Shown here one piece after another: positions 1-64,000 of a DNA stretch of 64,000 nt. The number at the start of each line of letters is the position of its first letter. Position 1 is the first letter of the stretch. Below the pieces are notes generated by a model. The model was not told the DNA's origin, made no database searches, and saw nothing but the letters and a program-made list of their open reading frames with translations. Both the position numbers and the translations under genes were made by a program. The DNA is from Escherichia coli. GTDB lineage: Bacteria; Pseudomonadota; Gammaproteobacteria; Enterobacterales; Enterobacteriaceae. The stretch lies in assembly GCF_016903815.1 (NCBI RefSeq), contig NZ_CP069974.1, one strand, 5' to 3'.

Positions 1-7
1 CGCCGGT

Positions 8-934
8 GTGGCCTTCGGCAAGCAATTTCCCGAGCAGGGCCCGCTCACTGCTGACAGCTTCTCCGGTGGCGAGGCGACCGTCGTTCCGGCGCTGACGCGG
101 CTCGGGTTTCGCATCATTCGCATCGGCGAAGACTGGTCCGAAGAAGAGGTCCTGGCCACGGTCGAAGACTATTTCGACATGCTGCGTGCCGAGGCGGCTG
201 GGGAGCCGTACAACAAGTCCGAGCACAACCAGGCACTGCGCCAACTGCTGAACGGTCGCAGCAAGTCTTCAGTCGAGCTCAAGCACCAGAACATTAGCGC
301 CGTACTCGATGCCCTGGGCCTGCCCTATATCAACGGCTACAAGCCACGCGGCAACAGCCAACTGCTGCTGCGTAAATCCGTACACGCCTACGTTCTGGAA
401 CATCAGCAGACGGTCGGCGCTCTTGTCGATGCCCTGGAGGAGGTAAAACTTCCGGGTGACAAAACCTACCGAGCGGCTTTGGTAGAACCACCCGCCCGTG
501 AAGTGCTTGTGCGTACCCCGGCATCTCTACGGCAACGCCTACCGCGAAAGTTCGATTATGCCGCTCGCGATGAAGCCAACCGCAAGCTGGGCCGGGCAGG
601 GGAGCAGTGGGTGATTGGCTACGAACAGCAACGCCTGACCGAGCTCGGCCACCCAGAGCTTTTTCAGCGGCTGGATTGGGTGTCCGACACCCAGGGAGAC
701 GGTGCGGGGTTCGACATCCTGTCGTTCGAAGAGGACGCCCATGAGCGCTTCATCGAGGTGAAAACCACCAATGGCGGGGTAGGCTCGTCTTTCTTGGTCA
801 GCCACAACGAACTCGAATTCTCCAAGGAGGCGGGCGATCAATTCCATCTGTATCGCGTGTTCCAGTTTCGGGACGGTCCGCGCCTGTTCACGCTACCCGG
901 CGACCTCAGCCAACATGTGCATCTCAAGCCGACG
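8..934 (+). pseudogene. DUF3883-type (restriction-endonuclease-like) protein gene, 3' end replaced by IS26
   Basis: Track ORF 8-961, but sequence from 935 on is IS26. C-terminal half shows the DUF3883-like pattern GFDILSF..RFIEVKTT..VSHNELEF..HLYRVF. GTG start at the window edge, so the 5' end may lie outside. Visibly GC-richer than the F backbone. Confidence 0.5.
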
Positions 935-1754
935 GGCACTGTTGCAAATAGTCGGTGGTGATAAACTTATCATCCCCTTTTGCTGATGGAGCTGCACATG
1001 AACCCATTCAAAGGCCGGCATTTTCAGCGTGACATCATTCTGTGGGCCGTACGCTGGTACTGCAAATACGGCATCAGTTACCGTGAGCTGCAGGAGATGC
1101 TGGCTGAACGCGGAGTGAATGTCGATCACTCCACGATTTACCGCTGGGTTCAGCGTTATGCGCCTGAAATGGAAAAACGGCTGCGCTGGTACTGGCGTAA
1201 CCCTTCCGATCTTTGCCCGTGGCACATGGATGAAACCTACGTGAAGGTCAATGGCCGCTGGGCGTATCTGTACCGGGCCGTCGACAGCCGGGGCCGCACT
1301 GTCGATTTTTATCTCTCCTCCCGTCGTAACAGCAAAGCTGCATACCGGTTTCTGGGTAAAATCCTCAACAACGTGAAGAAGTGGCAGATCCCACGATTCA
1401 TCAACACGGATAAAGCGCCCGCCTATGGTCGCGCGCTTGCTCTGCTCAAACGCGAAGGCCGGTGCCCGTCTGACGTTGAACACCGACAGATTAAGTACCG
1501 GAACAACGTGATTGAATGCGATCATGGCAAACTGAAACGGATAATCAACGCCACGCTGGGATTTAAATCCATGAAGACGGCTTACGCCACCATCAAAGGT
1601 ATTGAGGTGATGCGTGCACTACGCAAAGGCCAGGCCTCAGCATTTTATTATGGTGATCCCCTGGGCGAAATGCGCCTGGTAAGCAGAGTTTTTGAAATGT
1701 AAGGCCTTTGAATAAGACAAAAGGCTGCCTCATCGCTAACTTTGCAACAGTGCC
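935..1754 (+). mobile_element. IS26
   Basis: 820 bp. Terminal inverted repeats GGCACTGTTGCAAA (935-948) and TTTGCAACAGTGCC (1741-1754). Flanking 8 bp differ (AGCCGACG vs CTTTTTTC), so there is no target duplication. Confidence 0.97.
998..1702 (+). CDS. tnpA: IS26 transposase (IS6 family DDE)
   Basis: 234-aa ORF MNPFKGRHFQRDIILWAVRWYCKYGISYREL... recognised as Tnp26. Track ORF 980-1702 adds 6 upstream codons. Confidence 0.95.
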   Translation: MNPFKGRHFQRDIILWAVRWYCKYGISYRELQEMLAERGVNVDHSTIYRWVQRYAPEMEKRLRWYWRNPSDLCPWHMDETYVKVNGRWAYLYRAVDSRGRTVDFYLSSRRNSKAAYRFLGKILNNVKKWQIPRFINTDKAPAYGRALALLKREGRCPSDVEHRQIKYRNNVIECDHGKLKRIINATLGFKSMKTAYATIKGIEVMRALRKGQASAFYYGDPLGEMRLVSRVFEM

Positions 1755-4479
1755 CTTTTTTCTGCCTCATACGACGCACGGGAAACCAGCAGACCTGTGC
1801 CATAGCCTTTTGCCACATCCACATACAGTAAGTCACCGCGTTTTATCTGCGCATTGATTTCCCCTCCCAGTTCAGTAAAACCGGTTCCTTCTGCAGCAAA
1901 CGACTTCGCCTCTGTCAGCAGGTCCACCATGCTGAAGGCCAGGTTTTTACTTTCCAGCACAGGAAGGGCCAGATGAATGGCCTGCTGTGCCGGCGTGTGA
2001 AGCCCGGCTTTCTGCAGACTGATAGCGGTTTCCAGCAATGTCTCACCGGCACGCGCCTTTATCTGATCAGAAACCACCGTAAAGGAGGGATGGCGGGCAA
2101 GTTTTTCCGCAGTACGGGGTTCATCCAGCGAGGAATACAGCCGGACATCACGACCACTGCGGGCCAGACCGTTCAGGGTCGCGTTGTCCATCGCCATCTG
2201 TGTGACGGAGGCAAAAACCGTCGCACTGTCGCTGACGGAATGCCCGGGCGTTTCCACCCAGCCGTTCTCCAGCTTCAGTGCCGTGAATGGTGAATCAGCC
2301 ACAGGCAGGGTGGCCGGTTCAGCCCGCCCCGGCACAACAACCGTCATCGCATCTTCACTGACGGATGCCACCTGCAGGCGGTCACCGCCGGAGACGCGGA
2401 GTCCGGGAATTTTCCCTGTCACCCTCAGTCGCTCGCCGTCTGCCACCGGCATTTTTTCCGGCCGGAACAGCGACCAGCTGCTGTCCAGGGAGGAAATACG
2501 CACCACCTGCGTTTCGCCCTGCGCATCCCGCAGGTTCAGGCTGTGACTCTGCGCTGTCACCCGGTCTATCACATAGCGGTCATGACTGCGTGTCTCCGGG
2601 TTCCACTGCTCCATCACCATCCCCGGTCGGTACATATCCCGCAGATAACGGCTCCGGCTGTCCAGCCAGACCGGTGACAGTGCAGTCATGGTCACCTCAG
2701 GGTGTCCGAGCACGCCCTGCGTTTTCAGCTCACTGCGAATGGCCTCTGTCAGTATGGCCTGTTCCCGTACCCCGCTGACCTGTGCCACGCTCTCTTCTCC
2801 GGCTTTCACGCTGGCCGCAAAATCTCCGGCCAGCCGGGCATAGCGGACATTACGGTCCGGTTCACTGATGATGGTGGCCGGTCGCTGTTCTCCCCCCTGC
2901 CAGCGATATGTGTTCACCCCGGCATCCTTCATGGCCATCAGTGCACTGCCTGTACCGGTTCGCTGCCCGCTGTCGGTTATCAGGACCTGTACGTTATGAC
3001 GTGCGGCACCATCCAGCAGGGTTAACGTCTCTTTCAGGGAGAGTTTTTCGCCCTGGTCGACGATAACGGTACTGCCCGGCGGGAAGGCCATGCCTTCCAG
3101 CAACTGACGACGTCCGGTTATCAGTTCACCGGACAGCCGTTCATCCTGCTTCAGGTTCATCTGCGAGCGACGGTCAGCAGCGATAATCTGCACCTCCCGC
3201 CCCTGCTCCCGGGCCATCATGACCAGTTCAGCCACCCGCTCACGCTGCCCGGCTGCACCGCCCTGCCCGGACACAATGGCCAGCGACGGGCGATCCTGTG
3301 CCAGAACACTGACGGCATCGCTGTAACCGGCCGTCCGGGGGACACTTTTCTCCGGATGTACGGTCACCCGGTTCTGTTTCATGATGTCACGACTGAGTGC
3401 CCGGACTGACAGCTCATCGAGCACATGAATCCCGGACGTGAACAGCCCCTTCTCACGATCGAGGGGGATAAGCTGCTCACGGCTGATGGCCTCATCGATA
3501 CCGGCGCGTGCCCGTTCAATCACACCATTTTCCGGCGGCAGTATGCCGACCGTCCTGGCCAGCACGTCCGTATACGTGAACTGCACTTTTCGTTCACTTA
3601 ATCCGGCAATGGCCTGTGTCACCGCCTGCTGCACATCCGGCCCGTCCTGTGAAGCAGGCCCGGGCGCCTGCGTGCGGATCTCCGCACGCTGATCCGCCGC
3701 GTCACGATATGCCCGGATGTCGAACCCGGTTTCCTTCAGCGTCTGCATCCATTCAGCCATTCTGACTTCAGGATCGACGTGCTGTTTGGATTTACGCGTA
3801 TCCAGTGCCGCCACATCCCGGGATTTCAGCGAGGCGTCTTCACCGACGGCCTCCCGGATAGCCTGTGAGCGTCCGGAGAAGGCTTCCACCGGTACGCCCG
3901 GCATCTCCCACATACCGTGCTTACCGACCACTTCGGTTTCATAACCCAGCGCCTCAACGCGCTGACGTAACTCACTCTGATATATTTTCCCGAACGCAAT
4001 CCGGTTCGCGAGCACGTTCTCGGAAAATCCGGTTTTCCCCACTTTGTCACTGCTCAGTGTCTTCCATTCGCCGTTATGCTGCGTGACATTAGCCACCACC
4101 ACATGCGTGTGTAACTGTGGGTCCTGATCGCGACTGGTGTCATGGTTAAACAGTGCCATCACCAGATTACCGGTCAGCACCGTTTCTGACTGTCCGTCCG
4201 TCATCACCCGTGTGGAAGCCAGCGCCTCCACCTGACGGACAGCAAAATCCACAGCCTGGTTATGTGCATCAATAAGACGTTTATCCCCCCCGAGCATGGC
4301 CATCATGGAGACACTTTTGGGGGCGGAGAAGGTCAGGTCGTAGCCGGGACGATGCTTATTACTGCCATCCTGCATGCGGCTTAAATCCGCCCCGTCCGGC
4401 AGCCTGCCCTCCAGAAGACGGGTAAAAACATCCTTATCGACGCTGCCCTGCAGCCCAAGCTGTTCAGCCCCCTGAACGG
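1755..4479 (-). pseudogene. traI: traI relaxase/helicase fragment missing both ends
   Basis: Track ORF 1736-4489 matches F-type TraI from [16 protein letters not shown] (about residue 37) through the relaxase histidine motif QLHTHVVVANV to ...SRASYEAEK (about residue 950 of about 1756, from memory), then reads into IS26. The C-terminal helicase half is absent. Confidence 0.9.
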
Positions 4480-4643
4480 AAAAAAGCACGGGTGTTCATG
4501 ACGTCAAACAGCGTGGCCGCCGCTTTCTCACCGTAGATATCTTCCAGCTGGGCATAGGACTGGATACCAAACACATAACAGCCACCGAACTTACGGGCTT
4601 CCGGCAGGATCTCCACCAGGTCCGGCAGTTTGTGTAACGTGGG
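4480..4643 (-). pseudogene. traD: internal traD fragment (about 55 codons)
   Basis: Minus-strand translation [56 protein letters not shown] matches an internal TraD segment. No start or stop of its own. Boundaries +/- 5 nt. Confidence 0.8.
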
Positions 4644-4809
4644 TACCCTGGCTGACTTTGATACTGCCCAGCGAGAGCGGGAAAATACAGCTCCAGCAGA
4701 TATCCGTGATCGGGTTTACAAAACGCCCCTCACAGGCAGAATCCGCAGACGCCGCAGGGACATGACCGGCGAGAAGGAATAACATCAGCAGCCACAGTCT
4801 TCGCTTCAT
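4644..4809 (-). pseudogene. traU: traU 5' fragment (signal peptide plus about 55 residues)
   Basis: [55 protein letters not shown] matches the TraU N-terminus. The frame then runs into traD-derived DNA (track ORF 4591-4809). Confidence 0.85.
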
Positions 4810-5150
4810 TTTCTGCCCTCCTCTGCCGGAATAAATTCCACCTTCAGGAAGCGATCGCCGGGAACGGCGCTCACCCGTGCCGGGACCTGATCAATGCCGA
4901 GGCGCTGGCAGAGCACACCGTTCTGGTCAAAGTAAATACGGCTGTCCAGCGCTTTCTGCATCTCCGGGATACTGCCCTGCACGAGGATAATTTTGCTCTC
5001 CAGTGTGGGCGGCGTCTGGCGTTTCATCCAGGCCACCTGCGCCGGATCATCGCCATTGATGAAATACAGCGTCTGGTTAAAAGGAACATACTGCAGCGGA
5101 TTCATCACTTCACCCTGACGGGCAAACACCCGCCCTTCGTTATCCCGGAT
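4806..5150 (-). pseudogene. traW: traW 3' fragment (last 114 codons)
   Basis: IRDNEGRVFARQGEVMNPLQYVPFNQTLYFINGDD...FIPAEEGRK matches the TraW C-terminus and has no own start. The upstream part of track ORF 4806-5384 is out-of-frame traC sequence. Confidence 0.85.
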
Positions 5151-7467
5151 ACAGCTGGTTGTATTTTGCGAACTCCTTCGCACTCTGTTTGAGGATAATT
5201 TTGTAGGAGGAGTTACCCCATGCCGCACGGGCCGCACTGGAGGCCTTGTCAGAGTCAAAGTCGACGATGTTCTGTGTGATGGTGATATAAGCACCGGTAT
5301 GACGACGGGCGGTACGGTAACCTTTCTCAATAAACTCACCGACCTTGTAATTTTTGAAGTCCAGCAGACGCCAGCCTTCATCAATGACGTTCAGTTTCTT
5401 GAGGTTACGCGGCGTGCGGTACATCCTGTTCTCGATGTAGATAATCAGGGAGAACATCACCGCAACCAGCAGTGACGGACGGTCTTCCAGTCCGCCCAGC
5501 TCCAGCACCACCATTTTTGCGTCATCCCGCAGGGACGGCTCATCAGAGTTAAAATACTGACCGTAAGTGCCGTTGGCAGTGTACTGGTCAAGCAGCACAA
5601 TCATTTCGTCCAGACGGCTGCGGATAGTCGGTGACCCGGCATACTGCTCGCTGTCACTGGCGTTTTTCAGGAAATCCACCACGTCATCAATACGTGCCCT
5701 GTTCTCTTTGGCCAGCCAGGAGGCCCTGACCGCCTGCAGCAGCAGACCTTCATGCACTTCATCCAGGTTACCGTTGGGGCTGGCCATCACTGACAACTGG
5801 TCACGGACACGCTCCGCTGACTGGTCGATATCGGTGATATTCGCAAACGGGTTAAAACGCAGGGTTTCACCGTCCAGATATACGCCACCCATGTTCTCAC
5901 ACAGGGACTTGTAGCCATCCCCCATGTCGAACACCACGGCAAAGCCCCCGGAGTCCAGCACGCTGCGGATAAGGGGCTGTATCAGTCCGGTTTTACCGGC
6001 CCCGGAGGTGCCACAGACCGCCATGTTGTAGTTGGTGTTATTCATCCCCCGGAAGAAAATATCGATAAACGCCAGCTGGTTACGGTAGGTGGGTGCCAGC
6101 AGACCTGCCGGTGTCAGGGGGTTATCCGCCACTAACGGCATCAGGTTGGCAACATTAAAGCTCTCTGCGCGCTGAACCACACCGGCCTCTTTCAGCTGTT
6201 TAAACAGCCCTTTCCCGGCCATAAAGGGCAGGCAGGTCAGGAAATTGCGCATGTGGTTAAAGCGCGGTGAAATCAGCTCAAAACCGTTTTTACGGAAGCT
6301 GTTCAGGATGTCCTGCTCCACTTCCAGTGCCGTTTCATTATTGTCCTTGCAGAAGGCTGTGATGTTGAGGAAGTAGGACACGACAGAAGACTGACCGGAG
6401 CCCAGCCGCTGACGCAGTTCCCCCCACTCCTTCGCCTCTTTCTCCACGGACGGAAACCATTTGGCATAGGAGGTCTTCGACTTTTTCTCCAGGTCCATGT
6501 ACTTCAGGTTGGCTTCGCTGTGGGTTTTCACCTGGTCTTCCACCACCAGAGTCAGCGTCAGGATGAACGGACAGGAGATGGACAGTTCCGGGTTCAGCAG
6601 GTTGCTGTAGTTGTCGGCCATATTCCACAGGAAGGCGATTTCCGGGTTACGGGCCAGATGGAAATTCAGGATGCGGGCCGTGCTGTTCCTGCCGTTCTCA
6701 CGCAGGCCCAGCGTCAGGTAATCAGCCCGGACTTTCAGGTCAAAACTGTCCTCCACACACTGATAATTCAGATCAGAATACGGGTCCAGCTGACGTCTTT
6801 TCGGGTACAGGGAGTCCGGGTTATGATTAATCATCTCCCCGACAATATCGATAAAGGCCTGTGCATCCACCGTCTGTGTGGCGATACTGGCCCCCTGTAA
6901 CGACGCCCGGATGATTTTCACCAGGTTTTCCATTTCCAGAATGTCAGCCCGGCTTTTTTTCTTCGAGGGAGAACAGTACGAGAAGAATACCCGGTAATGG
7001 CGCAGGGTCAGGGGCAGATTCATCCCCTCCGGCAGCGGAAACTGTGTCGCTGCCGCGTTCATATAATAGGCACGGGTAATGGCGTTAAACCGTTCAGCCT
7101 GTTCACCGGACCAGGAGAACTCACGCAGCCCGTATTCAATTCTGTCACCAACAAGCTGGCTGGACTTCAGATGGATGCAGAACGGCACTCCGCGTGGCAG
7201 TTTGGTGCGCAGCATGTGGTCGAGCGCCTCCACAATGGACTCATTCGCCCCATTGATGGGAATGGCTTCCAGCATAAAGCCCATCGTGGTGTCATTCATG
7301 AACAGACCGGACTCCTGGTTGTAATCACGGTACGGCAGCAGACGGCTGAACTGCGGGAAGCTCATTTCGCCCAGAACTTCATTGGCCTTTGCGGATTCGT
7401 CAGGCAGTTTCAGTGCTGTGACGAGGGAGTTAACCGCCTGAGTGACGGCCTCAAGTGGGTTATTCAC
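5140..7467 (-). pseudogene. traC: traC (VirB4-type ATPase) truncated at the 3' end by fusion to traW
   Basis: 775-aa ORF with Walker A GTSGAGKT, colinear with F TraC up to ...AKYNQLYP, then Gly-stop at the junction. About 100 C-terminal residues are missing (875 aa in F, from memory). Confidence 0.85.
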
Positions 7468-7626
7468 ATGAATTCCTTAGTTGAAAAATAAAGCGAGAAA
7501 TGCGGTAGCCATGAAGGGAATACCTGTAATTAACGCGCCATTTCCCGGCGCATATACAAAGATTTCGGTTTTCTGAATATCAACTCATGTTCATCCGGAA
7601 TTAAATCAATATGTTCTGCGACTGAC

Positions 7627-7848
7627 TTATGCATAATGTTTTCTCTGCTTTTCCTGATACGCCTGACATTCAACGCACAACGTCACACCGGGAAATATTT
7701 TCCGCCGGGCTTCCGGAATAGGATTTCCGCATGCTTCACAGAGATAAACAGGAATACCATGAACATTTATTTTCTGGCGTATCCGGTTTATTCCTGTCAT
7801 GGTCAGTTGTTCTGTCACTGAATATGCTTCATCGGCTTCATCACTCAC
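7627..7848 (-). CDS. traR: TraR (DksA-like zinc finger)
   Basis: 73 aa MSDEADEAYSVTEQLTMTGINRIRQKI...CEACGNPIPEARRKIFPGVTLCVECQ, matching F TraR. Confidence 0.9.
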   Translation of the reverse strand: MSDEADEAYSVTEQLTMTGINRIRQKINVHGIPVYLCEACGNPIPEARRKIFPGVTLCVECQAYQEKQRKHYA

Positions 7849-7982
7849 GGAATATTCCTCCCGACATGTTCTGACACGCTACCGCCCATCCCTTTTCACG
7901 CACAGGGCACTCGTTTTACAGGCAGATTTTGAATACAGAAAGCCCGCCGGCATTGCCGGCTGATATACAACTTCAGGGCCAG

Positions 7983-8498
7983 TTAATTAATACGTGGTTT
8001 TCCCCACGCAGACGGTTTAATAACAAAAAACACACTGGATGGCTGATGATAAACATCCTGATTATCAATATAAGGCGCTATCCATAATGCAGCCGTCTGC
8101 TCACCCGTTCTTAGCGGGCGGGGAGGTGTTACCGGCGCAACTGAACTGACCGGAACAATCGTTTTCACTTCCCGGGCAGCCGTAAACAACGGACGTGGTG
8201 CCAGCAGTTTCTGCTCCGGAAGTGCCGTCACCGCAGGTCTGCTGCCGGACGGAGGGGTCGCGGTGACGGTCTGCACCGGCATTGTCCGGAAGTTCCCTTC
8301 AGCCAGGCGCGGCAGTGATGCCGCAACCGGCTTTGCTTCTGAGGACTGCTCCAGTTCTTTGGCCTTCTCATTGGCCTGCTCCATCGTCATACAGGTATCG
8401 GATGTGGTGGCGTTACACTCAAATTCCGTACTGGTTCCGGCACAGCCGGAAAGTAATAACGTTCCCAGCAGAGGAATAAATAAAGAAATCTGTTTCAT
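7983..8498 (-). CDS. traV: TraV outer-membrane lipoprotein
   Basis: 171 aa with lipobox LLLSGC, colinear with F TraV. Confidence 0.9.
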   Translation of the reverse strand: MKQISLFIPLLGTLLLSGCAGTSTEFECNATTSDTCMTMEQANEKAKELEQSSEAKPVAASLPRLAEGNFRTMPVQTVTATPPSGSRPAVTALPEQKLLAPRPLFTAAREVKTIVPVSSVAPVTPPRPLRTGEQTAALWIAPYIDNQDVYHQPSSVFFVIKPSAWGKPRIN

Positions 8499-8857
8499 TA
8501 CCCTTCTCCTTTTTTATTACTCTCCACAACAGCAGAAATTAACTCTACTGTCAGATTTGTTTTTCCTGCACAGGGTTGTCCGGAGACTACTGTATTTCCC
8601 GGAGAAGAAAATAAGCTCATCGACATACCCTTCTTCATCACACCGACAGCTGCCATATTAAAATTGTGCGGCAATGATTCAGAACCGAATTCCTTCAGTG
8701 CAGGAAGTACGATTCTTGTGGTGCAGTTACTGAGAACAGCATTCATAAAATCATCTGATACGCTTTTATCCGGTACAGAGCGTGCAGTAATAATATTACG
8801 CATGTTCATTTTTATCTCCGTTGTTTCTGTTTGCCCTGTCATCAGGGAAATAAACAT
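8498..8857 (-). CDS. trbG: TrbG-like small tra protein (start uncertain, possibly 8809)
   Basis: ORF sits between traP and traV as in the F order traP-trbD-trbG-traV. Internal start MNMRNIITARSV is likely. Confidence 0.5.
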   Translation of the reverse strand: MFISLMTGQTETTEIKMNMRNIITARSVPDKSVSDDFMNAVLSNCTTRIVLPALKEFGSESLPHNFNMAAVGVMKKGMSMSLFSSPGNTVVSGQPCAGKTNLTVELISAVVESNKKGEG

Positions 8858-9383
8858 GGCATTTCCTGATTTTTTCCGACAGAGAAGTATCTTCCGTATA
8901 AACTTCCTTCAGATGTTCATCTGCGGTTCCCACCCGGACACATTTCATTTTTCCGGGTCGCACCGGATATTTCCCGGTGATCGCTGCCAGCGAGACATAC
9001 ATCAGTGCCAGTGTTGCCCAGAATGCGGTGACCAGTTGCATCAGTGACCGGTCAGTCTCCCTGACATAATCTGCAGCATCAGCCGCGCGGTAATGGCAGA
9101 TATCCTGTATTTCTGATCTGCCTGAAGAATCAGAGGAAGAAAACCAGCATTCACTGACCGGGAACTGTCCGGCAGGTGCTGTTTGTCTTACGAAGTTAAT
9201 CTCCTTAACCAGTAATTTCCCCGGCGTGGTGTTGTCCTTCCATAAAACAAACAGAGCCATCAGGGCCATTGTGGCCAGCGGCCAGATAACCACAAACCTG
9301 ACGACCCACAGCAGCCAGCGAACGACAAACGCCACACGGAATGTCAGTGCATCACCCGCCATTTCCGCCCTCCTTGCCGGCAT
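8796..9383 (-). CDS. traP: TraP
   Basis: 195 aa. The core ...ATMALMALFVLWKDNTTPGKLLVKEINFVRQTAPAGQFPVSECWF... matches F TraP. Confidence 0.8.
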   Translation of the reverse strand: MPARRAEMAGDALTFRVAFVVRWLLWVVRFVVIWPLATMALMALFVLWKDNTTPGKLLVKEINFVRQTAPAGQFPVSECWFSSSDSSGRSEIQDICHYRAADAADYVRETDRSLMQLVTAFWATLALMYVSLAAITGKYPVRPGKMKCVRVGTADEHLKEVYTEDTSLSEKIRKCHVYFPDDRANRNNGDKNEHA

Positions 9384-10803
9384 CCCCGCCCTGCGGGTTC
9401 TTGTCTCCGGACATAAACTGCTGCGGATTCAGATTGCCCAGCTGCTTCAGCATCTGGTCGGTGTTAAAACCGTTCAGGTGGCTTTCTGCCGAGGGAGGAT
9501 TCGGCACAGGGCTTTCCGGGTTACCCTCTTCCGCTGTACTCTGTGACTGCTCCAGCGCCATTTCCTCCACGGTTTTCAGCTGGAAGCCGTCCTGGAACAC
9601 CACTGTCACTTCGTTGCCCGCACCAATCGGTATCACCGGGTGATACTGTTCGGCACGTTTGATGTAGTAGTCACTGAGCGTCTGTGCGGCTTTCGATGCG
9701 CCGCCACCGATACCCATTTTAAGGACATCGCCGGCCCCGTAAGCGGCTGTGGCACCCAGCCCGACAGCCGGCTGGGAGGCGCGCTCCATTCCCTGACCGA
9801 TACCGTCAACAAATCCCGCGCCCCATGCCCAGCCGAGGATTTTGCCGTTACGCATCACCACTTCGCCCTTGATACCGTTTTTACCCCGGAAGCTGACATG
9901 CCCCTTAATCGGCATATCAATGGTTTTGCCATTCTTCAGGCAGCTGATATTACGGGTGCGAACAATAGCACGTTCACTGGAGACATCCCCCCAGGCTTCC
10001 AGCCCCACAAAACATCCCGTTGCGTCATACGTCTTGCTGTTCGGCATTTCCACCAGACCGGTGATACGCAGCTGCATCGGCACCGTGGATTCATTACCGG
10101 TGACTGAGGCATTGGCATCCGCCCCTTCAATCAGCATGGCTTTCGCAAAACTTCCTGACGGAATGTACGGCAGCGATGGTCCCTGTTTTCCCTCATTACG
10201 GGTAAACACCTTACGCTGTATCCGGTTAGGCACCGGCACAGACTGGTACATCACCTGTGGTGGTGGCGTGACACCATTCCCGGGATAAAACGCCGTCGGC
10301 GGTGGAACAGCAACGCTGCCCTGCGGCGGGAAGGATACGGGGGTGTTTCCCGGCTGTGGTTCGCCTTCCGGCCCGGGCGGTGAGGCTGGCGTCTGCGGTA
10401 CAGGCTCACCGGTCGCCGTGACGGGATTAGCACCCAGGGCTTTTACCTGCTCTGCCAGGGCGGCATTGTCCTGTCCCAGTTTTTCAATACGACGCTGGTC
10501 ATCACCGCGCTGTTTGTTCAGGACATCCAGTTCACGACGGATTTCCTCATACTGCTTCTGCATCTGCGCTGCCGTCACCTGCATCTCTGTGGTGGCATGC
10601 TGACGCACCTTGTCATCAAAGGTCGTATCCACCACACCGGTCATATCCGGCACAGGCTCCTGTTCAGCCACGGTTTCCCCGTTACCGGACATGTCCACAT
10701 CAGACAGATACAGTGCCCCACCAATCGCGGAGGCTGTACCGACAACCACAATCCCCAGCCACAGGTACTGCTTGCGTTTCACAATGGTGTTGATACTGGC
10801 CAT
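9352..10803 (-). CDS. traB: TraB (VirB10-like)
   Basis: 483 aa with an N-terminal TM segment, coiled coil, Pro-rich linker and a VirB10-like C-terminal domain. Position is between traK and traP. Confidence 0.9.
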   Translation of the reverse strand: MASINTIVKRKQYLWLGIVVVGTASAIGGALYLSDVDMSGNGETVAEQEPVPDMTGVVDTTFDDKVRQHATTEMQVTAAQMQKQYEEIRRELDVLNKQRGDDQRRIEKLGQDNAALAEQVKALGANPVTATGEPVPQTPASPPGPEGEPQPGNTPVSFPPQGSVAVPPPTAFYPGNGVTPPPQVMYQSVPVPNRIQRKVFTRNEGKQGPSLPYIPSGSFAKAMLIEGADANASVTGNESTVPMQLRITGLVEMPNSKTYDATGCFVGLEAWGDVSSERAIVRTRNISCLKNGKTIDMPIKGHVSFRGKNGIKGEVVMRNGKILGWAWGAGFVDGIGQGMERASQPAVGLGATAAYGAGDVLKMGIGGGASKAAQTLSDYYIKRAEQYHPVIPIGAGNEVTVVFQDGFQLKTVEEMALEQSQSTAEEGNPESPVPNPPSAESHLNGFNTDQMLKQLGNLNPQQFMSGDKNPQGGDAGKEGGNGG

Positions 10804-11531
10804 CAGTTGCCCTCCCCGTCACGGATGACATACACATCCATGCACGCACCTGCCAGTAACTGGCTGGCAGGCTGGCTGAACATCACGGCACGGGTTCCCG
10901 GCTGCCAGAAGTCACTTTCCCGGATATTCAGGGCAGACAGCGTTTTATTTTCCACGGCAAAGCGGACCATCTTCAGGTGATTCCCCGTCCATACGGCATC
11001 TGCCACTGAAGACAGCCCCGCCGGGGCCTGCAGGGTTTCCTTTGTCACAGGAACCTGATACCAGCCTGCAGGTAATTTTCCGCCACGGACAGCCTGGCTG
11101 ATGGTCACAAGCAGGGATTCGTAAGGCGTGGACGTTTCCCACGCACCGGCTTCTTCTCCGGTTCCGCGCAGGTCACTGACCAGCTGAATGGTACGCCCCG
11201 CGCCTTCACGGGGAACGGCCTGAATGGAAAGATTCAGACCACGTTCTGTTTCCAGAATGAACGTAAAGGGCTTTTTGTTGACGGTGGCAACCACCACACC
11301 GCCGGAGGCGGTCTGCTCATTATTGGTCAGGGCACCATCCAGACTGTTCACGGCGATAATCCGGTCACCGGGAACGGTAAACAGATTCGGGCTGGTATTG
11401 CTGATGGCAATACTGGCCTGACCACCGTTCACCATTGGCACCACGGTGGGGGACAGCGTACCGTTTGCGGCCATCACGCTGCAGGAAAAAAACAGGCTGC
11501 CGAATATTATTGCCGTATTATTTTTTCTCAT
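10803..11531 (-). CDS. traK: TraK (VirB9-like)
   Basis: 242 aa with a signal peptide, in the F order traE-traK-traB, with ATGA-type overlap to traB. Confidence 0.9.
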
Positions 11532-12084
11532 CGTCTGTTTCCCCGAAATTATCCAGCCAGGTCACCCCGTTTTCCCGCTTCAGAATAAGGATGTAATGTT
11601 TGATATCAGTGAAAGGTTTTGAATCACCAATCCAGGTTTTAAGCACACCACGAATTTCCACACGGCCATACTGAGGCCAGACACGAACACTGGTCTGGAA
11701 AAAGGCTGAGTTCACGTTATCGTTTTTAATACGCTTCGCTTCTTCAGCCAGAATAACTTTCATCTGGTTCTGTGCGCCCGGGCGGATATATTTCAGAAGC
11801 GCCTGATGTGAGGCATCGACGGTTTCTGATGAAACATTCAGACGGAGGGCAATAAATGACAGCGCCATCTGCTGTAAATAAGAGGCGTCGGCACTGTTCT
11901 GTGACACGGCAAAGGGGGCATTAAATGCCATTGGCGTCACGGCAGTGCGTTGCTCATTCTGAAGACGGTAGTTATTCACCCCCTGAATGACGTTAACAGA
12001 GAGGCTGAGAACAATAAGCACTGACATAAATATAAAGGCGATGGCCATTACACGACTGGTACTTAAACGGGCACCGTGTTCCAT
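11518..12084 (-). CDS. traE: TraE
   Basis: 188 aa with an N-terminal TM segment, colinear with F TraE. Confidence 0.9.
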
Positions 12085-12105
12085 ATAACAATCCTGGTAT
12101 CAGTT

Positions 12106-12417
12106 CTATTTAACCCACTGCCGGAAACACGAATCGGGAACATTATGAAAAATACCGCGCAGCAGGGCTGTTGGCATATACCAGTAAATCAGGTCTCGTA
12201 ACCAGGAACTGCCCCGCCCTTTTTTCAGTTTTTTAATCCCGAAATAAACCAGAACCGCTGCACCAATACCGAACAGATATTTTGATGTTGTGATACCCCA
12301 GCCAATACAGATTGCGGCGGGGATCAGTTCATCCAGTGGCAGGCCAAACCAGCGGCTCTGGTTGGTCAGTGTTTCCGGGAAACGATATTTCTTAAGTTTA
12401 TTCTCGTCTCCCGACAT
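12106..12417 (-). CDS. traL: TraL
   Basis: 103 aa [30 protein letters not shown]..., matching F TraL. Confidence 0.9.
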
Positions 12418-12421
12418 CGTT

Positions 12422-12784
12422 TTATTTCAGGCCAACGACGGCCATACCCACAGCAATAAATACAGAGATGATGGCAAAACCGGCCAGGAACTTGACGTTT
12501 TTGGTCATCATGTACATGACCGCACCGACCAGAACTTCAGCCAGAACAACCCATTTAACAACACTGGAGTCCTTACCGAAGGTCGCCTTAACCGTGGTGT
12601 TACCGCTTGCCATCAGGTCCTGGCCCTGTGCTGCCATTGCCAGTTGCGGGAAGAACATCATCAGAACAGCAGCAGGGATCACAGCGCGAGCCAGGCGAAG
12701 CATATTCAGACGAGTGAATTTAGAAAAAAACGATTTCTTTTTGACGGGCGCAGAAGCACCCTGAACACTTAAAAAGGCGTCCAT
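12422..12784 (-). CDS. traA: TraA propilin
   Basis: 120 aa with a long leader ending ...QLAMAA, followed by a pilin core ...[55 protein letters not shown]. Confidence 0.92.
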
Positions 12785-12817
12785 ATGATTCCTCTGTTTA
12801 ATATTGATAGATAAAAA

Positions 12818-13045
12818 CTAAAGTTCTTTAAATGTTGACTCGTTCTCTTCGATCACCTCCCTGAATATTTCTTCATTATAGAAATCAGGAAACCGTTTCA
12901 GATGATCTCTGAGACGGATCTGAACCTCTATAGTTTTACTTCTACCGCTACGATCTTTGGCCCGAATAAGTCGGTTATTTGTATCTTCATCGAGATACAC
13001 TGAGACTGTTCTGCTTATCCCGCCTCTCGCGTTACGCCTCCTCAC
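12818..13045 (-). CDS. traY: TraY (ribbon-helix-helix, R100-type 75 aa)
   Basis: 75 aa MRRRNARGGISRTVSVYLDEDTNNRLIRAKDRSGRSKT..., positioned between traJ and traA. Confidence 0.85.
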   Translation of the reverse strand: MRRRNARGGISRTVSVYLDEDTNNRLIRAKDRSGRSKTIEVQIRLRDHLKRFPDFYNEEIFREVIEENESTFKEL

Positions 13046-13132
13046 TCAATTCACCTCTGTTTCCTGACCAATAAAATCATGATTGCACAGAAATGGCCTG
13101 TCGAAAATGGGCCCAAAACGAGCCCTGCTTTA

Positions 13133-13810
13133 TTACATTTTTTTAACACCCATATATTCACTCAAAACATTTAATATTTCGTACATTACACCTGTCTTAA
13201 TACATTTATTCCTGAACAAATCGAAGGAACCCAATCTTTTATTGATATCCGCATTAATCTTTTTAATCCTTTTTTTAGAAGCCACTTCTGTGATTTTTAA
13301 TTCTTTAGCTATATTTATATGTTTATACCCTAATGCATAGAAACAAAAAACAACCAATGATTTTGCTGTCATATTCGATATAACAGACTGTACATAGCTA
13401 TCACGATGATAATAATTTTCTTTTTCCACACGAAAGAATGGATAGTCAGGAAATATATTAATTTGCCATAGAACAACAGATTCTTCATTATAAAATGAAA
13501 CATTTTCCATCCTTATTTGATAGATTTCTCCATGAAAATTAAAACGACGACAAAATGCGGAACCATGCCCAAGAGACTGGCATTCAAGCTCAAGTGATGA
13601 AAGAAAAATTTCAACCTGCAGACGTACATAACTTTCACCAGAGAAGGGTTTATCTTCTTTGGAAAAGAGTTCAATAAAGGCCCCATTGGCATAAAGGATT
13701 TTCCTTTTTTTGTTACGGACACAAACAGGAACAGGAGAATTCCTGTAGATATTTTGAACGTTAAGAATGTATTTATTTACAGATTGACTGTTAAGTGGCC
13801 TTTCTCTCAT
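13133..13810 (-). CDS. traJ: TraJ transfer activator (R100-like N-terminal part)
   Basis: 225 aa. The [32 protein letters not shown]... segment resembles R100 TraJ (from memory). AT-rich gene between traM and traY. Confidence 0.8.
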
Positions 13811-13943
13811 CGGCGATTTTTAATATCAAGTTTTAACGTGGCATTAACCACATAATTAATATAACCTTTATGCGGTTAATTGTCATCAAATTGAACCAGA
13901 TCAAAATCCTGTTATTTGAAGCAAATCAACTTTTAATTCTTTT

Positions 13944-14327
13944 TTAACCCTCATCATTTTCTGGAAAGAACCTCTCCATCTCAGATGACACCTTCTCCCT
14001 GATATCTTCGACCATATTCGCATATTCAAACTTTGGATTTCCGGAGACATGAGGACTGAGAGACTCAATACCCAAAATTTTCGCTACTGATGATTGTGTT
14101 TTTACAACGCATTCAAGAAGCAATTTATTAAACTCAGTCTGATTAAATGCAGACTCTTTACGCTCCATCTGAGTCTCATATACACGAAGCCCTAATTCGA
14201 GAAGCATAGTGGATATGCTTGAGAAACTTACATCTGTACTTTTAGCTCCTTCTGCACGTCTTCTTTCCACAATTTTATTTATTTTATAGACAATTTCGTC
14301 ACTGACATAAGCCTGCACTTTCGCCAT
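13944..14327 (-). CDS. traM: TraM relaxosome accessory protein
   Basis: 127 aa MAKVQAYVSDEIVYKINKIVERRRAEGAKSTDVSFSSISTMLLELGLRVYE..., matching TraM. Confidence 0.92.
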   Translation of the reverse strand: MAKVQAYVSDEIVYKINKIVERRRAEGAKSTDVSFSSISTMLLELGLRVYETQMERKESAFNQTEFNKLLLECVVKTQSSVAKILGIESLSPHVSGNPKFEYANMVEDIREKVSSEMERFFPENDEG

Positions 14328-14329
14328 AT

Positions 14330-14750
14330 GTATACCTCTTTATTTTCTTATCGCATCAAATTTATTTCACATATAAAAAAAAGACAATTCATCGATGAAT
14401 CGAATCGTGACGCAAGTTACGAAAATTACGATTCATGCAGCAAATCACATCACGAATTGAATCTAGAGTCAATTCGCTTTAACTCGTTGTTTTATTATTA
14501 CTGATTCATCTATGAGTTGTGTTAAATTCATTGGTGAATCATATGCGATTCACCAATGAATCCTTTTTATAATGTAAAATAAATTAAAATACATTATTTA
14601 AAACATAAGTTAATGATTCAAGTAGCAAATCAGCAAAAACTTGTTTTTGCGTAGTGTGTGGTGCTTTTGGTGGTGAGAACCACCAACCTGTTGAGCCTTT
14701 TTGTGGAGTGGGTTAAATTATTTACGGATAAAGTCACCAGAGGTGGAAAA
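14330..14750 (+). other. oriT: oriT (nic region, TraM/TraY/IHF binding region)
   Basis: GTAGTGTGT/GGTGCTTTTGGTGG at 14651-14673 is the R100/F-type nic sequence, with the predicted nick between 14659 and 14660 on the + strand. Inverted repeat TTGGTGGTGAGAACCACCAA at 14667-14686. TraM-type palindrome ATTCATTGGTGAATC-N6-GATTCACCAATGAAT at 14526-14561. Confidence 0.85.
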
Positions 14751-15260
14751 ATGAAAAAATGGATGTTAGCCATCTGCCTGATGTTTATAAATGAGATCTG
14801 CCAAGCCACTGATTGCTTTGATCTTGCAGGCCGGGATTACAAAATAGATCCTGATTTACTGAGAGCAATATCATGGCAAGAATCCCGTTACCGGGTTAAT
14901 GCCATCGGTATTAATCCGGTAACGGGATATGGCAGCGGACTGATGCAGGTAGATTCCCAGCATTTTAACGAACTGGCCCGCTACGGAATTAAGCCAGAAC
15001 ATCTGACAACAGATCCCTGCATGAACATTTATACCGGTGCTTATTATCTGGCAATAGCATTTAAAAAATGGGGCGTCACCTGGGAGGCCGTTGGTGCATA
15101 CAATGCCGGATTCAGGAAAACCGAACGCCAGAACCAGAGACGTCTTGCCTACGCATCAGATGTTTACCGGATTTATACCGGGATAAAAAGCAGTAAAGGT
15201 ATCCGGCTTCCGGCCACGAAGAAATCACTTCCGGAAATTAACAGCGTGCAGAACAATTAA
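14751..15260 (+). CDS. ORF169 / gene X lytic transglycosylase (P19 family)
   Basis: 169 aa [23 protein letters not shown]... with the SLT motif ISWQESRY. The track ORF starts at 14658 but that extension crosses the nic site. RBS GAGGTGG lies before 14751. Confidence 0.88.
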
Positions 15261-15507
15261 TCTTACAGACATTGTCAGATACCGGTTATGCCGCAAAAGC
15301 GGCATGGAAGGCCACACACAAAAATATCATATGAGTGACAATACTGACTGGCCGAAGCCCCGCGAAGCGGGAACCCATCTTATATATACCCGGTAACTGC
15401 GCAGCCTCCTGCCAGACCATTTTTCGCAGGCACAATATTTACAGACAACCGGAAAGCCGGTTGATGAAATTGAGGTATATCAGACGACACAGCAATGCCG
15501 AAAAATG

Positions 15508-15557
15508 ATAATATAAGTAAAGCCCCGAAAATTTTTTCGGGGCTTTACTTATATTAT
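15508..15557. terminator. bidirectional hairpin between convergent orf169 and yubP
   Basis: Near-perfect palindrome ATAATATAAGTAAAGCCCCGAAAA/TTTTTTCGGGGCTTTACTTATATTAT with a GC core stem and flanking A/T runs. Confidence 0.7.
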
Positions 15558-16378
15558 CATGACTTCCACTTTCTGAACTGTTCGGCAATCACCCATAACG
15601 CCTTGTTGATTCTTATATCACCATCAATACCTGTAATGGCTCTTGTCCTGGTATTTTTCCCGGAGGCACTTCGCCCCGATAATCCACCTTTTATCATATT
15701 CTCCTGAACCCGCTGCCAGGTTGTCCAGAGATCGTTCTGTTTGTCTTCCCGACGACGGGGAGTAATTATCTGTTCAGGTGTCACTGGCGTTTTATTTTCA
15801 TCTTCATACCTGACCATCAGTGCAGCTCTGCCAAATAAATGTTGCTCGTCACTGTTAAGATGAATTTCTTTCATCGCCTCCATATTATCAGTGACCTTAT
15901 CAAAGACACCGAGCACTTCATACGCTCCCTCGATAACCTGCCCGACAATATCACCTTTATGTGGAACGCGGATTTCGCCAAAATTATTTCCGCACACCAG
16001 GCCATTTGTGCAGACAAAACGAAAAATTCCGGGGATCATCTGATAACTGGATGAACCATCATGTGAATTAAGCAGGATAATTTCAGGAACTTCCTGTCCG
16101 TTAATATGCCCTTCCCTGCGAAGACGTAACATATGTTTACTGTATTCGCGACGTCCCAAATCACGAACCCGACTCTGACAGGCAAAGAATGGCTGGAAAC
16201 CTTCATCACGTAACTTATTGATGATATTGATTGTTGGAATATACGTATAACGTTCACTCCGGGACTCATGTTTATCACCGGAAAATACCGAAGGCACGAA
16301 CTGCATTAATTCATCATCCGTTAAAGGACGTTCACGGCGGATGGAATTATACCGACCAAAACGGGAAGCTAATCGCAT
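15557..16378 (-). CDS. yubP: YubP-like DUF932 protein (F ORF273)
   Basis: 273 aa from MRLASRFGRYNSIRRERPLTDDELMQFVPSVF.... The track ORF extends 27 codons further upstream. Position next to orf169 matches F. Confidence 0.75.
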   Translation of the reverse strand: MRLASRFGRYNSIRRERPLTDDELMQFVPSVFSGDKHESRSERYTYIPTINIINKLRDEGFQPFFACQSRVRDLGRREYSKHMLRLRREGHINGQEVPEIILLNSHDGSSSYQMIPGIFRFVCTNGLVCGNNFGEIRVPHKGDIVGQVIEGAYEVLGVFDKVTDNMEAMKEIHLNSDEQHLFGRAALMVRYEDENKTPVTPEQIITPRRREDKQNDLWTTWQRVQENMIKGGLSGRSASGKNTRTRAITGIDGDIRINKALWVIAEQFRKWKS

Positions 16379-16496
16379 AACAGCTACTCCTTTATGAAAG
16401 AATAAATTTAATAAAAAATTTTTCCGCTTAATATCATCCCCCCCGATCTCCATTAACAAGATTGCAACAATCAGGAGGGGTATTCATCACATCCGG

Positions 16497-16784
16497 TCAG
16501 CAGATCGCCCGGATATCGAGGCCGGCACGCTTAATCTGACGCAGGAACTGTTTGAAGTGATCGGCTTCCGCAATGTTGATATGGCGGAACTGCTTATCCA
16601 CACCCTGACTGAGCGCGTAGCTATAACTGAAGGCCATCTTTTCCGGGTGGCTTTTGCGATATTTTTTCAGCTCAGTCAGGCTGCTGAATTCCAGGACGTC
16701 CCACTCTTCCCCGGTGTTTTTTTTCTTCCCGGCAACAAGAAGCGTGTACGACGCGGTGTTAACGTGGATATTTCGGGTACTCAT
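16497..16784 (-). CDS. yubO: YubO-like 95-aa leading-region protein
   Basis: 95-aa ORF with RBS GAGAGGAGAAAGCAGG before the ATG, immediately downstream (minus sense) of repeat A1. Confidence 0.65.
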   Translation of the reverse strand: MSTRNIHVNTASYTLLVAGKKKNTGEEWDVLEFSSLTELKKYRKSHPEKMAFSYSYALSQGVDKQFRHINIAEADHFKQFLRQIKRAGLDIRAIC

Positions 16785-16804
16785 CCTGCTTTCTCCTCTC
16801 TCTG

Positions 16805-17392
16805 GTTTTCAGCCCCCATCATCTGTTGAGTTTCGGGAGCCGCGGTTTTGACGTTTTGCGGGGACCTGCCTTTTGTTCCCTCCGGTATTCACCATCACCT
16901 TTTTGAGAACCTTCGCCGCAAGGGGCATCACTGCCACGGACGGAAACGACTGTCCGGGGGCAGACCGCAAAAGTTTTTGCCTGCTTCTGGGCAAAAAGTT
17001 TTGCGGGATGTGCATTTCACCCCTGGACTGGCGGAGACGGTTGTGGCTGTCTTTGCCCCCGGCGACAGGGGCTTAAACAGGTGAATGGCACCGGACAGAA
17101 CAACGGGCAGGGACCCGCCGCAACGACGTGAAGCGCGGTTTGCGAAACGGCGTTGCCCCTTACATCCCGGCGGTCTTTTGCCGGGATGCCAGGAGCGCAG
17201 GCCACGGCGCGACAGAGGCGGCGCGACCGGAACGGTCGCTGCAAGCCAGGGGTTTTCACGCATCGGACCGTAGCGACAGCCCGAAACCGCGCCAGCGGGT
17301 TCGGCGGAGACTGGCAGGTGCGCCAGCAGCTGCCTGTCGGAGTCGGGCCTGACGACCGGATGCCGCCAGGCAGCCGGGAGCCGAAGGTGCGC
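16805..17392 (-). promoter_or_regulatory. GC-rich leading-region hairpin repeat, copy A1 (Frpo/ssi-like)
   Basis: About 590 nt, nearly identical to 28590-29177 and diverged from 34284-34848. Outer arms 16840-16870 / 17106-17138 enclose an inner 17-bp hairpin at 16965-17006. Overlapping ORFs on both strands are taken as non-coding. Confidence 0.6.
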
Positions 17393-19735
17393 GTGCGACA
17401 GGAAGTCGCTTAACGTATTGTTTTACATTGATAAAACCAGCTATCCCATTAGCTGTAGCCTACCGGGACAGGCGTTGCCGGCAACGGCGGGGTCTGAAGC
17501 TCCCGGGACAACGAGAGCCGGGCGTCAGCCCGGGTAATGCCCCGTGAGGGGCTTTACCTTGCTGCAAGCATCATGCGGCAGGAGAGCAAGGCTGGTCAGA
17601 AGGGTTAACACATGTGAACTGTTGATAAACACCGTTATCGGCAACAGGCCAAAGATGCTGACAGGCCTGAACCAAAAGGTACGGGGTCCGGTTGCTACCT
17701 CGCGCACAGGGAGCACATGGGCGCAGAGACCCCCGGTGAAGAGACAGAACCCGCCCTGACCCTCTGTATGTTAAGCGGAACCTGGTAAACCCGTATCGCT
17801 GCCTCACAGGCAGGTGAACCGCAAGGAACACTGTTAGCGGTGCGGGCATAGGAGGACGGAAAAAGCGAATGCCCGGCTGTAATAACCGGGATACGGGGCA
17901 GGTTCCCCGACGCGAAAGCGGGCAGACTTCCGTCTGGTCTTTAATTGCATGAAAAGCTGTAAAGCAGTCAAAAGGATATCAGCGAGATGAATACACACAT
18001 CAGTGTGTCCACGATACCCCACCCGACAGGCTGGCACACCATAAACTGGAAAGCATGCCATGCCCGGGTGCGAAAGCTACAGTTACGGATTGCAAAGGCA
18101 ACCCGACAGCAACAATGGCGGCAGGTCAGAGAACTACAGCGCATCCTCACCCGCTCATTCTCCGGCAAAGCCGTGGCTGTCAGGCGTGTAACTGAAAATA
18201 CCGGTAAAAGGACACCCGGTATTGACGGAAAAATATGGCACACACCGAAGGAGAAATGGGAAGGAATATGCAGCCTGAATCTGTGTGGTTACAGGCCACA
18301 GCCACTACGGCGAATACATATCCCAAAATCAAACGGCAAAACGCGACCGCTGGGCATACCCACAATGAGGGACCGGGCCATGCAGGCACTGTGGCTGCTG
18401 GCTCTGGAACCCGTATCCGAGACCACTGCTGACCATAACAGCTATGGTTTCAGACCAATGCGCAGCACGCATGACGCCATTGAGTCCATTTTTCTGCGGA
18501 TGAGCCAGAAAGTATCGCCCAAATGGATACTGGAGGGCGATATTAAAGGGTGCTTCGATAACATCAGCCATGACTGGCTGCTTTCCCATATTCCGATGGA
18601 CAGGAGACTGCTTAAAAAATGGTTGAAAGCAGGTTACATGGAAAGAGGCGTGTTTAACCATACGAACAGCGGGACACCGCAGGGAGGCATCATATCCCCT
18701 GTTCTCGCCAACATGGCTCTGGACGGACTGGAGAAGGAACTGATGCAAACGTTCAGGAAAAGTGGTTATCACAGTGCAAAGCACCAGGTGAATTATGTGA
18801 GATATGCTGATGATTTCATCTGTTCAGGCAGCTCCCGTGAATTGCTGGAAAATGAGGTCAGACCACTGATTGCAGCTTTCATGCGCGAACGAGGGCTGGA
18901 ACTGTCGGAAGAAAAAACAGCGATCACACATATAGATAAAGGCTTCGACTTTTTAGGGCAGAACGTCAGGAAGTACAACGGTAAAATGCTGATTAAACCG
19001 TCGAAGAAAAACCTGAAGAACTTCCTCTGTAAAGTCAGAGAAATAATTAAACGCAATCCGACGCTCCCGGCATGGAAACTGATAGGCCAGCTAAACCCGG
19101 TGATCCGGGGATGGGCTACCTATCACCGACACGTCGTGGCGAAAGAAACATTTAATTATGTCGACACCCAAATCTGGCGAGCTATATGGCGATGGTGTGT
19201 AAGACGGCATCCCCGGAAAGGATTGCGGTGGATCGCCGGACGATACTTCTCCTTTGAAGGCAGGCGCTGGATCTTTAAAGCCATAACCCCGGAAGGGAAA
19301 ATTCTGACACTCTTCCGGGCAATGGAAACACCGATAAAGCGCCATATAAAAATCAAAGGCGAAGCAACACCATACACCCCCGGAATGGAAATCTACTTTG
19401 AACGTCGTCTGGATCTAATCTGGAAAGGCAAATCAAAGAAGATGAAGACAGTAGTTCAACTCTGGAAGAGGCAGGGGAAACACTGTCCGCAGTGCGGACA
19501 ACTCATAACCAACCAGACCGGATGGAATATACATCACCGGATCAGGAAAGTTATGGGCGGCAGTGACGAACTGACCAATCTCGAGTTGTTACATCCGAAC
19601 TGCCACCGACAGTTACACAGCAGGGAAGCCGGTGCTCACCGAAAGCACTTATAAAGGCTTGAGCGGAGTGCGGGGAAACTCGCACGCTCCGTTCTTAGGG
19701 GGCGGCGGCGCAGCAATGTGCCGCTGCTACCCGAC
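17393..19735 (+). mobile_element. group II intron, type 1, copy 1
   Basis: 5' end GTGCGACAGGAAGTCGC (an alternative GTGCGC lies 6 nt upstream). Domain IV ORF encodes RT-maturase-HNH. Domain V GAGCGGAGTGCGGGGAAACTCGCACGCTCCGTTC at 19661-19694. Domain VI has a bulged A 7 nt from the 3' end ...CTACCCGAC. Confidence 0.85.
17987..19654 (+). CDS. group II intron-encoded protein (RT, maturase X, HNH endonuclease)
   Basis: 555 aa with RT motifs TPQGGIISPVLAN and YVRYADDF. C-terminal CPQCG...HHRIRKVMGGSDELTNLELLHPNCHRQLH is HNH-like. Confidence 0.9.
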   Translation: MNTHISVSTIPHPTGWHTINWKACHARVRKLQLRIAKATRQQQWRQVRELQRILTRSFSGKAVAVRRVTENTGKRTPGIDGKIWHTPKEKWEGICSLNLCGYRPQPLRRIHIPKSNGKTRPLGIPTMRDRAMQALWLLALEPVSETTADHNSYGFRPMRSTHDAIESIFLRMSQKVSPKWILEGDIKGCFDNISHDWLLSHIPMDRRLLKKWLKAGYMERGVFNHTNSGTPQGGIISPVLANMALDGLEKELMQTFRKSGYHSAKHQVNYVRYADDFICSGSSRELLENEVRPLIAAFMRERGLELSEEKTAITHIDKGFDFLGQNVRKYNGKMLIKPSKKNLKNFLCKVREIIKRNPTLPAWKLIGQLNPVIRGWATYHRHVVAKETFNYVDTQIWRAIWRWCVRRHPRKGLRWIAGRYFSFEGRRWIFKAITPEGKILTLFRAMETPIKRHIKIKGEATPYTPGMEIYFERRLDLIWKGKSKKMKTVVQLWKRQGKHCPQCGQLITNQTGWNIHHRIRKVMGGSDELTNLELLHPNCHRQLHSREAGAHRKHL

Positions 19736-20048
19736 CCGGCAGACAGGACAACACTGCAGTAGTCAGAATCAGAGCAGGAAGAAAAAGAGAATAATCACAG
19801 GGAAGGTGATGTGATTTCTGACAGGCCATAACCAGAGAAGGCGGGGGAAAAGAACGGGCGCCGCAGGCGCGCGTTCATCCCCGTTCCTGAAGGGAAACGA
19901 CCTTCCTGAAGTCAGGTTGTTCATGCCCGTACAACATCAGCAAGGAGAAAGGGGCTACCGGCGAACCAGCAGCCCCTTTATAAAGGCGCTTCAGTAGTCA
20001 GACCAGCATCAGTCCTGAAAAGGCGGGCCTGCGCCCGCCTCCAGGTTG

Positions 20049-20207
20049 CTACTTACCGGATTCGTAAGCCATGAAAGCCGCCACCTCTCTGTGTCCGTCT
20101 CTGTAACGAATCTCGCACAGCGATTTTCGTGTCAGATAAGTGAATATCAACAGTGTGAGACACACGATCAACACACACCAGACAAGGGAACTTCGTGGTA
20201 GTTTCAT
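20049..20207 (-). CDS. hok: Hok-family membrane toxin
   Basis: 52 aa [52 protein letters not shown]. Track ORF 20049-20351 is a chimera reading in from IS150. Confidence 0.92.
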
Positions 20208-20265
20208 GGCCTTCTTCTCCTTGCGCAAAGCGCGGTAAGAGGCTATCCTGATGTGGACTAGACAT
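20053..20265 (-). CDS. mok: Mok (modulator of killing) overlapping reading frame
   Basis: 70-aa [24 protein letters not shown]... overlapping hok as in R1 parB. Its start is 22 nt from the IS150 end. Confidence 0.7.
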
Positions 20266-20313
20266 AGGGATGCCTCGTGGTGGTTAATGTACTGACCCCA
20301 AAAAGTTGGACAG

Positions 20314-21165
20314 TTAAACACGAGGCATATAGGTCTGATTCCGATATTCAATTGGAGTCAGACCTTTTAATTTCAGGCTAATTCTTCTGCTGTTGTAGTA
20401 TTCAATATATTCCGTAACAGCATCCTTCAGTTCGCTTATATTACTGAACTCATCAAGATAAAAACACTCCGACTTTAAGGTTCCAAAGAAACACTCCACC
20501 ACAGCATTATCCAGACAATTGCCTTTTCTGGACATGCTTTGTTTAATACCATGTTCTTTAAGGATATTTTGATATCTTCTCATACGATACTGCCATCCCT
20601 GGTCAGAGTGCAGAACAGGATGCTCGTGAGGATTAAGCTTTTTGAATGCCTGATCGAGCATATTCTCAACCATGTTCATCACTGGTCTTTCCGAAAGGCT
20701 GTAAGAAATAACTTCGTTGTTGAAGAGATCTATTACTGGAGACAAATACAGCTTGCGCCCATTGACTGCAAATTCAGTAACATCGGTAACCCACTTCTCG
20801 TTTGGCCGCGTAGCCTTGAAATCTCTTTGGAGAACATTAGGGGCGGTTTGCCCTACCTCTCCTCTGTAAGAGCGGTATCGCTTGACCTTAATCGCTGCTT
20901 TAAGTGAGAGGGTTCCCATCAGGCGCTGAACAGCTTTATGGTTAATCTGTTTCCCTTCTCGATGAAGAGACAGCGTTACCCTACGGTATCCGTATCGGCC
21001 TCTATTCTCGTGATAAATCTCACTAATACGCTTTTTAACGTCCGCATACTTGTCAGGCTTGCTGAGAGCCTTTAGATGATAATAAAACGTACTGCGCGGT
21101 ATCTCCGCAGCCCTGAGAAGCTCATCAAGAGGATAAAACTGCCTTAGCTCGTTGAGTACTTTCAC
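20314..21165 (-). CDS. insB: IS150 OrfB (DDE integrase domain)
   Basis: 283 aa with an IS3-family integrase core ...HSDQGWQY...[12 protein letters not shown].... Confidence 0.9.
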
Positions 21166-21683
21166 TTTTTCGTGGGATGAGCTAAGGCTTTCAGCTTTTT
21201 TAGATACATAAGCCGCGTTTCAAGAAATCGAACTTGCCTTTCAAGATCCTCAATGCGTCGGTCTTTTGACAGCTCCAATGCTGATGCCGCTTTTTCTGGA
21301 TCAACTGATATTGCAATGTTTCTTTTGGTGCCAATCTTGAGCGCGCGTAAACCAGCTTCTCCGCGCTCTTCATAGACCTTCAGCCACCTGGCTACAGAAC
21401 CACTACCAGCAAGCATAAAGTGAGCAGCAGCCTGATTAAGGGACATGTGCTGCTCGATCACAGCTTTCACGACCTTAATACGCAACTCTGGATCAGCACT
21501 AACGCCTTTAGGTTTGGGAATTAAACCTTTTTCTCCATGTTTTTCATAGAGGGCAACCCATGTCCTGACCTGGGTTCGGGGGACACCAAAACGTGCCGAG
21601 ATGATCCTGTAACCATCATCAGTTGTGAAGTAGTGATTCACGACTTCAAGGCGCTTTTCAAAAGGGTATTTTGGCTTTGACAT
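21162..21683 (-). CDS. insA: IS150 OrfA (HTH)
   Basis: 173 aa MSKPKYPFEKRLEVVNHYFTTDDGYRIISARFGVPRTQVRTWV..., overlapping orfB as expected for -1 frameshifting. Confidence 0.9.
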   Translation of the reverse strand: MSKPKYPFEKRLEVVNHYFTTDDGYRIISARFGVPRTQVRTWVALYEKHGEKGLIPKPKGVSADPELRIKVVKAVIEQHMSLNQAAAHFMLAGSGSVARWLKVYEERGEAGLRALKIGTKRNIAISVDPEKAASALELSKDRRIEDLERQVRFLETRLMYLKKLKALAHPTKK

Positions 21684-21842
21684 ATTAGGGGCTATTCCAT
21701 TTCATCGTCCAACAAAATGGGTGCAGTACAAGCGCCGGGCACATCATAGCCCATATACCTGCACGCTGACCACACTCACTTTCCCTGAAAATAATCCGCT
21801 CATTCAGACCGTTCACGGGAAATCCGTGTGATTGTTGCCGCA

Positions 21843-22562
21843 TCACGCTGCCTCCCGGAGTTTGTTCGGCACCATCCACCGCTCCATCTCACGAACAGCA
21901 TGACCGACCACCCTTGCCGCCATACCAGCCTCTGCGATGACCTGCCAGAATGGCATATCCTGCCACTGCCAGCGTTCCATTCCGGCCAGTGACGGAAAAC
22001 GCTCGCCCCACTGCCAGAACAGGGTTTCCAGGTCATGCTCTGCCACCCGGTCACTCCAGCGTGCATGCCAGCTTCCGACTGTTTCCGGCGAATGGAATGC
22101 CAGTTCGATTTCAGCCTGAGCGACCAGCGCCTGGTACGCACGGGCTTTCTGCTCTGCCTCCCTCGCCTGCTGGCGGCTGTACTTCTGCATGACCAGCGCG
22201 GATTTATGGCGACTGCGTTCCCTGACACGAAACCGCACCGACGGGAACAAGCGCTCTGCTGCATCACCGGGAAGGGGAAGGAGGCAGACCTCGCCCTGTG
22301 TTTCAATCAGCACATCGATGGCATACAGCCACTGAAGACGGTTGCCGTGCAGTTCTTCTGCGGTCAGGGACGGCATGAAAAATCGCAGGTCAGACAGCGA
22401 TATCCTGCGGCTTCCGTTCAGACAGCGGAAAAACGCCCCCGCATACGGATATTCAGCCAGCGTGTTACCCTGATGGCGGCGTTTTTCGGTCTCCGCCACC
22501 GCCCGCCATGCGGCCTGTTGCTCTGTGCTGAGAGGAACCAGTGCCTGTGAACGTGCGCTCAT
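21843..22562 (-). CDS. psiA: PsiA
   Basis: 239 aa [45 protein letters not shown]..., overlapping the psiB stop. Confidence 0.9.
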
Positions 22563-22996
22563 GCCTGACCTCCTTCCGCCATCAGGATATGGATGATGTC
22601 ACTGACGCTGTACCCCTGCGCGTCCAGTGACGCCGCCAGTGCCAGTGAATGGCTGACGGCTTCCGGTGCAAACCGCCGCTGTACCTGAACCACCGCAAAC
22701 GGCTCACCACCGGCATTCACCAGAACCAGCACCCAGACCTGAGAGACATCGCCCGGTGAACATAACGCCAGGTGGAAACGTTCGTGGGCTGGCGTGAAAC
22801 GAACCTGGACGGGGAAAAAGCCCCCGAACTCACTGCCATACTCGCCATTCATCATCCAGTTGTCCGGCGCATCCAGTTCCCGCATCACGGCGTGTGTCAG
22901 CTCACGACGTTCATCACTTCCGGCTGCCCGGATATCTTCATATTCCTGTGCGCTCATGGTCTGTAATACATTCAGGGTCAGTTCAGTTTTCATCAC
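22559..22996 (-). CDS. psiB: PsiB (plasmid SOS inhibition, RecA antagonist)
   Basis: [66 protein letters not shown].... Confidence 0.92.
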
Positions 22997-23047
22997 GGTA
23001 TCTCCCTTGCTGCCGCCCCGTCTCCGGCGGGGCGGTGTGGTTGTTTA

Positions 23048-25006
23048 TCAGGCGGCATCAGCCAGGTTATCGGTGCGTTCAGTGGTATCCGTCTGTGGAT
23101 GTGGTGCACACATCCAGCCAGGCACCCAGCAGTTGTCTTTCATATGGTGCTCTGCATGTTCAGCCGCATCACCTTTCTTCATCTTCTCTGCATCCCGTGC
23201 AGCACCGGACAGTCCTGCCTCATTCAGGGCTGCGATAATCTGCGGCTTTTTCAGGTGTCCGAAGAAGTTTGCTTTTGTCGGCTGCCACCAGTCGCGCATG
23301 TGGAATCCGATAGCGGTTTCCAGCGAGTCAAGCGGACTGCGTGACGTGTGACCACACTCACGGGTCTGGACACCGTTAAGGCTGCATGCGGTGCAGAAAC
23401 TGAGCAGGGACAACAGCACCTCCTGACTGAGTGACAGGAATGTCGTCATGTCTCGTGACCATCCCTCCGGTAACAGGGCAGCAAGACGGGCTTTTTCTGC
23501 CATCAGCGCCATGAATGCGACACCTTCCTTCCCTGACGGCGCATCGCTGGTCAGCGAATAATGTTTACATTCCAGGCTGATTTGTGCCGGTTTACTGTAC
23601 GCTCCGCTGCCAAACACATTCAGGCAGAGCGTCCATGCCAGCAGTGCCAGAGATTTGTCCGGTTGCTGCATAAGCGCCGCCTGGACTGCCAGCGTGCGTT
23701 CGGAAGACATTTTCGTCAGCAGTGGCAGACTGATTCCCCCCACTGACGCTTTCTCCTGCACCTGTTCCGTGCGGTCAGCGTCGTCAGCCACGTCATCCTC
23801 ACTGCGCAACTGCACACCTCGCTGGACACACACGTTGCCATAACGCCAGGACACCACCACTCCACCTCCGGCACGCATCTCCGGCGTCCACGCTCTGACC
23901 TTCGCCATGCAGCGCATCAGCTTCATTTCTGCTTCCAGCAGGTCAGATTCCTCACACTGGTTTTCCAGCGCGTCGTAACGCGTCATCAGTTCGTTCAGAC
24001 GTTCTTCTTCCGCCTCCGTCAGCACCGCTTCCGGCTCCGGCAGACAGCGGTATGTTCCGGCATCCTCACGGCACTCACCTACAGGCTCCATGCGTCCGGC
24101 ACACCATCCCCAGCCTTCGGCTTCCCGAAGGAACTCTGCGACAGCCTGGAGTTTTTCCAGCAGGGCGGCATCGAGCGCCACGCAGTCCACATAGCCACCC
24201 TCGTCGTCGCTGAACAAATCGGTGCGCAGTTCGTCTGGCGAGAAGGCATCAGCCCCCACGAAGCGGAATTTACTGTTCCCAGCCACCGCCACTTCACTTT
24301 CGGTAATCAGGTTGCGGATAACCCGCACATCCGGTTTACCGCCCCATCCTGACTGGCAGGCGGCTTCAAACACCTGCACCTGACGCGCGGTGTCGTTCTC
24401 CAGCGCCAGCGCCTGACAGTGTTCGGTGGTGATGCGGTCTTCTGCCAGCGCATCAAGGATGACGGGTGCAAGGTCTGCCAGTTTCAGCATTCGCTGGACG
24501 TGGCGGGGTGAATAGCCCAGCAGGTCGCCAGTCTGCGCAGGTGTTTTGCCTTCCTGCGCCATTGCGCGGAATCCGGCAATCTGTTCGGCAGGGTGCATAT
24601 CCCGACGATGACCGTTTTCAGTCATTGATGCGGCAGTCGCCAGTTCCTGCAGAATAACCTTCACGCGTACAGGCCAGTCAGCCGGAAGGATGTTGCGCTC
24701 TGCCAGCATGTTGAGTGCAGCCAGTCGGCGACCACCTGCGGCGACACCGTAACGGTCACCAGGCAGGGTATGCACGACCAGATTCTGCAACAGGCCAACG
24801 CCCTTAATGGACTCAGCCAGTTCGCTGACGGACTCCACAGAATACGGCACCGTGCGCACATTCAGCGGTGATTTAATCAGTGAGGCCAGCGGCACGCTCA
24901 CTTCCTCCGTCTGCGCCAGCAGGGCAGACAGGACTGTTTCCTGCGTTTTTGCAGGTTTACGGCTGGATTTACGCTCCGTTTTTGCCTTAGACTCTGTAAC
25001 TGACAT
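23048..25006 (-). CDS. yubM: ParB-like nuclease-domain protein (F YubM-like, 652 aa)
   Basis: Start MSVTESKAKTERK is preceded by GGGAGG. N-terminal ParB/Srx-like region ...VHTLPGDRYGVAAGGRRLAALNML.... The track ORF carries 20 extra upstream codons. Confidence 0.75.
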   Translation of the reverse strand: MSVTESKAKTERKSSRKPAKTQETVLSALLAQTEEVSVPLASLIKSPLNVRTVPYSVESVSELAESIKGVGLLQNLVVHTLPGDRYGVAAGGRRLAALNMLAERNILPADWPVRVKVILQELATAASMTENGHRRDMHPAEQIAGFRAMAQEGKTPAQTGDLLGYSPRHVQRMLKLADLAPVILDALAEDRITTEHCQALALENDTARQVQVFEAACQSGWGGKPDVRVIRNLITESEVAVAGNSKFRFVGADAFSPDELRTDLFSDDEGGYVDCVALDAALLEKLQAVAEFLREAEGWGWCAGRMEPVGECREDAGTYRCLPEPEAVLTEAEEERLNELMTRYDALENQCEESDLLEAEMKLMRCMAKVRAWTPEMRAGGGVVVSWRYGNVCVQRGVQLRSEDDVADDADRTEQVQEKASVGGISLPLLTKMSSERTLAVQAALMQQPDKSLALLAWTLCLNVFGSGAYSKPAQISLECKHYSLTSDAPSGKEGVAFMALMAEKARLAALLPEGWSRDMTTFLSLSQEVLLSLLSFCTACSLNGVQTRECGHTSRSPLDSLETAIGFHMRDWWQPTKANFFGHLKKPQIIAALNEAGLSGAARDAEKMKKGDAAEHAEHHMKDNCWVPGWMCAPHPQTDTTERTDNLADAA

Positions 25007-25071
25007 AGTTAGTACCTCCCAAAACGGTAATAATGATTGTCTGCCGGACGTGTCCCCGTCCGGCACCTCTC

Positions 25072-25868
<797 letters not shown>

Positions 25869-28529
25869 GTAGGGTAGGGTACGTGTGGTCTTTCAAGATA
25901 AATGGCGAATATGTCCTGCTTATCTTGAGTTAGATCACCGTTACCCCCCCTCCGAACCGTACGTGCACCTTTCAATGCATACGGCTCTCCATTGCTAGCT
26001 TATTGGGGATAAACTCATTTAGCAGAATCCCCACTTGAGACAGGTGGTTGCAGGAGTATTCTTCCCTTTTCCTGTCTCAGATCGGGTAGTTTTCCGCTAT
26101 GTAACTTGTCGTGGCAACTTGCGCACAAAATCATCGTTTTCCGGCGGCGTGCGATCATCATTAGTTGCCACAGGCTGGGTTTATATCCGGCCTTACGACC
26201 TTTCTTCAGGTCTTTTAGCTTTCTGACATGATGTACTTCGCAGCGCCCAGTCTTCGCACAATACTCGCAGATCCTTGCCCCTAATCGACGCATGATCTCT
26301 GTTGTGCGGGTTGTGATATGTGCGGTTCTCGGTTCCGTATCGACAATCGTTGTTCGGTTGCGATTGACATGTTTGAGTTTGAAAACCTCAATCTTTCGGG
26401 ATCCATTTTTGGCCTGAACGGTAATAGCCAGATCTCCATTATTTTGCCGTAGCGATTTGGCGACTTTATTCACTGAACTACGTCGTTTATTCGCTAGGGT
26501 CTTAAAAAGGCTTATTTGCCATATGAAATATAATTTTGATAATTTATATTTCATGTCCAGCGCCAGACTGTAGTAGTTCGCCAATCCGCGCATTTCCGCG
26601 TTGAAAGTCAGAACAATTTCAGCTTCACTGAGATTTTGTAGACTTGAACGATGTACAGCCTTCACATTCTCATAACAGCCATATTTCTTTTGGTGACAAA
26701 ATTTAGCGGCTATATTGTCAGGAACGAAGAGCTGCACAATTCCTGTGGTGGATCTCCGGAGAGCGTGCCGCCCTTGCATTTTCTGCTTCAGCAATTTCTT
26801 TGCATCTGCCTGTCTGATTTCATAGCCTAAAAAATTAACTCCTTCTGAGATATGGCGGATCCTGGTCTTTGCTTCATTAACTTCCAATCCCAGTGAAGTA
26901 GTAATAAAGTTTCTGACCTGTCTTGATATATGTTCAGCATCTTTCTTCGAGCCGATGACACCAATTACGAAGTCATCAGCATATCGAACATAGTACATAC
27001 GCCTGAAGTTTGGATCGTTCATGACCTGAGATGGTATAGAACGTTTTTCTTCAAGCAGTCGTTCAATTTCTTTCTTTATGGCTTCTTTTTCTGATTCAGA
27101 ATCAGTTGCCATACCGTCTACTTTCTTTCGTAGTTTATGAATCTTATGGGCCAGCCTGTTCATATCTGGATTCGCTCTTCGTTTTGTACCGCTTGTATAT
27201 GCAGGAATTAAGTTCTGTTCTACAAAACGGTCCAGTTTGTCGAGGTATATATTTGCCAGTAAGGGAGAAATTATCCCACCTTGTGGCGTGCCAGAATATG
27301 AGCGATGGTATTTCCAATTGTCCACATATCCTGCCTTCAGCCACTGTTCGATTAATTTCAGGAAATTCTTATCCTTAATTTTCTCTGCCAGTGTATTCAG
27401 CAATAGTTTGTGGGGGATATTGTCAAAGAAACCTTTGATATCAACATCCACGATCCATTTAACTCCGTTCCAGACTGGACGAATAGATCTGAGCGCAGTT
27501 TCACACGAACGTTTTGGTCTGAATCCATGAGAGTGTTCAGAGAATACTGGTTCATAAACCCTTTCCAGAATAATTCTTGCTACTTCTTGCGCCAGTTTAT
27601 CGTCTCCACCTGGAATCCCCAGCGGTCTGGTTTTTCCGTCCTTTTTTGGGATCTGAACTCTGCGTACAGGTTTCGCTACGTATTCTCTACTCCGCAATGT
27701 TTTTGCCAGCTTCTCTGCTCTTTCGATAGAGAAGCCATCAATGGTATCTGTTGATACACCTTGAGTCAGTGCACCTGCATTGGCCCGTATATTCACGTAG
27801 GCTTGCAGCCACAGTCCGGGCTCACACGCAATTTTGTATAGATTACGTACTGGATACCCTTTTTTTGAAGCATCCTCAATTCCATCTAATCTTTTCTCAA
27901 GTTCATCAGGCAGCATTGGCTAACCCTCCTCTTAGAGATTGATGTATCTAACAACTGTCTCCCTTCCCCGCAGCACTGTGAGGCTTTCATCTCCCTTCCG
28001 GTTGATTTATACCTTTGCTGCTTCCGTATAATGCGGACTGCCGTAGCCCATTACAGGCCGACCTTGAGTACTATGGAGACTCCGCTACCATGCTGGGTAT
28101 AAATCCAGTTTAGGTAGTCCCGTAGTTTCACGGTGTGGAGATGCGATGTACTTAGGATGTCTTTCGATCGTTTAACTATTTCATCAATAGCTGGCCCGTT
28201 AGAGTGGTCACAATCAACGTAGGGCGGATTTCTTGTGCTATTACGGGAATAACGCTTCAATCGTTCTGCGTTATTGGTTTCCTGTTTCCCACATAGATCT
28301 CGACTTCAACAAACCCAGTTTATCCATATACATCTTGCATTGAGTGGTGATACTTATAACGATTTCCGTATTCACCACCCTTTTCTGTGGATGCTATGTT
28401 CACCTCTCCTTTTCAGGATCTCCGAGCCTGTTACCAAGCGAGGCTAACCACAGTATGCAATGGCTATACCACTAAGCCATGTTGCTTTTCATGCAACACT
28501 CCATAAAACACCGCGCTTCAACGGCGCAC
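25869..28529 (-). mobile_element. group II intron, type 2, inside ssb (sense orientation)
   Basis: Minus strand begins GTGCGCCGTTGAAGCGCGG at 28529. Domain V GAGCCGTATGCATTGAAAGGTGCACGTACGGTTC is the reverse complement of 25954-25987. Ends ...CCCTACCCTAC at 25869. 2661 nt with an internal RT ORF. Confidence 0.88.
26015..27916 (-). CDS. group II intron-encoded protein (RT, maturase, HNH-like C-terminus)
   Basis: 633 aa with GTPQGGIISPLLANIYL and YVRYADDFVIGV, and C-terminal CEYCAKTGRCEVHHVRKL...CASCHDKLHSG. Confidence 0.9.
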   Translation of the reverse strand: MLPDELEKRLDGIEDASKKGYPVRNLYKIACEPGLWLQAYVNIRANAGALTQGVSTDTIDGFSIERAEKLAKTLRSREYVAKPVRRVQIPKKDGKTRPLGIPGGDDKLAQEVARIILERVYEPVFSEHSHGFRPKRSCETALRSIRPVWNGVKWIVDVDIKGFFDNIPHKLLLNTLAEKIKDKNFLKLIEQWLKAGYVDNWKYHRSYSGTPQGGIISPLLANIYLDKLDRFVEQNLIPAYTSGTKRRANPDMNRLAHKIHKLRKKVDGMATDSESEKEAIKKEIERLLEEKRSIPSQVMNDPNFRRMYYVRYADDFVIGVIGSKKDAEHISRQVRNFITTSLGLEVNEAKTRIRHISEGVNFLGYEIRQADAKKLLKQKMQGRHALRRSTTGIVQLFVPDNIAAKFCHQKKYGCYENVKAVHRSSLQNLSEAEIVLTFNAEMRGLANYYSLALDMKYKLSKLYFIWQISLFKTLANKRRSSVNKVAKSLRQNNGDLAITVQAKNGSRKIEVFKLKHVNRNRTTIVDTEPRTAHITTRTTEIMRRLGARICEYCAKTGRCEVHHVRKLKDLKKGRKAGYKPSLWQLMMIARRRKTMILCASCHDKLHSGKLPDLRQEKGRILLQPPVSSGDSAK

Positions 28530-28568
28530 TCCTACGAGAATGACCTTGTTAATGCCACGAACTGCCAT
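28530..28568 (-). CDS. ssb: plasmid ssb, exon 1 (codons 1-13)
   Basis: ATGGCAGTTCGTGGCATTAACAAGGTCATTCTCGTAGGA encodes MAVRGINKVILVG, preceded by RBS AGGAGG, and abuts the intron 5' GTGCG. Confidence 0.88.
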
Positions 28569-28589
28569 GATGTGCCTCCTTCTGTTGAT

Positions 28590-29177
28590 GTTTTCAGCCC
28601 CCATCATCTTTTGAGTTTCGGGAGCCGCGGTTTTGACGTTTTGCGGGGACCTGCCTTTTGTTCCCTCCGGTATTCACCATCACCTTTTTGAGAACCTTCG
28701 CCGCATGGGGCATCACTGCCACGGACGGAAACGACTGTCCGGGGGCAGACCGCAAAAGTTTTTGCCTGCTTCTGGGCAAAAAGTTTTGCGGGATGTGCAT
28801 TTCACCCCTGGACTGGCGGAGACGGTTGTGGCTGTCTTTGCCCCCGGCGACAGGGGCTTAAACAGGTGAATGGCACCGGACAGAACAACGGGCAGGGACC
28901 CGCCGCAACGACGTGAAGCGCGGTTTGCGAAACGGCGTTGCCCCTTACATCCCGGCGGTCTTTTGCCGGGATGCCAGGAGCGCAGGCCACGGCGCGACAG
29001 AGGCGGCGCGACCGGAACGGTCGCTGCAAGCCAGGGGTTTTCACGCATCGGACCGTAGCGACAGCCCGAAACCGCGCCAGCGGGTTCGGCGGAGACTGGC
29101 AGGTGCGCCAGCAGCTGCCTGTCGGAGTCGGGCCTGACGACCGGATGCCGCCAGGCAGCCGGGAGCCGAAGGTGCGC
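28590..29177 (-). promoter_or_regulatory. GC-rich leading-region hairpin repeat, copy A2 (Frpo/ssi-like), upstream of ssb
   Basis: Offset +11785 from A1, with only a couple of substitutions seen by eye. It starts 22 nt from the ssb ATG. Confidence 0.6.
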
Positions 29178-31520
29178 GTGCGACAGGAAGTCGCTTAACG
29201 TATTGTTTTACATTGATAAAACCAGCTATCCCATTAGCTGTAGCCTACCGGGACAGGCGTTGCCGGCAACGGCGGGGTCTGAAGCTCCCGGGACAACGAG
29301 AGCCGGGCGTCAGCCCGGGTAATGCCCCGTGAGGGGCTTTACCTTGCTGCAAGCATCATGCGGCAGGAGAGCAAGGCTGGTCAGAAGGGTTAACACATGT
29401 GAACTGTTGATAAACACCGTTATCGGCAACAGGCCAAAGATGCTGACAGGCCTGAACCAAAAGGTACGGGGTCCGGTTGCTACCTCGCGCACAGGGAGCA
29501 CATGGGCGCAGAGACCCCCGGTGAAGAGACAGAACCCGCCCTGACCCTCTGTATGTTAAGCGGAACCTGGTAAACCCGTATCGCTGCCTCACAGGCAGGT
29601 GAACCGCAAGGAACACTGTTAGCGGTGCGGGCATAGGAGGACGGAAAAAGCGAATGCCCGGCTGTAATAACCGGGATACGGGGCAGGTTCCCCGACGCGA
29701 AAGCGGGCAGACTTCCGTCTGGTCTTTAATTGCATGAAAAGCTGTAAAGCAGTCAAAAGGATATCAGCGAGATGAATACACACATCAGTGTGTCCACGAT
29801 ACCCCACCCGACAGGCTGGCACACCATAAACTGGAAAGCATGCCATGCCCGGGTGCGAAAGCTACAGTTACGGATTGCAAAGGCAACCCGACAGCAACAA
29901 TGGCGGCAGGTCAGAGAACTACAGCGCATCCTCACCCGCTCATTCTCCGGCAAAGCCGTGGCTGTCAGGCGTGTAACTGAAAATACCGGTAAAAGGACAC
30001 CCGGTATTGACGGAAAAATATGGCACACACCGAAGGAGAAATGGGAAGGAATATGCAGCCTGAATCTGTGTGGTTACAGGCCACAGCCACTACGGCGAAT
30101 ACATATCCCAAAATCAAACGGCAAAACGCGACCGCTGGGCATACCCACAATGAGGGACCGGGCCATGCAGGCACTGTGGCTGCTGGCTCTGGAACCCGTA
30201 TCCGAGACCACTGCTGACCATAACAGCTATGGTTTCAGACCAATGCGCAGCACGCATGACGCCATTGAGTCCATTTTTCTGCGGATGAGCCAGAAAGTAT
30301 CGCCCAAATGGATACTGGAGGGCGATATTAAAGGGTGCTTCGATAACATCAGCCATGACTGGCTGCTTTCCCATATTCCGATGGACAGGAGACTGCTTAA
30401 AAAATGGTTGAAAGCAGGTTACATGGAAAGAGGCGTGTTTAACCATACGAACAGCGGGACACCGCAGGGAGGCATCATATCCCCTGTTCTCGCCAACATG
30501 GCTCTGGACGGACTGGAGAAGGAACTGATGCAAACGTTCAGGAAAAGTGGTTATCACAGTGCAAAGCACCAGGTGAATTATGTGAGATATGCTGATGATT
30601 TCATCTGTTCAGGCAGCTCCCGTGAATTGCTGGAAAATGAGGTCAGACCACTGATTGCAGCTTTCATGCGCGAACGAGGGCTGGAACTGTCGGAAGAAAA
30701 AACAGCGATCACACATATAGATAAAGGCTTCGACTTTTTAGGGCAGAACGTCAGGAAGTACAACGGTAAAATGCTGATTAAACCGTCGAAGAAAAACCTG
30801 AAGAACTTCCTCTGTAAAGTCAGAGAAATAATTAAACGCAATCCGACGCTCCCGGCATGGAAACTGATAGGCCAGCTAAACCCGGTGATCCGGGGATGGG
30901 CTACCTATCACCGACACGTCGTGGCGAAAGAAACATTTAATTATGTCGACACCCAAATCTGGCGAGCTATATGGCGATGGTGTGTAAGACGGCATCCCCG
31001 GAAAGGATTGCGGTGGATCGCCGGACGATACTTCTCCTTTGAAGGCAGGCGCTGGATCTTTAAAGCCATAACCCCGGAAGGGAAAATTCTGACACTCTTC
31101 CGGGCAATGGAAACACCGATAAAGCGCCATATAAAAATCAAAGGCGAAGCAACACCATACACCCCCGGAATGGAAATCTACTTTGAACGTCGTCTGGATC
31201 TAATCTGGAAAGGCAAATCAAAGAAGATGAAGACAGTAGTTCAACTCTGGAAGAGGCAGGGGAAACACTGTCCGCAGTGCGGACAACTCATAACCAACCA
31301 GACCGGATGGAATATACATCACCGGATCAGGAAAGTTATGGGCGGCAGTGACGAACTGACCAATCTCGAGTTGTTACATCCGAACTGCCACCGACAGTTA
31401 CACAGCAGGGAAGCCGGTGCTCACCGAAAGCACTTATAAAGGCTTGAGCGGAGTGCGGGGAAACTCGCACGCTCCGTTCTTAGGGGGCGGCGGCGCAGCA
31501 ATGTGCCGCTGCTACCCGAC
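29178..31520 (+). mobile_element. group II intron, type 1, copy 2
   Basis: Same sequence and same insertion point as copy 1 (…GCCGAAGGTGCGC | intron | CCGGCAGACAGG…). Confidence 0.85.
29772..31439 (+). CDS. group II intron-encoded protein (RT-maturase-HNH), copy 2
   Basis: The 555-aa track translation is identical to copy 1. Confidence 0.9.
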   Translation: MNTHISVSTIPHPTGWHTINWKACHARVRKLQLRIAKATRQQQWRQVRELQRILTRSFSGKAVAVRRVTENTGKRTPGIDGKIWHTPKEKWEGICSLNLCGYRPQPLRRIHIPKSNGKTRPLGIPTMRDRAMQALWLLALEPVSETTADHNSYGFRPMRSTHDAIESIFLRMSQKVSPKWILEGDIKGCFDNISHDWLLSHIPMDRRLLKKWLKAGYMERGVFNHTNSGTPQGGIISPVLANMALDGLEKELMQTFRKSGYHSAKHQVNYVRYADDFICSGSSRELLENEVRPLIAAFMRERGLELSEEKTAITHIDKGFDFLGQNVRKYNGKMLIKPSKKNLKNFLCKVREIIKRNPTLPAWKLIGQLNPVIRGWATYHRHVVAKETFNYVDTQIWRAIWRWCVRRHPRKGLRWIAGRYFSFEGRRWIFKAITPEGKILTLFRAMETPIKRHIKIKGEATPYTPGMEIYFERRLDLIWKGKSKKMKTVVQLWKRQGKHCPQCGQLITNQTGWNIHHRIRKVMGGSDELTNLELLHPNCHRQLHSREAGAHRKHL

Positions 31521-31577
31521 CCGGCAGACAGGACAACACTGCAGTAGTCAGAATCAGAGCAGCAGGAAAAAGAAGAA

Positions 31578-31616
31578 CAGTAGCAGTAGCAGTAGCAGTA
31601 GCAGTAGCAGTAGCAG
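31578..31616. repeat. hexanucleotide microsatellite (CAGTAG)x6 plus CAG
   Basis: Read directly: cagtag repeated six times. It is absent from the equivalent position beside intron copies 1 and 3. Confidence 0.95.
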
Positions 31617-31791
31617 GAACAACAACATCAGTAACAGACAAATGACAGGCATGAAGAAACAGAAGCCCCCATCAGAACGTCCGCGTAATGAAAGGGGCGG
31701 CGCGTGAGCGCGGCCCCTTTCAGCGCCACCGGCGCGCGTTTTTTCCCGGCGCGGGCAGACAGGCATTTATCCTCCCGCCGGCCCTGTGTCA

Positions 31792-32355
31792 TCAGGCACG
31801 CAGACGAATAATCATCGTCGGGACATCGGTATAAGCAAACGTGCCGCGCGGCAGCTCCTCGCGGACGTCAGAAAACGGTAACAGCTTCTCCTGCTGGCGT
31901 GGTCCGTTGAGACAGACGGCGACCAGCACGCCACCCGGACGCAACAGGGAAAAGGCCCGCAGGATATGCCGGATATCCTGCCCGTGGCTGAACGGCGGAT
32001 TCATGATAACCCGGCTGTAATACTGCACCGGCAGCCATTCCATGAAGTCGCCACACTGAACCCTGACACCGTTAAAATTTTCCCGCAGATACCGGACCAG
32101 CCCGCTGTTGATTTCCACCGCATCACACATGGCCCCCGGCGCGGTATCCCGAATCGCCCGCAGTATGGCCCCGGTGCCGGCAGAGGGTTCCAGAATGTGA
32201 TCACGGTTGCTGATCTCCGCCAGCATCACCAGGCGATCACAGACCGGGGCAGGAGTCACAAAAAGCTGAGATTCAGCCCGGATTTCAGCAACCGGCGCGG
32301 CGTTATCCAGCCTTGCGCGCATCAGCCGGATACGTTCTCTTAACTGACTGTGCAT
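31792..32355 (-). CDS. orphan SAM-dependent methyltransferase (N6-adenine type, NPPF motif)
   Basis: 187 aa with motif I ILEPSAGTGAIL and motif IV VIMNPPFS. No restriction partner is adjacent. Confidence 0.75.
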   Translation of the reverse strand: MHSQLRERIRLMRARLDNAAPVAEIRAESQLFVTPAPVCDRLVMLAEISNRDHILEPSAGTGAILRAIRDTAPGAMCDAVEINSGLVRYLRENFNGVRVQCGDFMEWLPVQYYSRVIMNPPFSHGQDIRHILRAFSLLRPGGVLVAVCLNGPRQQEKLLPFSDVREELPRGTFAYTDVPTMIIRLRA

Positions 32356-32402
32356 ATCATTATCTCCGTCATCCCCCGGGGATTTTCCCGGGGGGATATA
32401 CC

Positions 32403-33764
32403 TTATTTCTGTGGGATTTCCGTGATTTTCATGTCGGAGATATACACATTCACCAGGCGGAAATTATTGTCCATTGTGCGGCGGTACCGGTATGCCCCGT
32501 GGTCTTCTGCTTCTGCCACACTGCGCACGGCCTTACAGTCCCGGGGCAGGGCGGCCCACTGTGCCTTTGTCATTTCCCGGAAACCTTCCCCCGGATAGTT
32601 GACTACCGGCGGACGCTTCGCGGCCTGACTGGCGACGGCAGCCTCTTCTGCCGATGGTGCTTTGTAGTCCGTGATGCGATCGGGCGTCACTTTCATCGTG
32701 CCGCTGTACCCGAGAAAACTGTAATTTGGCGTTGTGACTGAACTCACCGCCCCGTTGCTTTTGTTCACACGGATGATGGTCAGCCACTCGCCCCGGCTGA
32801 AAACCTGTCCGCCCGGCTCAAAATCCTGTGTCCGGGTAACCACGCCGCCGCTTTCGTCCAGCATGGCACGCTCATAGATCAGGCGGTTCTGATAGTGGTT
32901 AACCCAGCGTTGTTGATGCTGAATCTGCCGTTCATGACAGCGGATCGCAATTTCGCGGGCCTGCTCCGTGGTGATGATGTCATCATCCAGGGCCGACCAT
33001 AACGATCGACTTCCTTCATACTGGCTTTTTTCTGCCGGGCGCGGATACGTATCCAGCGGGAAACAGGCGCTGATATGGTCATGACTGCTGATGAGTTTTG
33101 CCATATTCAGATCCAGCGATTCAGCCCGCCACATCGTCAGATATTTCTGCGACTGCGCGATGGTCTTTTCAGCCTTGCGCAAATCAGCTTCGATTTTTTT
33201 GATACGACGCCAGCGAACGTCCGGACGTTCTTTATACTTCGCGTGAAGCAGTGCCGACCGCGCCCGCTCTTCCCAGTATTCCGCACGTTCAAAGAGCATC
33301 ACGGCTCGTTTCATGCCGTTTTCAATACGCTGCGCATCACGACGGGCGCGGCGTTCGCTGTGATGCCCCACAAGAATGGGCTGACCGGGCGGGATCATCG
33401 CGGCCAGTCTTTCCACTTCATCAAGTGCCTGTGCGGATTCACTGGCCCGCTTTCCGCTGTATCCGGTAAACCGCTCCGCCCGTGCTTCCTGACGTTCAGC
33501 GAGCGTGCTGTCTTCATCCTCAATCTCTCCGGCAAGTGAGAGGAGCACGTCTTCCCGGCCCGGTGTCCAGGCTGGCGCGACAAACAGCGCCTGTTTTGGT
33601 GCCCAGCGGAAACCGGCATCATGCACTTTTTTATACGTCTCCGGGTCAAGACGTGACACGGCATACAGGCGCAGTTTGTTGTCATCCGGTGAGTAGGTCG
33701 CGCGGTACATCTGCACAGGGCTGGCGGCTTCCGGGGCGGTCATGGTGATTGCTGCTAATGTCAT
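32403..33764 (-). CDS. DUF3560-like leading-region protein
   Basis: 453 aa. The pattern ...FRWAPKQALFVAPAWTPGREDVLL...GQPILVGHHSERRARRD... is recalled as DUF3560 of IncF leading regions. Confidence 0.6.
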   Translation of the reverse strand: MTLAAITMTAPEAASPVQMYRATYSPDDNKLRLYAVSRLDPETYKKVHDAGFRWAPKQALFVAPAWTPGREDVLLSLAGEIEDEDSTLAERQEARAERFTGYSGKRASESAQALDEVERLAAMIPPGQPILVGHHSERRARRDAQRIENGMKRAVMLFERAEYWEERARSALLHAKYKERPDVRWRRIKKIEADLRKAEKTIAQSQKYLTMWRAESLDLNMAKLISSHDHISACFPLDTYPRPAEKSQYEGSRSLWSALDDDIITTEQAREIAIRCHERQIQHQQRWVNHYQNRLIYERAMLDESGGVVTRTQDFEPGGQVFSRGEWLTIIRVNKSNGAVSSVTTPNYSFLGYSGTMKVTPDRITDYKAPSAEEAAVASQAAKRPPVVNYPGEGFREMTKAQWAALPRDCKAVRSVAEAEDHGAYRYRRTMDNNFRLVNVYISDMKITEIPQK

Positions 33765-33815
33765 AAAATGTTCTCCTTCCGTCTGTTGCCGCCCCTCGCG
33801 GGGCGGCTCACCTCA

Positions 33816-34046
33816 TCAGTTAAAAGCGCGTTTCAGTTCGAGTGTGCGGAGCACCTGCCCGAAGGCCGTGTTTTTCATGGCGGGGATGTGTACACCACGC
33901 CCCCGGTGAAAACTCCGGGCAATGTGTCGCCCGAAGGCTTTCAGCACGGGGTCAATTTCCGGCGCGGGGATGTCTTCGCGTCTGAAACGGGGATGACGGC
34001 GGGGCTTTACAGCCGCTGCGGAAGGTGAAACAATACTTACTGTCAT
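33816..34046 (-). CDS. hypothetical basic 76-aa protein
   Basis: ORF with RBS AAGAGG 7 nt before the ATG. First gene downstream (minus sense) of repeat A3. Confidence 0.5.
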   Translation of the reverse strand: MTVSIVSPSAAAVKPRRHPRFRREDIPAPEIDPVLKAFGRHIARSFHRGRGVHIPAMKNTAFGQVLRTLELKRAFN

Positions 34047-34283
34047 AATTTAGCCTCTTATGACGTTAATTAATGAAACCGTAAAGACTGTTCGTGCAGT
34101 CTCTGCGGTGTGGATTAAGCAGGTCCCTGACCTGCTTTTTTCATATCTGCGTCTGACGTTCTCCGGTGTTTTCCTCCTTCTGTTCCTGCGTTCTCATTAC
34201 CTGCCAGCCGGATGACTGACAGAACACATAAATGCGTATTGCCGGAGCCTGAAATAAATCCTGATTTTTAAAGAACATCACCC

Positions 34284-34848
34284 GTTGAGTTTCGGGAGCC
34301 GCGGTTTTGACGTTTCGCGGGAACCTGCTGCTGTATACCCTGTGGTATGAACTTCACCCGTTTGAGAACCTTCGCCGCAAGGGGCATCACTGCCACGGCC
34401 TGACGCACCTGTCCTGGGCAGAACGCAAAATTTTTTACCGGGTTTTGGGTAAAAAATTTTGTGGGCTGTTCATTTACCCTGGACAGTCAGTGCGGCAGGT
34501 TGTGGCTGTATCAGCCCCAGGCGACAGGGACTCATACGGGTGTGTGGCACCGGCAGGCAATGAGCAGGGACCCGCCGCAACGACGGAGAGCGCGTGCGCG
34601 AAACGGCGTTGCCCCTTACATCCCGGCGGCCTTTTGCCGGGATGCCGGGAGCGCAGGCCACGGCGCGACAAGGGTGGCGCGACCGGAACGGTCGCTGCAA
34701 GCCCGGGGTTTTCACGCATCGGACCGTAGCGACAGCCCGAAACCGCGCCAGCGGGTTCGGCGGAGACTGGCGGGTGCGCCAGCAGCTGCCTGTCGGAGTC
34801 GGGCCTGACGACCGGATGCCGCCAGGCAGCCGGGAGCCGAAGGTGCGC
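34284..34848 (-). promoter_or_regulatory. GC-rich leading-region hairpin repeat, copy A3 (diverged)
   Basis: Alignable to A1/A2 along its whole length with many substitutions. The inner hairpin 34424-34463 keeps pairing through compensatory changes. The last approx. 75 nt before the intron are identical to A1. Confidence 0.55.
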
Positions 34849-37191
34849 GTGCGACAGGAAGTCGCTTAACGTATTGTTTTACATTGATAAAACCAGCTAT
34901 CCCATTAGCTGTAGCCTACCGGGACAGGCGTTGCCGGCAACGGCGGGGTCTGAAGCTCCCGGGACAACGAGAGCCGGGCGTCAGCCCGGGTAATGCCCCG
35001 TGAGGGGCTTTACCTTGCTGCAAGCATCATGCGGCAGGAGAGCAAGGCTGGTCAGAAGGGTTAACACATGTGAACTGTTGATAAACACCGTTATCGGCAA
35101 CAGGCCAAAGATGCTGACAGGCCTGAACCAAAAGGTACGGGGTCCGGTTGCTACCTCGCGCACAGGGAGCACATGGGCGCAGAGACCCCCGGTGAAGAGA
35201 CAGAACCCGCCCTGACCCTCTGTATGTTAAGCGGAACCTGGTAAACCCGTATCGCTGCCTCACAGGCAGGTGAACCGCAAGGAACACTGTTAGCGGTGCG
35301 GGCATAGGAGGACGGAAAAAGCGAATGCCCGGCTGTAATAACCGGGATACGGGGCAGGTTCCCCGACGCGAAAGCGGGCAGACTTCCGTCTGGTCTTTAA
35401 TTGCATGAAAAGCTGTAAAGCAGTCAAAAGGATATCAGCGAGATGAATACACACATCAGTGTGTCCACGATACCCCACCCGACAGGCTGGCACACCATAA
35501 ACTGGAAAGCATGCCATGCCCGGGTGCGAAAGCTACAGTTACGGATTGCAAAGGCAACCCGACAGCAACAATGGCGGCAGGTCAGAGAACTACAGCGCAT
35601 CCTCACCCGCTCATTCTCCGGCAAAGCCGTGGCTGTCAGGCGTGTAACTGAAAATACCGGTAAAAGGACACCCGGTATTGACGGAAAAATATGGCACACA
35701 CCGAAGGAGAAATGGGAAGGAATATGCAGCCTGAATCTGTGTGGTTACAGGCCACAGCCACTACGGCGAATACATATCCCAAAATCAAACGGCAAAACGC
35801 GACCGCTGGGCATACCCACAATGAGGGACCGGGCCATGCAGGCACTGTGGCTGCTGGCTCTGGAACCCGTATCCGAGACCACTGCTGACCATAACAGCTA
35901 TGGTTTCAGACCAATGCGCAGCACGCATGACGCCATTGAGTCCATTTTTCTGCGGATGAGCCAGAAAGTATCGCCCAAATGGATACTGGAGGGCGATATT
36001 AAAGGGTGCTTCGATAACATCAGCCATGACTGGCTGCTTTCCCATATTCCGATGGACAGGAGACTGCTTAAAAAATGGTTGAAAGCAGGTTACATGGAAA
36101 GAGGCGTGTTTAACCATACGAACAGCGGGACACCGCAGGAAGGCATCATATCCCCTGTTCTCGCCAACATGGCTCTGGACGGACTGGAGAAGGAACTGAT
36201 GCAAACGTTCAGGAAAAGTGGTTATCACAGTGCAAAGCACCAGGTGAATTATGTGAGATATGCTGATGATTTCATCTGTTCAGGCAGCTCCCGTGAATTG
36301 CTGGAAAATGAGGTCAGACCACTGATTGCAGCTTTCATGCGCGAACGAGGGCTGGAACTGTCGGAAGAAAAAACAGCGATCACACATATAGATAAAGGCT
36401 TCGACTTTTTAGGGCAGAACGTCAGGAAGTACAACGGTAAAATGCTGATTAAACCGTCGAAGAAAAACCTGAAGAACTTCCTCTGTAAAGTCAGAGAAAT
36501 AATTAAACGCAATCCGACGCTCCCGGCATGGAAACTGATAGGCCAGCTAAACCCGGTGATCCGGGGATGGGCTACCTATCACCGACACGTCGTGGCGAAA
36601 GAAACATTTAATTATGTCGACACCCAAATCTGGCGAGCTATATGGCGATGGTGTGTAAGACGGCATCCCCGGAAAGGATTGCGGTGGATCGCCGGACGAT
36701 ACTTCTCCTTTGAAGGCAGGCGCTGGATCTTTAAAGCCATAACCCCGGAAGGGAAAATTCTGACACTCTTCCGGGCAATGGAAACACCGATAAAGCGCCA
36801 TATAAAAATCAAAGGCGAAGCAACACCATACACCCCCGGAATGGAAATCTACTTTGAACGTCGTCTGGATCTAATCTGGAAAGGCAAATCAAAGAAGATG
36901 AAGACAGTAGTTCAACTCTGGAAGAGGCAGGGGAAACACTGTCCGCAGTGCGGACAACTCATAACCAACCAGACCGGATGGAATATACATCACCGGATCA
37001 GGAAAGTTATGGGCGGCAGTGACGAACTGACCAATCTCGAGTTGTTACATCCGAACTGCCACCGACAGTTACACAGCAGGGAAGCCGGTGCTCACCGAAA
37101 GCACTTATAAAGGCTTGAGCGGAGTGCGGGGAAACTCGCACGCTCCGTTCTTAGGGGGCGGCGGCGCAGCAATGTGCCGCTGCTACCCGAC
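34849..37191 (+). mobile_element. group II intron, type 1, copy 3
   Basis: Same ends and same insertion point as copies 1 and 2. Confidence 0.85.
35443..37110 (+). CDS. group II intron-encoded protein, copy 3 (G-to-E change in an RT motif)
   Basis: 555 aa, identical to copies 1 and 2 except TPQGGIISP becomes TPQEGIISP (GGA to GAA near 36139). Confidence 0.85.
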   Translation: MNTHISVSTIPHPTGWHTINWKACHARVRKLQLRIAKATRQQQWRQVRELQRILTRSFSGKAVAVRRVTENTGKRTPGIDGKIWHTPKEKWEGICSLNLCGYRPQPLRRIHIPKSNGKTRPLGIPTMRDRAMQALWLLALEPVSETTADHNSYGFRPMRSTHDAIESIFLRMSQKVSPKWILEGDIKGCFDNISHDWLLSHIPMDRRLLKKWLKAGYMERGVFNHTNSGTPQEGIISPVLANMALDGLEKELMQTFRKSGYHSAKHQVNYVRYADDFICSGSSRELLENEVRPLIAAFMRERGLELSEEKTAITHIDKGFDFLGQNVRKYNGKMLIKPSKKNLKNFLCKVREIIKRNPTLPAWKLIGQLNPVIRGWATYHRHVVAKETFNYVDTQIWRAIWRWCVRRHPRKGLRWIAGRYFSFEGRRWIFKAITPEGKILTLFRAMETPIKRHIKIKGEATPYTPGMEIYFERRLDLIWKGKSKKMKTVVQLWKRQGKHCPQCGQLITNQTGWNIHHRIRKVMGGSDELTNLELLHPNCHRQLHSREAGAHRKHL

Positions 37192-37423
37192 CCGGCAGAC
37201 AGAACAACACTGCAGTAGTCAGAATCAGAGCAGCAGATAAAGGAACAACAACATCAGGAACAGTTCCATAACATAAGAAAGAAACACTCCTGAGTCAGAC
37301 ACATCACAGACGGGAAGGGTAACGGGCGACGCGCCAGCGTGGCCCGCTTCCCTTCCGGCAGGCGTCAGCCTGCCAGGGGTTTTCGCGCGGACTGACAGGC
37401 GGCCTCCACCGCCTGCCCCTGTA

Positions 37424-37615
37424 TCACCTGTTTCTGCTACCCTGTAAGATGTAGTGACCGCCCAGGAAAACCGCCTGCTGATTCGCCACAAAATCGCAGA
37501 TTTCATCAACAATCTGCGCGGTGGTGAGCGGTTTCTGCCCCATTTCACGACGCCGCGCATTAATCACGGCCCTGTAATTACGCAGAATTTCGCGGGTTTC
37601 TGTGCTGATATTCAT
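37424..37615 (-). CDS. hypothetical 63-aa protein
   Basis: The ATG overlaps the stop of the upstream DUF1380 gene (ATGA). Function not recognised. Confidence 0.45.
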   Translation of the reverse strand: MNISTETREILRNYRAVINARRREMGQKPLTTAQIVDEICDFVANQQAVFLGGHYILQGSRNR

Positions 37616-38034
37616 GACATCGTCTCCCCGTCCAGCGCCTGTAACACAACGTCCATTGCTTCGCGTTCCTCCCTGACGAATGCGTCACCGTCGCCCCCGT
37701 TCTCACTCCCGACGGCATACAGGCGCTTCATTTCACTGCCTGCCAGCGCCATCACTTTTTCCAGCATCACCGCCGGGACTGTCACCTGACGGCTGGCGCG
37801 CTTTTCTTCCATCAGTTCACGAACAACGCCGTGAACAACGCTGACATCCGCACCATATTCAAAGGCATCGTCCAGCCGCTGCATGACGGTTTCCAGCTCA
37901 TCGTCTGTCAGACTCCAGTCCTGGGCTATGTGACGCACATCCCCACGGGTCAGCACTACGGCAAAAACGCATTCACTGTCCGGCACGTCTGTATCCAGCA
38001 CTTCGCGGATAATTTCTTTAACAGTACAGTACAT
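37612..38034 (-). CDS. DUF1380-like protein (140 aa)
   Basis: MYCTVKEIIREVLDTDVPDSECVFAVVLTRGDVRHIAQDW.... Paralogous in layout to 39750-40184 (both contain ...RQVTVPA..L...). Confidence 0.55.
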   Translation of the reverse strand: MYCTVKEIIREVLDTDVPDSECVFAVVLTRGDVRHIAQDWSLTDDELETVMQRLDDAFEYGADVSVVHGVVRELMEEKRASRQVTVPAVMLEKVMALAGSEMKRLYAVGSENGGDGDAFVREEREAMDVVLQALDGETMS

Positions 38035-38080
38035 GTTCTCGTCTCCTTTACAGGGGCGGCATTGCCGCCCCGTCCGTTAA

Positions 38081-38506
38081 TCAGTCCAGAGCCGCGTAAA
38101 TCGCGTTGCATTCGGGGTGAAATTCGATGTGACGCCACAACTGCGCATCGCGCATCCGGTAAAGCTGGGTCAGTCCTGCATCCCCGCTGTCGTGGTACAG
38201 CCACAACTGGCGGTTAATCACAAGGGAGGTCAGGATGATGCCTGCGGCATCAGCACTCACGGTACGGTCAAACCAGTTTGCACCGTTCACCATGTGGAAA
38301 CGGTCGCCATCCGGCATCATGTAACCGCCACCGTCCGGCAGGCGGATGAAGTGCCAGAAGCCTCCCTGATATTCCGGCATCATTTTTTGCGCCAGCGCGT
38401 ACACATACGCCTCGGCATACAGAAAATCGTTGCCAAACAGATACGGCAGAAAGGAGAGACGGTCGCACTCTTCAACATTCAGAGTGACAGGTTTCGCATA
38501 TTGCAT
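38081..38506 (-). CDS. klcA: KlcA/ArdB-family antirestriction protein
   Basis: 141 aa [65 protein letters not shown].... Confidence 0.85.
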
Positions 38507-38548
38507 GATGTTTTCCTCCGTTGTTCACATATTCCGCGACACCGGGCG

Positions 38549-38774
38549 GTGCCGTGCCTCCATAAAAGCCGGGCGAACAGGCGGGGATGCAGGGGCGCAA
38601 GGGAAGCCGCAGCCTGACGCACACGGCTGACGGGAGTTGCAGGGTGAGACCGCGAAATCTGAGCGGGTGAACGACCGGAAAATCACGGCAGACGGGAAGG
38701 AGGGACCGGGTGACCGCAGCGGCGAAGCGTACCCTTGCATCAACGCCAGCCCGGCTAAGATGGAGGCACGGCAC
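38549..38774 (-). promoter_or_regulatory. Frpo-like single-strand promoter hairpin B1 upstream of klcA
   Basis: 15-bp perfect basal stem GTGCCGTGCCTCCAT / ATGGAGGCACGGCAC. The 3' arm carries TTGCAT (38735-38740), N15, then TAAGAT (38756-38761). AAG of the -10 faces AAA on the 5' arm, giving a 3-nt bubble. The base lies about 45 nt from the klcA ATG. Confidence 0.55.
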
Positions 38775-38922
38775 AGCCCGCACACGACGCTGAGGCCACA
38801 TAACTGAAAAACCACAAGGCCATGCCCTGCATGGCCGGGTAAAGCGGAGCCGGCGGCGACTTCCTTTGTGCTCTGTCCGGGGACCGGCAGGAAAAAGGCG
38901 GGGATTTACCCCGCCAGTGTCA

Positions 38923-39750
38923 TCATTTCCGGATTTTTGCCAGGGCATCCGCCATGCTGCGGATTTCGGTCCGGGCTTCCCGGACCACCTCCCGCAGAAC
39001 ACCACGGTCAAACCAGCGGCGGGGCGGTTCATCCGGTATACGCAGCACATCGCAGGCCAGCCCACTGGACAGGATATGCTCAATACACTCACTGACCAGA
39101 TACATTTCCACCGACGAAAAACGTGCTCCCCGGTTCACGATGGCATCGAGCACCACGGGCAGGTTTTCGTCATCTTCATCGAGCCAGCAGGGGTGATCGC
39201 TTTCCTTCACGACCAGGCGAAAGCGGCGCGTCTGGCGGGTCAGCAACGTCTGACCGGTGGTGGTCAGCGCCGCACGGATACGCCGCGCATCTTCTGCCAC
39301 CTGGTAACAGATGCTTCGTACCGCATCGTGCACCGCATCAAGAACAGCCCTGATTTCGTCTTCGGTCAGCCATTCTCCGGCATACGGGAAAGACACCTGC
39401 GTTCCGTCTGCCGGAAGTACCGGCAGCGACTGCCACTGACTGCCGGACAGTACCAGTTCCGCCCCGGTTCCGGTCAGTCTCTGAATGGCGGAGGCCAGGA
39501 GCGGCGGCAGTACGCCGCCGTGACGGTTGATAAGTAACGTCGCCAGCCGGGGCGCATCCAGCCGCACGTAAATGCTGATCCAGCCCGGATAGTTCGGATT
39601 TCGCTGGTCAACATCCGTCTCTTCCGGCCAGCCCTGCGCCAGCAGCAGGTTACGGGCGTGACGACAAATCAGTGCGTTCAGCGTGCTGTTTTCGTTCATG
39701 ATTAAGCGTTCTCCCTGTATCGCCGCCCGCAGGGCAGGCGGCGATAACAT
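38923..39750 (-). CDS. hypothetical protein (275 aa; alternative start 39699 gives 258 aa)
   Basis: The ATG at 39750 overlaps the upstream stop (TGATG). The alternative [11 protein letters not shown] start has RBS GGGAGA. No motif recognised. Confidence 0.55.
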
Positions 39751-40184
39751 CAGTTGTTTTCGTGTGTGTTGTTTTTCAGCAGGGTGCGGGCCTGATTAAC
39801 CACCGCCTGACGGCGGGTAACGCATTCCGGGACGGCGAGGCCGTTATCACGGGCGGCCCACTCACGTTTCCACAGTGCCTGTTCAGCGGTCTGAATCAGG
39901 GACGCCAGCAGTTCAGCAGGGACGGTCACCTGGCGGTTTTCGCTCACGTTGCTGATAATCTCCATCACCGCGGCGGAAGAAATACCGGATTCAGTCCGCT
40001 GGTCTTCCGGGATGTCCTCCATGCGCGCCAGGACGGTCCTGATTTCATGATCGGTCAGAGAAATTTCCATACCGTCAGCCAGTGCCTGAATCTCTTCCGG
40101 GGACCAGATAACCAGCATCAGCGGCGCGTCTCCCGGATACTTTGCTGCCAGCTCCCGGCATAGCGTTTCGCATGTTCCGTACAT
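39750..40184 (-). CDS. DUF1380-like protein (144 aa)
   Basis: [52 protein letters not shown].... Confidence 0.55.
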
Positions 40185-40197
40185 TCTCGTCTCCTTC

Positions 40198-40419
40198 TCA
40201 ATCTTTGAAGCAGGAATCCAGTTCCAGAATTTCGGTATACGCCTCCATAAACAGGCGATTGGCGCGATACAGCGTCTGGCGTGTCAGGCGTTCAACAAGC
40301 ACATCGGAATCAAAGCGACAGCGATGCTCCATATCGTTCAGCCTGGCCCGAAGGTCACACATGGTGTTGGCCACCTCCGCCACGTCGGCGCGAAGTTTTT
40401 CGTGTCCGGCATAGTTCAT
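40198..40419 (-). CDS. hypothetical 73-aa protein
   Basis: ORF immediately after the methyltransferase stop, helical-looking, not recognised. Confidence 0.45.
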   Translation of the reverse strand: MNYAGHEKLRADVAEVANTMCDLRARLNDMEHRCRFDSDVLVERLTRQTLYRANRLFMEAYTEILELDSCFKD

Positions 40420-41103
40420 TTACGCAGCCTCCGGCATAAACCAGTCATCATTCGCGGCCCCCTGCTGCATGGCCCGTTGCACGGCGGCAAGGCGTTGCTG
40501 CCCGGCACGGTGATACTGCTCAAGCAGCTCGATACCGATATACCGGCGTCCGGACTGGAGGGCGGCGACGCAGGTTGAGCCGCTGCCTGCAAACGGGTCC
40601 AGCACAATTGCGTTCGGGTGTGTGAAGCTCTCAATCAGCGGTTGCAGGCTGGTAACGGGCTTTTCCGTCGGGTGATGACGATTGCCAGAATATTTCCAGC
40701 CCAGCACGTCCGGCAGCGGGTTTTGTGGCAGACGTGGACGGCCTTTTGCCAGGATGTAGGCGCATTCGTGGCGATAGCCCACATATGCGGCCTTCGATGT
40801 GTAGTTTTTGGTGAAGACCAGGTGACCAACAACGCTGAATCCCGCATTTTTCCAGGCGGCCATAAAGCGATCGACGCGGTTCCAGCCGTAGAAGCTCACC
40901 ATCAGCGCGTCTTTTTTGAGTACGCGGTACATTTCATTACAGGCCGGTTGCAGCCATTCATCGGTTTTATCGCCGGCGATGGTGCGCCCGGAACGGTCAC
41001 GAAAACCGACGAGATATGGCGGGTCAGTTAATATGAAATCAATGGCGTTATCAGGGATACGCGTCATAACATCGATGCAGTTACCAAGGACAAAACGGGA
41101 CAT
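40420..41103 (-). CDS. orphan DNA methyltransferase (beta-class N6A/N4C, DPPY)
   Basis: 227 aa with motif IV ILTDPPYL early and motif I VLDPFAGSGSTCVAA late. No cognate endonuclease is present. Confidence 0.85.
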   Translation of the reverse strand: MSRFVLGNCIDVMTRIPDNAIDFILTDPPYLVGFRDRSGRTIAGDKTDEWLQPACNEMYRVLKKDALMVSFYGWNRVDRFMAAWKNAGFSVVGHLVFTKNYTSKAAYVGYRHECAYILAKGRPRLPQNPLPDVLGWKYSGNRHHPTEKPVTSLQPLIESFTHPNAIVLDPFAGSGSTCVAALQSGRRYIGIELLEQYHRAGQQRLAAVQRAMQQGAANDDWFMPEAA

Positions 41104-41487
41104 AACAACGCTCCTTCTCTTACAGAGGGCACCGGGAGGGCCCCCCTGTGGTGCCCGTTCCCCGCTGCCTGTGGGCTGTTCACCGCGTCCGGTAACGGGT
41201 CAGGCCGACCGTGGAATATCGCAGCCGTCGTCTTTTTGACGGCGAGAATATGCCGCGAAAGCGGCTTGAAGGGCGTTCATCAGAAAAGGGCGACAGGCTG
41301 GCGTACACTGTCACCGGTGCCAGCCGGGAGCAGTAAAAGCGCCCGTCCCGTGCCCGCCGGACGCGGGACACTGACCACAGGCAGCGTTCCTGCCGCGCCG
41401 CGTCAGCCGGCGCAGTAAAAAGAGGAGCACGGCGACATCCTTTGTCGGAAAAGAAACGGGCGGTTGCCCGCCCGTCTCCGTCATACT

Positions 41488-42414
41488 TCATCCCCCGTAA
41501 TGCGCCACCTTGTCGACTATCCACTCCGGCGCGGTGACTTCCGGCAGCTCATCATCATCTGTCGGGGAAGACCATTCCAGTTCCCCCCACAGCACATCAA
41601 CAAGCTCTCCACGCTCATATCGCTGCCAGCCACAGAAATTGCAGCCCTGTTCGGCGTACCAGTGCTCCAGCGTGCAGCCGAAACGGCGGCTTAATTCTGC
41701 AACAACGTTGCTTTCCGGCTGACACCACGGCGTGTCGAAATCCACTTGAATGAAGTTTTCTCCCTGACGGCTGATATTCACCTCATACCCCACAGGCCAC
41801 TTCACGCCATACTGTTCCGTATACCAGTGATACGCAGAAGGAACACCGTTCAGAACACCACCGTTAAAGCCATTCACTTCAACATCCAGGCGGGTGGGCA
41901 GAACCGTCAGCAGGTCAAACGGCATGGTTTTTTCCGGCAGTACATTGTCACACAGACGGTTCCACCACACCGATACATCCTCGTTACTCCAGAAGCCACA
42001 CCAGTCACCTCTTTTTGCGGTGAAATGCACGGTGATGGTTTCCCTGACCTCATCCGGTAATCCTTCCCAGCGACGCTGGCCAGTACCACTCTGCAGCCAG
42101 AGTTCATGCAGCATCAGGCAGTTTTGCTCATCCAGCAGTACACCGTTCTGCAGGTGTGTCAGCCAGCGGGTGAACGCGATATTCTCCGGCGATACAACAC
42201 CACGTCCGGCATCCGTCAGTCCGGGGCACGGTTCAAACTGCACATCTTCAGTGGTCTGCAGAAGTCCGGCACTTCCGGCCAGAAACAGCTGAATACCTTC
42301 ATTTGTGGCGCGGCGATAAAGCGGTGTGACGGCACCGCTGGCCAGTCGTTTAATCTCAGCAATCTGTGCCGGTTCACCAGAAAAATGCATACGATTCGAG
42401 CACCAGTTTGGCAT
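41488..42414 (-). CDS. DUF1281-like protein (308 aa)
   Basis: Start MPNWCSNRMHFSG with RBS GAGAGGAG. The track ORF adds 15 upstream codons. Confidence 0.55.
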   Translation of the reverse strand: MPNWCSNRMHFSGEPAQIAEIKRLASGAVTPLYRRATNEGIQLFLAGSAGLLQTTEDVQFEPCPGLTDAGRGVVSPENIAFTRWLTHLQNGVLLDEQNCLMLHELWLQSGTGQRRWEGLPDEVRETITVHFTAKRGDWCGFWSNEDVSVWWNRLCDNVLPEKTMPFDLLTVLPTRLDVEVNGFNGGVLNGVPSAYHWYTEQYGVKWPVGYEVNISRQGENFIQVDFDTPWCQPESNVVAELSRRFGCTLEHWYAEQGCNFCGWQRYERGELVDVLWGELEWSSPTDDDELPEVTAPEWIVDKVAHYGG

Positions 42415-42446
42415 GGGAATTCTCCTCTCACATGCGGCCTCCATCA

Positions 42447-42607
42447 GGCCGTGCCGCACCTGTAACCGGGCGACCGCATACGAATGCAGGTGCGGCCCCG
42501 AAGCCGCAGCGCGTGGAGGAGGAACGACGAAACGTGACCGGGTGAGGAGGCCGGCGACAGCGACACACTTGCATCGGATGCAGCCCGGTTAACGTGCCGG
42601 CACGGCC
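42447..42607 (-). promoter_or_regulatory. Frpo-like single-strand promoter hairpin B2 upstream of the DUF1281 gene
   Basis: Arms GGCCGTGCCGCACCTGTAACCGGGC... / ...GCCCGGTTAACGTGCCGGCACGGCC. The 3' arm carries TTGCAT (42569-42574), N15, then TAACGT (42590-42595), with a bulge opposite the -10. Homologous to B1. Confidence 0.5.
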
Positions 42608-42789
42608 TGGGTAACCAGGTATTTTGTCCACATAACCGTGCGCAAAATGTTGTGGATAAGCAGGACACAGCAGCAATCCACAGCAGGCATACAACCGCAC
42701 ACCGAGGTTACTCCGTTCTACAGGTTACGACGACATGTCAATACTTGCCCTTGACAGGCATTGATGGAATCGTAGTCTCACGCTGATAG

Positions 42790-43175
42790 TCTGATCGACA
42801 ATACAAGTGGGACCGTGGTCCCAGACCGATAATCAGACCGACAACACGAGTGGGATCGTGGTCCCAGACTAATAATCAGACCGACGATACGAGTGGGACC
42901 GTGGTCCCAGACTAATAATCAGACCGACGATACGAGTGGGACCGTGGTCCCAGACTAATAATCAGACCGACGATACGAGTGGGACCATGGTCCCAGACTA
43001 ATAATCAGACCGACGATACGAGTGGGACCATGGTCCCAGACTAATAATCAGACCGACGATACGAGTGGGACCGTGGTCCCAGACTAATAATCAGACCGAC
43101 GATACGAGTGGGACCGTGGTCCCAGTCTGATTATCAGACCGACGATACAAGTGGAACAGTGGGCCCAGAGAGAAT
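42790..43175. repeat. sopC: sopC centromere: 43-bp direct repeats, 8 good plus 1 degenerate
   Basis: TGGGACC(G/A)TGGTCCCA cores at 42808, 42851, 42894, 42937, 42980, 43023, 43066 and 43109 (exact 43-nt spacing), plus a degenerate unit at 43152. Confidence 0.92.
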
Positions 43176-43256
43176 ATTCAGGCCAGTTATGCTTTCTGGC
43201 CTGTAACAAAGGACATTAAGTAAAGACAGATAAACGTAGACTAAAACGTGGTCGCA

Positions 43257-44228
43257 TCAGGGTGCTGGCTTTTCAAGTTCCTTAAGAATGGCCTCAATTT
43301 TCTCTATACACTCAGTTGGAACACGAGACCTGTCCAGGTTAAGCACCATTTTATCGCCCTTATACAATACTGTCGCTCCAGGAGCAAACTGATGTCGTGA
43401 GCTTAAACTAGTTCTTGATGCAGATGACGTTTTAAGCACAGAAGTTAAAAGAGTGATAACTTCTTCAGCTTCAAATATCACCCCAGCTTTTTTCTGCTCA
43501 TGAAGGTTAGATGCCTGCTGCTTAAGTAATTCCTCTTTATCTGTAAAGGCTTTTTGAAGTGCATCACCTGACCGGGCAGATAGTTCACCGGGGTGAGAAA
43601 AAAGAGCAACAACTGATTTAGGCAATTTGGCTGTGTTGATACAGCGGGTAATAATCTTACGTGAAATATTTTCCGCATCAGCCAGCGCAGAAATATTTCC
43701 AGCAAATTCATTCTGCAATCGGCTTGCATAACGCTGACCACGTTCATAAGCACTTGTTGGGCGATAATCGTTACCCAATCTGGATAATGCAGCCATCTGC
43801 TCATCATCCAGCTCGCCAACCAGAACACGATAATCACTTTCGGTAAGTGCAGCAGCTTTACGACGGCGACTCCCATCGGCAATTTCTATGACACCAGATA
43901 CTCTTCGACCGAACGCCGGTGTCTGTTGACCAGTCAGTAGAAAAGAAGGGATGAGATCATCCAGTGAGTCCTCAGTAAGCAGCTCCTGGTCACGTTCATT
44001 ACCTGACCATACCCGAGAGGTCTTCTCAACACTATCACCCCGGAGCACTTCAAGAGTAAACTTCACATCCCGACCACATACAGGCAAAGTAATGGCATTA
44101 CCGCGAGCCATTACTCCTACGCGCGCAATTAACGAATCCACCATCGGGGCAGCTGGTGTCGATAACGAAGTATCTCCAACCGGTTGAGTATTGAGCGTAT
44201 GTTTTGGAATAACAGGCGCACGCTTCAT
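43257..44228 (-). CDS. sopB: SopB (ParB-type partition protein)
   Basis: 323 aa [57 protein letters not shown].... Confidence 0.95.
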
Positions 44229-45403
44229 TATCTAATCTCCCAGCGTGGTTTAATCAGACGATCGAAAATTTCATTGCAGACAGGTTCCCAAATAGAAAGA
44301 GCATTTCTCCAGGCACCAGTTGAAGAGCGTTGATCAATGGCCTGTTCAAAAACAGTTCTCATCCGGATCTGACCTTTACCAACTTCATCCGTTTCACGTA
44401 CAACATTTTTTAGAACCATGCTTCCCCAGGCATCCCGAATTTGCTCCTCCATCCACGGGGACTGAGAGCCATTACTATTGCTGTATTTGGTAAGCAAAAT
44501 ACGTACATCAGGCTCGAACCCTTTAAGATCAACGTTCTTGAGCAGATCACGAAGCATATCGAAAAACTGCAGTGCGGAGGTGTAGTCAAACAACTCAGCA
44601 GGCGTGGGAACAATCAGCACATCAGCAGCACATACGACATTAATCGTGCCGATACCCAGGTTAGGCGCGCTGTCAATAACTATGACATCATAGTCATGAG
44701 CAACAGTTTCAATGGCCAGTCGGAGCATCAGGTGTGGATCGGTGGGCAGTTTACCTTCATCAAATTTGCCCATTAACTCAGTTTCAATACGGTGCAGAGC
44801 CAGACAGGAAGGAATAATGTCAAGCCCAGGCCAGCAAGTGGGCTTTATTGCATAAGTGACATCGTCCTTTTCCCCAAGATAGAAAGGCAGGAGAGTGTCT
44901 TCTGCATGAATATGAAGATCTGGTACCCATCCGTGATACATTGAGGCTGTTCCCTGGGGGTCGTTACCTTCCACGAGCAAAACACGTAGCCCCTTCAGAG
45001 CCAGATCCTGAGCAAGATGAACAGAAACTGAGGTTTTGTAAACGCCACCTTTATGGGCAGCAACCCCGATCACCGGTGGAAATACGTCTTCAGCACGTCG
45101 CAATCGCGTACCAAACACATCACGCATATGATTAATTTGTTCAATTGTATAACCAACACGTTGCTCAACCCGTCCTCGAATTTCCATATCCGGGTGCGGT
45201 AGTCGCCCTGCTTTCTCGGCATCTCTGATAGCCTGAGAAGAAACCCCAACTAAATCCGCTGCTTCACCTATTCTCCAGCGCCGGGTTATTTTCCTCGCTT
45301 CCGGGCTGTCATCATTAAACTGTGCAATGGCGATAGCCTTCGTCATTTCATGACCAGCGTTTATGCACTGGTTAAGTGTTTCCATGAGTTTCATTCTGAA
45401 CAT
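44228..45403 (-). CDS. sopA: SopA (ParA Walker-type ATPase)
   Basis: 391 aa with deviant Walker [12 protein letters not shown], matching F SopA. Confidence 0.95.
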
Positions 45404-45560
45404 CCTTTAATCATTGCTTTGCGTTTTTTTATTAAATCTTGCAATTTACTGCAAAGCAACAACAAAATCGCAAAGTCATCAAAAAACCGCAAAGTTGTTT
45501 AAAATAAGAGCAACACTACAAAAGGAGATAAGAAGAGCACATACCTCAGTCACTTATTAT

Positions 45561-45617
45561 CACTAGCGCTCGCCGCAGCCGTGTAACCGAGCATAGCGAG
45601 CGAACTGGCGAGGAAGC
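45561..45617 (-). other. candidate primosome assembly (n'-pas/ssi) sequence
   Basis: The reverse complement GCTTCCTCGCCAGTTCGCTCGCTATGCTCGGTTACACGGCTGCGGCGAGCGCTAGTG resembles 47103-47160, and by recollection the ColE1/pBR322 pas region (CTTCCTCGCTCACTGACTCGCTGCGCTCGG...GGCTGCGGCGAGCGG). Confidence 0.35.
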
Positions 45618-45732
45618 AAAGAAGAACTGTTCTGTCAGATAGCTCTTACGCTCAGCGCAAGAAGAAATATCCACCGTGGGAAAAACTCCAGGTAGAGGTA
45701 CACACGCGGATAGCCAATTCAGAGTAATAAAC

Positions 45733-45980
45733 TGTGATAATCAACCCTCATCAATGATGACGAACTAACCCCCGATATCAGGTCACATGACGAAGGGAAA
45801 GAGAAGGAAATCAACTGTGACAAACTGCCCTCAAATTTGGCTTCCTTAAAAATTACAGTTCAAAAAGTATGAGAAAATCCATGCAGGCTGAAGGAAACAG
45901 CAAAACTGTGACAAATTACCCTCAGTAGGTCAGAACAAATGTGACGAACCACCCTCAAATCTGTGACAGATAACCCTCAG
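45733..45980 (+). repeat. incC: incC: five RepE 19-bp iterons
   Basis: TGTGA(C/T)A...CCCTCA units begin at 45733, 45816, 45907, 45940 and 45962. Confidence 0.85.
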
Positions 45981-45981
45981 A

Positions 45982-47050
<1,069 letters not shown>

Positions 47051-47102
47051 AGTTTTTTCAGGCATCGTGTGTAAGCAGAATATATAAGTGCTGTTCCCTG
47101 GT

Positions 47103-47160
47103 GCTTCCTCGCTCACTCGAGGGCTTCGCCCTGTCGCTCGACTGCGGCGAGCACTACTGG
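47103..47160 (+). other. candidate primosome assembly (n'-pas/ssi) sequence
   Basis: GCTTCCTCGCTCACTCGAGGGCTTCGCCCTGTCGCTCGACTGCGGCGAGCACTACTGG is an inverted partner of 45561-45617. Confidence 0.35.
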
Positions 47161-47510
47161 CTGTAAAAGGACAGACCACATCATGGTGCTGTGTTCATTA
47201 GGTTGTTCTGTCCATTGCTGACATAATCCGCTCCACTTCAACGTAACACCGCACGAAGATTTCTATTGTTCCTGAAGGCATATTCAAATCGTTTTCGTTA
47301 CCGCTTGCAGGCATCATGACAGAACACTACTTCCTATAAACGCTACACAGGCTCCTGAGATTAATAATGCGGATCTCTACGATAATGGGAGATTTTCCCG
47401 ACTGTTTCGTTCGCTTCTCAGTGGATAACAGCCAGCTTCTCTGTTTAACAGACAAAAACAGCATATCCACTCAGTTCCACATTTCCATATAAAGGCCAAG
47501 GCATTTATTC

Positions 47511-48317
47511 TCAGGATAATTGTTTCAGCATCGCAACCGCATCAGACTCCGGCATCGCAAACTGCACCCGGTGCCGGGCAGCCACATCCAGCGCAAAAAC
47601 CTTCGTGTAGACTTCCGTTGAACTGATGGACTTATGTCCCATCAGGCTTTGCAGAACTTTCAGCGGTATACCGGCATACAGCATGTGCATCGCATAGGAA
47701 TGGCGGAACGTATGTGGTGTGACCGGAACAGAGAACGTCACACCGTCAGCAGCAGCGGCGGCAACCGCCTCCCCAATCCAGGTCCTGACCGTTCTGTCCG
47801 TCACTTCCCAGATCCGCGCTTTCTCTGTCCTTCCTGTGCGACGGTTACGCCGCTCCATGGGTATTTTCAGTGTTGCCACCATCGTCTGCAGCTGGCTGAC
47901 GTACCAGGAGTCAGAGAGCGGAACCAGCCGGTGAGTCTGCTGACCGGCGGGCATTCTCCCCGCCGTCCTGGCAGCTTTTTCGGTCCGTTGTTTCAGGGTC
48001 GCAAGCTGCACAAACGGATACGGAGGCGCAAGCGAAAAATCCCCCCGCGTCAGCGCCAGTGCTTCATTAATGCGTGCTCCGGTGTTCCACAGTGTGGCCA
48101 GCAGCATCTTGCGGTGCAGATCCGGGACGTAATGGAGCAGGGCACTCACTTCCGGAGCCAGCAGATATTTTGGCAGTTCATCATGGACCATCGACATCTG
48201 GCGAAGTGCCAGAGCTGCCGGATAATCAATGGCAACAGGCAGCGATGCAGGCTGCCCGGCAGAATACACTGCCGGTACCATGACTGCAGACTGGCTGTGT
48301 ATAACGGAGCCTGACAT
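47511..48317 (-). CDS. resD: ResD tyrosine site-specific recombinase (F D protein)
   Basis: 268 aa with the C-terminal catalytic region ...HTFRHSYAMHMLYAGIPLKVLQSLMGHKSISSTEVYTKV. Confidence 0.9.
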   Translation of the reverse strand: MSGSVIHSQSAVMVPAVYSAGQPASLPVAIDYPAALALRQMSMVHDELPKYLLAPEVSALLHYVPDLHRKMLLATLWNTGARINEALALTRGDFSLAPPYPFVQLATLKQRTEKAARTAGRMPAGQQTHRLVPLSDSWYVSQLQTMVATLKIPMERRNRRTGRTEKARIWEVTDRTVRTWIGEAVAAAAADGVTFSVPVTPHTFRHSYAMHMLYAGIPLKVLQSLMGHKSISSTEVYTKVFALDVAARHRVQFAMPESDAVAMLKQLS

Positions 48318-48843
<526 letters not shown>

Positions 48844-49234
48844 AGCACACCTCTTTTTGACATACTTCGGGTATACATATCAGTATATATTCTTATGCCG
48901 CAAAAATCAGCGCGCAAATACGCATACTGCTATCTGGCTTTTAGTAAGCCTTATGTATTTTACCTTTCGTTATGTTAACCAATAAAAATTAAAATCTGAC
49001 TTATAAAAACAAAGCGTAATTACCGCATTCCCGTTTCGTATGGATCCGACTTTATTTGAATAAACGACTTTCCGGAAGTGTACAACGCTGAGAAAATCAT
49101 CATATCGCTGTTTTCCGCCCCTGCACGGCGCATCACAGGTCAGGGAAATAACACAACATATAGTGTCATCAGCAGCTGAATCCGGCACCACATGTTGTGC
49201 TTACAGGAAGTGGCGTTGTGTGGGGGGGAGAGGA

Positions 49235-49281
49235 AGATCCGTAACTGCCGGAAACCGGATCTCAGAAGAGAAAAAGAAGAG
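49235..49281 (+). repeat. hairpin-plus-polypurine junction repeat, copy 1
   Basis: AGATCCG-N14-CGGATCT (49235-49262), then the purine run AGAAGAGAAAAAGAAGAG (49264-49281). Another purine run (GGGGGGGAGAGGAAG) lies just upstream. Confidence 0.7.
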
Positions 49282-49476
49282 TTGTTGCAAGATAAGCACA
49301 AAAAATGGTGGTTTGTTGAGATATGGTAATTATTGCTCAGTGGGCAAAATTCAGAACAGAGTTAGCCTGAAATTGCAAAAAACAGGCCAGAAAAACTTTT
49401 TTCAGCTCATTTTCATCAACCGGCCTTAAAGGCTGCTTCGGATTTCCTAAATACAGTTTTACATAAGGAACATCGT

Positions 49477-49674
49477 ATGACTGTATTTCTCATGGCCGTT
49501 TTCTATGGCCTCTTAAAAACTGGCTCTCTCATTGCCCTACTTGTTGATGCCTATAAAGGCTGGACCTTGTTCTGGAAGAACTATGATCGACTCCCCCATA
49601 TCTACCGTTCGCAATGGCGATATCAGCGACGCTTCATTCTCAAAAGAATCTGGAAACGCATCAGAACCGGCTAA
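49477..49674 (+). CDS. possible small membrane protein (65 aa)
   Basis: RBS-like AAGGAA 7 nt before the ATG. One hydrophobic helix MTVFLMAVFYGLLKTGSLIALLV, then a W/R/K-rich tail. Convergent with the HTH gene, overlapping it by 4 nt. Confidence 0.35.
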   Translation: MTVFLMAVFYGLLKTGSLIALLVDAYKGWTLFWKNYDRLPHIYRSQWRYQRRFILKRIWKRIRTG

Positions 49675-49955
49675 GCCGGTTCTTCCAGCAGCATCCCCAA
49701 CCCGGCCAGCCAGCACAGACAGCACCAGGTGGTGAACACCATTCTGGTCTCGCCGGATTTCCACTTACGGATGGTGCGCTCGTCCACATCTAGCCGGTTG
49801 GCCAGCTGGATATCTGTGAGCGGGATCAGCGCCCGGACCACGCTGACTTCACTGGCTGAAGGTGCCATCCAGCTCTCGCCCGAGCACAGTGTTTCAGGGT
49901 TAAATTTCTCTAGTTCTATCAGCCCCTGAACCTGACGGGCATTTTCTGCCTTCAT
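49671..49955 (-). CDS. XRE/HigA-like helix-turn-helix protein (94 aa)
   Basis: ...SASEVSVVRALIPLTDIQLANRLDVDERTIRKWKSGETRMVFTTW..LAGL fits the antitoxin/regulator HTH pattern. It lies 20 nt after the DUF3800 gene. Confidence 0.6.
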   Translation of the reverse strand: MKAENARQVQGLIELEKFNPETLCSGESWMAPSASEVSVVRALIPLTDIQLANRLDVDERTIRKWKSGETRMVFTTWCCLCWLAGLGMLLEEPA

Positions 49956-49974
49956 ATGCGGTTAACCTTTCTGA

Positions 49975-51108
49975 TCAGGATTGCGACACACTTTGTACAC
50001 GATGGGCAAGACGGCGCGTTTCTTCCACGGCCCTGAGTTCATTTGCTTTTTCTATCATTTCTGCGGTTGGTTCAGAAAGTTTTTCAAAAAACTCCTTAAA
50101 CCTCTTTGCAACTGACTGCAGAGAAACACTGTCAGTTCTCGCTGTTTTAAGATTGGTGTAGACGAGGCGGGAAAGGGGTTTGGTCAGTTCCTTCCGTTCC
50201 ATGTATCGTTTGAAGATCCAGAGATAAATATCAACCAGTTCCAGCCCGGCACTCATCGTTCCCGACTGGAAGACAAGCGGTTTTGCTGGCATGTTCTTCA
50301 TATCCATGACAGGCAAACCCGGCCCCAGTGCCCACGGCTGTTCGCGGATCTGGTAGTAAAACTCGTTCAACTCCCGCTGGGTGGTGTTGAACTGTGACTG
50401 CTGGTCAACAATGATATCTGCTTTCCGGTTCGGTGCCCCCAGACGAGAGCAGATCCCGTGCAAAACGGACTGAAAACCAATCATATTGGGCATGATCTGC
50501 AACTTTTCCTTATTGGTTTTGCAGTTGTACCCCAGCTCATCAAAGTTGACCATCGCCCAAGATAGGGCATCGGTAATGAGTTCAACTGAACGGGCATCAC
50601 CCAGAGAGTGAACGCGCTGAAGCAGCACTCCACAAACCTCACTGAATAATGAGCAAGAACGTTCATCATGAGCCTCAAGACGGGCACGCCACGCTTTTTC
50701 AGCCAGCTCATCATCAAACAGATTAGACAGATTCAGCAGCAGGGGATAGCGCAGAGGGGTCCAGTAGGCACTCCAGGGCACAACCGGATTCAGTCCCTGA
50801 TCAAACACCTGGTCGAAGAACGAAATAATGGCGTGATCGCGCTTAACCACCTGCCAGATATCAAACCGTATCCGGTGATTTTTCTGCAGGACCAGCAGCG
50901 TATCCACAACTTCTGAAAGGCGGTGCACGCCCAGTTCCGCAGCGTGCAGGCGCTCCACGCCCAGAGTTTTGCGTAATGCGGCAAGATCCGCTTCAGCAAC
51001 CTTATCTAGGTCAGCCTCTGAGGACAGTACTCCGTAGGAGAGGATTGGCTGGGTTTTGTCAAAAAGGTTTCGGCCAGTCTGGCCTGTTTCATCCACATAA
51101 AAGTGCAT
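49975..51108 (-). CDS. DUF3800-like protein (377 aa)
   Basis: The N-terminus MHFYVDETGQTG matches the [FY]xDE[ST]G signature recalled for DUF3800. The rest is not recognised. Confidence 0.55.
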   Translation of the reverse strand: MHFYVDETGQTGRNLFDKTQPILSYGVLSSEADLDKVAEADLAALRKTLGVERLHAAELGVHRLSEVVDTLLVLQKNHRIRFDIWQVVKRDHAIISFFDQVFDQGLNPVVPWSAYWTPLRYPLLLNLSNLFDDELAEKAWRARLEAHDERSCSLFSEVCGVLLQRVHSLGDARSVELITDALSWAMVNFDELGYNCKTNKEKLQIMPNMIGFQSVLHGICSRLGAPNRKADIIVDQQSQFNTTQRELNEFYYQIREQPWALGPGLPVMDMKNMPAKPLVFQSGTMSAGLELVDIYLWIFKRYMERKELTKPLSRLVYTNLKTARTDSVSLQSVAKRFKEFFEKLSEPTAEMIEKANELRAVEETRRLAHRVQSVSQS

Positions 51109-51190
51109 TCAGATATCCTTTTCAAGGCAGGAGGAAAAGAAACGGCATAATTCAAATCAATGTAAAACCTTCCTGTTGCCGGCTGCAAGT

Positions 51191-51236
51191 GATCCTCTTA
51201 AATGAGTTTTCGGATCTAAGGAAGAGAGAAGAGGGA
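51191..51236 (+). repeat. hairpin-plus-polypurine junction repeat, copy 2
   Basis: GATCC-N16-GGATC (51191-51216), then AAGGAAGAGAGAAGAGGGA (51218-51236). The next approx. 40 nt resemble those after copy 1 (TTRTTGYA.GA...GCACAAAAA). Confidence 0.7.
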
Positions 51237-51370
51237 TTATTGTATGAATGGCACAAAAAGCGACGGATTGTTGCGGTGAATAGATTATTGCTTAGGAAGC
51301 AAAATTTATAGTAATTGATAACTCTAATGCAATTAAACAGCGACCCCATCAGGGGTCACCGTAATTTTGA

Positions 51371-54300
51371 TCAGCGATGTTCAAACCGCGCCACTGGAGT
51401 ATCAGTGATTTCCATCTCTATTTCCCAGAGCGTTTTCATCACACCTTCAAGTGGATCGTCGCTGCTGCGGTAGAAGGTATTGAAAAGGGTTCCATCCGGA
51501 TACCTGAACAGCCTGAGTTCACCAAAGGATTCAGCACTGACCATAAGCGAAAACTCCTGTTCGGAATTGAGGACAAGGTAAATAAGACAGTTATTGATCC
51601 TGAAGGGCAGAGAGCGGCTACCCCTGGCCGATACATCAACATGTATGCTAAACGCGTCATGCCTTTCCGGCTGATAGACCAGTTCCCTCAGTTCCTCGCT
51701 GAAGCGGGAACCATAGATCACCAGAATGTAGTTATTCTGATCAGCGGACCGTTGCGCGACTTCCATTAACAGCGTTTCGAGGTTATTGACCTCAATCGTT
51801 AATTTAGCCTGTGACTGCCACAGTACATAATGCAGTCTGCGGAGAATATTTCTGTTCACTTCTGATACCGAAGGGAAATCTCCGTAGTCAGTCTGATTAA
51901 GCTCTCTGGCAACATACTCTTTGGAAACACCAACAGGAATATATATCGCCAGCCAGTTGCGATCACATTCTGAATTTTGAGTAAACGTGAAGTATTTAAG
52001 CAGAACATCTTCAGACAATGCCCCAGGAAGTTCATTTGTAAGACGAGCATCAGTGTTTCTCAGTCGAGCCTGGTCTACTTCAGCAGCAACGATATCTGCC
52101 GTTTTACTACGACTGAATACATCTATGTATTTATCCAGAACATCATTAAAGAACACCACATTCGTTGCATAATCCGCTTCTGAAATGATATAACCTTCAT
52201 AGGGAACTGAAGGGTCTCGTTTCAGTCGTTTAAGAATAGAAATTATTCTGTCTTTACTGGAATAGGAAAACACCCCTCCAGCCAGGGCTTCATTAACACG
52301 CTGTGTAACCTGCTCCGCAGGCCTTGCGAGCTTTATAGCCAGCAAGGCAAACGCCCCGTAGAGACTCCCTAAATCTTCATATTCCCCTGTATACATACGC
52401 CCGGGAATGTAAGGCCTTTCATTATATGAGTTCATAACCTCAATGGTTTCTGATAACCCGCTGTACCAGCTTGTATTCGTATGCAGATTGCAGTGCTCAA
52501 TTCTCAGTATCATGTCAATGATATCGACAGAACGTCTGAATGCAGGCGTCAGCGTGTCATGTGTATCTCTATCTTCATATAATTCAGACATAATGAGATG
52601 ATTCACAAGATCGGCTAAGTCTATATTTTTTTGCGATTCAAAATGAGCAATAAGATACCCTGCCATTAACAACCGCAAATCGGATAAGGCATTTGCAAAC
52701 ATAATGGACAAAGCGGCATCTTTTTTATACTTGCTGCCCCTGAGTAACATATTCCACTGCGGTTCTGTCTCCTTCAGGGACAGATAATCCGGAGTCAGGA
52801 AGAAACTGTGCCAGCGGTACTCTTCCTCCCAGTAACGTGTAAACCGGCTCTGATTAAACCAGAGGCAGAGAACGTCGTGAGCATATCGCACGGAAGAGGC
52901 ATTATCGGCAACCACTGACGGAATAAGAAGCCTGGCGGTATTATGCAGATGATACATCAGGCGGCCAGTAGAATCTTCACTCCCGGGTTTGCCAGTGATC
53001 GTGGTCATACTCCAGCCTTCCCACAGTCCGATATACCCGCGGATAAGGGCCTGGTGAGTCAGCTCCTGGCTGGCCGAGAGGGGGCCCCCCAGTCCCGCTT
53101 TCCACTCGTTTAACACATGCCACACCCTGAAAAGCGAGAGTAAAAACTGTCTGAAATCGGTAAAACACGTGCTCTGTGTTTTTCTGTACACACGCAATGG
53201 AATGAGCATCGATTCACGGAAATATTCGCCTGAATATTCCGTTGATTTTACGGATTCACGAAAAAACTTTCTCAATTCATAATGGAATGAATCGCTGAAA
53301 GTATGGCTAAAACCTGATTCTTTTACTTCATCCAGATAATTTTTATCGACCTCGTAATTGTAACTTCTTTTGATAGAGGTATAGGTATCTGTTAATCGTT
53401 CAATCCCTGTTCTGAAGACGCTAATATTTTTATCGTTAAGCGCATCGTAAGCCTCACCAAAGAAATCAAAAGTAATATCATCCAGATCCCTTTTGTTCTC
53501 AGGGCGCCCTGTTACAATACAACGACGCAATAACCACCGCCACAATCCTGAAACAGGCTTGACATTTCTCGATGACAATAAAGTCAGTTCACCAGAACGA
53601 ACACCAAAGGAGGGCAGAATGATAATTTCCGCATCCTGCCCATCTACCGCCTCTAGCCTTCTCAGTAGGAATAAAAAAGGCCTTATATAAATATCAGTAA
53701 CAACATCACCTTTACTGATATTAGATTTAACATGAAGCATATCGTCTTTCTCAGAAATTGAGTAAGGCAGTATTTTAATATTACCGAGGTAATTTTGACC
53801 TACATGACCCCCCGGGTAACGCAGCCACGCCTGAATATATGCTTTTTGAATGTAGTCATCCACTATCTGAGATAAAAAAAACTTATTCATTAGTCGATCG
53901 CGTTTGCTCTCATCCAGGACATTCAGACTGGAGACGAAGAACCAGATAGACAGAATAATATTGAAAAGCATCCACACAAAAGCTGTTACGGCAAAAGAAG
54001 TATTAAGATATCCGTCACCTATAGATAACGTCATACCGCCCAGCACGACAAATGCAGCCAGTGAAAGACCACTCAGGCCCGCAAACATATATCCGGAATG
54101 AAGTTGATACGCGGACTGAATATGGATCCTTGCTGATTTCTTTTGAAATAAAACACTTATAAGCCCCACAACCAGCGGAAATACAATACCGATTATAGTC
54201 AACTGGCTACCCAGTAAATTAGACATCCAATCTGAAAGCTTGGTAATGCCCTTAAAATGCTGCACAGCGAAAGGTAGCAATACAGGGCGAAAATATTCGA

Positions 54301-54490
54301 CCACGCCAACAGCCCCGAAGGCTGCGGACCATAGAACCAGCATAGCCCGGACGTAATGGGTGGAGCAGGAAACAAGTATTCTCTCCACCGGGTTCCAGCG
54401 AAGTTTTTTGTAATCCCGGTTCGACTTCAGGCTCCGTCGGAGTTCAGCTCTCACCTGCCATGAGACACTTTTCAGAAGTTTTCCAAACAT
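51371..54490 (-). CDS. large membrane-anchored protein of unknown function (1039 aa)
   Basis: About five hydrophobic helices in the first approx. 190 residues, followed by an approx. 850-aa soluble region with no motif I recognise. AT-rich codon usage. Hairpin GTGACCCCTGATGGGGTCGC follows the stop. Confidence 0.7.
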   Translation of the reverse strand: MFGKLLKSVSWQVRAELRRSLKSNRDYKKLRWNPVERILVSCSTHYVRAMLVLWSAAFGAVGVVEYFRPVLLPFAVQHFKGITKLSDWMSNLLGSQLTIIGIVFPLVVGLISVLFQKKSARIHIQSAYQLHSGYMFAGLSGLSLAAFVVLGGMTLSIGDGYLNTSFAVTAFVWMLFNIILSIWFFVSSLNVLDESKRDRLMNKFFLSQIVDDYIQKAYIQAWLRYPGGHVGQNYLGNIKILPYSISEKDDMLHVKSNISKGDVVTDIYIRPFLFLLRRLEAVDGQDAEIIILPSFGVRSGELTLLSSRNVKPVSGLWRWLLRRCIVTGRPENKRDLDDITFDFFGEAYDALNDKNISVFRTGIERLTDTYTSIKRSYNYEVDKNYLDEVKESGFSHTFSDSFHYELRKFFRESVKSTEYSGEYFRESMLIPLRVYRKTQSTCFTDFRQFLLSLFRVWHVLNEWKAGLGGPLSASQELTHQALIRGYIGLWEGWSMTTITGKPGSEDSTGRLMYHLHNTARLLIPSVVADNASSVRYAHDVLCLWFNQSRFTRYWEEEYRWHSFFLTPDYLSLKETEPQWNMLLRGSKYKKDAALSIMFANALSDLRLLMAGYLIAHFESQKNIDLADLVNHLIMSELYEDRDTHDTLTPAFRRSVDIIDMILRIEHCNLHTNTSWYSGLSETIEVMNSYNERPYIPGRMYTGEYEDLGSLYGAFALLAIKLARPAEQVTQRVNEALAGGVFSYSSKDRIISILKRLKRDPSVPYEGYIISEADYATNVVFFNDVLDKYIDVFSRSKTADIVAAEVDQARLRNTDARLTNELPGALSEDVLLKYFTFTQNSECDRNWLAIYIPVGVSKEYVARELNQTDYGDFPSVSEVNRNILRRLHYVLWQSQAKLTIEVNNLETLLMEVAQRSADQNNYILVIYGSRFSEELRELVYQPERHDAFSIHVDVSARGSRSLPFRINNCLIYLVLNSEQEFSLMVSAESFGELRLFRYPDGTLFNTFYRSSDDPLEGVMKTLWEIEMEITDTPVARFEHR

Positions 54491-54600
54491 AGATATCCTG
54501 CGTATTACATAAGAAATTTTATGAATAATAAGCGGTAGGAACCTTTTTTTCTCTGGAAAATGTCACCCGATACCCTTCATACAGGCTTTGTCATCCTAAA

Positions 54601-54652
54601 ATCCGGTTTAACCTTTTTTCGGATCTCCGATAAAAAAGAAAGAAATAGAGAT
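54601..54652 (+). repeat. hairpin-plus-polypurine junction repeat, copy 3
   Basis: ATCCG-N14-CGGAT (54601-54624) overlaps the palindrome TTTTTTCGGATCTCCGATAAAAAA, then the A/G-rich run AAAAAGAAAGAAATAGAG. Confidence 0.6.
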
Positions 54653-54796
54653 ATGCATAAACATATGCCTGGCATCTACATATGCTACCGCTATACATAT
54701 GCCACACATCTGCCTATACTAAACATATGCACACACCCGGTGCTTTGAATATTCCGGATATGTTTCACATATCCATATGCTCGGGAGAGAAAGAAC

Positions 54797-55027
54797 ATGA
54801 GAACCGTATCGATATTTAAAAATGGCAACAACCGCGCCATCCGTCTGCCTCGTGATCTGGATTTTGAGGGGGTGAGCGAGCTCGAGATCGTCCGGGAAGG
54901 GGACAGCATCATCCTGCGCCCCGTCCGGCCAACCTGGGGATCATTCCTAGAGTACGAAAAAGCCGATCCAGATTTTATGGCGGAGCGCGAGGATGTTGTC
55001 AGCGACGAAGGGCGATTTAACCTGTGA
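54797..55027 (+). CDS. vapB: VapB/VagC antitoxin (AbrB/SpoVT fold)
   Basis: 76 aa MRTVSIFKNGNNRAIRLPRDLDFEGVSELEIVREGDSIILRPV.... Confidence 0.9.
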   Translation: MRTVSIFKNGNNRAIRLPRDLDFEGVSELEIVREGDSIILRPVRPTWGSFLEYEKADPDFMAEREDVVSDEGRFNL

Positions 55028-55440
55028 ACAAGACTTATATGCTTGATACCTGTATCTGCTCGTTCATCATGCGTGAACAGCCAGAAGCCGTCCTGAAGCG
55101 TCTGGAGCAGGCGGTGCTACGCGGCCACCGTATAGTGGTCTCGGCCATCACCTACTCTGAAATGCGCTTCGGGGCTACCGGCCCAAAGGCCTCACCACGT
55201 CACGTCCAACTGGTCGATGAATTCTGCGCCCGCCTCGATGCCATCCTGCCCTGGGATCGCGCCGCAGTAGACGCCACCACGAAGATTAAAGTGGCACTGC
55301 GGCTGGCCGGGACGCCGATCGGCCCGAACGACACGGCGATTGCCGGGCACGCCATCGCCGCCGGGGCGATACTGGTAACGAATAATACAAGAGAATTTGA
55401 GCGAGTGCCTGACCTGGTGCTGGAAGACTGGGTGAAGTAA
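55024..55440 (+). CDS. vapC: VapC/VagD PIN-domain toxin
   Basis: 138 aa (GTG start overlapping the vapB stop) ...YMLDTCICSFIMRE...TNNTREFERVPDL with PIN acidic residues. Confidence 0.9.
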   Translation: MNKTYMLDTCICSFIMREQPEAVLKRLEQAVLRGHRIVVSAITYSEMRFGATGPKASPRHVQLVDEFCARLDAILPWDRAAVDATTKIKVALRLAGTPIGPNDTAIAGHAIAAGAILVTNNTREFERVPDLVLEDWVK

Positions 55441-55477
55441 GACACTCTTTTCAAAGTCAGGAGATAAGGGCACCAAG

Positions 55478-55502
55478 AAACAGCCCGTATACGGGCTGTT
55501 TT
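55478..55502. terminator. bidirectional intrinsic terminator
   Basis: AAACAGCCCGTATACGGGCTGTTTT lies between the convergent vapC and the ATPase gene. Confidence 0.8.
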
Positions 55503-55601
55503 AACAGATATCTACAGTAAGCGGTCCTAAACTGTAGGGTATCTTCGAAGATCAGACTATCAGGGAGCTAAAGCCTATCTTCCGGCGGCAAAAACAGTGG
55601 C

Positions 55602-57740
55602 TCAAGCGATACGGGCAACCGAGCTCTGGTTTGCTGCCGGTGGCAGGGCGATGAGCTTGTCACATTCCATAATCACGTACTCCGGGATGAGATCGAATCT
55701 GGACGGATCTAGTTGACAGATGAACTCATTTTCAATGTGGTACGTTTCGTTAACGAATTTTCGTATTACCGGATGGTCCTGATCCAGTTCCAGTAAACGG
55801 AATACCTGCAGTTTTTCATAGCCGTTACGACAGCGACGGTACAGGTTTTTTATTTCATCTGGGCTGCTGACGAGAGCCTGAAGTCGCGGGTAATCAAAAC
55901 TGTCCACATACTCCCGGATATCCCGCAAGGCCTGCTGAATTTTCTCAGGAGCCATTTTGGGATAGCCCGAGCCCGCAGCGGCAGGCTCGCGATAATCCAG
56001 CGGGGCGACGCGTCGATGGAATAGATTGGATAGAAGCTGATAAGCATCACCACGTTCGTCAACGATTTCAAAGTAGCGACGAAGATAGATGAGCTTAATG
56101 ATCTCCTCACAGTCTGCTGACGCGGTGATGGATTTGCAGATCTGCATGAATGTCATGATATCGCCGTCGTTAACAGGTAATTCTTCTATGACTCCAGCAG
56201 ACAGGCGCAGGCAGGAGGCGGTCACCTGATTACTGAACAACCTTCTGACTGACTTCAGCGTGTCAATCACAGGCTCCACGTCATGCGTCAGCATAAGTAC
56301 AGTCCGGTTCTTCAGGCATTCACCACTTGCACGTCTGAACAGCATTTCAAGAATGGCAAACTTCTTGTTTTTATCAAAAGAAGATATGGGATCATCAAGG
56401 ATAATCAGTCCCGGGTTTTTTGACAGGCATTCATACATGAATAACACAATCGCAAAGGCGTTCCGTTCTCCATAGCTGAGATGCTGGCTACCGCCGCTGA
56501 CGTACCCGTCAAAATCTATGTGTCGTAGCCTGAGTTTTCTCTGCTCTCCCTCGCCGGCTATATCCACCCTGTATTTATAGCCTGCATAAGTGAGGAAATT
56601 ATTGATGTTTGTTTTGTGCTGTGCGATCAGCCGGATCATGCTGTCCCGGTGCCGGTTAATTTTTCCCTGCAGCGGTCCGGCAAGGTTTATCAGGTCCATA
56701 AGGGCCGCGTTCAGTCTGTCGGTGATCCCCTGCATGAGTTCGGATTGCAGATCAGGGAAGAACTGCAGGTCAATCAACCTGGCAGTGAGCACCTCCCGAA
56801 CGTTCTGCTGTTCCTGCAGGCTGAAAACATTCAGGCCTCTCAGCGCAGTGAGTTTCTCTGTCAGCGTATCGGTCTGGCGTTTCAACGCCACTAGGTACTC
56901 GATATGTTCGGCTTCCGGACCGTTCTGAAGCATAGTAATGGCCAGAAGGCGTTCTCTGGCGCTCTCCGTCAGGTAATTACCGAGGTTTTCCACCAGTCTG
57001 ATGATAGCGGTCAGGTTTTTAATGGTGGATTTATCGTATTCCTCTCTGACTTGGCGAATTTGTGCTTCCTTTCCCGTGATATCACCGGTACAGAACGGAC
57101 AGCAGCCATCCGAAAGGGGCGAAAACTCGAGTCCCTTTGTCTGCCAGTCAATCCATTCCACGCGGCGTTCACTGCGGATGTAGGGTTGATAGTTCTCAAG
57201 ACCAGCCGGAATGTGGTGTATTTTATTTCCGCCTGACAGACCTCTCATGCCGGTTGAAGAACGTGAAATCCCGGAACTGGTTGATTTGAAAGCATTACTG
57301 AGTTCCTGTAGATGGTCTATCAGAGAGTTCAGCTCAGTGTGATCCGTGAAAACAGCCCGGATCTTTTGCGTCATTTCTTCTATTTCACGCTCTCTTTCCG
57401 CATGGGCTTGATTGCGGATAAGAATATTAAAGCTGTCACTGATGAGCTCGTCCGGTTGGAACGTAAACTGACTGACGTACTCCTCGTTGAAGCACATCAC
57501 GTCCCCAATCCCGTCAGCACCGATGACAATGGGCCCGGTGCTATCGGGGTTTTCTCCGCGCAGCCGGAAGGGCATCAGTGCCTGTAGTCCCTGAATGTCG
57601 TCCCGCGCCGCACAGCTTATGGCCCGTGACAGCGTACTTTTTCCAGTACCATTTGGCGCAAACTTAATGTTCAGTTTATCGGCAGTGAGGGTGATATGTG
57701 CTCGTACGATGTTATTGCAGTGGCGTATTTCAATGTCCAT
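55602..57740 (-). CDS. AAA_13/RloC-like ABC-type ATPase with coiled-coil zinc hook (712 aa)
   Basis: Walker A APNGTGKST, signature LSYGERNA, Walker B LIILDDP and H-loop LTHD are split by a long helical insert containing CCPFC. The approx. 170-aa C-terminal domain is of unknown function. Confidence 0.7.
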   Translation of the reverse strand: MDIEIRHCNNIVRAHITLTADKLNIKFAPNGTGKSTLSRAISCAARDDIQGLQALMPFRLRGENPDSTGPIVIGADGIGDVMCFNEEYVSQFTFQPDELISDSFNILIRNQAHAEREREIEEMTQKIRAVFTDHTELNSLIDHLQELSNAFKSTSSGISRSSTGMRGLSGGNKIHHIPAGLENYQPYIRSERRVEWIDWQTKGLEFSPLSDGCCPFCTGDITGKEAQIRQVREEYDKSTIKNLTAIIRLVENLGNYLTESARERLLAITMLQNGPEAEHIEYLVALKRQTDTLTEKLTALRGLNVFSLQEQQNVREVLTARLIDLQFFPDLQSELMQGITDRLNAALMDLINLAGPLQGKINRHRDSMIRLIAQHKTNINNFLTYAGYKYRVDIAGEGEQRKLRLRHIDFDGYVSGGSQHLSYGERNAFAIVLFMYECLSKNPGLIILDDPISSFDKNKKFAILEMLFRRASGECLKNRTVLMLTHDVEPVIDTLKSVRRLFSNQVTASCLRLSAGVIEELPVNDGDIMTFMQICKSITASADCEEIIKLIYLRRYFEIVDERGDAYQLLSNLFHRRVAPLDYREPAAAGSGYPKMAPEKIQQALRDIREYVDSFDYPRLQALVSSPDEIKNLYRRCRNGYEKLQVFRLLELDQDHPVIRKFVNETYHIENEFICQLDPSRFDLIPEYVIMECDKLIALPPAANQSSVARIA

Positions 57741-57888
57741 TTATCTGTCCTTTGCCAGTTATTCCGGGGGGATTCATATCCTGCCGCAAAATGTGCCCGC
57801 ATGCTGTGATGCAGATACATAATACATTTCGTTTATACCATTGCTTACACCTCTCCGAGATGTTCATATCAGAAACAAAGATTAGGTC

Positions 57889-57934
57889 GATCCGACTTTT
57901 ACTTTTTTCGGATCTCTGGAGAGGGGAAGAAGGA
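57889..57934 (+). repeat. hairpin-plus-polypurine junction repeat, copy 4
   Basis: GATCCGA-N12-TCGGATC (57889-57914), then GGAGAGGGGAAGAAGGA (57918-57934). Confidence 0.7.
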
Positions 57935-58204
57935 TTTGTGCTGATGATGCAATACTAATGATATATTTTGAACTTAATTGCATTATTGCTTATCTGGCAT
58001 TAATAACTGAAATACTTTGCATAATTATCAATGAAAGAACGAGGCTCATATTTCCCATGTAAATTATATGCCCTTGCAGAGAGCGAGACGGTAGTGAACT
58101 TGCGGCACTAATAATAAACTGTACCGACTCTTCCCGGGCACTGGAATGTTCAGATGTACGACAGAGCCCCGCGCCTTTTGCAATAAATAATTAAAGGACT
58201 GAAC

Positions 58205-59200
58205 ATGGCGACCACAGTAATAGCTGCCTTTAACGAATTTATGAAAGATACCGTGAATCTCAAAAAGGCAGATACCGATGACGCGCGTGCAAGTCGCGAC
58301 TGGCTTATCGGTAAGATGAATGATTTTGAGAAGGACGATAAATTTCCGGTGAGTTTTCCAGCGATCCATATTGCCTTTGGCTCCTTTGCCAGAAGAACCA
58401 AAATCCGTCCGCTTGATGATATCGATCTGATGTTTGGCTTAACCGGGCAAGGTGCCACCTATACCATCCTGAGTGACCGGATAACTGTAACCTCCTCCGG
58501 AGAGGGGTCACGTCTGCACAGTTACCGCCATTCCGGAGCTGACACCGTCTGCTCCGTCAGAATTCTGAATGCCTTTAAAAACCGCCTGCAGGACATTGCC
58601 CAGTACGCCCAGGCTGATATCAGGCGTAACCAGGAAGCTGTCACGCTGAAACTGGTCAGCAAGGACTGGAATTTTGACATCGTCCCCTGCTTTATTACCA
58701 GCGAAGATGCCTTTGGACGGACTTACTACCTGATCCCCGATGGCAACGGCCACTGGAAGTTTACCGACCCCCGTAAAGACAGGGACAGAGTCACTACTAT
58801 CAATGTGCAGAATAACGGCAATGTGCTCAATGTCATCAGAGCAGTCAAATACTGGCAGCGGCGACCGACGATGCCATCCATGAGTTCCTACCTGCTGGAA
58901 ACGCTGATTCTGGACTATTACGCTGGCAGGACATCCTGCTCATCGTTTGTTGACATGGAGCTGGAAGCGCTTTTCCGCCACCTTGGTCAATCCGTGCGGT
59001 ACTCTGTCAACGATCCCAAAGGCATACAGGGTGATATCAACTCACTTTCAGCCGAGGCACGTAAGGCGATATCGGACAGATGTTATCTCGATGCGCAAAA
59101 GGTATCGGAGGCGAGATGGTTTGAAAATAATAAAGAGTATGAAAAATCCATCAATAAATGGCGCGATGTGTTCGGGCCATTCTTTCCTGTTTACGGGTGA
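58205..59200 (+). CDS. SMODS/CD-NTase-like nucleotidyltransferase (CBASS cyclase)
   Basis: 331 aa with the pol-beta NTase signature FGSFARRTKIRPLDDIDLMF and third carboxylate NFDIVPCF. Confidence 0.75.
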   Translation: MATTVIAAFNEFMKDTVNLKKADTDDARASRDWLIGKMNDFEKDDKFPVSFPAIHIAFGSFARRTKIRPLDDIDLMFGLTGQGATYTILSDRITVTSSGEGSRLHSYRHSGADTVCSVRILNAFKNRLQDIAQYAQADIRRNQEAVTLKLVSKDWNFDIVPCFITSEDAFGRTYYLIPDGNGHWKFTDPRKDRDRVTTINVQNNGNVLNVIRAVKYWQRRPTMPSMSSYLLETLILDYYAGRTSCSSFVDMELEALFRHLGQSVRYSVNDPKGIQGDINSLSAEARKAISDRCYLDAQKVSEARWFENNKEYEKSINKWRDVFGPFFPVYG

Positions 59201-59203
59201 ATC

Positions 59204-60136
59204 ATGAATGCCATTTACACAAACCAGTCGACCAGAGAAAACATGGATTTACTGTATGCGCAGGCCCGTGTCTACGACAGGGTAAAAAACTGGAACAGAC
59301 TGAATTTTCTCTTCAGCATCATCGTACCGCTCCTGCTTTCTTTCGTTACCGTATACAACCGGAGCCGGGAATTTGTCGATTCAGAGTTGTTGTCTTCGCT
59401 GTTGGGGTTATATGGACTCCTGGTGCTTACCTTTAACATTGTTATCAGTGGACACATCTCGGCTCTGCGCAGGAAGGCAGCCTCAATCCAGGAAATGTAC
59501 GACTGCCGGGTACTTGGCATCCGGCGTAATGAACTGAAGGTGGAGGAGATCCCACGGGATGACATCATCCGGGAAGCTGCATATTTTAGAGACAGCCCGG
59601 AAAAAGCACGAAAGCGATTTGGCGAAGAGGGGTGGTACGTCAGTAAGGTGTATGACGCGCCGCAGGCCGTAATGGCGCTCCTTTGCCACGGAAAAAATCT
59701 CGGCTGGGACAAATCGCTCAGGGAGGTTCTGCACGTATTTTATCTTTCCGCTTTTATTGTCTCGCCTGTCGCGATGCTTGTTTACGGCATCGTCATGAAA
59801 TCCGGGCTGAATGAGATCCTCTTCTATGTGGTGTTCACACTGCCGGTCATCCGCTATTTCTTGCTTCAGTTTCTGGATAATCGCAGCAGTATGAAAAGAA
59901 GCGAGAAGCTGAAAAAGTACGTTGAGAAGGAATTATCCGGCATAAGGGTGTCCGGAAGGGCAGAAGAAGAGCAACTGGCTTATACGCTCCGGAATATCCA
60001 AGATGAGATGTTTACCTACCGGGCCTCATGTCCGCCCGTACCCAACGGTATTCAGCTGATAATGAAGCCCAAAAATGAACGAATTTATGTTGATTACTTT
60101 GAAACAAATCTGAAGGAGCTGCACCTTCAGAAGTAA
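59204..60136 (+). CDS. four-TM effector (S-4TM-like) of the CBASS operon
   Basis: 310 aa starting 4 nt after the cyclase stop. Two pairs of hydrophobic helices (about 33-51 and 62-85; 185-208 and 214-233) are separated by a soluble segment. Confidence 0.65.
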   Translation: MNAIYTNQSTRENMDLLYAQARVYDRVKNWNRLNFLFSIIVPLLLSFVTVYNRSREFVDSELLSSLLGLYGLLVLTFNIVISGHISALRRKAASIQEMYDCRVLGIRRNELKVEEIPRDDIIREAAYFRDSPEKARKRFGEEGWYVSKVYDAPQAVMALLCHGKNLGWDKSLREVLHVFYLSAFIVSPVAMLVYGIVMKSGLNEILFYVVFTLPVIRYFLLQFLDNRSSMKRSEKLKKYVEKELSGIRVSGRAEEEQLAYTLRNIQDEMFTYRASCPPVPNGIQLIMKPKNERIYVDYFETNLKELHLQK

Positions 60137-60272
60137 TCCCTCCTTAGCTCCGGTGTAGGATTTACGTATGCCGGAGCACATCCGATAAACAATTCTTGGT
60201 TGCCTGAGTGTCAGCGTAAACCCATAGTCACCTTCGCCTCAGACGGTTAGTAACACAGGTAATGACTCCAAC

Positions 60273-60776
60273 TTACTGATAGTGTTTTATGTTCAGATAA
60301 TGCCCGATGACTTTGTCATGCAGCTCCACCGATTTTGAGAACGACAGCGACTTCCGTCCCAGCCGTGCCAGGTGCTGCCTCAGATTCAGGTTATGCCGCT
60401 CAATTCGCTGAGTGTAACGCTTGCTGATTACGTGCAGCTTTCCTTTCAGGCGGGATTCATACAGCGGCCAGCCATCCGTCATCCATATCACCACGTCAAA
60501 GGGTGACAGCAGGCTCATAAGACGCCCCAGCGTCGCCATAGTGCGTTCACCGAATACGTGCGCAACAACCGTCTTCCGGAGCCTGTCATACGCGTAAAAC
60601 AGCCAGCGCTGGCGCGATTTAGCCCCGACGTATCCCCACTGTTCGTCCATTTCCGCGCAGACGATGACGTCACTGCCCGGCTGTATGCGCGAGGTTACCG
60701 ACTGCAGCCTGAGTTTTTTAAGTGACGTAAAATCGTGTTGAGGCCAACGCCCATAATGCGGGCTGTTGCCCGGCAT
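60273..60776 (-). CDS. insB: IS1 InsB
   Basis: 167 aa ...[58 protein letters not shown].... Confidence 0.92.
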
Positions 60777-60970
60777 CCAACGCCATTCATGGCCATATCA
60801 ATGATTTTCTGGTGCGTACCGGGTTGAGAAGCGGTGTAAGTGAACTGCAGTTGCCATGTTTTACGGCAGTGAGAGCAGAGATAGCGCTGATGTCCGGCAG
60901 TGCTTTTGCCGTTACGCACCACCCCGTCAGTAGCTGAACAGGAGGGACAGCTGATAGAAACAGAAGCCAC
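60695..60970 (-). CDS. insA: IS1 InsA
   Basis: 91 aa [88 protein letters not shown]. Confidence 0.92.
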
Positions 60971-61183
60971 AGGAGCACCTCAAAAACACCATCATACACT
61001 AAATCAGTAAGTTGGCAGCATCACCGGCATTCAAAATCATTATGGCCGCGATCTATTTCTGGCTGTTCTCTATCACTTTTGGCGGCATCGTCGCTCATGG
61101 GTAAGGGGAGTATATTAGCCATTTGGAACCCCACGGTCTCTTGCGGGTTTAATTAAGAACCCGCAAGAAAAACACGAATTGGG

Positions 61184-64000
61184 CTATATTTTTCCGCCTA
61201 CGCCTTTAAACTTCTCAATAAACGAGACGATTTTCTGGAAAACTGCCTGTTTTTTCGTTTTATATTGCGGGTTTAACGGACTAAGTTTTGGTAATGTCTC
61301 GTTTAATTCTGTGCCATTTTCGGTGGCGTATTCGCGTTTTAAAGACGTGCGAATATAGCGTTTCGCCGCCTCTTCATTGAGATTTTCTTCTTTAATCAAC
61401 GCTTCTGCTTCACGTAGCTGTTCGTGTTGAGCAAAGGTAAAGAACGCGTCAATGATGCTGGCTTTGTCTGGTAAATCATCCAGGTTCGTTTGCTGAATAA
61501 AATCGACCACCAGGCCCTCTTTCGCCCGGTTCCCCAGGCTTGAACGAATTAAGCGTTTGACCTCTTCGATCATTTCGCCCTTGCCTTTATTTTGTCTGTT
61601 ATGTTCGAAAATCAGTCCAAGGATATAATCCAGGTTTATTTCCTGAGACTTCAGCAAATCGACCTCAAAAACCACGTCATCCCAGTCAGTGGTTGATTTC
61701 TCTTTTTTCTCAGCTTCTTTCTCACGGCGCTGCCAGTCGCGAATATCGTTATAGGCAGAACGATAATCCTGAATCTTGCGATCAGCAGGGAGACGAATTG
61801 TTTGCAATTCAGCGAGCTTTTCATCATCCACATAATGTTCTGCTTTGAATTTTTCTACTGCAACAGGATCGCTAAGATCGATTTGTTGCAGGGCTTTCAG
61901 CGTGGCAAATTCATCATAGTTTTGCAGGATGTTCTCGGTACGCAGGTATTCACCAAACAGTTTTACGAAGTCTTTCTTCTCTTTTTCACTTTCAATACTG
62001 GCAGGGTCAGGGAACCGTTGTTCCAGTTCTGCAACTACTGCCATAAAGCCGCGCTTAGCTTCACCAGTAGCAGCATCAGTAAAGCCTTCCATATACTCTG
62101 CATAACTCTTTTCTAACACTACATTTTTGGTGTTTTTGTCACCAAACAGCGTTATGGCATCAATAGTTGAGCGTTCCAGATCCCGGAAAGTGACGATATT
62201 ACCGAAGGTTTTAGTGGCGTCATAAATGCGGTTGGTGCGGGAAAATGCCTGCATCAGGCCGTGAAAACGTAAGTTTTTATCGACGAATAGCGTGTTCAAT
62301 GTTGGAGCATCGAAGCCGGTTAAGAACATCCCCACGACAATTAGCAGATCGATATCCTGATTTTTAACCCGCTGGGCTAAATCACGATAGTAGTTCTGAA
62401 AACCGTTACTGTCGGTGCTAAAGTTAGTTTTAAAATGGCTGTTATATTCACGAATTGCAGCGTCCAGAAACTCTTTAGCACTGCTGTCCATTGCGCTGGT
62501 ATCAAAAGTTTCATCGGAAATCTCACCAATGGCATTTTGTTCTTCATTGGCGGCAAAGGAGAAGATTGTCGCAATACGCAGCGGTTTATAGGTAGCCGAT
62601 TTATTAGCGGCTTCTTCTTGTAACCGTTTAAACGTCGCATAATAGGCTTTCGCGGCATCCACGCTGCTCACTGCCAACATAGCATTAAAACCTTTTGAGC
62701 CAGGGAAGGTACGGTGAGTTTTCTGGCGGAAATTATTCAGAATATATTGCGTAATTTCCTGTATACGCATGGGATGAAGAAACGCCTGCTGATTTTCAGC
62801 CGCACTCAGTTTTTTCTCGTCGGTTTCTGTCTCTAAAGACTTAAACTGTGGCCGCACATCGTTGTAGTCCACCTTGAATTTAAGCACTTTTTCATCTCGA
62901 ATCGCATCGGTAATAACATATGAATGCAATTCACGACCAAATACGCTGGCGGTTGTTTCTGAGCCTAAGGCGTTTTCCGGGAAAATAGGGGTACCGGTAA
63001 AACCAAACTGATAATAGCGTTTGAATTTCTTCTTCAGGTTTTTCTGTGCTTCTCCAAACTGGCTGCGGTGGCATTCATCAAATATAAACACCACTTGCTG
63101 ATTGTATACAGGCAGGTCGCTTTCTGCTTTCATCAGGTTATTGAGTTTCTGAATAGTGGTGACGATAATTTTGTTATCATCCTTATCCAGATTTCGTTTA
63201 AGACCTGCGGTATTTTCCGATCCATTGACACTGTCTGGCGAAAAACGCTGATATTCCTTCATGGTCTGGTAATCGAGGTCTTTCCTGTCGACCACAAAGA
63301 AGACTTTATCAATAAAGTCCAGTTCTGTTGCCAGACGCGCGGCTTTAAAGCTGGTCAGGGTTTTACCAGAACCGGTAGTGTGCCAGATAAAGCCACCACT
63401 TTCGGGGGTAGACCAGTTTTTCGCTTTATAGGAGCTGTTGATTTTCCATAAGATACGCTCAGTGGCGGCAATCTGGTACGGTCGCATCACCAGTAGCGTC
63501 TGGCTACTGTCAAAAACGCTGTAGTTCACCAGAACATTCAGCAGAGTATGTTTCTGGAAAAAGGTAGCGGTAAAGTCTTTGAGGTCTTTAATCAGCGTGT
63601 TGTCTGATTTTGCCCAATTCATGGTGAAGTCAAAACTGTTTTTATCGCGCTTTGTCGTGTTGGCAAAATAATGGGTATCGGTGCCGTTAGAAATGACAAA
63701 CAGTTGCAGATACTTAAACAGGGAATTTTCGCTGTTAAAACTCTCTTTACTGTAACGATGTATCTGGTTGAAAGCCTCACGAATCGCCACCCCGCGTTTT
63801 TTTAGTTCGATTTGCACCAGCGGTAAACCATTAACCAGGATCGTGACGTCATAACGGTTAGCATGAGAACCCGTCTGTTCAAACTGCTGGATAATCTGCA
63901 CCTTATTGCGCATGAGATTCTTTTTATCTATCAAATAGATGTTCTCAAGACGCTCGTCATCAAAAATAAAGTCGCAAATATAGTCGATATGGATTTTACG
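61184..64000 (-). CDS. hsdR: type I restriction enzyme R subunit (type IC, EcoR124I-like), 5' end outside the window
   Basis: The reading frame is open to the window edge (…[34 protein letters not shown]…). Helicase motifs HTTGSGKT and [10 protein letters not shown]. Hairpin TCTTGCGGGTT-N-AACCCGCAAGA follows the stop. Confidence 0.9.

Follow-up and report, generated by a model that had tools for sequence, protein, structure and literature searches.

The leading region of the plasmid analysed here carries an inverted repeat in three dispersed copies, which we call A1, A2 and A3. They lie in a window of 64,000 nt, the whole stretch of Escherichia coli DNA under analysis (contig NZ_CP069974.1). 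What these A-type repeats are, and on which strand and in which direction they would act, was the question addressed here. The initial annotation described the repeat at A1 as a nested hairpin of about 300 nt with compensatory changes between copies, and likened it to the repeats known as Frpo/ssi in F and ColIb-P9. The coordinates of the features discussed are collected in Table 1.

Table 1. Features of the leading region and their positions in the window
Feature	Position	Strand	Remarks
Copy A1 hairpin	16830-17148	+	Frpo1/ssiD-type (ssp1a); ygeA start codon 46 nt to the left
Copy A2 hairpin	28615-28933	+	Upstream of ssb, at the Frpo2/ssp1b position
Copy A3 hairpin	34289-34604	+	Diverged; core of F Frpo2 type; upstream of 76-aa ORF/DUF3560/methyltransferase operon
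A1 apical stem-loop, A+T-rich	16965-17006	+	16 pairs and one G.G mismatch, 8-nt loop
Candidate TTGACG-N17-TTTTGT, 5' arm	16848-16876	+	6.2 bits; putative, best linear sigma-70-like match in F-like copies
Candidate -35 TGGACT within paired CCCTGGAC, 3' arm	17024-17029	+	Putative; weak PWM score
Third candidate TTGYGR (TTGYGG), foot of A+T-rich apical stem, 3' arm			Weak PWM score
Conserved G+C-rich 244-nt flank, up to intron site	17149-17392	+	Contains small hairpin 17163-17188
Three identical 2,343-nt group II introns	17393-19735, 29178-31520, 34849-37191	+	
Second, different group II intron, in ssb	25869-28530	-	633-aa IEP, ORF 26015-27916
oriT nic region TGTGT^GGTGC	14647-14677	+	nic taken to be at 14660/14661
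traM	13944-14327	-	
SLT-domain gene	about 14670-15260	+	
ygeA, 95 aa, first gene served by A1 in the proposed model	16497-16784	-	ORF and annotation
ygeB (DUF932)	15557-16378	-	DUF932 E = 2e-52

A long hairpin is present in three copies

Folded as ssDNA, the + strand of A1 (16830-17150) formed a single nested, imperfect hairpin with an MFE of -98.6 kcal/mol. Dinucleotide shuffles of this segment had a mean of -56.6 +/- 3.8 (z = -11.1), and none of 100 was equally stable. The nested hairpin described earlier was confirmed in this way, while its extent had been drawn too short: the base continues for about another 10 bp, and the outermost pair in DNA folding is 16830-17148. The strings on which that description had been built were all found at their coordinates, namely the outer arms (16840-16870 and 17106-17138), the stem-loops at 16965-17006 and 34424-34463 and the sequence TTGCCC-N15-TAAACA (17053-17079). 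DNA folding of A3 also resulted in a long hairpin (-88.2 kcal/mol, z = -7.8). Folding energies were scanned in 320-nt sliding windows from 13 to 46 kb on the + strand only (mean -48.9, SD 14.2). Within this range, the seven lowest-energy peaks included windows over all three copies or their G+C-rich right flanks.

The copies differ in their degree of divergence. A2 is identical to A1 at 318 of 319 positions, and the sole difference is A/T at 16921. A3 has about 73-75% identity to A1. The compensatory changes proposed for the apical stem are real: the G-C pair 16979/16992 of A1 is an A-T pair in A3 (34437/34450), and the G.G mismatch 16973/16998 has become a T-A pair. Over the whole hairpin, two-sided changes between A1 and A3 preserve 7 pairs and one-sided changes preserve 11.

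RefSeq records place a 68-aa 'hypothetical protein' wholly within the Frpo hairpin, at 16809-17015 (-) and in the 28594-28800 region (-). The element is non-coding, and the ORF was most likely called in error.

The repeats belong to the class 1 Frpo/ssi family

Alignment with published Frpo/ssi sequences bore out the kinship suspected at the outset. A1 (16815-17165) matched ssiD of F (D90178.1) at 340 of 352 positions (96.6% identity); the ssiD sequence was taken from Samuel et al. 2024 (PMC11541004, Suppl. file 4). Identity to the ygeA-upstream region of F (NC_002483) was 97.5%. A3 showed 89% identity to the ssb-upstream region of F. Its apical stem (ACC/GGT), read as the reverse complement, is that of the F Frpo2 segment used in the published Frpo2-acrIIA4 construct. 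Matches by nhmmer were in the E = 1e-98 class.

We built a covariance model, R1, on a 172-nt core. In A1 the core scored 167.7 bits on the + strand and 48.3 bits on the - strand. A2 (28691-28865) scored 165.4 bits and A3 (34365-34539) 162.3 bits. Across the window R1 detected exactly these three sites and no others, in agreement with the three dispersed copies counted before. In Rfam, no gathering-level match overlapped the hairpins, and at E <= 5 there were chance hairpin or miRNA matches only, far under threshold. A megablast search with 16300-17500 matched at least 5,000 PLSDB records, mostly IncF plasmids of E. coli, Klebsiella and Salmonella. Many PLSDB records are matched in three places, and three copies are usual for IncFII-type plasmids.

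Single-strand initiation sites of the PriA (n') or G4 (DnaG) type are sets of short hairpins of about 70-130 nt, which are independent of RNA polymerase and recognised by PriA or primase. The size and the homology of the A-type repeats would point to the RNA-polymerase-dependent ssiD type rather than to sites of these two types.

Every defining feature of the class 1 Frpo/ssi family that can be tested in sequence was observed on this plasmid: homology, a long hairpin specific to one strand, a position on the transferred strand, the orientation relative to the genes, and covariation in the form of compensatory changes. The A-type repeats in the leading region of this IncF plasmid are almost certainly class 1 ssDNA promoters and belong to the Frpo/ssi (ssp1) family; they would fold and direct early transcription toward oriT. 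Such elements are now named class 1 ssDNA promoters, ssp1a and ssp1b (PMC12672017; PMC13478746), and 13,089 Frpo homologues in 6,006 elements have been catalogued (PMC11541004). As all the features testable in sequence are present, the homologues are catalogued and the dependence on structure has been demonstrated, the element is already known and the first reading of it was right.

The hairpins lie on the transferred strand, upstream of leading-region genes

A nic motif, TAGTGTGT^GGTGCTTTT, was found on the + strand between traM and the SLT gene, 2.2 kb from A1. From established knowledge of F-like oriT, we take the nic position to be 14660/14661. At oriT sites of the F-like type, transfer of the nicked strand proceeds 5' to 3' and begins with the leading region. 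The motif lies on the + strand, which makes this strand of the window the transferred strand (T-strand). Rightward of oriT the - strand encodes ygeB and ygeA, then hok, psiA, psiB, the ParB-like yfjB, yfjA, ssb and others. The transferred + strand is therefore the template of these genes.

Each hairpin copy is located directly upstream of leading-region genes on the - strand. Exon 1 of ssb begins about 50 nt left of A2. To the left of A3, the - strand carries the 76-aa ORF, the DUF3560 gene and a SAM-dependent methyltransferase gene. In the 12 plasmid records compared (including E. ruysiae), the copies adjoin ssb or other leading-region genes.

Two further features were observed in these gene blocks. 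A match to the Rfam family AS-pc01 (antisense to pHK01_035; 98.9 bits) at 34041-34140 (+) sits between A3 and the first gene that A3 would serve, antisense to its transcript. A copy of IS150 (IS3 family) at 20314-21683 (-) lies between hok and psiA, within the operon that A2 would drive.

A model for early transcription from the folded strand

By analogy with F and ColIb-P9, the following course may be proposed. Starting at the nick (about 14660), the + strand would pass into the recipient in the 5' to 3' direction, and each inverted repeat of about 320 nt would fold on itself into a long imperfect hairpin. As known from the literature on F and ColIb-P9, the hairpin stem would mimic a duplex sigma-70 promoter. 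Host RNA polymerase, aided by SSB, would initiate with the transferred strand as template and head toward oriT; with this geometry, the polymerase would move toward lower coordinates. Transcription from A1 would serve ygeA-ygeB, from A2 ssb-yfjA-yfjB-psiB-psiA, and from A3 the 76-aa ORF, the DUF3560 gene and the methyltransferase gene. The same RNA could prime synthesis of the complementary strand. Once the strand has been made duplex, the hairpin would be gone and the promoter off, and expression would be a transient 'zygotic' burst.

For this plasmid, transcription and priming are assumed from published work on related elements. As reported in the later accounts that cite Masai & Arai 1997 (PMC9849209, PMC11541004, PMC7690428), the Frpo ssDNA stem-loop reconstitutes -35 and -10 boxes at which E. 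coli RNA polymerase initiates; SSB stimulates initiation and the RNA can prime DNA synthesis. For the F and ColIb copies, transcription or priming by RNA polymerase holoenzyme with SSB is known to require the single-stranded form. Frpo1 of F is responsible for ygeA/ygeB expression in transconjugants (PMC9849209). Class 1 start sites of pESBL have been mapped by 5' RACE (PMC12672017), and transcription-dependent priming occurs in vivo at ssp1 sites (bioRxiv 10.64898/2026.01.09.698686).

These reports also bear on whether the hairpin might be a priming (single-strand initiation) site and not a promoter for downstream genes. ssiD was originally obtained as a site of single-strand initiation, priming by the Frpo transcript is reported in vitro as well as in vivo, and the ssp2 hairpin stalls complementary-strand synthesis (bioRxiv 10.64898/2026.01.09.698686). 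However, deletion of Frpo1 or Frpo2 in F leaves transconjugants without early expression from the downstream reporter fusions to ygeA, ssb and yfjA (PMC9849209). Likewise, in the 12 plasmid records all copies are directly upstream of correctly oriented genes. We consider an exclusive priming function very unlikely. One and the same RNA serves as primer and as message, and thus priming is an added role of the promoter rather than an exclusive alternative to it.

Base pairing and the folding strand are maintained among relatives

We collected 36 homologous copies from 14 sources, the window and 13 further records. The records comprise F, three Klebsiella IncF plasmids, a Salmonella pSLT-like plasmid, two Enterobacter plasmids, a Yersinia plasmid, ColIb-P9, pO104_H7, an E. 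ruysiae contig, a Cedecea contig and a short contig that is probably misassigned. Among genome representatives there were just 8 PsiB loci, several of them on contaminating contigs, and the diversity was drawn from PLSDB instead.

An alignment of 24 full-length F-like hairpins was made with plain MAFFT, and the A1 structure was projected onto it without fitting (alignment A2). In this alignment 82% of the cells pair, compared to 41-48% when the partners are slid by 1-3 columns. Two-sided changes were present in 105 cells versus 50 +/- 5 after shuffling; these cell counts exceed the number of independent events, since the copies are related and partly mosaic. The covariation score was 0.125 versus 0.083 for shuffled alignments (reached in 0 of 500) and 0.04-0.06 for slid partners.

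A second alignment was made with the R1 model for the core of 30 distinct copies of all classes from 15 records (alignment A6). It superseded a first model alignment, A5, which included reverse-strand palindromic matches. Double-sided changes were found in 32 of 54 core pairs, compared to 19.4 +/- 1.9 after shuffling and 11-15 with slid partners, and the covariation score was 0.234 versus 0.097. Alignment A6 is fitted to a structure derived from A1, which inflates its pair counts; the unfitted alignment A2 gives the same direction. Single column pairs illustrate the exchange: 28/175 is A-T in 15 copies and G-C in 15, and 37/165 is C-G in 16, G-C in 7 and T-A in 7. RNAalifold on a MAFFT core alignment of all classes recovered 6 pairs only, because sequence alignment sets the arms out of register between classes. 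The covariation looked for in a larger alignment was hence present in both alignments, above shuffles.

The folding strand was the same throughout. In 36 of 36 copies the T-strand was more stable than its complement, by about 7-28 kcal/mol. At each locus R1 scored 75-168 bits on the T-strand and 31-62 bits on the complement. Conserved G.T pairs in alignment A6 (33/170, 34/169 and 51/148) are C.A mismatches on the opposite strand. Taken together, these data point to selection on the structure and on the folding strand.

These data also allow us to weigh whether the structure acts as RNA and not as folded ssDNA, either as a leader or terminator hairpin in a read-through mRNA (-) or as an antisense RNA of the + strand. 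Covariation does not distinguish + strand DNA from + strand RNA, the AS-pc01 antisense RNA match adjoins A3, and the - strand of A1 folds well too (z -8.5). Against an mRNA hairpin, the - strand fold is the weaker one in all 36 copies, and the conserved G.T pairs would turn into C.A in - strand RNA. Neither strand matched an Rfam family, and the scan of 16780-17460 gave no promoter-like site for a + strand RNA. In addition, published genetics link the activity to single-strandedness and to transfer orientation (PMC9849209, PMC11541004). An action at the RNA level is extremely unlikely. That the repeats are selfish or accidental and functionless, such as a MITE-type inverted repeat or a scar left by recombination, is next to negligible: the copies are dispersed, mosaic and homogenised within one plasmid, and such repeats mediate the insertion and loss of leading-region modules (PMC3817090), but many double changes keep pairing across diverged classes, the orientation relative to oriT is fixed at all loci, terminal duplications and a transposase are absent, and near-identical copies of F are functional by experiment (PMC9849209).

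The copies were also compared within and between plasmids. The first two copies within one plasmid are identical or nearly so (318/319 in the window; a = b in Kp13 and in Ecl15), yet they differ between plasmids. The two copies of F itself share no more than about 82% identity. In several copies, outer arms of the A1 type are combined with cores of the A3 type. The likeness within plasmids and these mosaics suggest concerted evolution, possibly by gene conversion between the repeats.

Dependence on structure was demonstrated by mutagenesis (Nasim 2004, as cited in PMC9849209). In the Frpo papers available to us, the 2026 NAR paper (PMC13478746) among them, we found no published covariation statistics. 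The covariation and strand-asymmetry figures given here are independent sequence-level support for the published structural model, which they leave unchanged.

Promoter hexamers in the hairpin

Within 16780-17460, no site passed a scan for the sigma-70 consensus. The PWM scan gave no well-scoring hexamer pair conserved across classes and revealed weak candidates only (Table 1). The candidate TTGACG-N17-TTTTGT is located at a conserved column in the F-like rows, with TTGAC invariant in alignment A2, and is absent from the IncI copies. F-like and IncI copies alike carry a nearly unchanged CCCTGGAC, whose pairing partner is GTCCGGGGG (columns 47-55 with 144-152 of alignment A6).

The apical A+T-rich stem-loop is kept in most class 1 copies. 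Its columns in alignment A6 (64-76 with 112-124) are A-T or T-A in 21-27 of 27 informative rows, and the column pair 74/114 shows G-C to A-T covariation. This stem-loop is possibly the UP-like part of the promoter.

TTGCCC-N15-TAAACA, put forward as -35 and -10 hexamers in the initial annotation with the assignment called uncertain, was rejected. Its 15-nt spacer is off range, and TTG and the first T of TAAACA are unconserved in the relatives. Furthermore, the published sequence of the Frpo2 construct stops short of TAAACA at its 3' end, although native flank at the insertion site of that construct might restore the outer arm. A transcription terminator was rejected as well; terminator-like matches were weak and at chance frequency.

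The repeat unit includes a conserved flank and a group II intron

The size of about 300 nt given at the outset holds for the hairpin, which measures about 320 nt. The unit that is repeated three times is much longer, about 2,984 nt, because each copy includes a conserved flank and a group II intron. The flank is 100% and 98% identical among the three copies and folds with z -4.1, about -4 on both strands. It is present at all three sites of an intron-free Enterobacter plasmid, and its first ~90 nt are also found in F and ColIb-P9. The repeat unit includes 17149-17392 and 19736-19780 (+) and the equivalents at the other two copies. The flank contains hairpins, a small perfect one (CATCCCGGCGG-TCTTTT-GCCGGGATG) and GCGCGACCGGAACGGTCGC, which are common to F, ColIb-P9 and Salmonella 'Frpo*' sequences.

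The protein of the 2,343-nt intron has reverse transcriptase, maturase and HNH domains. Comparison with the intron-free Enterobacter sites gave the target as GGTGCGC^CCGGCAG, 244 nt 3' of each hairpin. The occupied junction was found in at least 1,010 PLSDB records. An intron of the same length has been described at one site in pHN7A8-type FII-33 plasmids, in an account that leaves Frpo unmentioned (PMC8765060).

The second intron interrupts ssb behind codon 13, with the end of exon 1 at about 28531 and the start of exon 2 at 25868. The same arrangement was also seen in an Enterobacter plasmid. As this intron is in the sense of Frpo-driven transcription, early SSB would need splicing. A wider scenario can be drawn from these arrangements, in which the Frpo unit is a multi-copy homing platform for introns that are gained, or spread between the repeats, during the single-stranded stage in the recipient, the 3-kb repeats drive the homogenisation of A1 and A2 and the gain and loss of leading-region modules, and early SSB depends on splicing. 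We regard this scenario as speculative and rather improbable.

Further repeats and implications

Other structures were observed to the right of A3. A large T-strand hairpin at about 38545-38790 (+) lies upstream of an antirestriction gene (38081-38506). It is a candidate class 2 ssDNA promoter (ssp2): its position agrees with that of the published element, and by eye it appears clearly homologous to the 'Frpo' 4' candidate of Samuel et al. (PMC11541004). A large hairpin at 41110-41428 (+) lies upstream of a DNA methylase gene (40420-41103); the segment 41100-41500 folds with -106.5 kcal/mol (+) and -107.0 (-). Its position fits a class 3 (M.EcoGIX-type) ssDNA promoter candidate. At 42722-43212 a 43-nt unit is repeated in tandem about 11 times, with 71-91% identity between the copies; the array probably consists of plasmid iterons or is a partition site.

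Frpo-type promoters explain how anti-SOS, SSB and anti-restriction functions are expressed within minutes of plasmid entry, and for this reason they matter for how resistance plasmids spread. As a gain for annotation, class 1 ssDNA promoters can now be entered in three intergenic regions left blank so far or given the probably spurious 68-aa ORF.

Comparison with known systems

A1 is closest to Frpo1 of F, which is ssiD (ssp1a; Masai & Arai 1997). Identity is 96.6-97.5%, the strand is the same and the hairpin of ~320 nt is the same. The position also corresponds, with hok/flm on one side, ygeA on the other and oriT at a distance of about 2 kb. The hairpins have point differences only, for example in the apical stem, which has AAAAGTTTTTG here versus AAAA-TCTTTG in NC_002483. 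After about 130 nt the right flank of A1 diverges from F, and a group II intron is present here.

Frpo2 of F (ssp1b; Couturier et al. 2023) resembles the core of A3, with the apical ACC/GGT and the TGGACAGTCAG arm. The position of Frpo2 upstream of ssb is held here by A2, but with a Frpo1-type sequence. The Frpo2-type core is found instead at the third site, upstream of the DUF3560-methyltransferase operon, which F lacks. Thus F has two copies, whereas this plasmid has three.

Three dispersed leading-region copies are likewise present in ColIb-P9/pESBL (ssi1-ssi3; IncI1 class 1). Their core is homologous, with the same helices, the A+T-rich apical stem and CCCTGGAC, and R1 scores of 127-155 bits. 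In contrast, the IncI copies have no counterpart of the F-like outer stem (GCCGCGGTTTTGAC... / ...CGACG..GCGCGG), and consequently their hairpins are shorter, with spans of about 240-350 nt. The 328-nt IncI units, as published, extend over a segment displaced in the direction of the right-hand flank. Class 2 (ssp2, upstream of klcA/ardB) and class 3 (M.EcoGIX promoter) ssDNA promoters have no sequence homology to the A-type repeats, but follow the same logic of a long T-strand hairpin in the leading region upstream of anti-defence genes.

Follow-up and report, generated by a model that had tools for sequence, protein, structure and literature searches.

A IIB1/CL1 group II intron fills three repeated leading-region sites of an Escherichia coli plasmid, most likely by ordinary retrohoming

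Three copies of a 2,343-nt group II intron lie in the window, by which we mean the whole 64,000-nucleotide stretch of E. coli DNA analysed here. We consider it most likely that this is a known, pairing-guided IIB1/CL1 intron which filled all three leading-region sites by ordinary retrohoming, with its orientation set by the IBS sequences. Coupling of homing to conjugation, suggested by the strand on which the copies lie, is physically plausible yet unsupported by the present evidence.

Intron copies, host repeats and exact junctions

The three copies and their intron-encoded protein (IEP) are as follows.

17393-19735, + strand: group II intron copy 1, 2,343 nt, IIB1/CL1, En+, in repeat A1 (Frpo1 homologue)
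29178-31520, + strand: copy 2, same sequence as copy 1, in repeat A2 (Frpo2 homologue), upstream of ssb
34849-37191, + strand: copy 3, with G1292A (IEP G233E), in repeat A3
17987-19654, + strand: IEP ORF of copy 1, 555 aa, with RVT_N, RT (YADD at residue 273), maturase and HNH
29772-31439 and 35443-37110, + strand: the same ORF in copies 2 and 3

Judged by its sequence, the element is a canonical endonuclease-positive IIB1/CL1 group II intron and a relative of EcI5. Every copy gives full-length matches to the Rfam models group-II-D1D4-7 (RF02012; 121.8 bits against a gathering threshold of 34) and domain V/VI (RF00029; 60.1 bits against 40), so that catalytic domain V, domain VI with its branch-point A and the domain I-IV core are all present. 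The ends, GUGCGAC...CCCGAC in all three copies, fit the boundary consensus of 5' GUGYG and 3' AY. The 555-aa IEP carries the Pfam domains RVT_N, RVT_1, GIIM and HNH, is 56% identical to the EcI5 IEP, and matches the 6ME0 IIB RT over its full length (E = 1e-177). These matches bear out the sequence-only reading, which had recognized a group II intron with an RT-maturase-HNH ORF and domains V and VI. The same reading gave coordinates and a length that hold, and called the copies identical, which is correct for copies 1 and 2 (0 differences over 2,343 nt) and slightly overstated for copy 3, which carries one substitution (intron position 1292, G>A; IEP G233E). The class is IIB1/CL1, and no Zimmerly-database name for the 2,343-nt intron was found. 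Kl.pn.I5 was ruled out as a name, the pK245 intron being a different element with a 495-aa IEP adjoining umuD. A search upstream of copy 1 for a duplex-form sigma-70 promoter for sense intron transcription found none; AS-pc01, upstream of A3, was set aside as an intron promoter, since it has a strong terminator of its own.

The insertions lie in a repeat of about 645 nt, of which about 588 nt are on the low-coordinate side of the intron and about 57 nt on the high side.

14646-14670 (approximate), + strand: oriT nic region, R100 type, with nic between TTTGCGTAGTGTGT and GGTGCTTTTGG
16805-17392, + strand: repeat A1, low-coordinate part (5' exon side), resuming at 19736-19791
28590-29177, + strand: repeat A2, low-coordinate part, resuming at 31521-31577
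34276-34848, + strand: repeat A3, low-coordinate part, resuming at 37192-37250; about 87.5% overall identity with A1/A2
16822-17150, + strand: large Frpo/ssi-type T-strand hairpin of A1, about 330 nt, DNA fold z = -9.6
about 28615-28933 (A2) and about 34300-34594 (A3), + strand: equivalents of this hairpin
17329-17374, + strand: small imperfect stem-loop, positions -64 to -19, ending 18 nt upstream of the insertion point

The repeat occurs three times in the window (A1, A2 and A3), each time with the intron in it. Repeat positions 1-451 are 97% identical to F (Frpo1) and 89% identical to the other F homologue in the Frpo1/Frpo2 comparison. This homology, the T-strand hairpin of roughly 300 nt and the location upstream of leading operons identify the repeats as class-1 ssDNA promoters of the Frpo/ssi type; like Frpo/ssi promoters, they are placed upstream of ygeA-type and ssb operons (PMC9849209). 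The R100-type nic sequence is found on the + strand and has traM and the tra genes on its left, which makes this strand the transferred one (T-strand) and confirms the earlier view that the intron lies on the T-strand, antisense to the leading genes. The target had also been placed inside the repeat, about 250 nt outside the large hairpin, and we measure about 242 nt on its 3' side, within an adjoining segment that is absent from classic F.

The surroundings of the target are GC-rich with no convincing ORF, and the site is upstream of the Frpo transcription unit. ORFs of 76-77 aa across the target, annotated on either strand, were treated as non-coding because their translations are rich in Ala, Arg, Gly and Pro and several frames are open in GC-rich DNA. 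Between -250 and +42, A3 is nearly identical to A1/A2, so that conservation is much stronger over these roughly 290 nt surrounding the target than in the hairpin, which raises the possibility that the segment has a function open to disruption by insertion. Plasmids offer two or three sites, and classic F none, because the target is part of a conserved segment linked to class-1 ssDNA promoters, a placement that the present analysis also adds.

Comparison with intron-less repeats, called for by the sequence-only reading, shows that the junctions are exact: all three insertions are precise relative to the intron-free colinear plasmid pAPEC-O2-R, and in several plasmids the uninterrupted site equals the joined 5' and 3' exons at 100% identity. 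Precise, site-specific insertion with empty sites that equal joined exons is, as far as alignments can tell, the mark of retrohoming. On one side, 588 nt of flank are 99.7% identical between A1 and A2, which would permit conversion between these two. That all three copies reflect homologous recombination or gene conversion between repeats, or an assembly artefact, is nevertheless very improbable. Copy 3 keeps every A3-type marker up to -77 and +12, as in the empty A3 of pAPEC-O2-R, with only 11 nt of 3' identity before the A3-specific marker at +12; by these markers, it arose by precise insertion and not by recombination. Copies 1 and 2 keep their own repeat markers from +43 onward, and the same multi-copy arrangement is present in several independent complete assemblies (e.g. 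NZ_LR890537, CP056471 and NZ_CP020519).

Exon pairing, the homing site and ectopic insertions

The exon-binding sites (EBS) and the sequences with which they pair were located as follows.

17636-17741, + strand: exon-binding sites of copy 1, complementary to -14, -13 to -9, -6 to -1 and +1
17636 and 17638-17642, + strand: EBS2a (U244) and EBS2 (intron positions 246-250, UCGGC), copy 1
17702-17707 and 17741, + strand: EBS1 (310-315, GCGCAC) and EBS3 (G349), copy 1
17379-17392, + strand: homing-site core on the T-strand, with IBS2a A(-14), IBS2 GCCGA (-13 to -9) and IBS1 GTGCGC (-6 to -1)
19736, + strand: IBS3 C(+1) of the copy 1 site
29164-29177 and 34835-34848, + strand: the same core at the other two copies

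All three copies share the flanks ...GCCGGGAGCCGAAGGTGCGC on the 5' side and CCGGCAGACAG(G/A)ACAACACTGCAG on the 3' side. EBS1, EBS2, EBS2a and EBS3 are all complementary to these exons, answering a check that had been proposed from the sequence: EBS1-IBS1 forms six Watson-Crick pairs and EBS2-IBS2 five, with U244-A(-14) for EBS2a-IBS2a and G349-C(+1) for EBS3-IBS3. The natural homing site is the 15-nt sequence A GCCGA AG GTGCGC / C. Its precise definition (A-GCCGA-NN-GTGCGC/C), together with the exon-binding sites, is what the present analysis adds. The EBS occupy positions homologous to those set experimentally in EcI5 (PMC8643678). Covariation of EBS1 and EBS2 with the exons is seen in EcI5 and in a second aligned intron (L005) and is less clear in an E. 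albertii relative (L007), which says little on EBS1 covariation because its 5' exon misfits its EBS1; for EBS3 it is seen in all four aligned introns. Two further 8-nt complementarities to the 5' exon, at intron positions 107-114 and 480-487, were rejected as EBS because both segments form domain I helices.

The intron is also found at three independent ectopic chromosomal sites, in yejF, gntU and ypfJ. All have AGCCGA and a near-cognate IBS1, with C at +1 in gntU and ypfJ; they share only the IBS motifs with the homing site and lack the hairpin context. The upstream fold has an energy between -0.7 and -4.0 kcal/mol at these sites and of -10.6 kcal/mol at the cognate one. Since the ectopic sites are without the small stem-loop, it is not needed for insertion, nor is an upstream DNA stem-loop required. 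By replichore on the MG1655 map, yejF and gntU are on leading templates and ypfJ on a lagging one, a sample (n = 3, weak) without lagging-template bias.

Distribution and proposed route of spread

The exact intron is present in about 1,070 PLSDB plasmids; among 5,426 complete E. coli genomes, 343 carry it, and 49 of the copies there are chromosomal. Of about 1,022 plasmid records that contain the intron in full length, 1,017 have exactly this 5' junction. The uninterrupted target occurs in at least 2,640 records, so that most plasmids with the target are without the intron. Occupancy is by far commonest at the oriT-distal A3-type site: 780 records have the intron there, whereas the A2-type and A1-type sites are filled in 109 and 67 records respectively. 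Clonal plasmid lineages confound these counts. A scan of genome contigs gave three, from Streptomyces, Ferruginibacter and Erysipelotrichaceae assemblies, all with the same enterobacterial flank and probably contaminants.

The intron itself is not new: it is common on enterobacterial plasmids and has already been reported. A 2,343-bp group II intron is known from pHN7A8 and other IncF33 (FII-33) plasmids (PMC8765060, PMC6052338, PMC10654068), where it serves as a lineage marker, and an IncI ESBL plasmid has been described in which an intron formed a new junction (PMC10104558). In the latter case, the junction arose de novo at the same locus during experimental evolution, on an IncI plasmid that entered cells already containing the intron. 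The IncF33/pHN7A8 intron resembles that of the window in length and in the kind of leading-region site, and on its published length and site is very probably the same element. Published accounts describe its site as an interrupted 77-aa hypothetical ORF or as downstream of ycjA; the papers that we found on the IncF33/IncI intron make no connection between the site and the Frpo/ssi repeat or a strand, and do not report occupancy of all repeats. As it stands, this is a routine case of a widespread selfish retroelement on clinically important IncF/IncI resistance plasmids.

We propose that the homing site resides, in F-like and I-like plasmids, in an apparently non-coding conserved segment of the leading region, some 240 nt beyond the 3' side of class-1 Frpo/ssi promoters as read on the T-strand, and a plasmid that carries three promoter-plus-segment repeats therefore has three homing sites. 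The intron RNP would find the site mainly by RNA-DNA pairing through EBS2a, EBS2, EBS1 and EBS3, and reverse-splice into the strand bearing the IBS sequences. By analogy with its family, HNH would then nick the opposite strand and prime cDNA synthesis. From one filled site, most probably of the A3 type, the intron would have spread by ordinary retrohoming to the other two, within the cell or between co-resident plasmids. It would lie on the T-strand because the IBS sequence happens to be there. The site is located in the gap from the end of one leading operon to the ssDNA promoter that follows, and the intron runs antisense to the leading genes. Insertion here therefore spares genes and promoter hairpins alike, allowing the intron to be maintained and carried along by highly successful conjugative plasmids.

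Its frequency in successful plasmid lineages, and the capacity of hairpins to act as conversion roadblocks, might instead suggest domestication, in which an intron beside ssDNA promoters benefits the plasmid, for example as structured ssDNA that delays conversion or as a supply of RT. This we regard as extremely improbable, given that most target-bearing plasmids are without the intron, that plasmids conjugate with or without it (PMC8765060), and that the near-identical copies are as expected from recent selfish spread.

Strand coincidence with conjugation and relation to known systems

The sequence-only reading had gone further and taken the arrangement to point to conjugation-coupled homing into a structurally constrained target. 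According to this model, the RNP reverse-splices into the T-strand while it is single-stranded, either in a recipient whose leading region is still unconverted or in the donor as the DNA is unwound, and complementary-strand synthesis, not HNH cleavage, primes the cDNA. The intron sense strand is indeed the T-strand, the F leading region remains single-stranded for 60-180 s once it has entered, and complementary synthesis runs in the direction needed for cDNA priming (bioRxiv 10.64898/2026.01.09.698686); de novo homing, moreover, was observed in a conjugating population (PMC10104558). In the folded T-strand the IBS region has an unpaired probability of 0.49, moderately above the 0.30 of the complement, a level that is nonetheless unremarkable for the T-strand (84th percentile only). 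Against the model, the orientation is a single 50:50 outcome, because direct repeats and site- and strand-specific homing make the three orientations one event. The intron retains its HNH domain and the duplex-opening EBS2a-IBS2a pair, which assists dsDNA unwinding and which introns targeting ssDNA can do without (PMC8643678). Ectopic insertions occur on both leading (yejF, gntU) and lagging (ypfJ) templates outside any hairpin context, the most often filled site is the A3-type, whose ssDNA window is the shortest in F, and a naive recipient has no RNP at T-strand entry. Related introns do not share the strand: EcI5 and a Citrobacter relative, two of the four related leading-region introns, are on the non-transferred strand, as is a further intron of the window.

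25869-28529, - strand: separate, unrelated group II intron, IIA/ML, in frame inside the plasmid ssb, with an LtrA-like IEP at 26015-27916

We therefore judge conjugation-coupled homing unlikely, and the inference drawn from the arrangement is unsupported; reverse splicing into the single-stranded T-strand may contribute to homing. It is equally doubtful that the homing site was selected because the T-strand there stays single-stranded for minutes after transfer, making the intron a conjugation-gated retroelement whose RNPs, already in the cell, favour incoming or outgoing plasmid DNA and use complementary-strand synthesis as primer. Such gating, if true, would be a mechanistic link between retroelement spread and plasmid transfer, and since measurements now exist of how long the leading region stays single-stranded, the strand coincidence provides a hypothesis that is cheap to test.

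Precedents for ssDNA or structured targets are RmInt1 and other En-minus introns, which use ssDNA at replication forks, and IIC introns, which use stem-loops. Introns that target ssDNA have no endonuclease domain and no EBS2a-IBS2a pairing, and IIC introns also lack EBS2. The window intron differs from them in that HNH is present, EBS2 and EBS2a are present and paired, its three ectopic sites reveal no preference for lagging templates, and it can insert without an upstream stem-loop; it thus does not have the features of an ssDNA-targeting intron.

Among known introns, EcI5 of pO157 (IIB1/CL1, En+) offers a close parallel, with the same order of IEP domains, a domain I that aligns, homologous positions of EBS2a, EBS2, EBS1 and EBS3, and a location that is likewise in a leading-type region of a plasmid. 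The two differ in sequence (about 67% nucleotide identity over 58% of the length) and in target, which for EcI5 is CTGGT..TCGAAT/C, and EcI5 is in the sense of the leading genes. Ll.LtrB, in the relaxase gene of pRS01/pAH90, is likewise a mobile group II intron on a conjugative element that is spread by conjugation (PMC4256276, PMC6003770). It is, however, a IIA/ML intron in sense orientation within a transfer gene and must splice, whereas the 2,343-nt intron belongs to IIB1, lies between genes and runs antisense to those around it. Within the window, it is the ssb intron that more closely resembles Ll.LtrB; sitting a short way downstream of an ssDNA promoter, the ssb intron may be expressed as a pulse each time it enters a new host.

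Three intron copies in leading-region repeats

We examined the three copies of a group II intron carried by the leading-region repeats A1, A2 and A3, whose coordinates in the sequence-only reading all proved correct.

Copies of the group II intron
17393-19735, + strand, copy 1 (in A1)
29178-31520, + strand, copy 2 (in A2)
34849-37191, + strand, copy 3 (in A3)

Each copy matches the Rfam models for the domain I-IV core (RF02012, 121.8 bits) and for domains V/VI (RF00029, 60.1 bits), confirming the group II fold described earlier. The 555-aa open reading frame of the intron-encoded protein (IEP) contains RVT_N, RT, maturase and HNH domains and a YADD motif; it is 56% identical to the EcI5 IEP, and its closest solved relative is the Thermosynechococcus IIB RT (6ME0, E = 1e-177). 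The intron is a bona fide, endonuclease-positive IIB1/CL1 element. The copies had been called identical, which holds for copies 1 and 2, whereas copy 3 carries a single base change at intron position 1292 that replaces Gly233 of the IEP with Glu. In copy 3 (ORF 35443-37110), G233E falls in the RT domain, and it is absent from copies 1 and 2. The three IEPs of an otherwise matching plasmid, NZ_LR890537, are annotated as one same protein, so G233E is a private mutation, possibly an inactivating one. Complementarity to the flanks, which the sequence-only reading had left for checking, was found for all four exon-binding sites (EBS).

Exon-binding sites and their pairing
Intron 310-315, EBS1 (GCGCAC), pairs with exon -6 to -1
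Intron 246-250, EBS2 (UCGGC), pairs with exon -13 to -9
Intron U244, EBS2a, pairs with A(-14)
Intron G349, EBS3, pairs with C(+1)

Target repeat and transferred strand

By flank comparison, the repeat extends about 588 nt on the low-coordinate side of the intron and 57 nt on the other; exactly three copies are present in the window, and all are occupied (3/3). As ssDNA, the + strand of the repeat forms a hairpin about 330 nt long (roughly 16822-17150; z = -9.6 relative to shuffled sequences), and the insertion point lies about 242 nt 3' of it. Over its positions 1-451, the repeat matches the two Frpo regions of plasmid F at 97% and 89% identity; in F, these sit upstream of ygeA/ygeB and of ssb (PMC9849209). 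Judged by this identity, A1 is the homologue of Frpo1 and A2 that of Frpo2, with A3 as a third class-1 ssDNA promoter. An R100-type nic sequence, TTTGCGTAGTGTGT|GGTGCTTTTGG, is found on the + strand at about 14646-14670, near traM, traJ, traY and traA, which are on the minus strand and run leftward. Since the polarity of F-type transfer is established, the + strand is the transferred strand (T-strand), entering the leading region 5' to 3' and serving as template of the leading genes; the intron had correctly been placed in T-strand sense, antisense to those genes.

The insertion breaks no convincing gene and no promoter hairpin, because the intron is antisense to its neighbours and its target falls in the gap that separates the end of a leading operon from the following ssDNA promoter. 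Around it, a segment of about 290 nt (-250 to +42; in A1, 17143-17392 and 19736-19777, with counterparts in A2 and A3) is near-identical between A3 and A1/A2, whereas identity in the neighbouring Frpo hairpin is down to about 80%. This segment is GC-rich, contains several small hairpins and is absent from classic F; the hypothetical ORFs of 76-77 aa annotated in it look non-coding. We found no promoter that would transcribe the intron in the sense direction. The only recognised + strand transcript near any copy is Rfam AS-pc01 ('antisense to pHK01_035', 98.9 bits), located in T-strand sense at 34041-34140 (+), 135 nt upstream of A3; its promoter-like site spans 34006-34034 and its strong terminator 34117-34137.

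Junctions, origin and distribution of the copies

The 60 nt 5' of the intron are the same in all three copies, and the first downstream difference is at +12 (G in A1/A2, A in A3). Compared with pAPEC-O2-R (NC_006671), which is colinear but lacks the introns, the window contains three exact 2,343-bp insertions and an additional 2,661-bp insertion within ssb. By the same comparison, the leading region also has an IS150 insertion (about 20290-21728), which sits between hok and psiA/psiB. Using a 147-nt joined-exon query, we found the uninterrupted target in at least 2,640 of the best 5,000 plasmid records by score, several of them 100% identical; the proposed exon junctions are exact. Homologous recombination does not account for the 2.3-kb insert in A3: copy 3 retains all A3-specific flank markers up to -77 and +12, matching the empty A3 of pAPEC-O2-R, and 11 nt of 3' homology are insufficient to carry such an insert. 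Thus, at least copy 3 is a true insertion. Copies 1 and 2 keep their own flank markers from +43 onward, and retrohoming is the simplest account of all three copies.

The element is a known and widespread intron, here at its usual homing site. Its exact sequence occurs at 1,220 places in 1,067 PLSDB records, most of them conjugative plasmids of Escherichia and Klebsiella, and in 343 complete E. coli genomes out of 5,426, with 560 places on plasmids and 49 on chromosomes; among about 1,022 records that have a copy of full length, 1,017 share the same 5' junction. Several independent complete plasmids carry three copies together with the ssb intron, which makes the arrangement genuine though not unique. 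Queries across the site-specific junctions (19735/19736, 31520/31521 and 37191/37192) found, in PLSDB, filled A3-type sites in 780 records but A2-type ones in 109 and A1-type ones in 67, counts confounded by clonal lineages. Subject to that confounding, the intron usually sits at the oriT-distal site, and plasmids with all three sites filled are uncommon. A 2,343-bp group II intron of pHN7A8 and other IncF33 plasmids has served as a sublineage marker (PMC8765060, PMC6052338, PMC10654068). In an evolution experiment whose host already had the intron, an incoming IncI plasmid acquired a new junction of such an intron, at this same locus in its leading region (PMC10104558). The papers that we found on the intron do not connect its target with the Frpo/ssi repeat or with the T-strand.

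Conjugation and related leading-region introns

The sequence-only reading had proposed homing coupled to conjugation, into the single-stranded T-strand. This is a reasonable hypothesis: the intron sense strand is the T-strand, and in a preprint the F leading region is kept single-stranded for 60-180 s once it has entered, because an ssDNA-promoter hairpin blocks complementary synthesis (bioRxiv 10.64898/2026.01.09.698686). However, the three copies represent one independent orientation only, since homing is specific for one strand and the targets sit in direct repeats. The intron also retains its HNH domain and the EBS2a-IBS2a pair, argued to open duplex DNA and dispensable in single-strand-targeting introns (Monachello et al., PMC8643678). 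Ectopic insertions interrupt chromosomal yejF, gntU and ypfJ at sites with AGCCGA and a near-cognate IBS1 at the correct spacing (shared AGCCGA..(G)GTG.CG; exon +1 C in gntU and ypfJ, T in yejF, which fits only with a one-base bulge), and no upstream stem-loop comparable to that of the cognate site was found at these three. On the MG1655 map, presuming no inversions, two of these sites fall on the template of the leading strand and the third on that of the lagging strand. A further chromosomal copy occupies the cognate site within an integrated plasmid leading region. Target accessibility on the folded T-strand is unremarkable (predicted unpaired probability 0.49, 84th percentile), which is against coupling or neutral, and the target lies outside the hairpin; in classic F the hairpins are present, but the target sequence has diverged and IBS motifs were not found. 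The A3-type site predominates, with the clonal confounding, though oriT-proximal loci of F have the longest single-stranded window. Among four related leading-region introns, two are in T-strand sense (this one and that of E. albertii) and two are opposite (EcI5 and Citrobacter), and the second intron of the window lies on the non-transferred strand. No result of this analysis specifically favours conjugation coupling, and the single orientation, the retained HNH and EBS2a, the ectopic sites and the opposite-strand relatives leave that earlier inference without support.

The second intron is unrelated to the first.

Intron in ssb
25869-28529, - strand, group II intron of 2,661 nt, IIA/ML type
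26015-27916, - strand, its IEP

Its 633-aa IEP is LtrA-like (5G2X, E = 5.5e-119). Present in 513 PLSDB records, the intron is inserted in sense orientation and in frame after ssb codon 13 (VILVG|RLGKDPEV), directly downstream of the Frpo2-like ssDNA promoter of A2. Its co-transcription with the zygotically induced ssb operon is expected, which makes it a candidate for expression triggered by conjugative entry; it may be a better candidate for a conjugation-linked life style than the three-copy intron.

CL1/IIB1 relatives also occupy leading regions, at different sites and in both orientations.

CL1/IIB1 relatives (coordinates within each locus)
L005, 9001-11359, Citrobacter IncFIB intron, by a hok-type locus
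L006, 7926-10329, EcI5 of pO157
L007, 7947-10349, E. albertii IncI-gamma/K1 intron

CL1/IIB1 introns thus seem to have a hot spot in the leading regions of F-like and I-like plasmids. We aligned domain I of our intron with these three. The EBS loops differ in sequence, and those of EcI5 (ACCAG-CTGGT, with U pairing to A(-14)) and of the Citrobacter intron (CAUGA-TTATG and UCGUAG-TTACGA) suit their own exons. At EBS3 the four introns have G, G, U and U, facing C, C, A and A at exon +1. That of E. albertii fits its own exon at EBS3, with a poor fit at EBS1 and a partial one at EBS2. The EBS layout of EcI5 has been defined experimentally, including EBS2a-IBS2a two nucleotides upstream of EBS2 (PMC8643678), and our intron shares this layout, EBS2a-IBS2a included.

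Follow-up and report, generated by a model that had tools for sequence, protein, structure and literature searches.

The closest described counterparts of the locus analyzed here are the early operons of pESBL (IncI1) and F, which carry class 3 and class 2 single-stranded DNA (ssDNA) promoters (Wen et al., NAR 2025; Yamaichi et al., NAR 2015; Fomenkov et al., NAR 2020). The ssDNA promoters of the pESBL class 2 and class 3 operons have been mapped by 5′ RACE, and RNA-seq with 5′ RACE revealed that the klcA and M.EcoGIX operons of both plasmids, homologous to those described below, are strongly and early induced in transconjugants from such promoters (Wen et al., NAR 2025; PMC12672017). In addition, Samuel et al. 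(Nature 2024) reported DUF1380, YchA, YcjA, DUF1281 and DUF3560 as uncharacterised families enriched in leading regions (PMC11541004, Supplementary Table 1), and proposed anti-defence roles for many such families (PMC11541004). The anti-defence idea for these families is already published; what our analysis mainly adds is that YdbA (DUF3560) resembles the missing part of a split DNA methyltransferase.

Three operons of the distal leading region

We analyzed a window of 64,000 nucleotides from an IncF / F-type resistance plasmid of Escherichia coli, which is 99.7% identical to pM105_mF. The region under study is the distal (oriT-distal) leading region, which enters the recipient first. This leading-region block is carried by at least 5000 sequenced plasmids, and a homologous block was also found in F, pESBL (IncI1) and an IncK2/Z plasmid. 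As tra and oriT are located at the lower coordinates of the window, the plus strand is the transferred strand. The uncharacterised and the known genes of the block are all on the minus strand, with the transferred strand as template.

The genes are arranged in three operons, each with a long plus-strand hairpin at its 5′ side. The first is headed by a class 3 ssDNA-promoter hairpin (41163–41386; inverted repeat I2; ssDNA fold z = -6.0), localized upstream of the M.EcoGIX-type methyltransferase gene, which is followed by a 73-aa ORF, ycgB, ychA and an intrinsic-terminator-like hairpin on the minus strand (38897–38915) that closes the operon. The second starts at a class 2 hairpin (38543–38780; inverted repeat I1; z = -4.4, with 8 compensatory pairs) upstream of klcA, with YcjA and a 63-aa ORF behind it. 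A Frpo-like (class 1) element (34276–34712; z = -6.0) heads the third, which encodes a 76-aa basic protein, YdbA and a 187-aa methyltransferase. Its sequence is 92% identical to what lies between the 63-aa ORF and ssb in F, and it has paralogous copies at 28569–29041 and 16805–17256. Double-stranded sigma70-like sites are depleted (2 versus 6.4 ± 2.3 expected).

The spacers carrying the class 3 hairpin (41104–41487, 384 nt) and the class 2 hairpin (38507–38922, 416 nt) are 96.1% and 96.4% identical to the pESBL spacers upstream of M.EcoGIX and klcA, respectively. An earlier note on this DNA had suggested that these genes act early, which agrees with the near-identity of both operons to the induced pESBL and F operons (promoter regions 96%, ORFs 79–98%). 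Thus, from the promoter identity, we infer early expression in this plasmid too. The same note had placed the DUF1281 gene (41488–42414, minus strand) in a hairpin-headed operon together with the others. While the three operons do carry 5′ hairpins, this gene is located farther upstream than any ssDNA promoter known so far, beyond the most distal one and outside all three, and has only a weaker fold in front of it (z = -3.3) in place of a recognised hairpin promoter. It encodes an acidic DUF1281/Api92-family protein (pI 4.6; Pfam E 5.8e-49, plus DUF1281_C; pN/pS 0.28).

A group II intron of ~2.5 kb (~34713–37240, boundaries approximate), unmentioned in the earlier note although inside its range, lies on the plus strand, antisense to the leading-region genes, and carries ltrA (35443–37110). 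It was recognised from Rfam matches to D1–D4 and domain V/VI, from comparison with the empty sites in L005, L006 and F, and from comparison of its two copies with each other. The second, near-identical copy is ~220 nt below the lower end of that range. The insertion is ~170 nt upstream of the Frpo-like hairpin, and may affect how this hairpin folds in the plasmid studied here.

Coding status and gene order

We compared the ORFs with those of seven other plasmids. For every ORF, pN/pS was 0.11–0.35 when computed in its annotated frame, whereas both alternative frames gave values above 1. Each ORF is preceded by a Shine-Dalgarno (SD) motif, PHROG or Pfam families exist for the ORFs, and thousands of plasmids from several genera and backbone types keep them at full length. 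Hence, the listed ORFs are real, conserved genes under purifying selection in their own frame only, and the coordinates and minus-strand orientation given for them earlier were confirmed throughout. We give hardly any credence to the idea that some or all of them are reading frames open by chance, or hitch-hikers that decay in a region prone to recombination. It could draw on the ORF annotated by RefSeq at 41180–41524, which we rejected as a gene (pN/pS 1.25, overlying a hairpin), on an unconserved extension of YchA (see below), and on transposon insertions without phenotype in K-12; all the same, the codon-level analysis largely refutes it, and the SD motifs, the families and the full-length conservation also speak against it.

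In the first operon, the 227-aa beta-class DNA methyltransferase (40420–41103, minus strand; motif TDPPY) has CcrM, RsrI and DpnA as PDB relatives, and its gene is 92.8% identical in nucleotides to that of pESBL M.EcoGIX. Its stop codon is directly abutted by the 73-aa ORF (40198–40419, minus strand; PHROG 4830, E 1e-36; pN/pS 0.24), present in at least 5000 plasmids with identity down to 60–80%. Next come the acidic DUF1380 protein YcgB (39750–40184, minus strand; pI 4.7; Pfam E 5.5e-53; pN/pS 0.35) and the 258-aa YchA (38923–39699, minus strand; PHROG 8919, E 7e-139; pN/pS 0.30), for which the Pfam search matched no family. Two lengths, 258 and 275 aa, had been proposed for YchA. Since the 17-codon extension to 39750 has 5-nt indels in other plasmids and is bypassed by natural YcgB-YchA fusions, the longer form is not supported, and we set the start at 39699. 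These fusions, in-frame, 375 aa long and found in several clusters, show at the sequence level a functional linkage between YcgB and YchA, which would act together. In the table of Samuel et al., the methyltransferase, YcgB, YchA and a fourth family, assigned here to the 73-aa ORF by position and size rather than by sequence, have similar sizes (3388–3957) and consecutive median positions, 21–18 (PMC11541004).

The second operon encodes a known antirestriction protein of the KlcA/ArdB type (38081–38506, minus strand; Pfam Antirestrict, E 1.5e-26) and YcjA (37612–38034, minus strand; pI 4.3, acidic; pN/pS 0.31). The proposal of two DUF1380-like paralogues held, through Pfam for YcgB and, for YcjA, whose Pfam score of 23.7 bits is slightly below the cut-off of 26, through BLASTP to YcgB (28% identity, E 3e-10). 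The 63-aa ORF (37424–37615, minus strand; pN/pS 0.21), last in the operon and present in at least 5000 plasmids, has a 4-nt overlap with the YcjA stop codon. Translational coupling, which the earlier note had described for several genes, is supported from YcjA to the 63-aa ORF (ATGA), from the 227-aa methyltransferase to the 73-aa ORF (TAAATG) and from the 187-aa methyltransferase to a 54-aa ORF (TGATG); only these junctions are tight.

This layout raises the question of whether the small and the acidic ORFs, instead of being independent effectors, assist or regulate M.EcoGIX and KlcA (for example as chaperones, specificity factors or timers). The tight, conserved orders (methyltransferase-73aa-YcgB-YchA and KlcA-YcjA-63aa), their abutting or overlapping junctions and the presence of one DUF1380 paralogue in each of the two operons would fit such a role. 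Moreover, the published M.EcoGIX knockout is a cassette replacement that, by our reading, may have polar effects on the three ORFs behind the gene. However, ssDNA is methylated when M.EcoGIX is expressed by itself from cloning vectors (PMC7736820), so these three ORFs are not needed for its catalysis. In a Klebsiella plasmid lacking YcjA, a 63-aa-like ORF comes directly after ArdA rather than KlcA, indicating that partners are exchangeable. We consider the partner role improbable.

YdbA and the adjacent methyltransferase

The first gene behind the Frpo-like promoter encodes the very basic 76-aa protein (33816–34046, minus strand; pI 11.9), probably of the YdaB family. It is hydrophilic (GRAVY -0.36) and has a pN/pS of 0.13. 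At least 5000 plasmids encode it in full, with the lowest identities, 60–80%, in Klebsiella and Raoultella; a Raoultella plasmid keeps the gene order 76aa-DUF3560-methyltransferase-ssb. On the plus strand, the antisense RNA AS-pc01 (34041–34140; Rfam RF02875, scoring 98.9 bits where the gathering score is 79) overlaps the SD motif and start codon of this ORF, and has its own sigma70-like promoter (34006–34034) and terminator (34117–34137). A short cis-antisense RNA of this kind recalls the layout of hok/sok, and the pair could be read as a type I toxin-antitoxin or addiction module instead of an early effector. The basic, hydrophilic protein is unlike the membrane-active type I toxins, though, and its gene heads an operon with YdbA and a methyltransferase in an order kept as far as Raoultella, which makes an addiction module very unlikely.

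YdbA (32403–33764, minus strand; 453 aa) belongs to DUF3560 (Pfam E 5e-37; pN/pS 0.21; AF2 model with pLDDT 72.8). The neighboring 187-aa protein (31792–32355, minus strand) is a class I SAM methyltransferase with motif I EPSAGTG and motif IV NPPF (VIMNPPF), consisting of a catalytic domain only, without a recognition domain. Among solved structures, the M.TaqI catalytic domain is closest to it (E 1.4e-5); it matched the PADLOC models for mad2 (6e-21) and Type II methyltransferases, and is also weakly similar to rRNA and protein methyltransferases.

YdbA relatives form 3883 clusters, and 98 of 135 diverged representatives have a C-terminal methyltransferase. Over its whole 450 residues, the YdbA body is 38–57% identical to these single-chain relatives, whose C-terminus is 34–48% identical to the 187-aa protein (41% at E 2e-35 and 3e-39), with motifs I and IV conserved in the fused forms. 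Among 80 genome/species loci, the two parts were fused in 48 and split but adjacent in 14, the latter as two genes 47–150 nt apart in Enterobacterales and a few Burkholderiales. No nearby methyltransferase was detected in 15 of the 80, so YdbA may also act alone or with other partners. Distant homologues adjoin ArdC, SSB, ParB/KorB, DUF932, SRAP and Mom, and one single-chain relative also bears LPD29. At the sequence level, the genetic linkage is shown: YdbA and the downstream NPPF enzyme are, as two separate chains, what most relatives make as one. The pair is probably a second orphan DNA methyltransferase, in which YdbA would be the half without catalytic function; the activity of the pair, its substrate and its complex are predictions. 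The comparison with F revealed that the whole 76aa-YdbA-methyltransferase operon is absent from the classical plasmid.

Proposed function and relation to known systems

Our model, which we hold to be rather probable as a whole, involves three ssDNA-promoter operons with conditional accessory ORFs, a split methylase formed by YdbA and the 187-aa protein, and inhibitors or decoys among the remaining ORFs. While the incoming DNA is single-stranded, the hairpins would fold into promoter-like duplexes, and the recipient would express the genes in a burst; synthesis of the complementary strand would then abolish the hairpins and, with them, expression. This switch was shown for the pESBL and F homologues, and the 96% identity suggests it for this plasmid. 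The uncharacterised ORFs would be genuine accessory proteins that matter in some recipients only. YdbA and the NPPF protein of 187 aa next to it would make up a gamma-class N6-adenine DNA methyltransferase in two pieces, the latter providing catalysis and YdbA, itself non-catalytic, the missing DNA-recognition role. By methylating the plasmid as it enters, this second orphan methylase would, alongside M.EcoGIX, weaken restriction. By inference only, YcgB, YchA, YcjA, the DUF1281 protein and the 73-, 63- and 76-aa proteins would most likely act against defence or stress systems of the recipient, as inhibitors or decoys. The proposed anti-defence role is argued from guilt by association for each ORF except YdbA, which gene fusion and fission tie to a DNA methyltransferase.

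Alternatively, the ORFs could serve establishment unrelated to immunity: handling of incoming ssDNA, priming of the complementary strand or a delay in its synthesis, or a reprogrammed physiology of the host, for example. The leading-region ParB-like HerB/YfjB reprograms host transcription and offsets acquisition cost (PMC13370423), and SSB and PsiB are also encoded in leading regions. DNA handling would likewise suit the very basic 76-aa protein and the neighbors of YdbA in distant phyla (SSB, RepB primase, ParB). The pESBL orthologues Hp8–Hp13 scored 'non-essential 1.00' by TnSeq for maintenance and K-12 transfer (PMC4288162), which is equally compatible with establishment. Housekeeping roles, named earlier as a refuting outcome, are unlikely because of these scores, which mirror that of M.EcoGIX, a gene with a phenotype solely with restriction-proficient recipients (PMC4288162). 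Against an establishment role, deletion of the F promoter ssp2, in an experiment covering ssp2 and the ArdB-like yfgB rather than the three operons here, had no effect between isogenic K-12 strains and an effect of at least 21-fold in non-isogenic hosts, which its authors related to RM-type systems. Furthermore, the operons are built around the known anti-restriction genes klcA and M.EcoGIX, and YdbA is physically tied to a DNA-methyltransferase domain. We regard the establishment explanation as somewhat unlikely and prefer the anti-defence model.

Among known systems, the early operons of pESBL and F are the nearest, sharing the order DUF1281, hairpin, DPPY methylase, 73aa, DUF1380, YchA, hairpin, KlcA, DUF1380, 63aa. 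They differ in that the third operon is missing at the corresponding position, and in the group II intron insertions of this plasmid. The DUF1281 protein aligns over residues 3–274 with Api92, a structural-genomics protein (PDB 2IJR, E 1.7e-50). Like the anti-defence islands of Samuel et al., the block lies beside oriT, is oriented on the transferred strand, and mixes anti-restriction genes, orphan methylases, SSB and uncharacterised families; that work left these families untested, and neither the split between YdbA and the methyltransferase nor the fusions of YcgB with YchA are set out in it. M.TaqI-type gamma-class N6-adenine methyltransferases share the catalytic Rossmann domain, motif I and the NPPF/Y motif IV. 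The PDB entry best matching the 187-aa protein is M.TaqI, which, however, possesses a DNA-recognition domain at its C-terminus that the 187-aa protein lacks. Finally, in conjugative elements and phages, the single-chain DUF3560-methyltransferases and large polyvalent proteins combine a homologous YdbA body with a C-terminal NPPF methyltransferase domain, a combination that here is divided between two neighboring genes.

Leading-region position and operon layout

Judging from gene order, the region makes up the half of the leading region that lies farther from oriT: in the annotation of pM105_mF-like plasmids and of classical F, it sits between sopAB/sopC and ssb-psiB. In PLSDB, the interval at 30-44 kb of the window had matches in at least 5000 plasmids, for the most part conjugative IncF plasmids from Escherichia, Klebsiella, Salmonella and Shigella; its identity to pM105_mF and two further E. 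coli plasmids was 99.7%. The tra genes (traM, traY, traA to traB) and the SLT gene are found at lower window coordinates, and all studied ORFs lie on the − strand, pointing toward them. As the tra operon and the SLT gene occupy these lower coordinates, the + strand is the transferred strand, which templates all of the ORFs. The ORFs thus lie on the leading side of oriT and have the transferred strand as their template, the arrangement of an anti-defence island, and known island companions are present here: KlcA (38081-38506; Pfam E 1.5e-26), an M.EcoGIX-type methylase (MT227, 40420-41103) and, further along, ssb and psiB.

The earlier note had proposed that these genes form operons headed by hairpin promoters. 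Folding of the intergenic + strand as ssDNA, compared with shuffled controls, upheld this for three operons, each with a structure on the transferred strand, directly upstream of the first gene and more stable than shuffled sequence. A class-3 hairpin (41104-41487, arms 41163-41192 and 41357-41386; z = -6.0) heads MT227, the 73-aa ORF (40198-40419), YcgB (39750-40184) and YchA (38923-39699), followed by a terminator-like hairpin at 38897-38915. A class-2 hairpin (38507-38922, arms 38543-38574 and 38749-38780; z = -4.4) heads KlcA, YcjA (37612-38034) and the 63-aa ORF (37424-37615). The class-1, Frpo-like stretch (34047-34712, with the element itself at 34276-34712; z = -6.0) heads the 76-aa ORF (33816-34046), YdbA (32403-33764) and MT187, a 187-aa methyltransferase (31792-32355), with a 54-aa ORF as a possible last member. 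In contrast, the proposal was not supported for the DUF1281 gene (41488-42414), which lies upstream of the most distal promoter; the stretch in front of it is conserved but only less strongly structured (z = -3.3). Translational coupling, also suggested earlier, was tight at three junctions (ATGA, TAAATG and TGATG) and not elsewhere.

End to end, the class-3 and class-2 spacers share 96.1% and 96.4% identity with their pESBL counterparts, which precede M.EcoGIX and klcA, respectively; this conservation equals or exceeds that of the neighbouring genes (79-98%). The class-2 stem is kept paired by 8 compensatory changes in diverged ArdA-linked copies. The class-1 stretch and the Frpo region that precedes ssb in F are paralogous (92% identity), and further copies lie at 28569-29041 and 16805-17256. 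In pESBL, 5′ RACE mapped transcription starts to exactly these hairpins, which were named class 3 and class 2 ssDNA promoters; the corresponding operons were induced in early pESBL and F transconjugants, and initiation from the single-stranded form only has been published for the homologous promoters (Wen et al., PMC12672017). Double-stranded sigma70-like sites were scarcer between 31500 and 43300 than in shuffled sequence (2 vs 6.4 ± 2.3 expected), a depletion that fits a region relying on ssDNA promoters. Canonical -35/-10 boxes were also sought in the hairpin arms, and none was placed convincingly.

Near-identity to the characterised pESBL and F operons gives a sound basis, by analogy, for the earlier suggestion that these genes would act early. 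The same analogy bears on housekeeping roles, which had been named as one outcome that would speak against an anti-defence reading. The pESBL orthologues Hp8 (DUF1281), Hp9 (73-aa ORF), Hp10 (YcgB), Hp11 (YchA), Hp12 (YcjA) and Hp13 (63-aa ORF) were all scored 'non-essential 1.00' by TnSeq for maintenance and for K-12-to-K-12 transfer (PMC4288162). M.EcoGIX received the same score in that study, and its effect, of up to 1000-fold, appeared only when the recipient carried EcoRI or EcoGIII (PMC4288162). Since Hp8-Hp13 score like a gene whose effect needs such recipients, housekeeping roles seem unlikely, and conditional ones would fit.

An antisense RNA may add a further layer of control to the class-1 operon. 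The Rfam family AS-pc01 matched the + strand at 34041-34140, with its own sigma70-like promoter (34006-34034) and terminator (34117-34137). The RNA overlaps the 76-aa ORF at its start codon and ribosome-binding site, and could switch off the 76aa-YdbA-MTase operon after conversion of the plasmid to duplex DNA. AS-pc01 was reportedly first described on plasmid pHK01. We also considered a type I toxin-antitoxin pair of the hok/sok kind, which this overlap might recall, and rejected it on composition: the 76-aa protein (GRAVY -0.36, pI 11.9) is no hydrophobic membrane toxin.

Coding status of the ORFs and neighbouring group II introns

Every ORF listed earlier was recovered at its coordinates, and the family labels were sustained by Pfam: DUF3560 (PF12083) in YdbA (127.1 bits vs a gathering cut-off of 27.2; E 5e-37), DUF1380 (PF07128) in YcgB (179.2 bits vs 26; E 5e-53), Antirestrict in KlcA, and DUF1281 with its C-terminal ferredoxin-like domain at 41488-42414 (166.5 and 56.1 bits), a protein that also matches Api92 (PDB 2IJR, E 1.7e-50). 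YcjA reached only 23.7 bits for DUF1380, below the cut-off of 26; its proposed paralogy with YcgB is borne out by BLASTP (28% identity, E 3e-10). The two methyltransferases carry the NPPF and DPPY motifs, as had been read from the sequence. For every ORF listed earlier, comparison with F, pESBL-like and other plasmids gave a pN/pS of 0.11-0.35 in its annotated frame and values above 1 in the two remaining frames, and a Shine-Dalgarno motif precedes each of them. The 76-, 63- and 73-aa ORFs each have full-length copies in at least 5000 plasmids; in Klebsiella, Raoultella, Yersinia and others, identity drops to 60-80% for the 76- and 73-aa proteins.

The same test corrected two annotations. The 'hypothetical protein' at 41180-41524 (− strand), which RefSeq annotates in F, pESBL and many other plasmids, lies over the class-3 hairpin promoter. 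Its sequence shows no sign of coding constraint (pN/pS 1.25), and it is therefore probably an annotation artefact. The 275-aa form of YchA was likewise rejected: its 17-codon N-terminal extension carries 5-nt indels in other plasmids and is non-coding by pN/pS, which places the start at 39699 (258 aa), preceded by a GGAG motif and a perfect hairpin at 39718-39744. For the DUF1281 protein the longer start at 42414 is preferred over the shorter RefSeq one, as its alignment to Api92 begins at residue 3.

Searches for known functions returned little. NCBIfam gave no match for the uncharacterised ORFs, and PADLOC defence-system models matched none of the eight, recognising exclusively the two methyltransferases. 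Pfam matches of the 76-aa (HU-CCDC81), 63-aa (DUF7420) and 73-aa (GOLGA2L5) ORFs all fell below gathering scores and were not used. PDB sequence and profile searches found nothing for YdbA, YchA, YcgB or a profile of the YcgB-YchA fusion.

Two of the small ORFs showed further features. Two allelic types of the 73-aa ORF exist, whose nucleotide sequences differ by about 20% and which do not track the flanking genes; the copy here is 79% identical to those of pESBL and the IncK2/Z plasmid, vs 93-97% for its neighbours. This pattern points to recombination or diversifying pressure acting on the protein. The basic 54-aa ORF (31628-31792, − strand), annotated by RefSeq, shares a 1-base overlap with the MT187 stop codon (TGATG). 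Its 3′ end is overlapped by a short tandem tract, (GCAGTA)n-like, at 31552-31637, just 3′ of a group II intron.

This intron (~29042-31569, ltrA 29772-31439) has a near-identical copy at ~34713-37240 (ltrA 35443-37110), after which a shorter relative of the tandem tract is found (37229-37263). Both copies are on the + strand: they read in sense on the strand that is transferred and lie antisense to the genes of the leading region. They occupy the same relative position, just upstream of the paralogous Frpo-like elements 28569-29041 and 34276-34712, and about 100 nt of their 5′ flanks are near-identical; the third Frpo-like copy (16805-17256) has no intron. This suggests intron homing to a site in or next to the ssDNA promoters. 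In an evolution experiment, Benz & Hall (PNAS 2023) reportedly observed an intron of this kind moving into an IncI leading region. We also considered whether the intron interrupts the Frpo-like hairpin and rejected this, as it lies ~170 nt upstream of the hairpin. With a further intron of a different type at ~25869-27916 (−), between ssb and the first Frpo-like element, this leading region holds three; the last one was located by Rfam RF00029 at 25869-25989 and by an ltrA of ~633 aa mapped from the pM105_mF annotation.

YdbA and the adjacent 187-aa methyltransferase

An exhaustive search for YdbA relatives returned 3883 clusters, 692 of them with E ≤ 1e-30. Full-length relatives are mostly 630-700 aa long, and the homology to YdbA lies in the first ~450 residues; the extra C-terminal part is a small SAM methyltransferase domain, which is 41% identical (E 2e-35 and 3e-39) to MT187, encoded just downstream of ydbA. 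The methyltransferase domain was present in 98 of 135 diverged representatives, always C-terminal to the YdbA part. At 80 species-level loci the two were fused in 48 cases and encoded by adjacent genes in 14 (Enterobacterales and a few Burkholderiales); the methyltransferase lay 1.6 kb away in 1 and was absent in 15, while 2 were cut by contig ends. Thus, YdbA and MT187 correspond to one protein in most relatives and, when split, are nearly always neighbours.

MT187 carries motifs I (EPSAGTG) and IV (NPPF), both conserved in the fused forms, and its nearest solved relative is the M.TaqI catalytic domain. Its best matches are DNA methyltransferases, with weak rRNA and protein methyltransferase matches as well, and in PADLOC it matched mad2 (E 6e-21) and Type II MTases. 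As MT187 has no recognition domain of its own, resembles DNA methyltransferases and is fused to YdbA in relatives, we propose that YdbA is one half of a split methyltransferase, which would supply DNA binding or targeting to MT187. Together, they may constitute a second orphan methylase guarding the entering plasmid.

The neighbours of YdbA homologues in Acidobacteria, Bradyrhizobium, Ottowia and an uncultured proteobacterium include ArdC, SSB, RepB primase, ParB/KorB, DUF932, SRAP and a Mom-family protein, and one relative carries the polyvalent-protein domain LPD29, which argues for an old and broad tie of the family to early-entry or anti-restriction neighbourhoods. The 76aa-YdbA-MTase operon is absent at this position from classical F and pESBL; a Raoultella plasmid retains the order 76aa-DUF3560-MTase-ssb. 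Separately, ydbA genes 99% identical to the one here were seen at loci L010-L012, on contigs binned as Oscillibacter/Oscillospiraceae MAGs and one contig of a Streptomyces assembly, which are almost certainly contamination or mis-binning.

The AlphaFold model of YdbA (pLDDT 72.8) comprises a small α/β domain, three long helices (the DUF3560 part), a further helical segment and a small β-barrel. Foldseek found nothing below E 0.29 in the PDB and nothing below E 0.02 among viral structures, where weak phage methylase and polyvalent matches were not significant. These fold searches yielded only generic coiled coils, so the mechanism proposed for the YdbA module is inferred.

The YcgB-YchA pair and candidate anti-defence roles

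Several 375-aa protein clusters are in-frame fusions of YcgB and YchA, joined at a short repeated QAR(T/N)LL motif. The two proteins therefore belong together and are functionally linked. F, pESBL, an IncK2/Z plasmid and a Klebsiella plasmid all share the MTase-73aa-YcgB-YchA set, and in the table of Samuel et al. (PMC11541004) the four matching families are near-equal in size and hold consecutive positions, if rank 11 is the 73-aa ORF. AlphaFold2 modelling of the natural fusion from a 44-row alignment was unusable (mean pLDDT 42.5), as the families lack depth: every homologue that could be retrieved is at least 82% identical.

The anti-defence reading of these families is already published, and the feature is in this sense known. 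Samuel et al. (Nature 2024; PMC11541004) regarded the uncharacterised families enriched in leading regions as probably anti-defence. In their Supplementary Table 1, YcgB/DUF1380 (rank 7), YchA (10), YcjA (14), DUF1281 (27) and YdbA/DUF3560 (28) are entered as enriched, 'Uncharacterized' and encoded on the transferred strand. Ranks 1, 6 and 11 are taken to be the 76-, 63- and 73-aa ORFs, by position and size. A literature search by DUF number and by F and R100 gene names found no functional study of any studied ORF. Anti-defence activity is a candidate role, and the overall interpretation is partly supported, while the observation itself was confirmed with small corrections. To this we add the proposal that YdbA is half of a split methyltransferase, the tie between YcgB and YchA, a revised start for YchA, one annotated ORF found to be non-coding, and the operon map.

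A joint reading of these genes can be offered, which we hold only tentatively and think rather unlikely in its full form. YdbA would be a new kind of partner that loads a minimal m6A methylase devoid of a recognition domain onto the entering single strand or the freshly converted duplex. DUF1281, the DUF1380/YchA pair and the three small proteins (73, 63 and 76 aa) would each disarm a separate recipient defence outside classical restriction; BREX, Wadjet-like and abortive systems are examples. Were this true, several unrecognised anti-defence families would be encoded in this 10-kb stretch and borne by thousands of resistance plasmids. Resistance plasmids of the IncF, IncI and IncK types carry these genes in their thousands, and few other genes are expressed as early in a new host. 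Learning their functions would account for the ability of such plasmids to cross strain barriers; it could also point to means of halting their spread or to improved vectors for conjugative delivery. In the field the genes already count as candidates; the YdbA split and the YcgB-YchA link make two of the proposals specific and cheap to test.

Two comparisons with known systems can be drawn. MT227 is a beta-class enzyme with a TDPPY motif, whose gene is 92.8% identical in nucleotide sequence to that of pESBL M.EcoGIX and whose relatives in the PDB are CcrM, RsrI and DpnA; M.EcoGIX itself performs promiscuous m6A methylation of single strands in an SAY context (PMC7736820). YcgB, YcjA and DUF1281 had no ArdA/Ocr family matches in Pfam or NCBIfam sequence searches. 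All three proteins are strongly acidic (pI 4.3-4.7), and in this they resemble the known DNA mimics of the ArdA/Ocr type.

Follow-up and report, generated by a model that had tools for sequence, protein, structure and literature searches.

The window, i.e. the whole stretch of 64 kb that was analysed, represents an F-like (IncF) conjugative plasmid. Its gene order, as annotated in one identical plasmid and in F itself, runs from traM and oriT through a transglycosylase gene to the leading-region genes. These are on the - strand and include hok, psiB, ssb, methyltransferases, a DUF1380 gene, an antirestriction gene, yffB and a DNA methylase; DUF1281, sopAB and repE are found beyond them. A nic-like site (GTAGTGTGTGGTGCTTTT, positions 14651-14668 on the + strand) adjoins traM, and was compared with the nic sequence of F. 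With this site on the + strand and the leading genes to the right of it on the - strand, the strand transferred is the + strand, which also serves as the template for klcA. Going by this layout, the + strand enters the recipient with its 5′ end first, from about 14.66 kb.

The antirestriction gene (38081-38506, - strand) is of the klcA/ardB/yfgB type. This is based on a match to Pfam PF03230 (Antirestrict; E = 1.5e-26) and on the annotation in identical plasmids. It is the first gene of the operon that the element described below would drive, and the DUF1380 gene (37612-38034, - strand) is the second; the latter is known from the open reading frame list and from annotation, and has a Pfam DUF1380 match below the curated cut-off. 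The start of klcA is 37 nt from the base (38543) of a long hairpin on the + strand, which occupies 38543-38780.

Two terminator-like stem-loops on the - strand precede the hairpin. One, formed by GGCCATGCAGGGCATGGCC and then TTGTGGTTTT, is found just upstream of the hairpin at 38818-38836, in a conserved module shared with the copy upstream of ardA. The other (38897-38915) is directly 3′ of yffB, whose stop codon is at 38923-38925. A consensus scan of positions 38000-39000 revealed no sigma-70 duplex promoter for klcA on either strand, and an ordinary duplex promoter was therefore rejected as the element that drives the gene. With two terminator-like hairpins after yffB and no duplex sigma-70 promoter, klcA requires a promoter of its own.

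Structure and promoter motifs of the klcA hairpin

The hairpin is a palindromic sequence of 238 nt with a GC content of 67%, compared with 51% for the 64-kb window, and it is the longest inverted repeat within the 29-kb leading region. It is supported by the inverted repeat, by DNA folding, by covariation and by homology. The basal stem consists of 15 bp with no mismatch. Its 5′ arm, or template half (GTGCCGTGCCTCCAT, 38549-38563), contains the predicted template start base T38555, and pairs with the 3′ arm, or non-template half (ATGGAGGCACGGCAC, 38760-38774), which holds a GGCACGGC box at 38765-38772 and the predicted +1, A38768. Below the basal stem, five extra pairs (38543-38547 with 38776-38780) are situated beneath a 1-nt bulge. 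Above it is a 3-nt bubble, where AAA (38564-38566) is opposite AAG (38757-38759), and then a single A-T pair (A38567 with T38756). The pair map continues with a 7-bp GC stem between the -10 and -35 boxes (GCCGGGC at 38568-38574 with GCCCGGC at 38749-38755), a -35 stem (GATGCA at 38586-38591 with TGCATC at 38736-38741) and a G.T wobble (G38592 with T38735). Internal loops on the template arm at 38576-38580 and 38584-38585 might relax the promoter geometry. The first-pass annotation had described the basal pairing, the GC and -35 stems and the AAG/AAA bubble within TAAGAT; the stems are all found as described, and the bubble is unpaired in the MFE fold.

Folding of single-stranded DNA, a check that had been proposed beforehand, predicts a stable hairpin. 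The + strand from 38530 to 38800, folded as ssDNA, yields -71.6 kcal/mol, compared with -53.7 ± 3.6 kcal/mol for shuffled sequences (z = -4.99), and none of 200 shuffles is as stable. Base-pair probabilities of the key pairs are 0.74-1.0. The complementary strand has a weaker fold (-63.9 kcal/mol; z = -4.4).

Read 5′ to 3′, the 3′ arm displays TTGCAT-N15-TAAGAT, as had been claimed. The -35-like hexamer TTGCAT is at 38735-38740 and the -10-like hexamer TAAGAT is at 38756-38761, and the bubble is inside the latter, whose AT (38760-38761) is paired in the fold. TTGCAT matches the sigma-70 -35 consensus at three of six bases and the 15-nt spacer is short for sigma-70; thus the -35 assignment is less secure than that of the -10. 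From the position of the -10, the start is predicted 7 nt past it at A38768, opposite template T38555, and this gives klcA a predicted mRNA leader of 49 nt (38507-38555, - strand). A GGAGG ribosome-binding site is found at 38519-38515, 8 nt ahead of the klcA ATG. These predictions agree with the earlier proposal of a transcription start about 45-50 nt before the ATG with a ribosome-binding site. The exact +1 and the hexamers in the klcA copy are predicted features that are backed by conservation.

Transcription had also been proposed to run out of the hairpin base into klcA, with the 3′ arm as non-template strand, and this is supported by the finding that the + strand is both the transferred strand and the klcA template. 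The alternative geometry, with the 5′ arm as non-template strand and transcription toward the loop, was considered and rejected: a TAnnnT with a usable -35 is lacking from the 5′ arm, and it is the 3′ arm that carries the conserved T, A and T of the -10.

In the duplex form, the non-template strand for klcA reads CTGCAT-N19-TTTTAT. This has no A at -11 and its spacing is wrong, and thus the duplex promoter should be off. The arms differ at key -10 positions, with AAG on the 3′ arm as against TTT where the 5′ arm is in duplex form, which points to a switch: the hairpin would be the active state and the duplex the inactive one. This reading of a switch is our own and comes from comparing the sequences of the two arms.

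Conservation among plasmids

Many E. coli and Klebsiella plasmids carry the 1-kb stretch around the hairpin at 100% identity. At approximately 90-100% identity, at least 5,000 plasmid records, of IncF and IncI plasmids, match the element. When diverged copies of Klebsiella michiganensis and of Buttiauxella served as the two BLAST seeds, thousands more plasmids were found. These are from Klebsiella, Enterobacter, Citrobacter, Serratia, Yersinia pestis (pMT), Cronobacter, Kosakonia and Edwardsiella. The diverged homologues span at least nine genera, and base pairs are kept via compensatory changes. In the copies fetched, the element always ends just ahead of where a gene on the same strand begins, be it klcA/ardB, ardA, a DNA methylase or a hypothetical gene.

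Fourteen copies were aligned in the transferred-strand orientation, with a mean identity of 57%. The consensus hairpin has 45 pairs, 22 of which show compensatory double changes. Standard pairs make up 94.9% of the cells, compared with 85.0 ± 0.8% in shuffled alignments (none of 500 reached the observed value) and 32-40% when partners are slid by 1-3 columns. Likewise, 22 pairs are changed on both sides versus 10.6 ± 1.8 after shuffling (again 0 of 500) and at most six after sliding. An example is the central pair of the GC stem, where a compensatory flip from G-C to C-G is found in five of the 14 homologues. On the template arm, alignment columns 44, 46 and 47 are invariant, and columns 43, 45 and 48-50 each vary in one sequence. 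Four homologues lack the apical 55-60 nt, and thus the conserved core is the basal stem. Judged by this alignment, the hairpin is under strong structural selection. It should be pointed out that Watson-Crick covariation is strand-blind, and alone does not tell whether the hairpin forms in + strand DNA or in RNA of the complementary transcript. Wobbles offer a weak indication: G.T occurs in 21 cells over nine columns versus eight cells over seven columns for A.C, a bias that slightly favours folding of the transferred strand over that of its complement. The gap in folding energy between the two strands (-71.6 versus -63.9 kcal/mol) is modest as well.

The promoter motifs show a distinct pattern. 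T38756, A38757 and T38761 of the -10 are invariant across the 14 homologues, where the variants TAAGAT, TACGAT, TAACGT, TAAAGT, TACAGT and TACGTT are found; positions 1, 2 and 6 are fixed and positions 3-5 vary. In a sigma-70 -10 element, positions 1, 2 and 6 are expected to be constant, with the middle three free to vary. TTGC of the -35 is present at the aligned position in 11 of the 14, and the GGCACGGC box is intact in the same number. The spacer is 15 nt in 12 copies, 14 nt in one, and 20 nt in a variant from Klebsiella. The three positions of the bubble are mismatched in 13 of the 14 homologues, with both sides changing in sequence, and the duplex-form -10 has no A at position 2, also in 13 of the 14. 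A mismatch that is conserved, together with a duplex form that has no A at -11, would explain the on/off switch. Frpo of F, according to what Masai and Arai reportedly found in 1997, requires mismatches in its -10.

Relation to published single-strand promoters

The klcA hairpin is very probably a single-strand-DNA promoter of the class 2/ssp2/Frpo3 type. The promoter function of this type of hairpin is already known, as the element was published in 2025-2026 in F and IncI1 plasmids. Wen et al. (2025; NAR gkaf1299, PMC12672017) mined hairpins in pESBL and termed those 5′ of klcA and ardA ‘class 2’. They describe these as ssDNA promoters without homology to Frpo/ssi. All starts were mapped by 5′ RACE and agree with predictions, and the F operon that encodes a KlcA homologue was induced in transconjugants (Wen et al., 2025).

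The copy in F has been termed ssp2 by Fraikin et al. (2026; bioRxiv 10.64898/2026.01.09.698686). According to this preprint, ssp2 is located between yffB and yfgB and controls yfgB (ArdB/KlcA), which is 93% identical to ArdB. The authors report that complementary-strand synthesis stalls at the end of the ssp2 stem and that UvrD relieves the stall. This stall is insensitive to rifampicin, and is therefore independent of transcription. Deletion of ssp2 impaired transfer into restricting hosts: it was reduced by 21-fold to undetectable levels in four non-isogenic E. coli recipients, and the losses in transfer were 36-fold against EcoGIII and 5-fold against EcoKI (Fraikin et al., 2026). A third report arrived independently at this F element from folds of the sequence upstream of ardB, and gave it the name Frpo3; it is given there as 86% identical to a candidate of Samuel et al. 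(2024) (bioRxiv 10.1101/2025.04.03.647016).

The klcA hairpin shows approximately 96% identity to F upstream of yfgB/ardB, and to the regions upstream of klcA and ardA both in an IncI-gamma plasmid and in ColIb-P9 (IncI1). ColIb-P9, which belongs to the same Inc group, stood in for pESBL in this comparison. With F ssp2 and class 2 in general, the hairpin shares its place, i.e. between yffB and klcA/ardB/yfgB in the leading region and on the transferred strand, and the order of the genes agrees with that of F. The published ssp2-specific primer was located in yffB, approximately 280 nt upstream of the F hairpin. The hairpin thus has the attributes of class 2: homology, a site on the transferred strand of the leading region upstream of an anti-defence gene, and a stable stem-loop that rebuilds -35 and -10. 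Both are long, GC-rich hairpins with -35 and -10 boxes, and the basal stem is identical to that of F. There is one difference. Positions 38742-38743 are AA here but CC in F; two pairs of the spacer stem are therefore open, and the fold is approximately 11 kcal/mol less stable than that of the F copy. Because of this weaker fold, the strength of the roadblock may differ from that in F. The AA variant is common, and is found in at least 880 plasmids at 99% identity or better.

Class 1 comprises Frpo (Frpo1) and Frpo2 of F and ssi1-3 of ColIb-P9 (Masai and Arai, 1997; Couturier et al., 2023, PMC9849209). The first-pass annotation had called the klcA hairpin Frpo-like. This holds for the geometry and the working principle: as in class 1, the transferred strand folds and rebuilds -35 and -10, so that host RNA polymerase transcribes the leading genes before the complementary strand is made, with the duplex form silent. 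It does not hold for the sequence family. Samuel et al. (2024) set a BLAST E below 1e-6 as the threshold for class 1 homology, and a blastn comparison (word size 7) of the hairpin with F Frpo1 and Frpo2 revealed no homology (best E = 0.28-0.97), whereas between Frpo1 and Frpo2 the match is 89% over 559 nt. The hairpin is thus Frpo-like in mechanism only: a stem-loop that presents the boxes, with a sequence outside class 1. It is also smaller (approximately 240 nt versus 328 nt for the published Frpo; PMC7690428) and more GC-rich than class 1. In addition, Fraikin et al. (2026) distinguish class 2 (F ssp2), which acts as a roadblock, from class 1, whose transcripts prime DNA synthesis.

The following mechanism can be proposed. 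During conjugation, the + strand would enter the recipient alone, and the palindrome at 38543-38780 would fold into a long hairpin whose lower 45 bp mimic a duplex promoter. The 3′ arm would serve as the non-template strand with TTGCAT-N15-TAAGAT, in which the A at -11 and the next two bases would already be unpaired, and the 5′ arm would serve as the template. Host sigma-70 RNA polymerase would start at about T38555 and leave through the hairpin base, transcribing the 49-nt leader, klcA and then the DUF1380 gene, such that the anti-restriction protein would be made ahead of the complementary strand. Synthesis of that strand would then produce CTGCAT-N19-TTTTAT as non-template and turn the promoter off. 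If this hairpin behaves as the one in F, it would also stall complementary-strand synthesis at its base until UvrD unwinds it, and the DNA nearer to oriT would stay longer in a single-stranded, expressing state. For the klcA copy itself, the structure, the evolutionary conservation, the strand logic and the orthology to published elements are observed. Activity confined to ssDNA has been reported for the F and pESBL orthologues, as have mapped starts for pESBL and the stall relieved by UvrD for F; by analogy, these would extend to this copy.

It might be asked whether the hairpin is purely structural, i.e. a replication roadblock and/or a priming site for the complementary strand, with klcA transcribed from elsewhere and the hexamers incidental. 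The element is very GC-rich and stable, and in F the orthologue does stall complementary-strand synthesis at the stem end in a rifampicin-insensitive manner (Fraikin et al., 2026). But the invariant T, A and T of the -10, the bubble that is kept, and a TTGC on one arm would be superfluous for a pure roadblock; moreover, no other promoter was found in the region scanned and terminators are present upstream. Wen et al. mapped starts at the class 2 hairpins themselves (PMC12672017). Furthermore, when ssp2 was replaced by ssp3, another ssDNA promoter that lacks roadblock activity, type II restriction was again evaded, which argues that promoter activity itself matters (Fraikin et al., 2026; bioRxiv 10.64898/2026.01.09.698686). 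A purely structural role is considered improbable.

The structure could also act at the RNA level, as a leader, attenuator or processing signal on a read-through transcript of the yffB operon. The complementary strand folds well too (-63.9 kcal/mol, z = -4.4), and, as pointed out, Watson-Crick covariation is blind to the strand. Such a transcript would, however, have to pass two terminator-like hairpins between yffB and the element, G.T wobbles favour the + strand (21 versus 8), and promoter motifs on one arm and a conserved mismatch have no obvious role in an RNA. An Rfam scan of 14000-44000 found no family at the hairpin, the matches elsewhere being only to group II introns and AS-pc01. The published deletion and 5′ RACE data also fit a promoter (PMC12672017; bioRxiv 10.64898/2026.01.09.698686), and we regard a role in RNA as very improbable. 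That the inverted repeat is a product of chance or a functionless relic, e.g. a remnant of a mobile element, can hardly be credited: palindromes are generally abundant in plasmids, but nothing further speaks for this, and it is contradicted by a fold with z = -5, by the 5,000 or more matching plasmid records and by covariation in at least nine genera. A single-strand promoter of class 2 thus remains the preferred reading.

The earlier claim of a single-strand promoter attached to an antirestriction gene is therefore borne out by conservation, by the strand geometry and by published experiments on orthologues, but it is not new. As the function has been worked out experimentally in F and pESBL, the finding at klcA adds no new biology. 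The comparison adds modest support, in the form of compensatory changes in the stem, the invariant T, A and T of the -10, and a bubble conserved as a mismatch. Single-strand promoters are of broader importance in that anti-restriction, anti-SOS and methylase genes are expressed in the first minutes after entry, before the DNA is double-stranded. Through this early expression, they are a control point in how resistance plasmids spread.

Related hairpins and group II introns in the window

The core TTGC-N17-TA-N3-T-N3-GGCACGGC has only two occurrences in the 64 kb; each is on the + strand, within the 3′ arm of a hairpin that precedes a - strand operon. The second is in a shorter hairpin of 165 nt (42445-42609, + strand), approximately 30 nt before the DUF1281 gene (ATG at 42414), the first gene of an operon that also has a hypothetical gene and a DNA methylase. 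The core here is TTGCAT-N15-TAACGT-N3-GGCACGGC at 42569-42606, with a predicted +1 at the A in GGCACGG. Compared with the klcA hairpin, it is much shorter and has a different apical part, and the arms are approximately 76-78% identical. This region is 99% identical to ColIb-P9. The hairpin may be the published class 3/ssp3 promoter, and if so, class 3 is related to class 2.

The basal stem could perhaps be one portable module, with class 2 and possibly class 3 forming one superfamily; this is a tentative view to which we give slightly less than even confidence. The module may consist of TTGC-N17-TAnnnT-N3-GGCACGGC on the 3′ arm, with positions -11 to -9 obligatorily unpaired and a 15-nt spacer, and may be common to the klcA, ardA and 42445-42609 hairpins. 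It may also be present before methylase, ardA and unknown genes in plasmids of Yersinia, Citrobacter, Enterobacter, Serratia, Cronobacter, Kosakonia and Edwardsiella. In the module shared by klcA and ardA, the terminator-like stem-loop comes first and the end is approximately 20 nt before the ribosome-binding site, such that the portable unit looks like a terminator followed by a single-strand promoter. If this is true, the superfamily spreads by recombination as a terminator-plus-promoter cassette, and the conserved mismatch and short spacer define the rules of a promoter that is active only in single strands. In the Salmonella IncI-gamma/K1 plasmid CP082435.1 (5148-21939), a tandem duplication comprises the 8.7-kb block that runs from klcA to ardA. 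Its junction is inside the class 2 module, which points to recombination between the copies upstream of klcA and ardA.

A third long hairpin with 30-nt arms (41163-41386, + strand) is found 60 nt upstream of a DNA methylase gene (ATG at 41103). Folding of 41104-41420 gives -87 kcal/mol (z = -4.65). The hairpin overlaps an open reading frame annotated as hypothetical in related plasmids, and no clear hexamers were found in it. It is a candidate for another single-strand promoter or for a structural element.

The window contains three class 1 copies of the Frpo1/Frpo2 type (16767-17255, 28552-29040 and 34276-34711), each carried in a repeat of approximately 590 nt; F has two. The third copy is ahead of DUF3560 and methyltransferase genes. 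Just oriT-proximal to it, i.e. downstream in the sense of the leading genes, is an Rfam match to AS-pc01, the antisense RNA of plasmid pHK01 (98.9 bits; 34041-34140, + strand).

One group II intron of 2,342 nt is present in three copies on the + strand (17393-19734, 29178-31519 and 34849-37190). Each copy starts with 5′ GTGCGAC, has Rfam matches to D1-D4 and to domain V/VI, and encodes a 555-aa protein with RT, maturase and HNH domains. The insertion site is common to all copies and is at the distal edge of each of the three class 1 (Frpo-type) repeats. The copies are carried by the transferred strand and run antisense to the leading genes. The intron boundaries were fixed against plasmid pEcIMT16316, which lacks this intron, and the exon-intron junction is found in at least 1,010 plasmid records. 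Another group II intron, the fourth and of a different kind, is at 25869-27916 on the - strand. It encodes an ltrA-type reverse transcriptase of 633 aa (26015-27916) and matches domain V/VI at 25869-25989; this one is also present in pEcIMT16316.

Follow-up and report, generated by a model that had tools for sequence, protein, structure and literature searches.

Genomic context of the DUF1281 gene

The analyzed window is a stretch of DNA of 64,000 nt and comes from an F-like (IncF) conjugative plasmid. Its region 38000–43300 is colinear with plasmid F at 93.5% identity, and the interval 41000–42780 is 100% identical to many plasmids of E. coli, Salmonella, and Klebsiella. The minus strand carries here the DUF1281 gene (41488–42414, with the ATG at 42414), whose product of 308 amino acids matches Pfam DUF1281 (5.8e-49) plus DUF1281_C and is annotated in the identical plasmids. 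Its ribosome-binding site, GAGGAG, was read off the sequence (42422–42427, minus strand). The gene is directly downstream of a 165-nt hairpin on the plus strand (42445–42609, hereinafter B2), which is proposed to be its single-strand promoter; the distance from the hairpin base to the ATG is 31 nt. To the right of B2 are the sopC repeats (approximately 42780–43150), then sopB and sopA, B2 being the last element of the leading region ahead of the partition locus.

To the left of the DUF1281 gene, an annotated ORF of 103 amino acids (41180–41491, minus strand) overlaps a GC-rich interval (41104–41487, plus strand; hereinafter the third interval), a multibranched hairpin upstream of the gene of an M.EcoGIX-type DNA methylase (40420–41103, minus strand). 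Three small genes, also on the minus strand, separate the methylase from the antirestriction gene ardB/klcA (38081–38506, minus strand), located downstream of another hairpin, B1 (38543–38778, plus strand), while ssb and psiB are further left.

The call of the transferred strand is based on the sequence GCGTAGTGTGTGGTGCTTT (14649–14667, plus strand), similar to the nic site of oriT: it has two mismatches to what we take to be the nic-region sequence of F, with 0.03 matches expected by chance, and is adjoined by ssiE (15255–15443). Since the nic-like site is on the plus strand and the leading-region genes are all on the minus strand, we take the plus strand of the window to be the transferred strand (T-strand), which would both enter the recipient and serve as the template. 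B2 follows the same arrangement, the hairpin being on the plus strand and its gene on the minus strand.

Structure of the B2 hairpin

A hairpin upstream of the DUF1281 gene, suggested by an earlier sequence-only reading of this DNA, is indeed present at that place. The minimum-free-energy DNA fold of the plus strand at 42440–42615 has an energy of −50.3 kcal/mol, compared to −36.4 ± 3.2 kcal/mol for shuffled sequences (z = −4.3; none of 200 shuffles is as stable), and an inverted-repeat finder yields the arms 42445–42471 and 42583–42609. The perfectly paired base of the stem is real, with the length of 12 bp rather than the suggested 10 bp, the suggested 10-mer being inside the 12-mer: CAGGCCGTGCCG (42445–42456, plus strand) pairs with CGGCACGGCCTG (42598–42609, plus strand). 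The 5' half of this helix would be the template arm at the predicted transcription start, with T42452 as the +1 template base; in the 3' half, the predicted start is opposite A42602.

The 3' arm carries, as can be read directly from the plus strand, the −35-like hexamer TTGCAT (42569–42574), a 15-nt spacer (42575–42589), and the −10-like hexamer TAACGT (42590–42595). The helix GCCCGGTTA (42583–42591, plus strand), overlapping the spacer, pairs with TAACCGGGC (42463–42471). The −10-like hexamer is split by a small internal loop, in line with the bulge or mismatch that had been expected opposite it: the initial TA and the GTG further on are paired, with A42592 and C42593 left unpaired between them and C42597 bulged. 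By our own estimate, a TTGNNN-N15/16-TANNNT pattern would occur by chance on one 40-nt arm with a frequency of about 1–2%; the weight of the promoter case is in the comparative data, not in this loose hexamer match alone.

In the apical part, two motifs are nearly invariant among the copies described below, AAGCCGCA (42501–42508, plus strand; with G for the second A in two copies) and GA(A/C)CGGGTGA (42536–42545, plus strand). The CCG of the former pairs with the CGG of the latter, and these pairs never vary. The apical hairpin GGAGCGGACTGAATGTCCCGCG, found in most other short-form copies, is missing from B2. Contacts with sigma-70 provide no explanation for the near-invariant motifs AAGCCGCA / GAACGGGTGA.

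Relationship to class 2 single-strand promoters

B1 shares 96% identity with each of the two regions upstream of klcA and ardA in pESBL, which are described as class 2 single-strand promoters (Wen et al., 2025, NAR gkaf1299, PMC12672017). B1 is the published class 2, or ssp2, promoter, hence, the family formed by B1 and B2 is not new. Zygotic induction of the B1 homologue is reported, as is the mapping of its transcription starts in transconjugants by 5' RACE (Wen et al., 2025, PMC12672017). In F, ssp2 is described as stalling complementary-strand synthesis in vivo until the hairpin is resolved by UvrD, and its deletion as decreasing transfer into restricting hosts (Fraikin preprint, 10.64898/2026.01.09.698686). 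The ssp2 element appears under the name Frpo3 in the Shaw preprint, and candidate Frpo'4 of Samuel et al. (2024) is 83% identical to B1.

B2 is similar to class 2 promoters in its strand, gene-proximal position, and long GC-rich hairpin; in the −35 hexamer TTGCAT and the 15-nt spacer; and in the helix GCCCGG(C/T)TA, the base helix ..GCCGTG../..CACGGC.., and the apical motifs. The hexamers occupy equivalent positions in both hairpins, as had been noticed earlier, with TTGCAT and TAAGAT (B1) or TAACGT (B2) sharing alignment columns. The blocks of sequence common to B1 and B2 exist as well, having been slightly mistranscribed in the sequence-only reading: the common string is ATGCAGG.GCG....G.AAGCCGCAGC, and the second block is formed by CTTGCATC, 5 nt, and CAGCCCGG.TAA. 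The differences are mainly in size and in the −10 region. B2 is approximately 70 nt shorter, lacking the apical insertion (about 65 nt) of the B1-type copies; it has a smaller bubble at its −10 hexamer TAACGT, whereas B1 has TAAGAT; and it heads the DUF1281 gene rather than ardB/klcA. BLAST aligns B2 and B1 over 73 nt only, with 74% identity.

Models of the family are more sensitive than BLAST here. The profile HMM score of B2 is 2.8e-30, and the covariance model constructed from DUF1281-upstream copies only, with B1 left out, scores B1 at 84 bits (E ~3e-17). Beyond B2, B1, and their mirror images, the covariance model yields a single match in the window, at the chance level (8224–8272; 10 bits, E 0.39). 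The claim that both hairpins belong to one promoter–hairpin family thus holds both in this model and in the seven-seed alignment (below), and sequence comparison makes B2 a relative, of the short form, of the class 2 / ssp2 family.

Conservation and covariation across Enterobacterales

The seed alignment comprises seven sequences: B1, B2, two hairpins of Erwinia amylovora, and the candidates Frpo'4, Frpo*1, and Frpo*3 of Samuel et al. (2024). They align over the whole hairpin in one frame and share the base helix, the helix (A/G)CCGGGC / GCCCGG(C/T)T, AAGCCGCA, GA(A/C)CGGGTGA, CTTG, and TA...T. Frpo*1 and Frpo*3 are short-form members that align with the whole of B2, including the hexamers and the apical motifs; they originate from an insect-gut metagenome and were listed as low-certainty candidates without experiments (Samuel et al., 2024, Supplementary Table 2). 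B2 itself is below the BLAST threshold of that study, with the best E-value of 1e-5 even against the window alone.

Using an alignment of three DUF1281 proteins, we retrieved 27 DUF1281 loci from species-representative genomes. With the profile HMM of the seven seeds, a family member, in every case on the template strand, is found to end some 30 nt ahead of the DUF1281 start codon in Escherichia, Klebsiella, Erwinia, Pantoea, Serratia, Pseudescherichia, Scandinavium, Buttiauxella, Pluralibacter, and Dryocola, and the hairpin is kept down to 33–37% protein identity to DUF1281 of the window. No family member was found ahead of the DUF1281 homologues of Proteus, Providencia, and Shewanella. In Proteus and Shewanella, folding of this region yields only short terminator-like hairpins; hence, the hairpin family is not universal for DUF1281.

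The covariation analysis was performed on 21 DUF1281-upstream copies (alignment A2). Pairing and hexamers are retained across the homologues, and, as had been proposed from B1 and B2 only, they are conserved above the sequence, the mean column identity being 67%. RNAalifold predicts 33 pairs, 16 of which have compensatory changes. Pairing is observed in 92.3% of the cells, compared to 32–46% if the partner is slid by 1–3 columns; the slid controls also have 2–6 compensatory pairs instead of 16, and a covariation score of at most 0.065 instead of 0.33. None of 500 shuffles matches the observed pairing, compensatory count, or score. In helix 1, compensatory changes are seen in 7 of 12 pairs, e.g., CCGTG/CACGG replaced by CCGTA/TACGG; helix 2 is paired in 100% of cases and has two compensatory pairs, and CCGGGC/GCCCGG is replaced by ACGTGC/GCACGG in the Pseudomonas and Serratia copies. 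Positions 4–6 of the −35 hexamer vary, positions 4 and 5 covarying with the 5' arm, and TTG is fixed. In all 21 sequences, CTTG is invariant, as are positions 1, 2, and 6 (T, A, and T) of the −10 hexamer; the spacer is 15 nt in 15 of them and 16 nt in the remaining 6.

The same constraints are seen in the larger family. With the covariance model, 27 sources yield 64 strong copies, all of them on the template strand and as many as six at one locus; only three matches have the opposite orientation, each a weak mirror image of one of these sites. TTG occurs in all 62 distinct copies, A at position 2 and T at position 6 of the −10 hexamer are kept in 56 each, and the other hexamer positions are free. 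In 52 of 52 profile matches an ORF starts 14–83 nt after the hairpin, mostly with a Shine–Dalgarno sequence.

The A at position 2 of the −10 hexamer is the base flipped out by sigma-70. In 39 distinct copies folded singly, the mean pairing probability is 0.69–0.93 across the −35 hexamer and 0.95, 0.07, 0.14, 0.37, 0.73, and 0.86 at the consecutive positions of the −10 hexamer; hence, the first T closes a helix, and the A to be flipped out would already be unpaired. Position 2 is predicted to be unpaired in nearly all copies. B2 is slightly atypical in this respect, with position 2 predicted to be paired (P = 0.77) and the loop shifted one base on.

The energy of folding does not discriminate between the strands, the z-scores for B2 being −4.3 on the plus strand and −4.8 on the minus strand; hence, the strand of folding was judged by the counts of G.T and A.C pairs. 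These are 16 and 4, respectively, in A2, compared to 62 and 26 in alignment A5, and the excess of G.T points to folding of the plus strand, not of the mRNA-sense strand. The covariance model is also strand-specific, with 145 bits for B2 on the plus strand and 34 bits on the minus strand. The counts bear upon the possibility that B2 works as RNA, i.e., as a terminator or attenuator of sopAB read-through or as a 5' leader, or else as a duplex operator or cruciform with a regulator. Such a role would agree with the equally good folding of the reverse strand and with the location of B2 between sopC and the next gene; however, each G.T of the plus strand would be a C.A mismatch in the sense RNA, the hairpin is not followed by a U-tract on the minus strand, and members of the family precede many unrelated genes, several per leading region, far from sop. 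An Rfam scan of 30–46 kb provides no match with E <=1 at 38.5, 41.1–41.5, or 42.4–42.6 kb. We consider a role of this kind very improbable for B2, and the T-run of an intrinsic terminator does not follow the hairpin on the minus strand. The terminator scan of 42300–42800 yields one 6-bp stem on the plus strand (42605–42620), occurring at chance frequency. Elsewhere in 30–46 kb, the Rfam matches are a group II intron and AS-pc01 only.

Third interval

The sequence-only reading had also mentioned long-range complementarity in the third interval. The analysis confirms it with slightly different limits: the main arms are 41163–41192 and 41357–41386 (30 nt, 83%), and the fold of 41100–41490 has an energy of −106.5 kcal/mol (z = −6.9). 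The third interval is a separate conserved hairpin family, distinct from that of B1 and B2. F, pESBL, and close relatives have its homologues ahead of the methylase gene, and a few compensatory pairs are observed in its base stem.

No usable −35/−10 pair is found on its main 3' arm, in accordance with the earlier impression that convincing hexamers are absent. CTTGAAG and GTAAAAT/GTACACT, considered as candidates, are conserved and are located at the junction and in a side hairpin; being off the main 3' arm, they cannot work in the Frpo manner. Another candidate, TAAAAA near 41417, pairs with the ribosome-binding site of the methylase gene and is not conserved in Citrobacter. The 103-aa ORF overlapping the interval is probably a false call, as its product has no Pfam match and no similarity to the small gene located at this place in Citrobacter.

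The third-interval form occurs upstream of both the DUF1281 gene and the methylase gene in four Citrobacter loci, and the class 2-like short form occupies both these slots in Erwinia, Pantoea, and one Klebsiella plasmid. The two hairpin types thus swap places ahead of the same genes, which speaks for a promoter function of both slots.

Comparison with published single-strand promoters

Class 1 promoters (Frpo/ssiD and ssi1–3 of ColIb-P9) resemble B2 in that a T-strand hairpin rebuilds the −35 and −10 elements, with mismatches near −10. [quoted passage not shown] The fold is different, with A/T-rich blocks, and class 1 queries (nhmmer, blastn) match the window at 16.8, 28.6, and 34.3 kb only, none of the matches being at B2.

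The six single-strand promoters described in pESBL are three of class 1, two of class 2, and one of class 3, characterized as "5' of M.EcoGIX" (Wen et al., 2025, PMC12672017); for F, four single-strand promoter operons are reported (Fraikin preprint, 10.64898/2026.01.09.698686). We find seven long T-strand hairpins in pESBL, namely, the three class 1 and two class 2 hairpins, a copy of B2, and a copy of the third interval, the latter two being ahead of the methylase gene (segment positions 771–945 and 1899–2282, respectively). In the pESBL record NC_018659, the third-interval copy is at 54,398–54,781, and the counterpart of window position 42452 is near 53,434–53,440. Since seven hairpins are seen and six promoters are reported, one of the two, B2 or the third interval, was left out of the promoter count. 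B2 is similar to class 3, or ssp3, in that it heads the run of the DUF1281 and methylase genes in pESBL and F, although this is the case only if the 103-aa ORF is accepted, and in that, as described by Wen et al. for class 3, its boxes are recognizable and BLAST shows no resemblance to class 1 or class 2. However, it is the third interval, not B2, that immediately precedes the methylase gene. The published class 3 / ssp3 promoter could be B2, with about even odds, and it could equally be the third interval.

These counts, which in the descriptions cited above may exclude B2, would fit a situation in which the B2 copy of IncF/IncI1 plasmids is weak, inactive, or in decay, with the fold retained by descent and not used as a promoter. 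The same might be suggested by the poor −10 hexamer TAACGT with its paired position 2, by the missing apical hairpin GGAGCGGACTGAATGTCCCGCG, and by a clearly degraded copy on an IncI-gamma/K plasmid, although this copy (85% identical, the single one examined) is a remnant with deletions and uninformative on variation. Inactivity seems quite unlikely, as B2 is present at at least 95% identity in approximately 4,300 plasmid records, with the DUF1281 frame intact in most of them; neither the hexamer bases TTG and TA...T nor the spacing or any of the helices are disrupted; and no alternative promoter of the DUF1281 gene is visible in 42300–42800, the duplex promoter scan of this interval yielding no conventional promoter.

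Proposed mechanism

In our estimate, B2 is a single-strand hairpin promoter of the DUF1281 gene, related to class 2 / ssp2 and of the short form, with a probability of about 0.78. During conjugation, the plus strand would enter the recipient alone, and its segment 42445–42609 would fold back, so that the 5' arm serves as the template and the 3' arm, with TTGCAT-N15-TAACGT, takes the non-template role. The −35 element, now in a duplex, would be bound by the host sigma-70 RNA polymerase, and opening would be favoured by the −10 element already being in a small bubble. The usual distance between the −10 element and +1 is 7 nt, hence, the start is placed near the position opposite T42452, from where the polymerase would leave the hairpin base leftward into single-stranded DNA. 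The 5' end of the RNA is predicted to be 5'-ACGGCCUGAUGGAGG, and the mRNA would consist of a leader of about 38 nt, the ribosome-binding site GAGGAG, and the DUF1281 gene, possibly running on into the methylase operon. As the complementary strand is made, the hairpin would be lost, and expression of DUF1281 would stop.

In duplex DNA, the hexamers of the plus strand point to the right, towards sopC and away from the DUF1281 gene; in the folded strand, they would face this gene. This follows the logic of Frpo, where the promoter is described as rebuilt by a hairpin of the T-strand (Masai and Arai, 1997). Against a strong promoter at B2 is the −10 hexamer TAACGT, matching three of six consensus positions. 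In addition, the 15-nt spacer is short for sigma-70. The DUF1281 gene may not be strongly induced.

In plasmid F, the DUF1281 gene is split by a frameshift, and the B2 hairpin is still 98% identical. Given this, the hairpin could serve some other purpose, e.g., it might act on complementary-strand synthesis, by priming it (as an ssi) or by blocking the polymerase, and not on transcription of DUF1281. Transcripts from Frpo prime DNA synthesis in vitro, the stalling described above for ssp2 (B1) occurs in vivo, and the apical motifs AAGCCGCA and GAACGGGTGA are not accounted for by sigma-70 contacts, all of which would be consistent with such a role. However, F loci between B2 and ssp2 are reported to become duplex without delay, and that suggests no strong block upstream of ssp2; B2 has no match to the ssiD or ssiE sequences; and TTG/TAnnnT, the fixed distance to the ribosome-binding site, and the strict orientation are what a promoter needs and a priming site does not. 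A role in synthesis in place of transcription is therefore unlikely, and it would be compatible with the promoter reading, since this promoter would also supply the primer RNA.

Implications

The kind of element represented by B2 is already known, irrespective of whether B2 is a new member or the published class 3 promoter, and B2 was missed by BLAST-based censuses. What is added here, by comparison of sequences, is the homology of B2 to class 2 and its positional conservation with covariation across Enterobacterales. The profile and the covariance model find promoters of the family where BLAST fails, and the unpaired position 2 of the −10 hexamer and the apical motif provide handles on how the polymerase reads folded DNA.

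The set of plasmid genes active in the first minutes that follow conjugative entry, ahead of the host restriction and SOS responses, is determined by single-strand promoters, which hence bear on the spread of resistance plasmids. A DUF1281 gene with its own ssp2-related hairpin promoter would extend this programme of early expression up to the border of the partition locus and makes DUF1281 a candidate establishment or anti-defence gene.

More tentatively, B2 might represent an old short-form lineage, missed by searches, with a fixed architecture and exchangeable cassettes, and be the seventh promoter in pESBL and the fifth in F; we regard this combination as possible and rather doubtful. If true, the short-form architecture would consist of a duplex −35 element, a spacer of 15–16 nt broken by a loop, a pre-flipped position 2 of the −10 hexamer, and the apical clamp AAGCCGCA / GAACGGGTGA, which could dock a host factor such as SSB, the alpha subunit of the polymerase, or a helicase. 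The cassettes would then be represented by class 2-like hairpins in the DUF1281 and methylase slots of Erwinia, Pantoea, and Klebsiella, by the third-interval form in Citrobacter, and by one hairpin of each form in IncF/IncI1 plasmids.

Apical motifs of the B2 hairpin

In the DUF1281-upstream copies of B2 (42445-42609, + strand), the hairpin proposed as a single-strand promoter ahead of the DUF1281 gene, two apical motifs, AAGCCGCA (42501-42508) and GA(A/C)CGGGTGA (42536-42545), are near-invariant, and the base pairs joining them show no variation at all. The motifs sit 25-60 nt upstream of the -35 element; we know of no polymerase contact that accounts for them. At the 3' flank, overlapping the end of the B2 base helix, a 6-bp stem GCCTGG/CCAGGT is followed by ATTTTGT (42605-42620, + strand); the frequency of such a stem is at the chance level for the region.

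Exchange and variation of hairpin cassettes

The slots upstream of DUF1281 and of the methylase gene exchange their hairpin cassettes (examples at 2723-2959 and 4325-4677 of comparison locus L006, and at 2794-2970 and 4314-4501 of L007). Citrobacter plasmids carry the hairpin type of the third interval (41104-41487, + strand) ahead of both genes; in Erwinia, Pantoea, and one Klebsiella plasmid, both slots are occupied by the short class 2-like type; and in IncF and IncI1 plasmids one hairpin of each type is distributed across the two slots. The third-interval hairpin element entirely contains an ORF (41180-41491, - strand) annotated as "hypothetical protein" in related plasmids. It has no match in Pfam, and no similarity was found to small ORFs at the equivalent place in Citrobacter or Erwinia. 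The annotation is probably spurious, the DNA here being GC-rich.

Three loci, from Pseudomonas lundensis, Serratia bockelmannii, and S. quinivorans (L030, L031, and L032, respectively), each contain, within 14 kb, 4-6 copies of the B2/B1 hairpin family, all on a single strand. Since several of these copies lack a clean match to TTGNNN-N15/16-TANNNT, the family may include variants with different spacing or different functions.

Copies with a disrupted gene or context

In plasmid F, an intact B2 hairpin precedes a DUF1281 gene that is broken, by what looks like a frameshift, into overlapping ORFs of 183 aa and 145 aa (NC_002483, 52810-53780; L005, 6811-7781). The B2 copy of the E. coli ETEC1706 IncI-gamma/K plasmid (L035, 1170-1420) is degraded: deletions have removed the ribosome-binding site and some of the base helix. 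No DUF1281 gene is annotated on this plasmid, which is also non-mobilizable; therefore, its B2 copy is an example of decay following loss of context.

Class 1 copies and adjacent elements

The class 1 Frpo/ssiD element, with about 300 nt of flank, is present in three copies (16805-17441, 28590-29226, and 34264-34897). A recent duplication of a leading-region segment is suggested by the first two, which share 99-100% identity and are separated by 11,785 nt. Immediately outside the copy upstream of ssb, Rfam identifies AS-pc01 (antisense to pHK01_035; 34041-34140, + strand) with 98.9 bits, above the gathering score.

A group II intron apparently occurs twice in the window (29222-31520 and 34893-37191, + strand). 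Rfam domains D1-D4 (34893-35042, + strand) and D5/6 (37115-37191, + strand) and the ltrA ORF (35443-37110) fall within the latter copy, and a second D5/6 match (31444-31520, + strand) lies in the former. Both introns run in the opposite direction to the leading genes, and their starts coincide exactly with the ends of class 1 Frpo repeat copies (29226 and 34897), as if the sequence adjoining the Frpo hairpin were their target.
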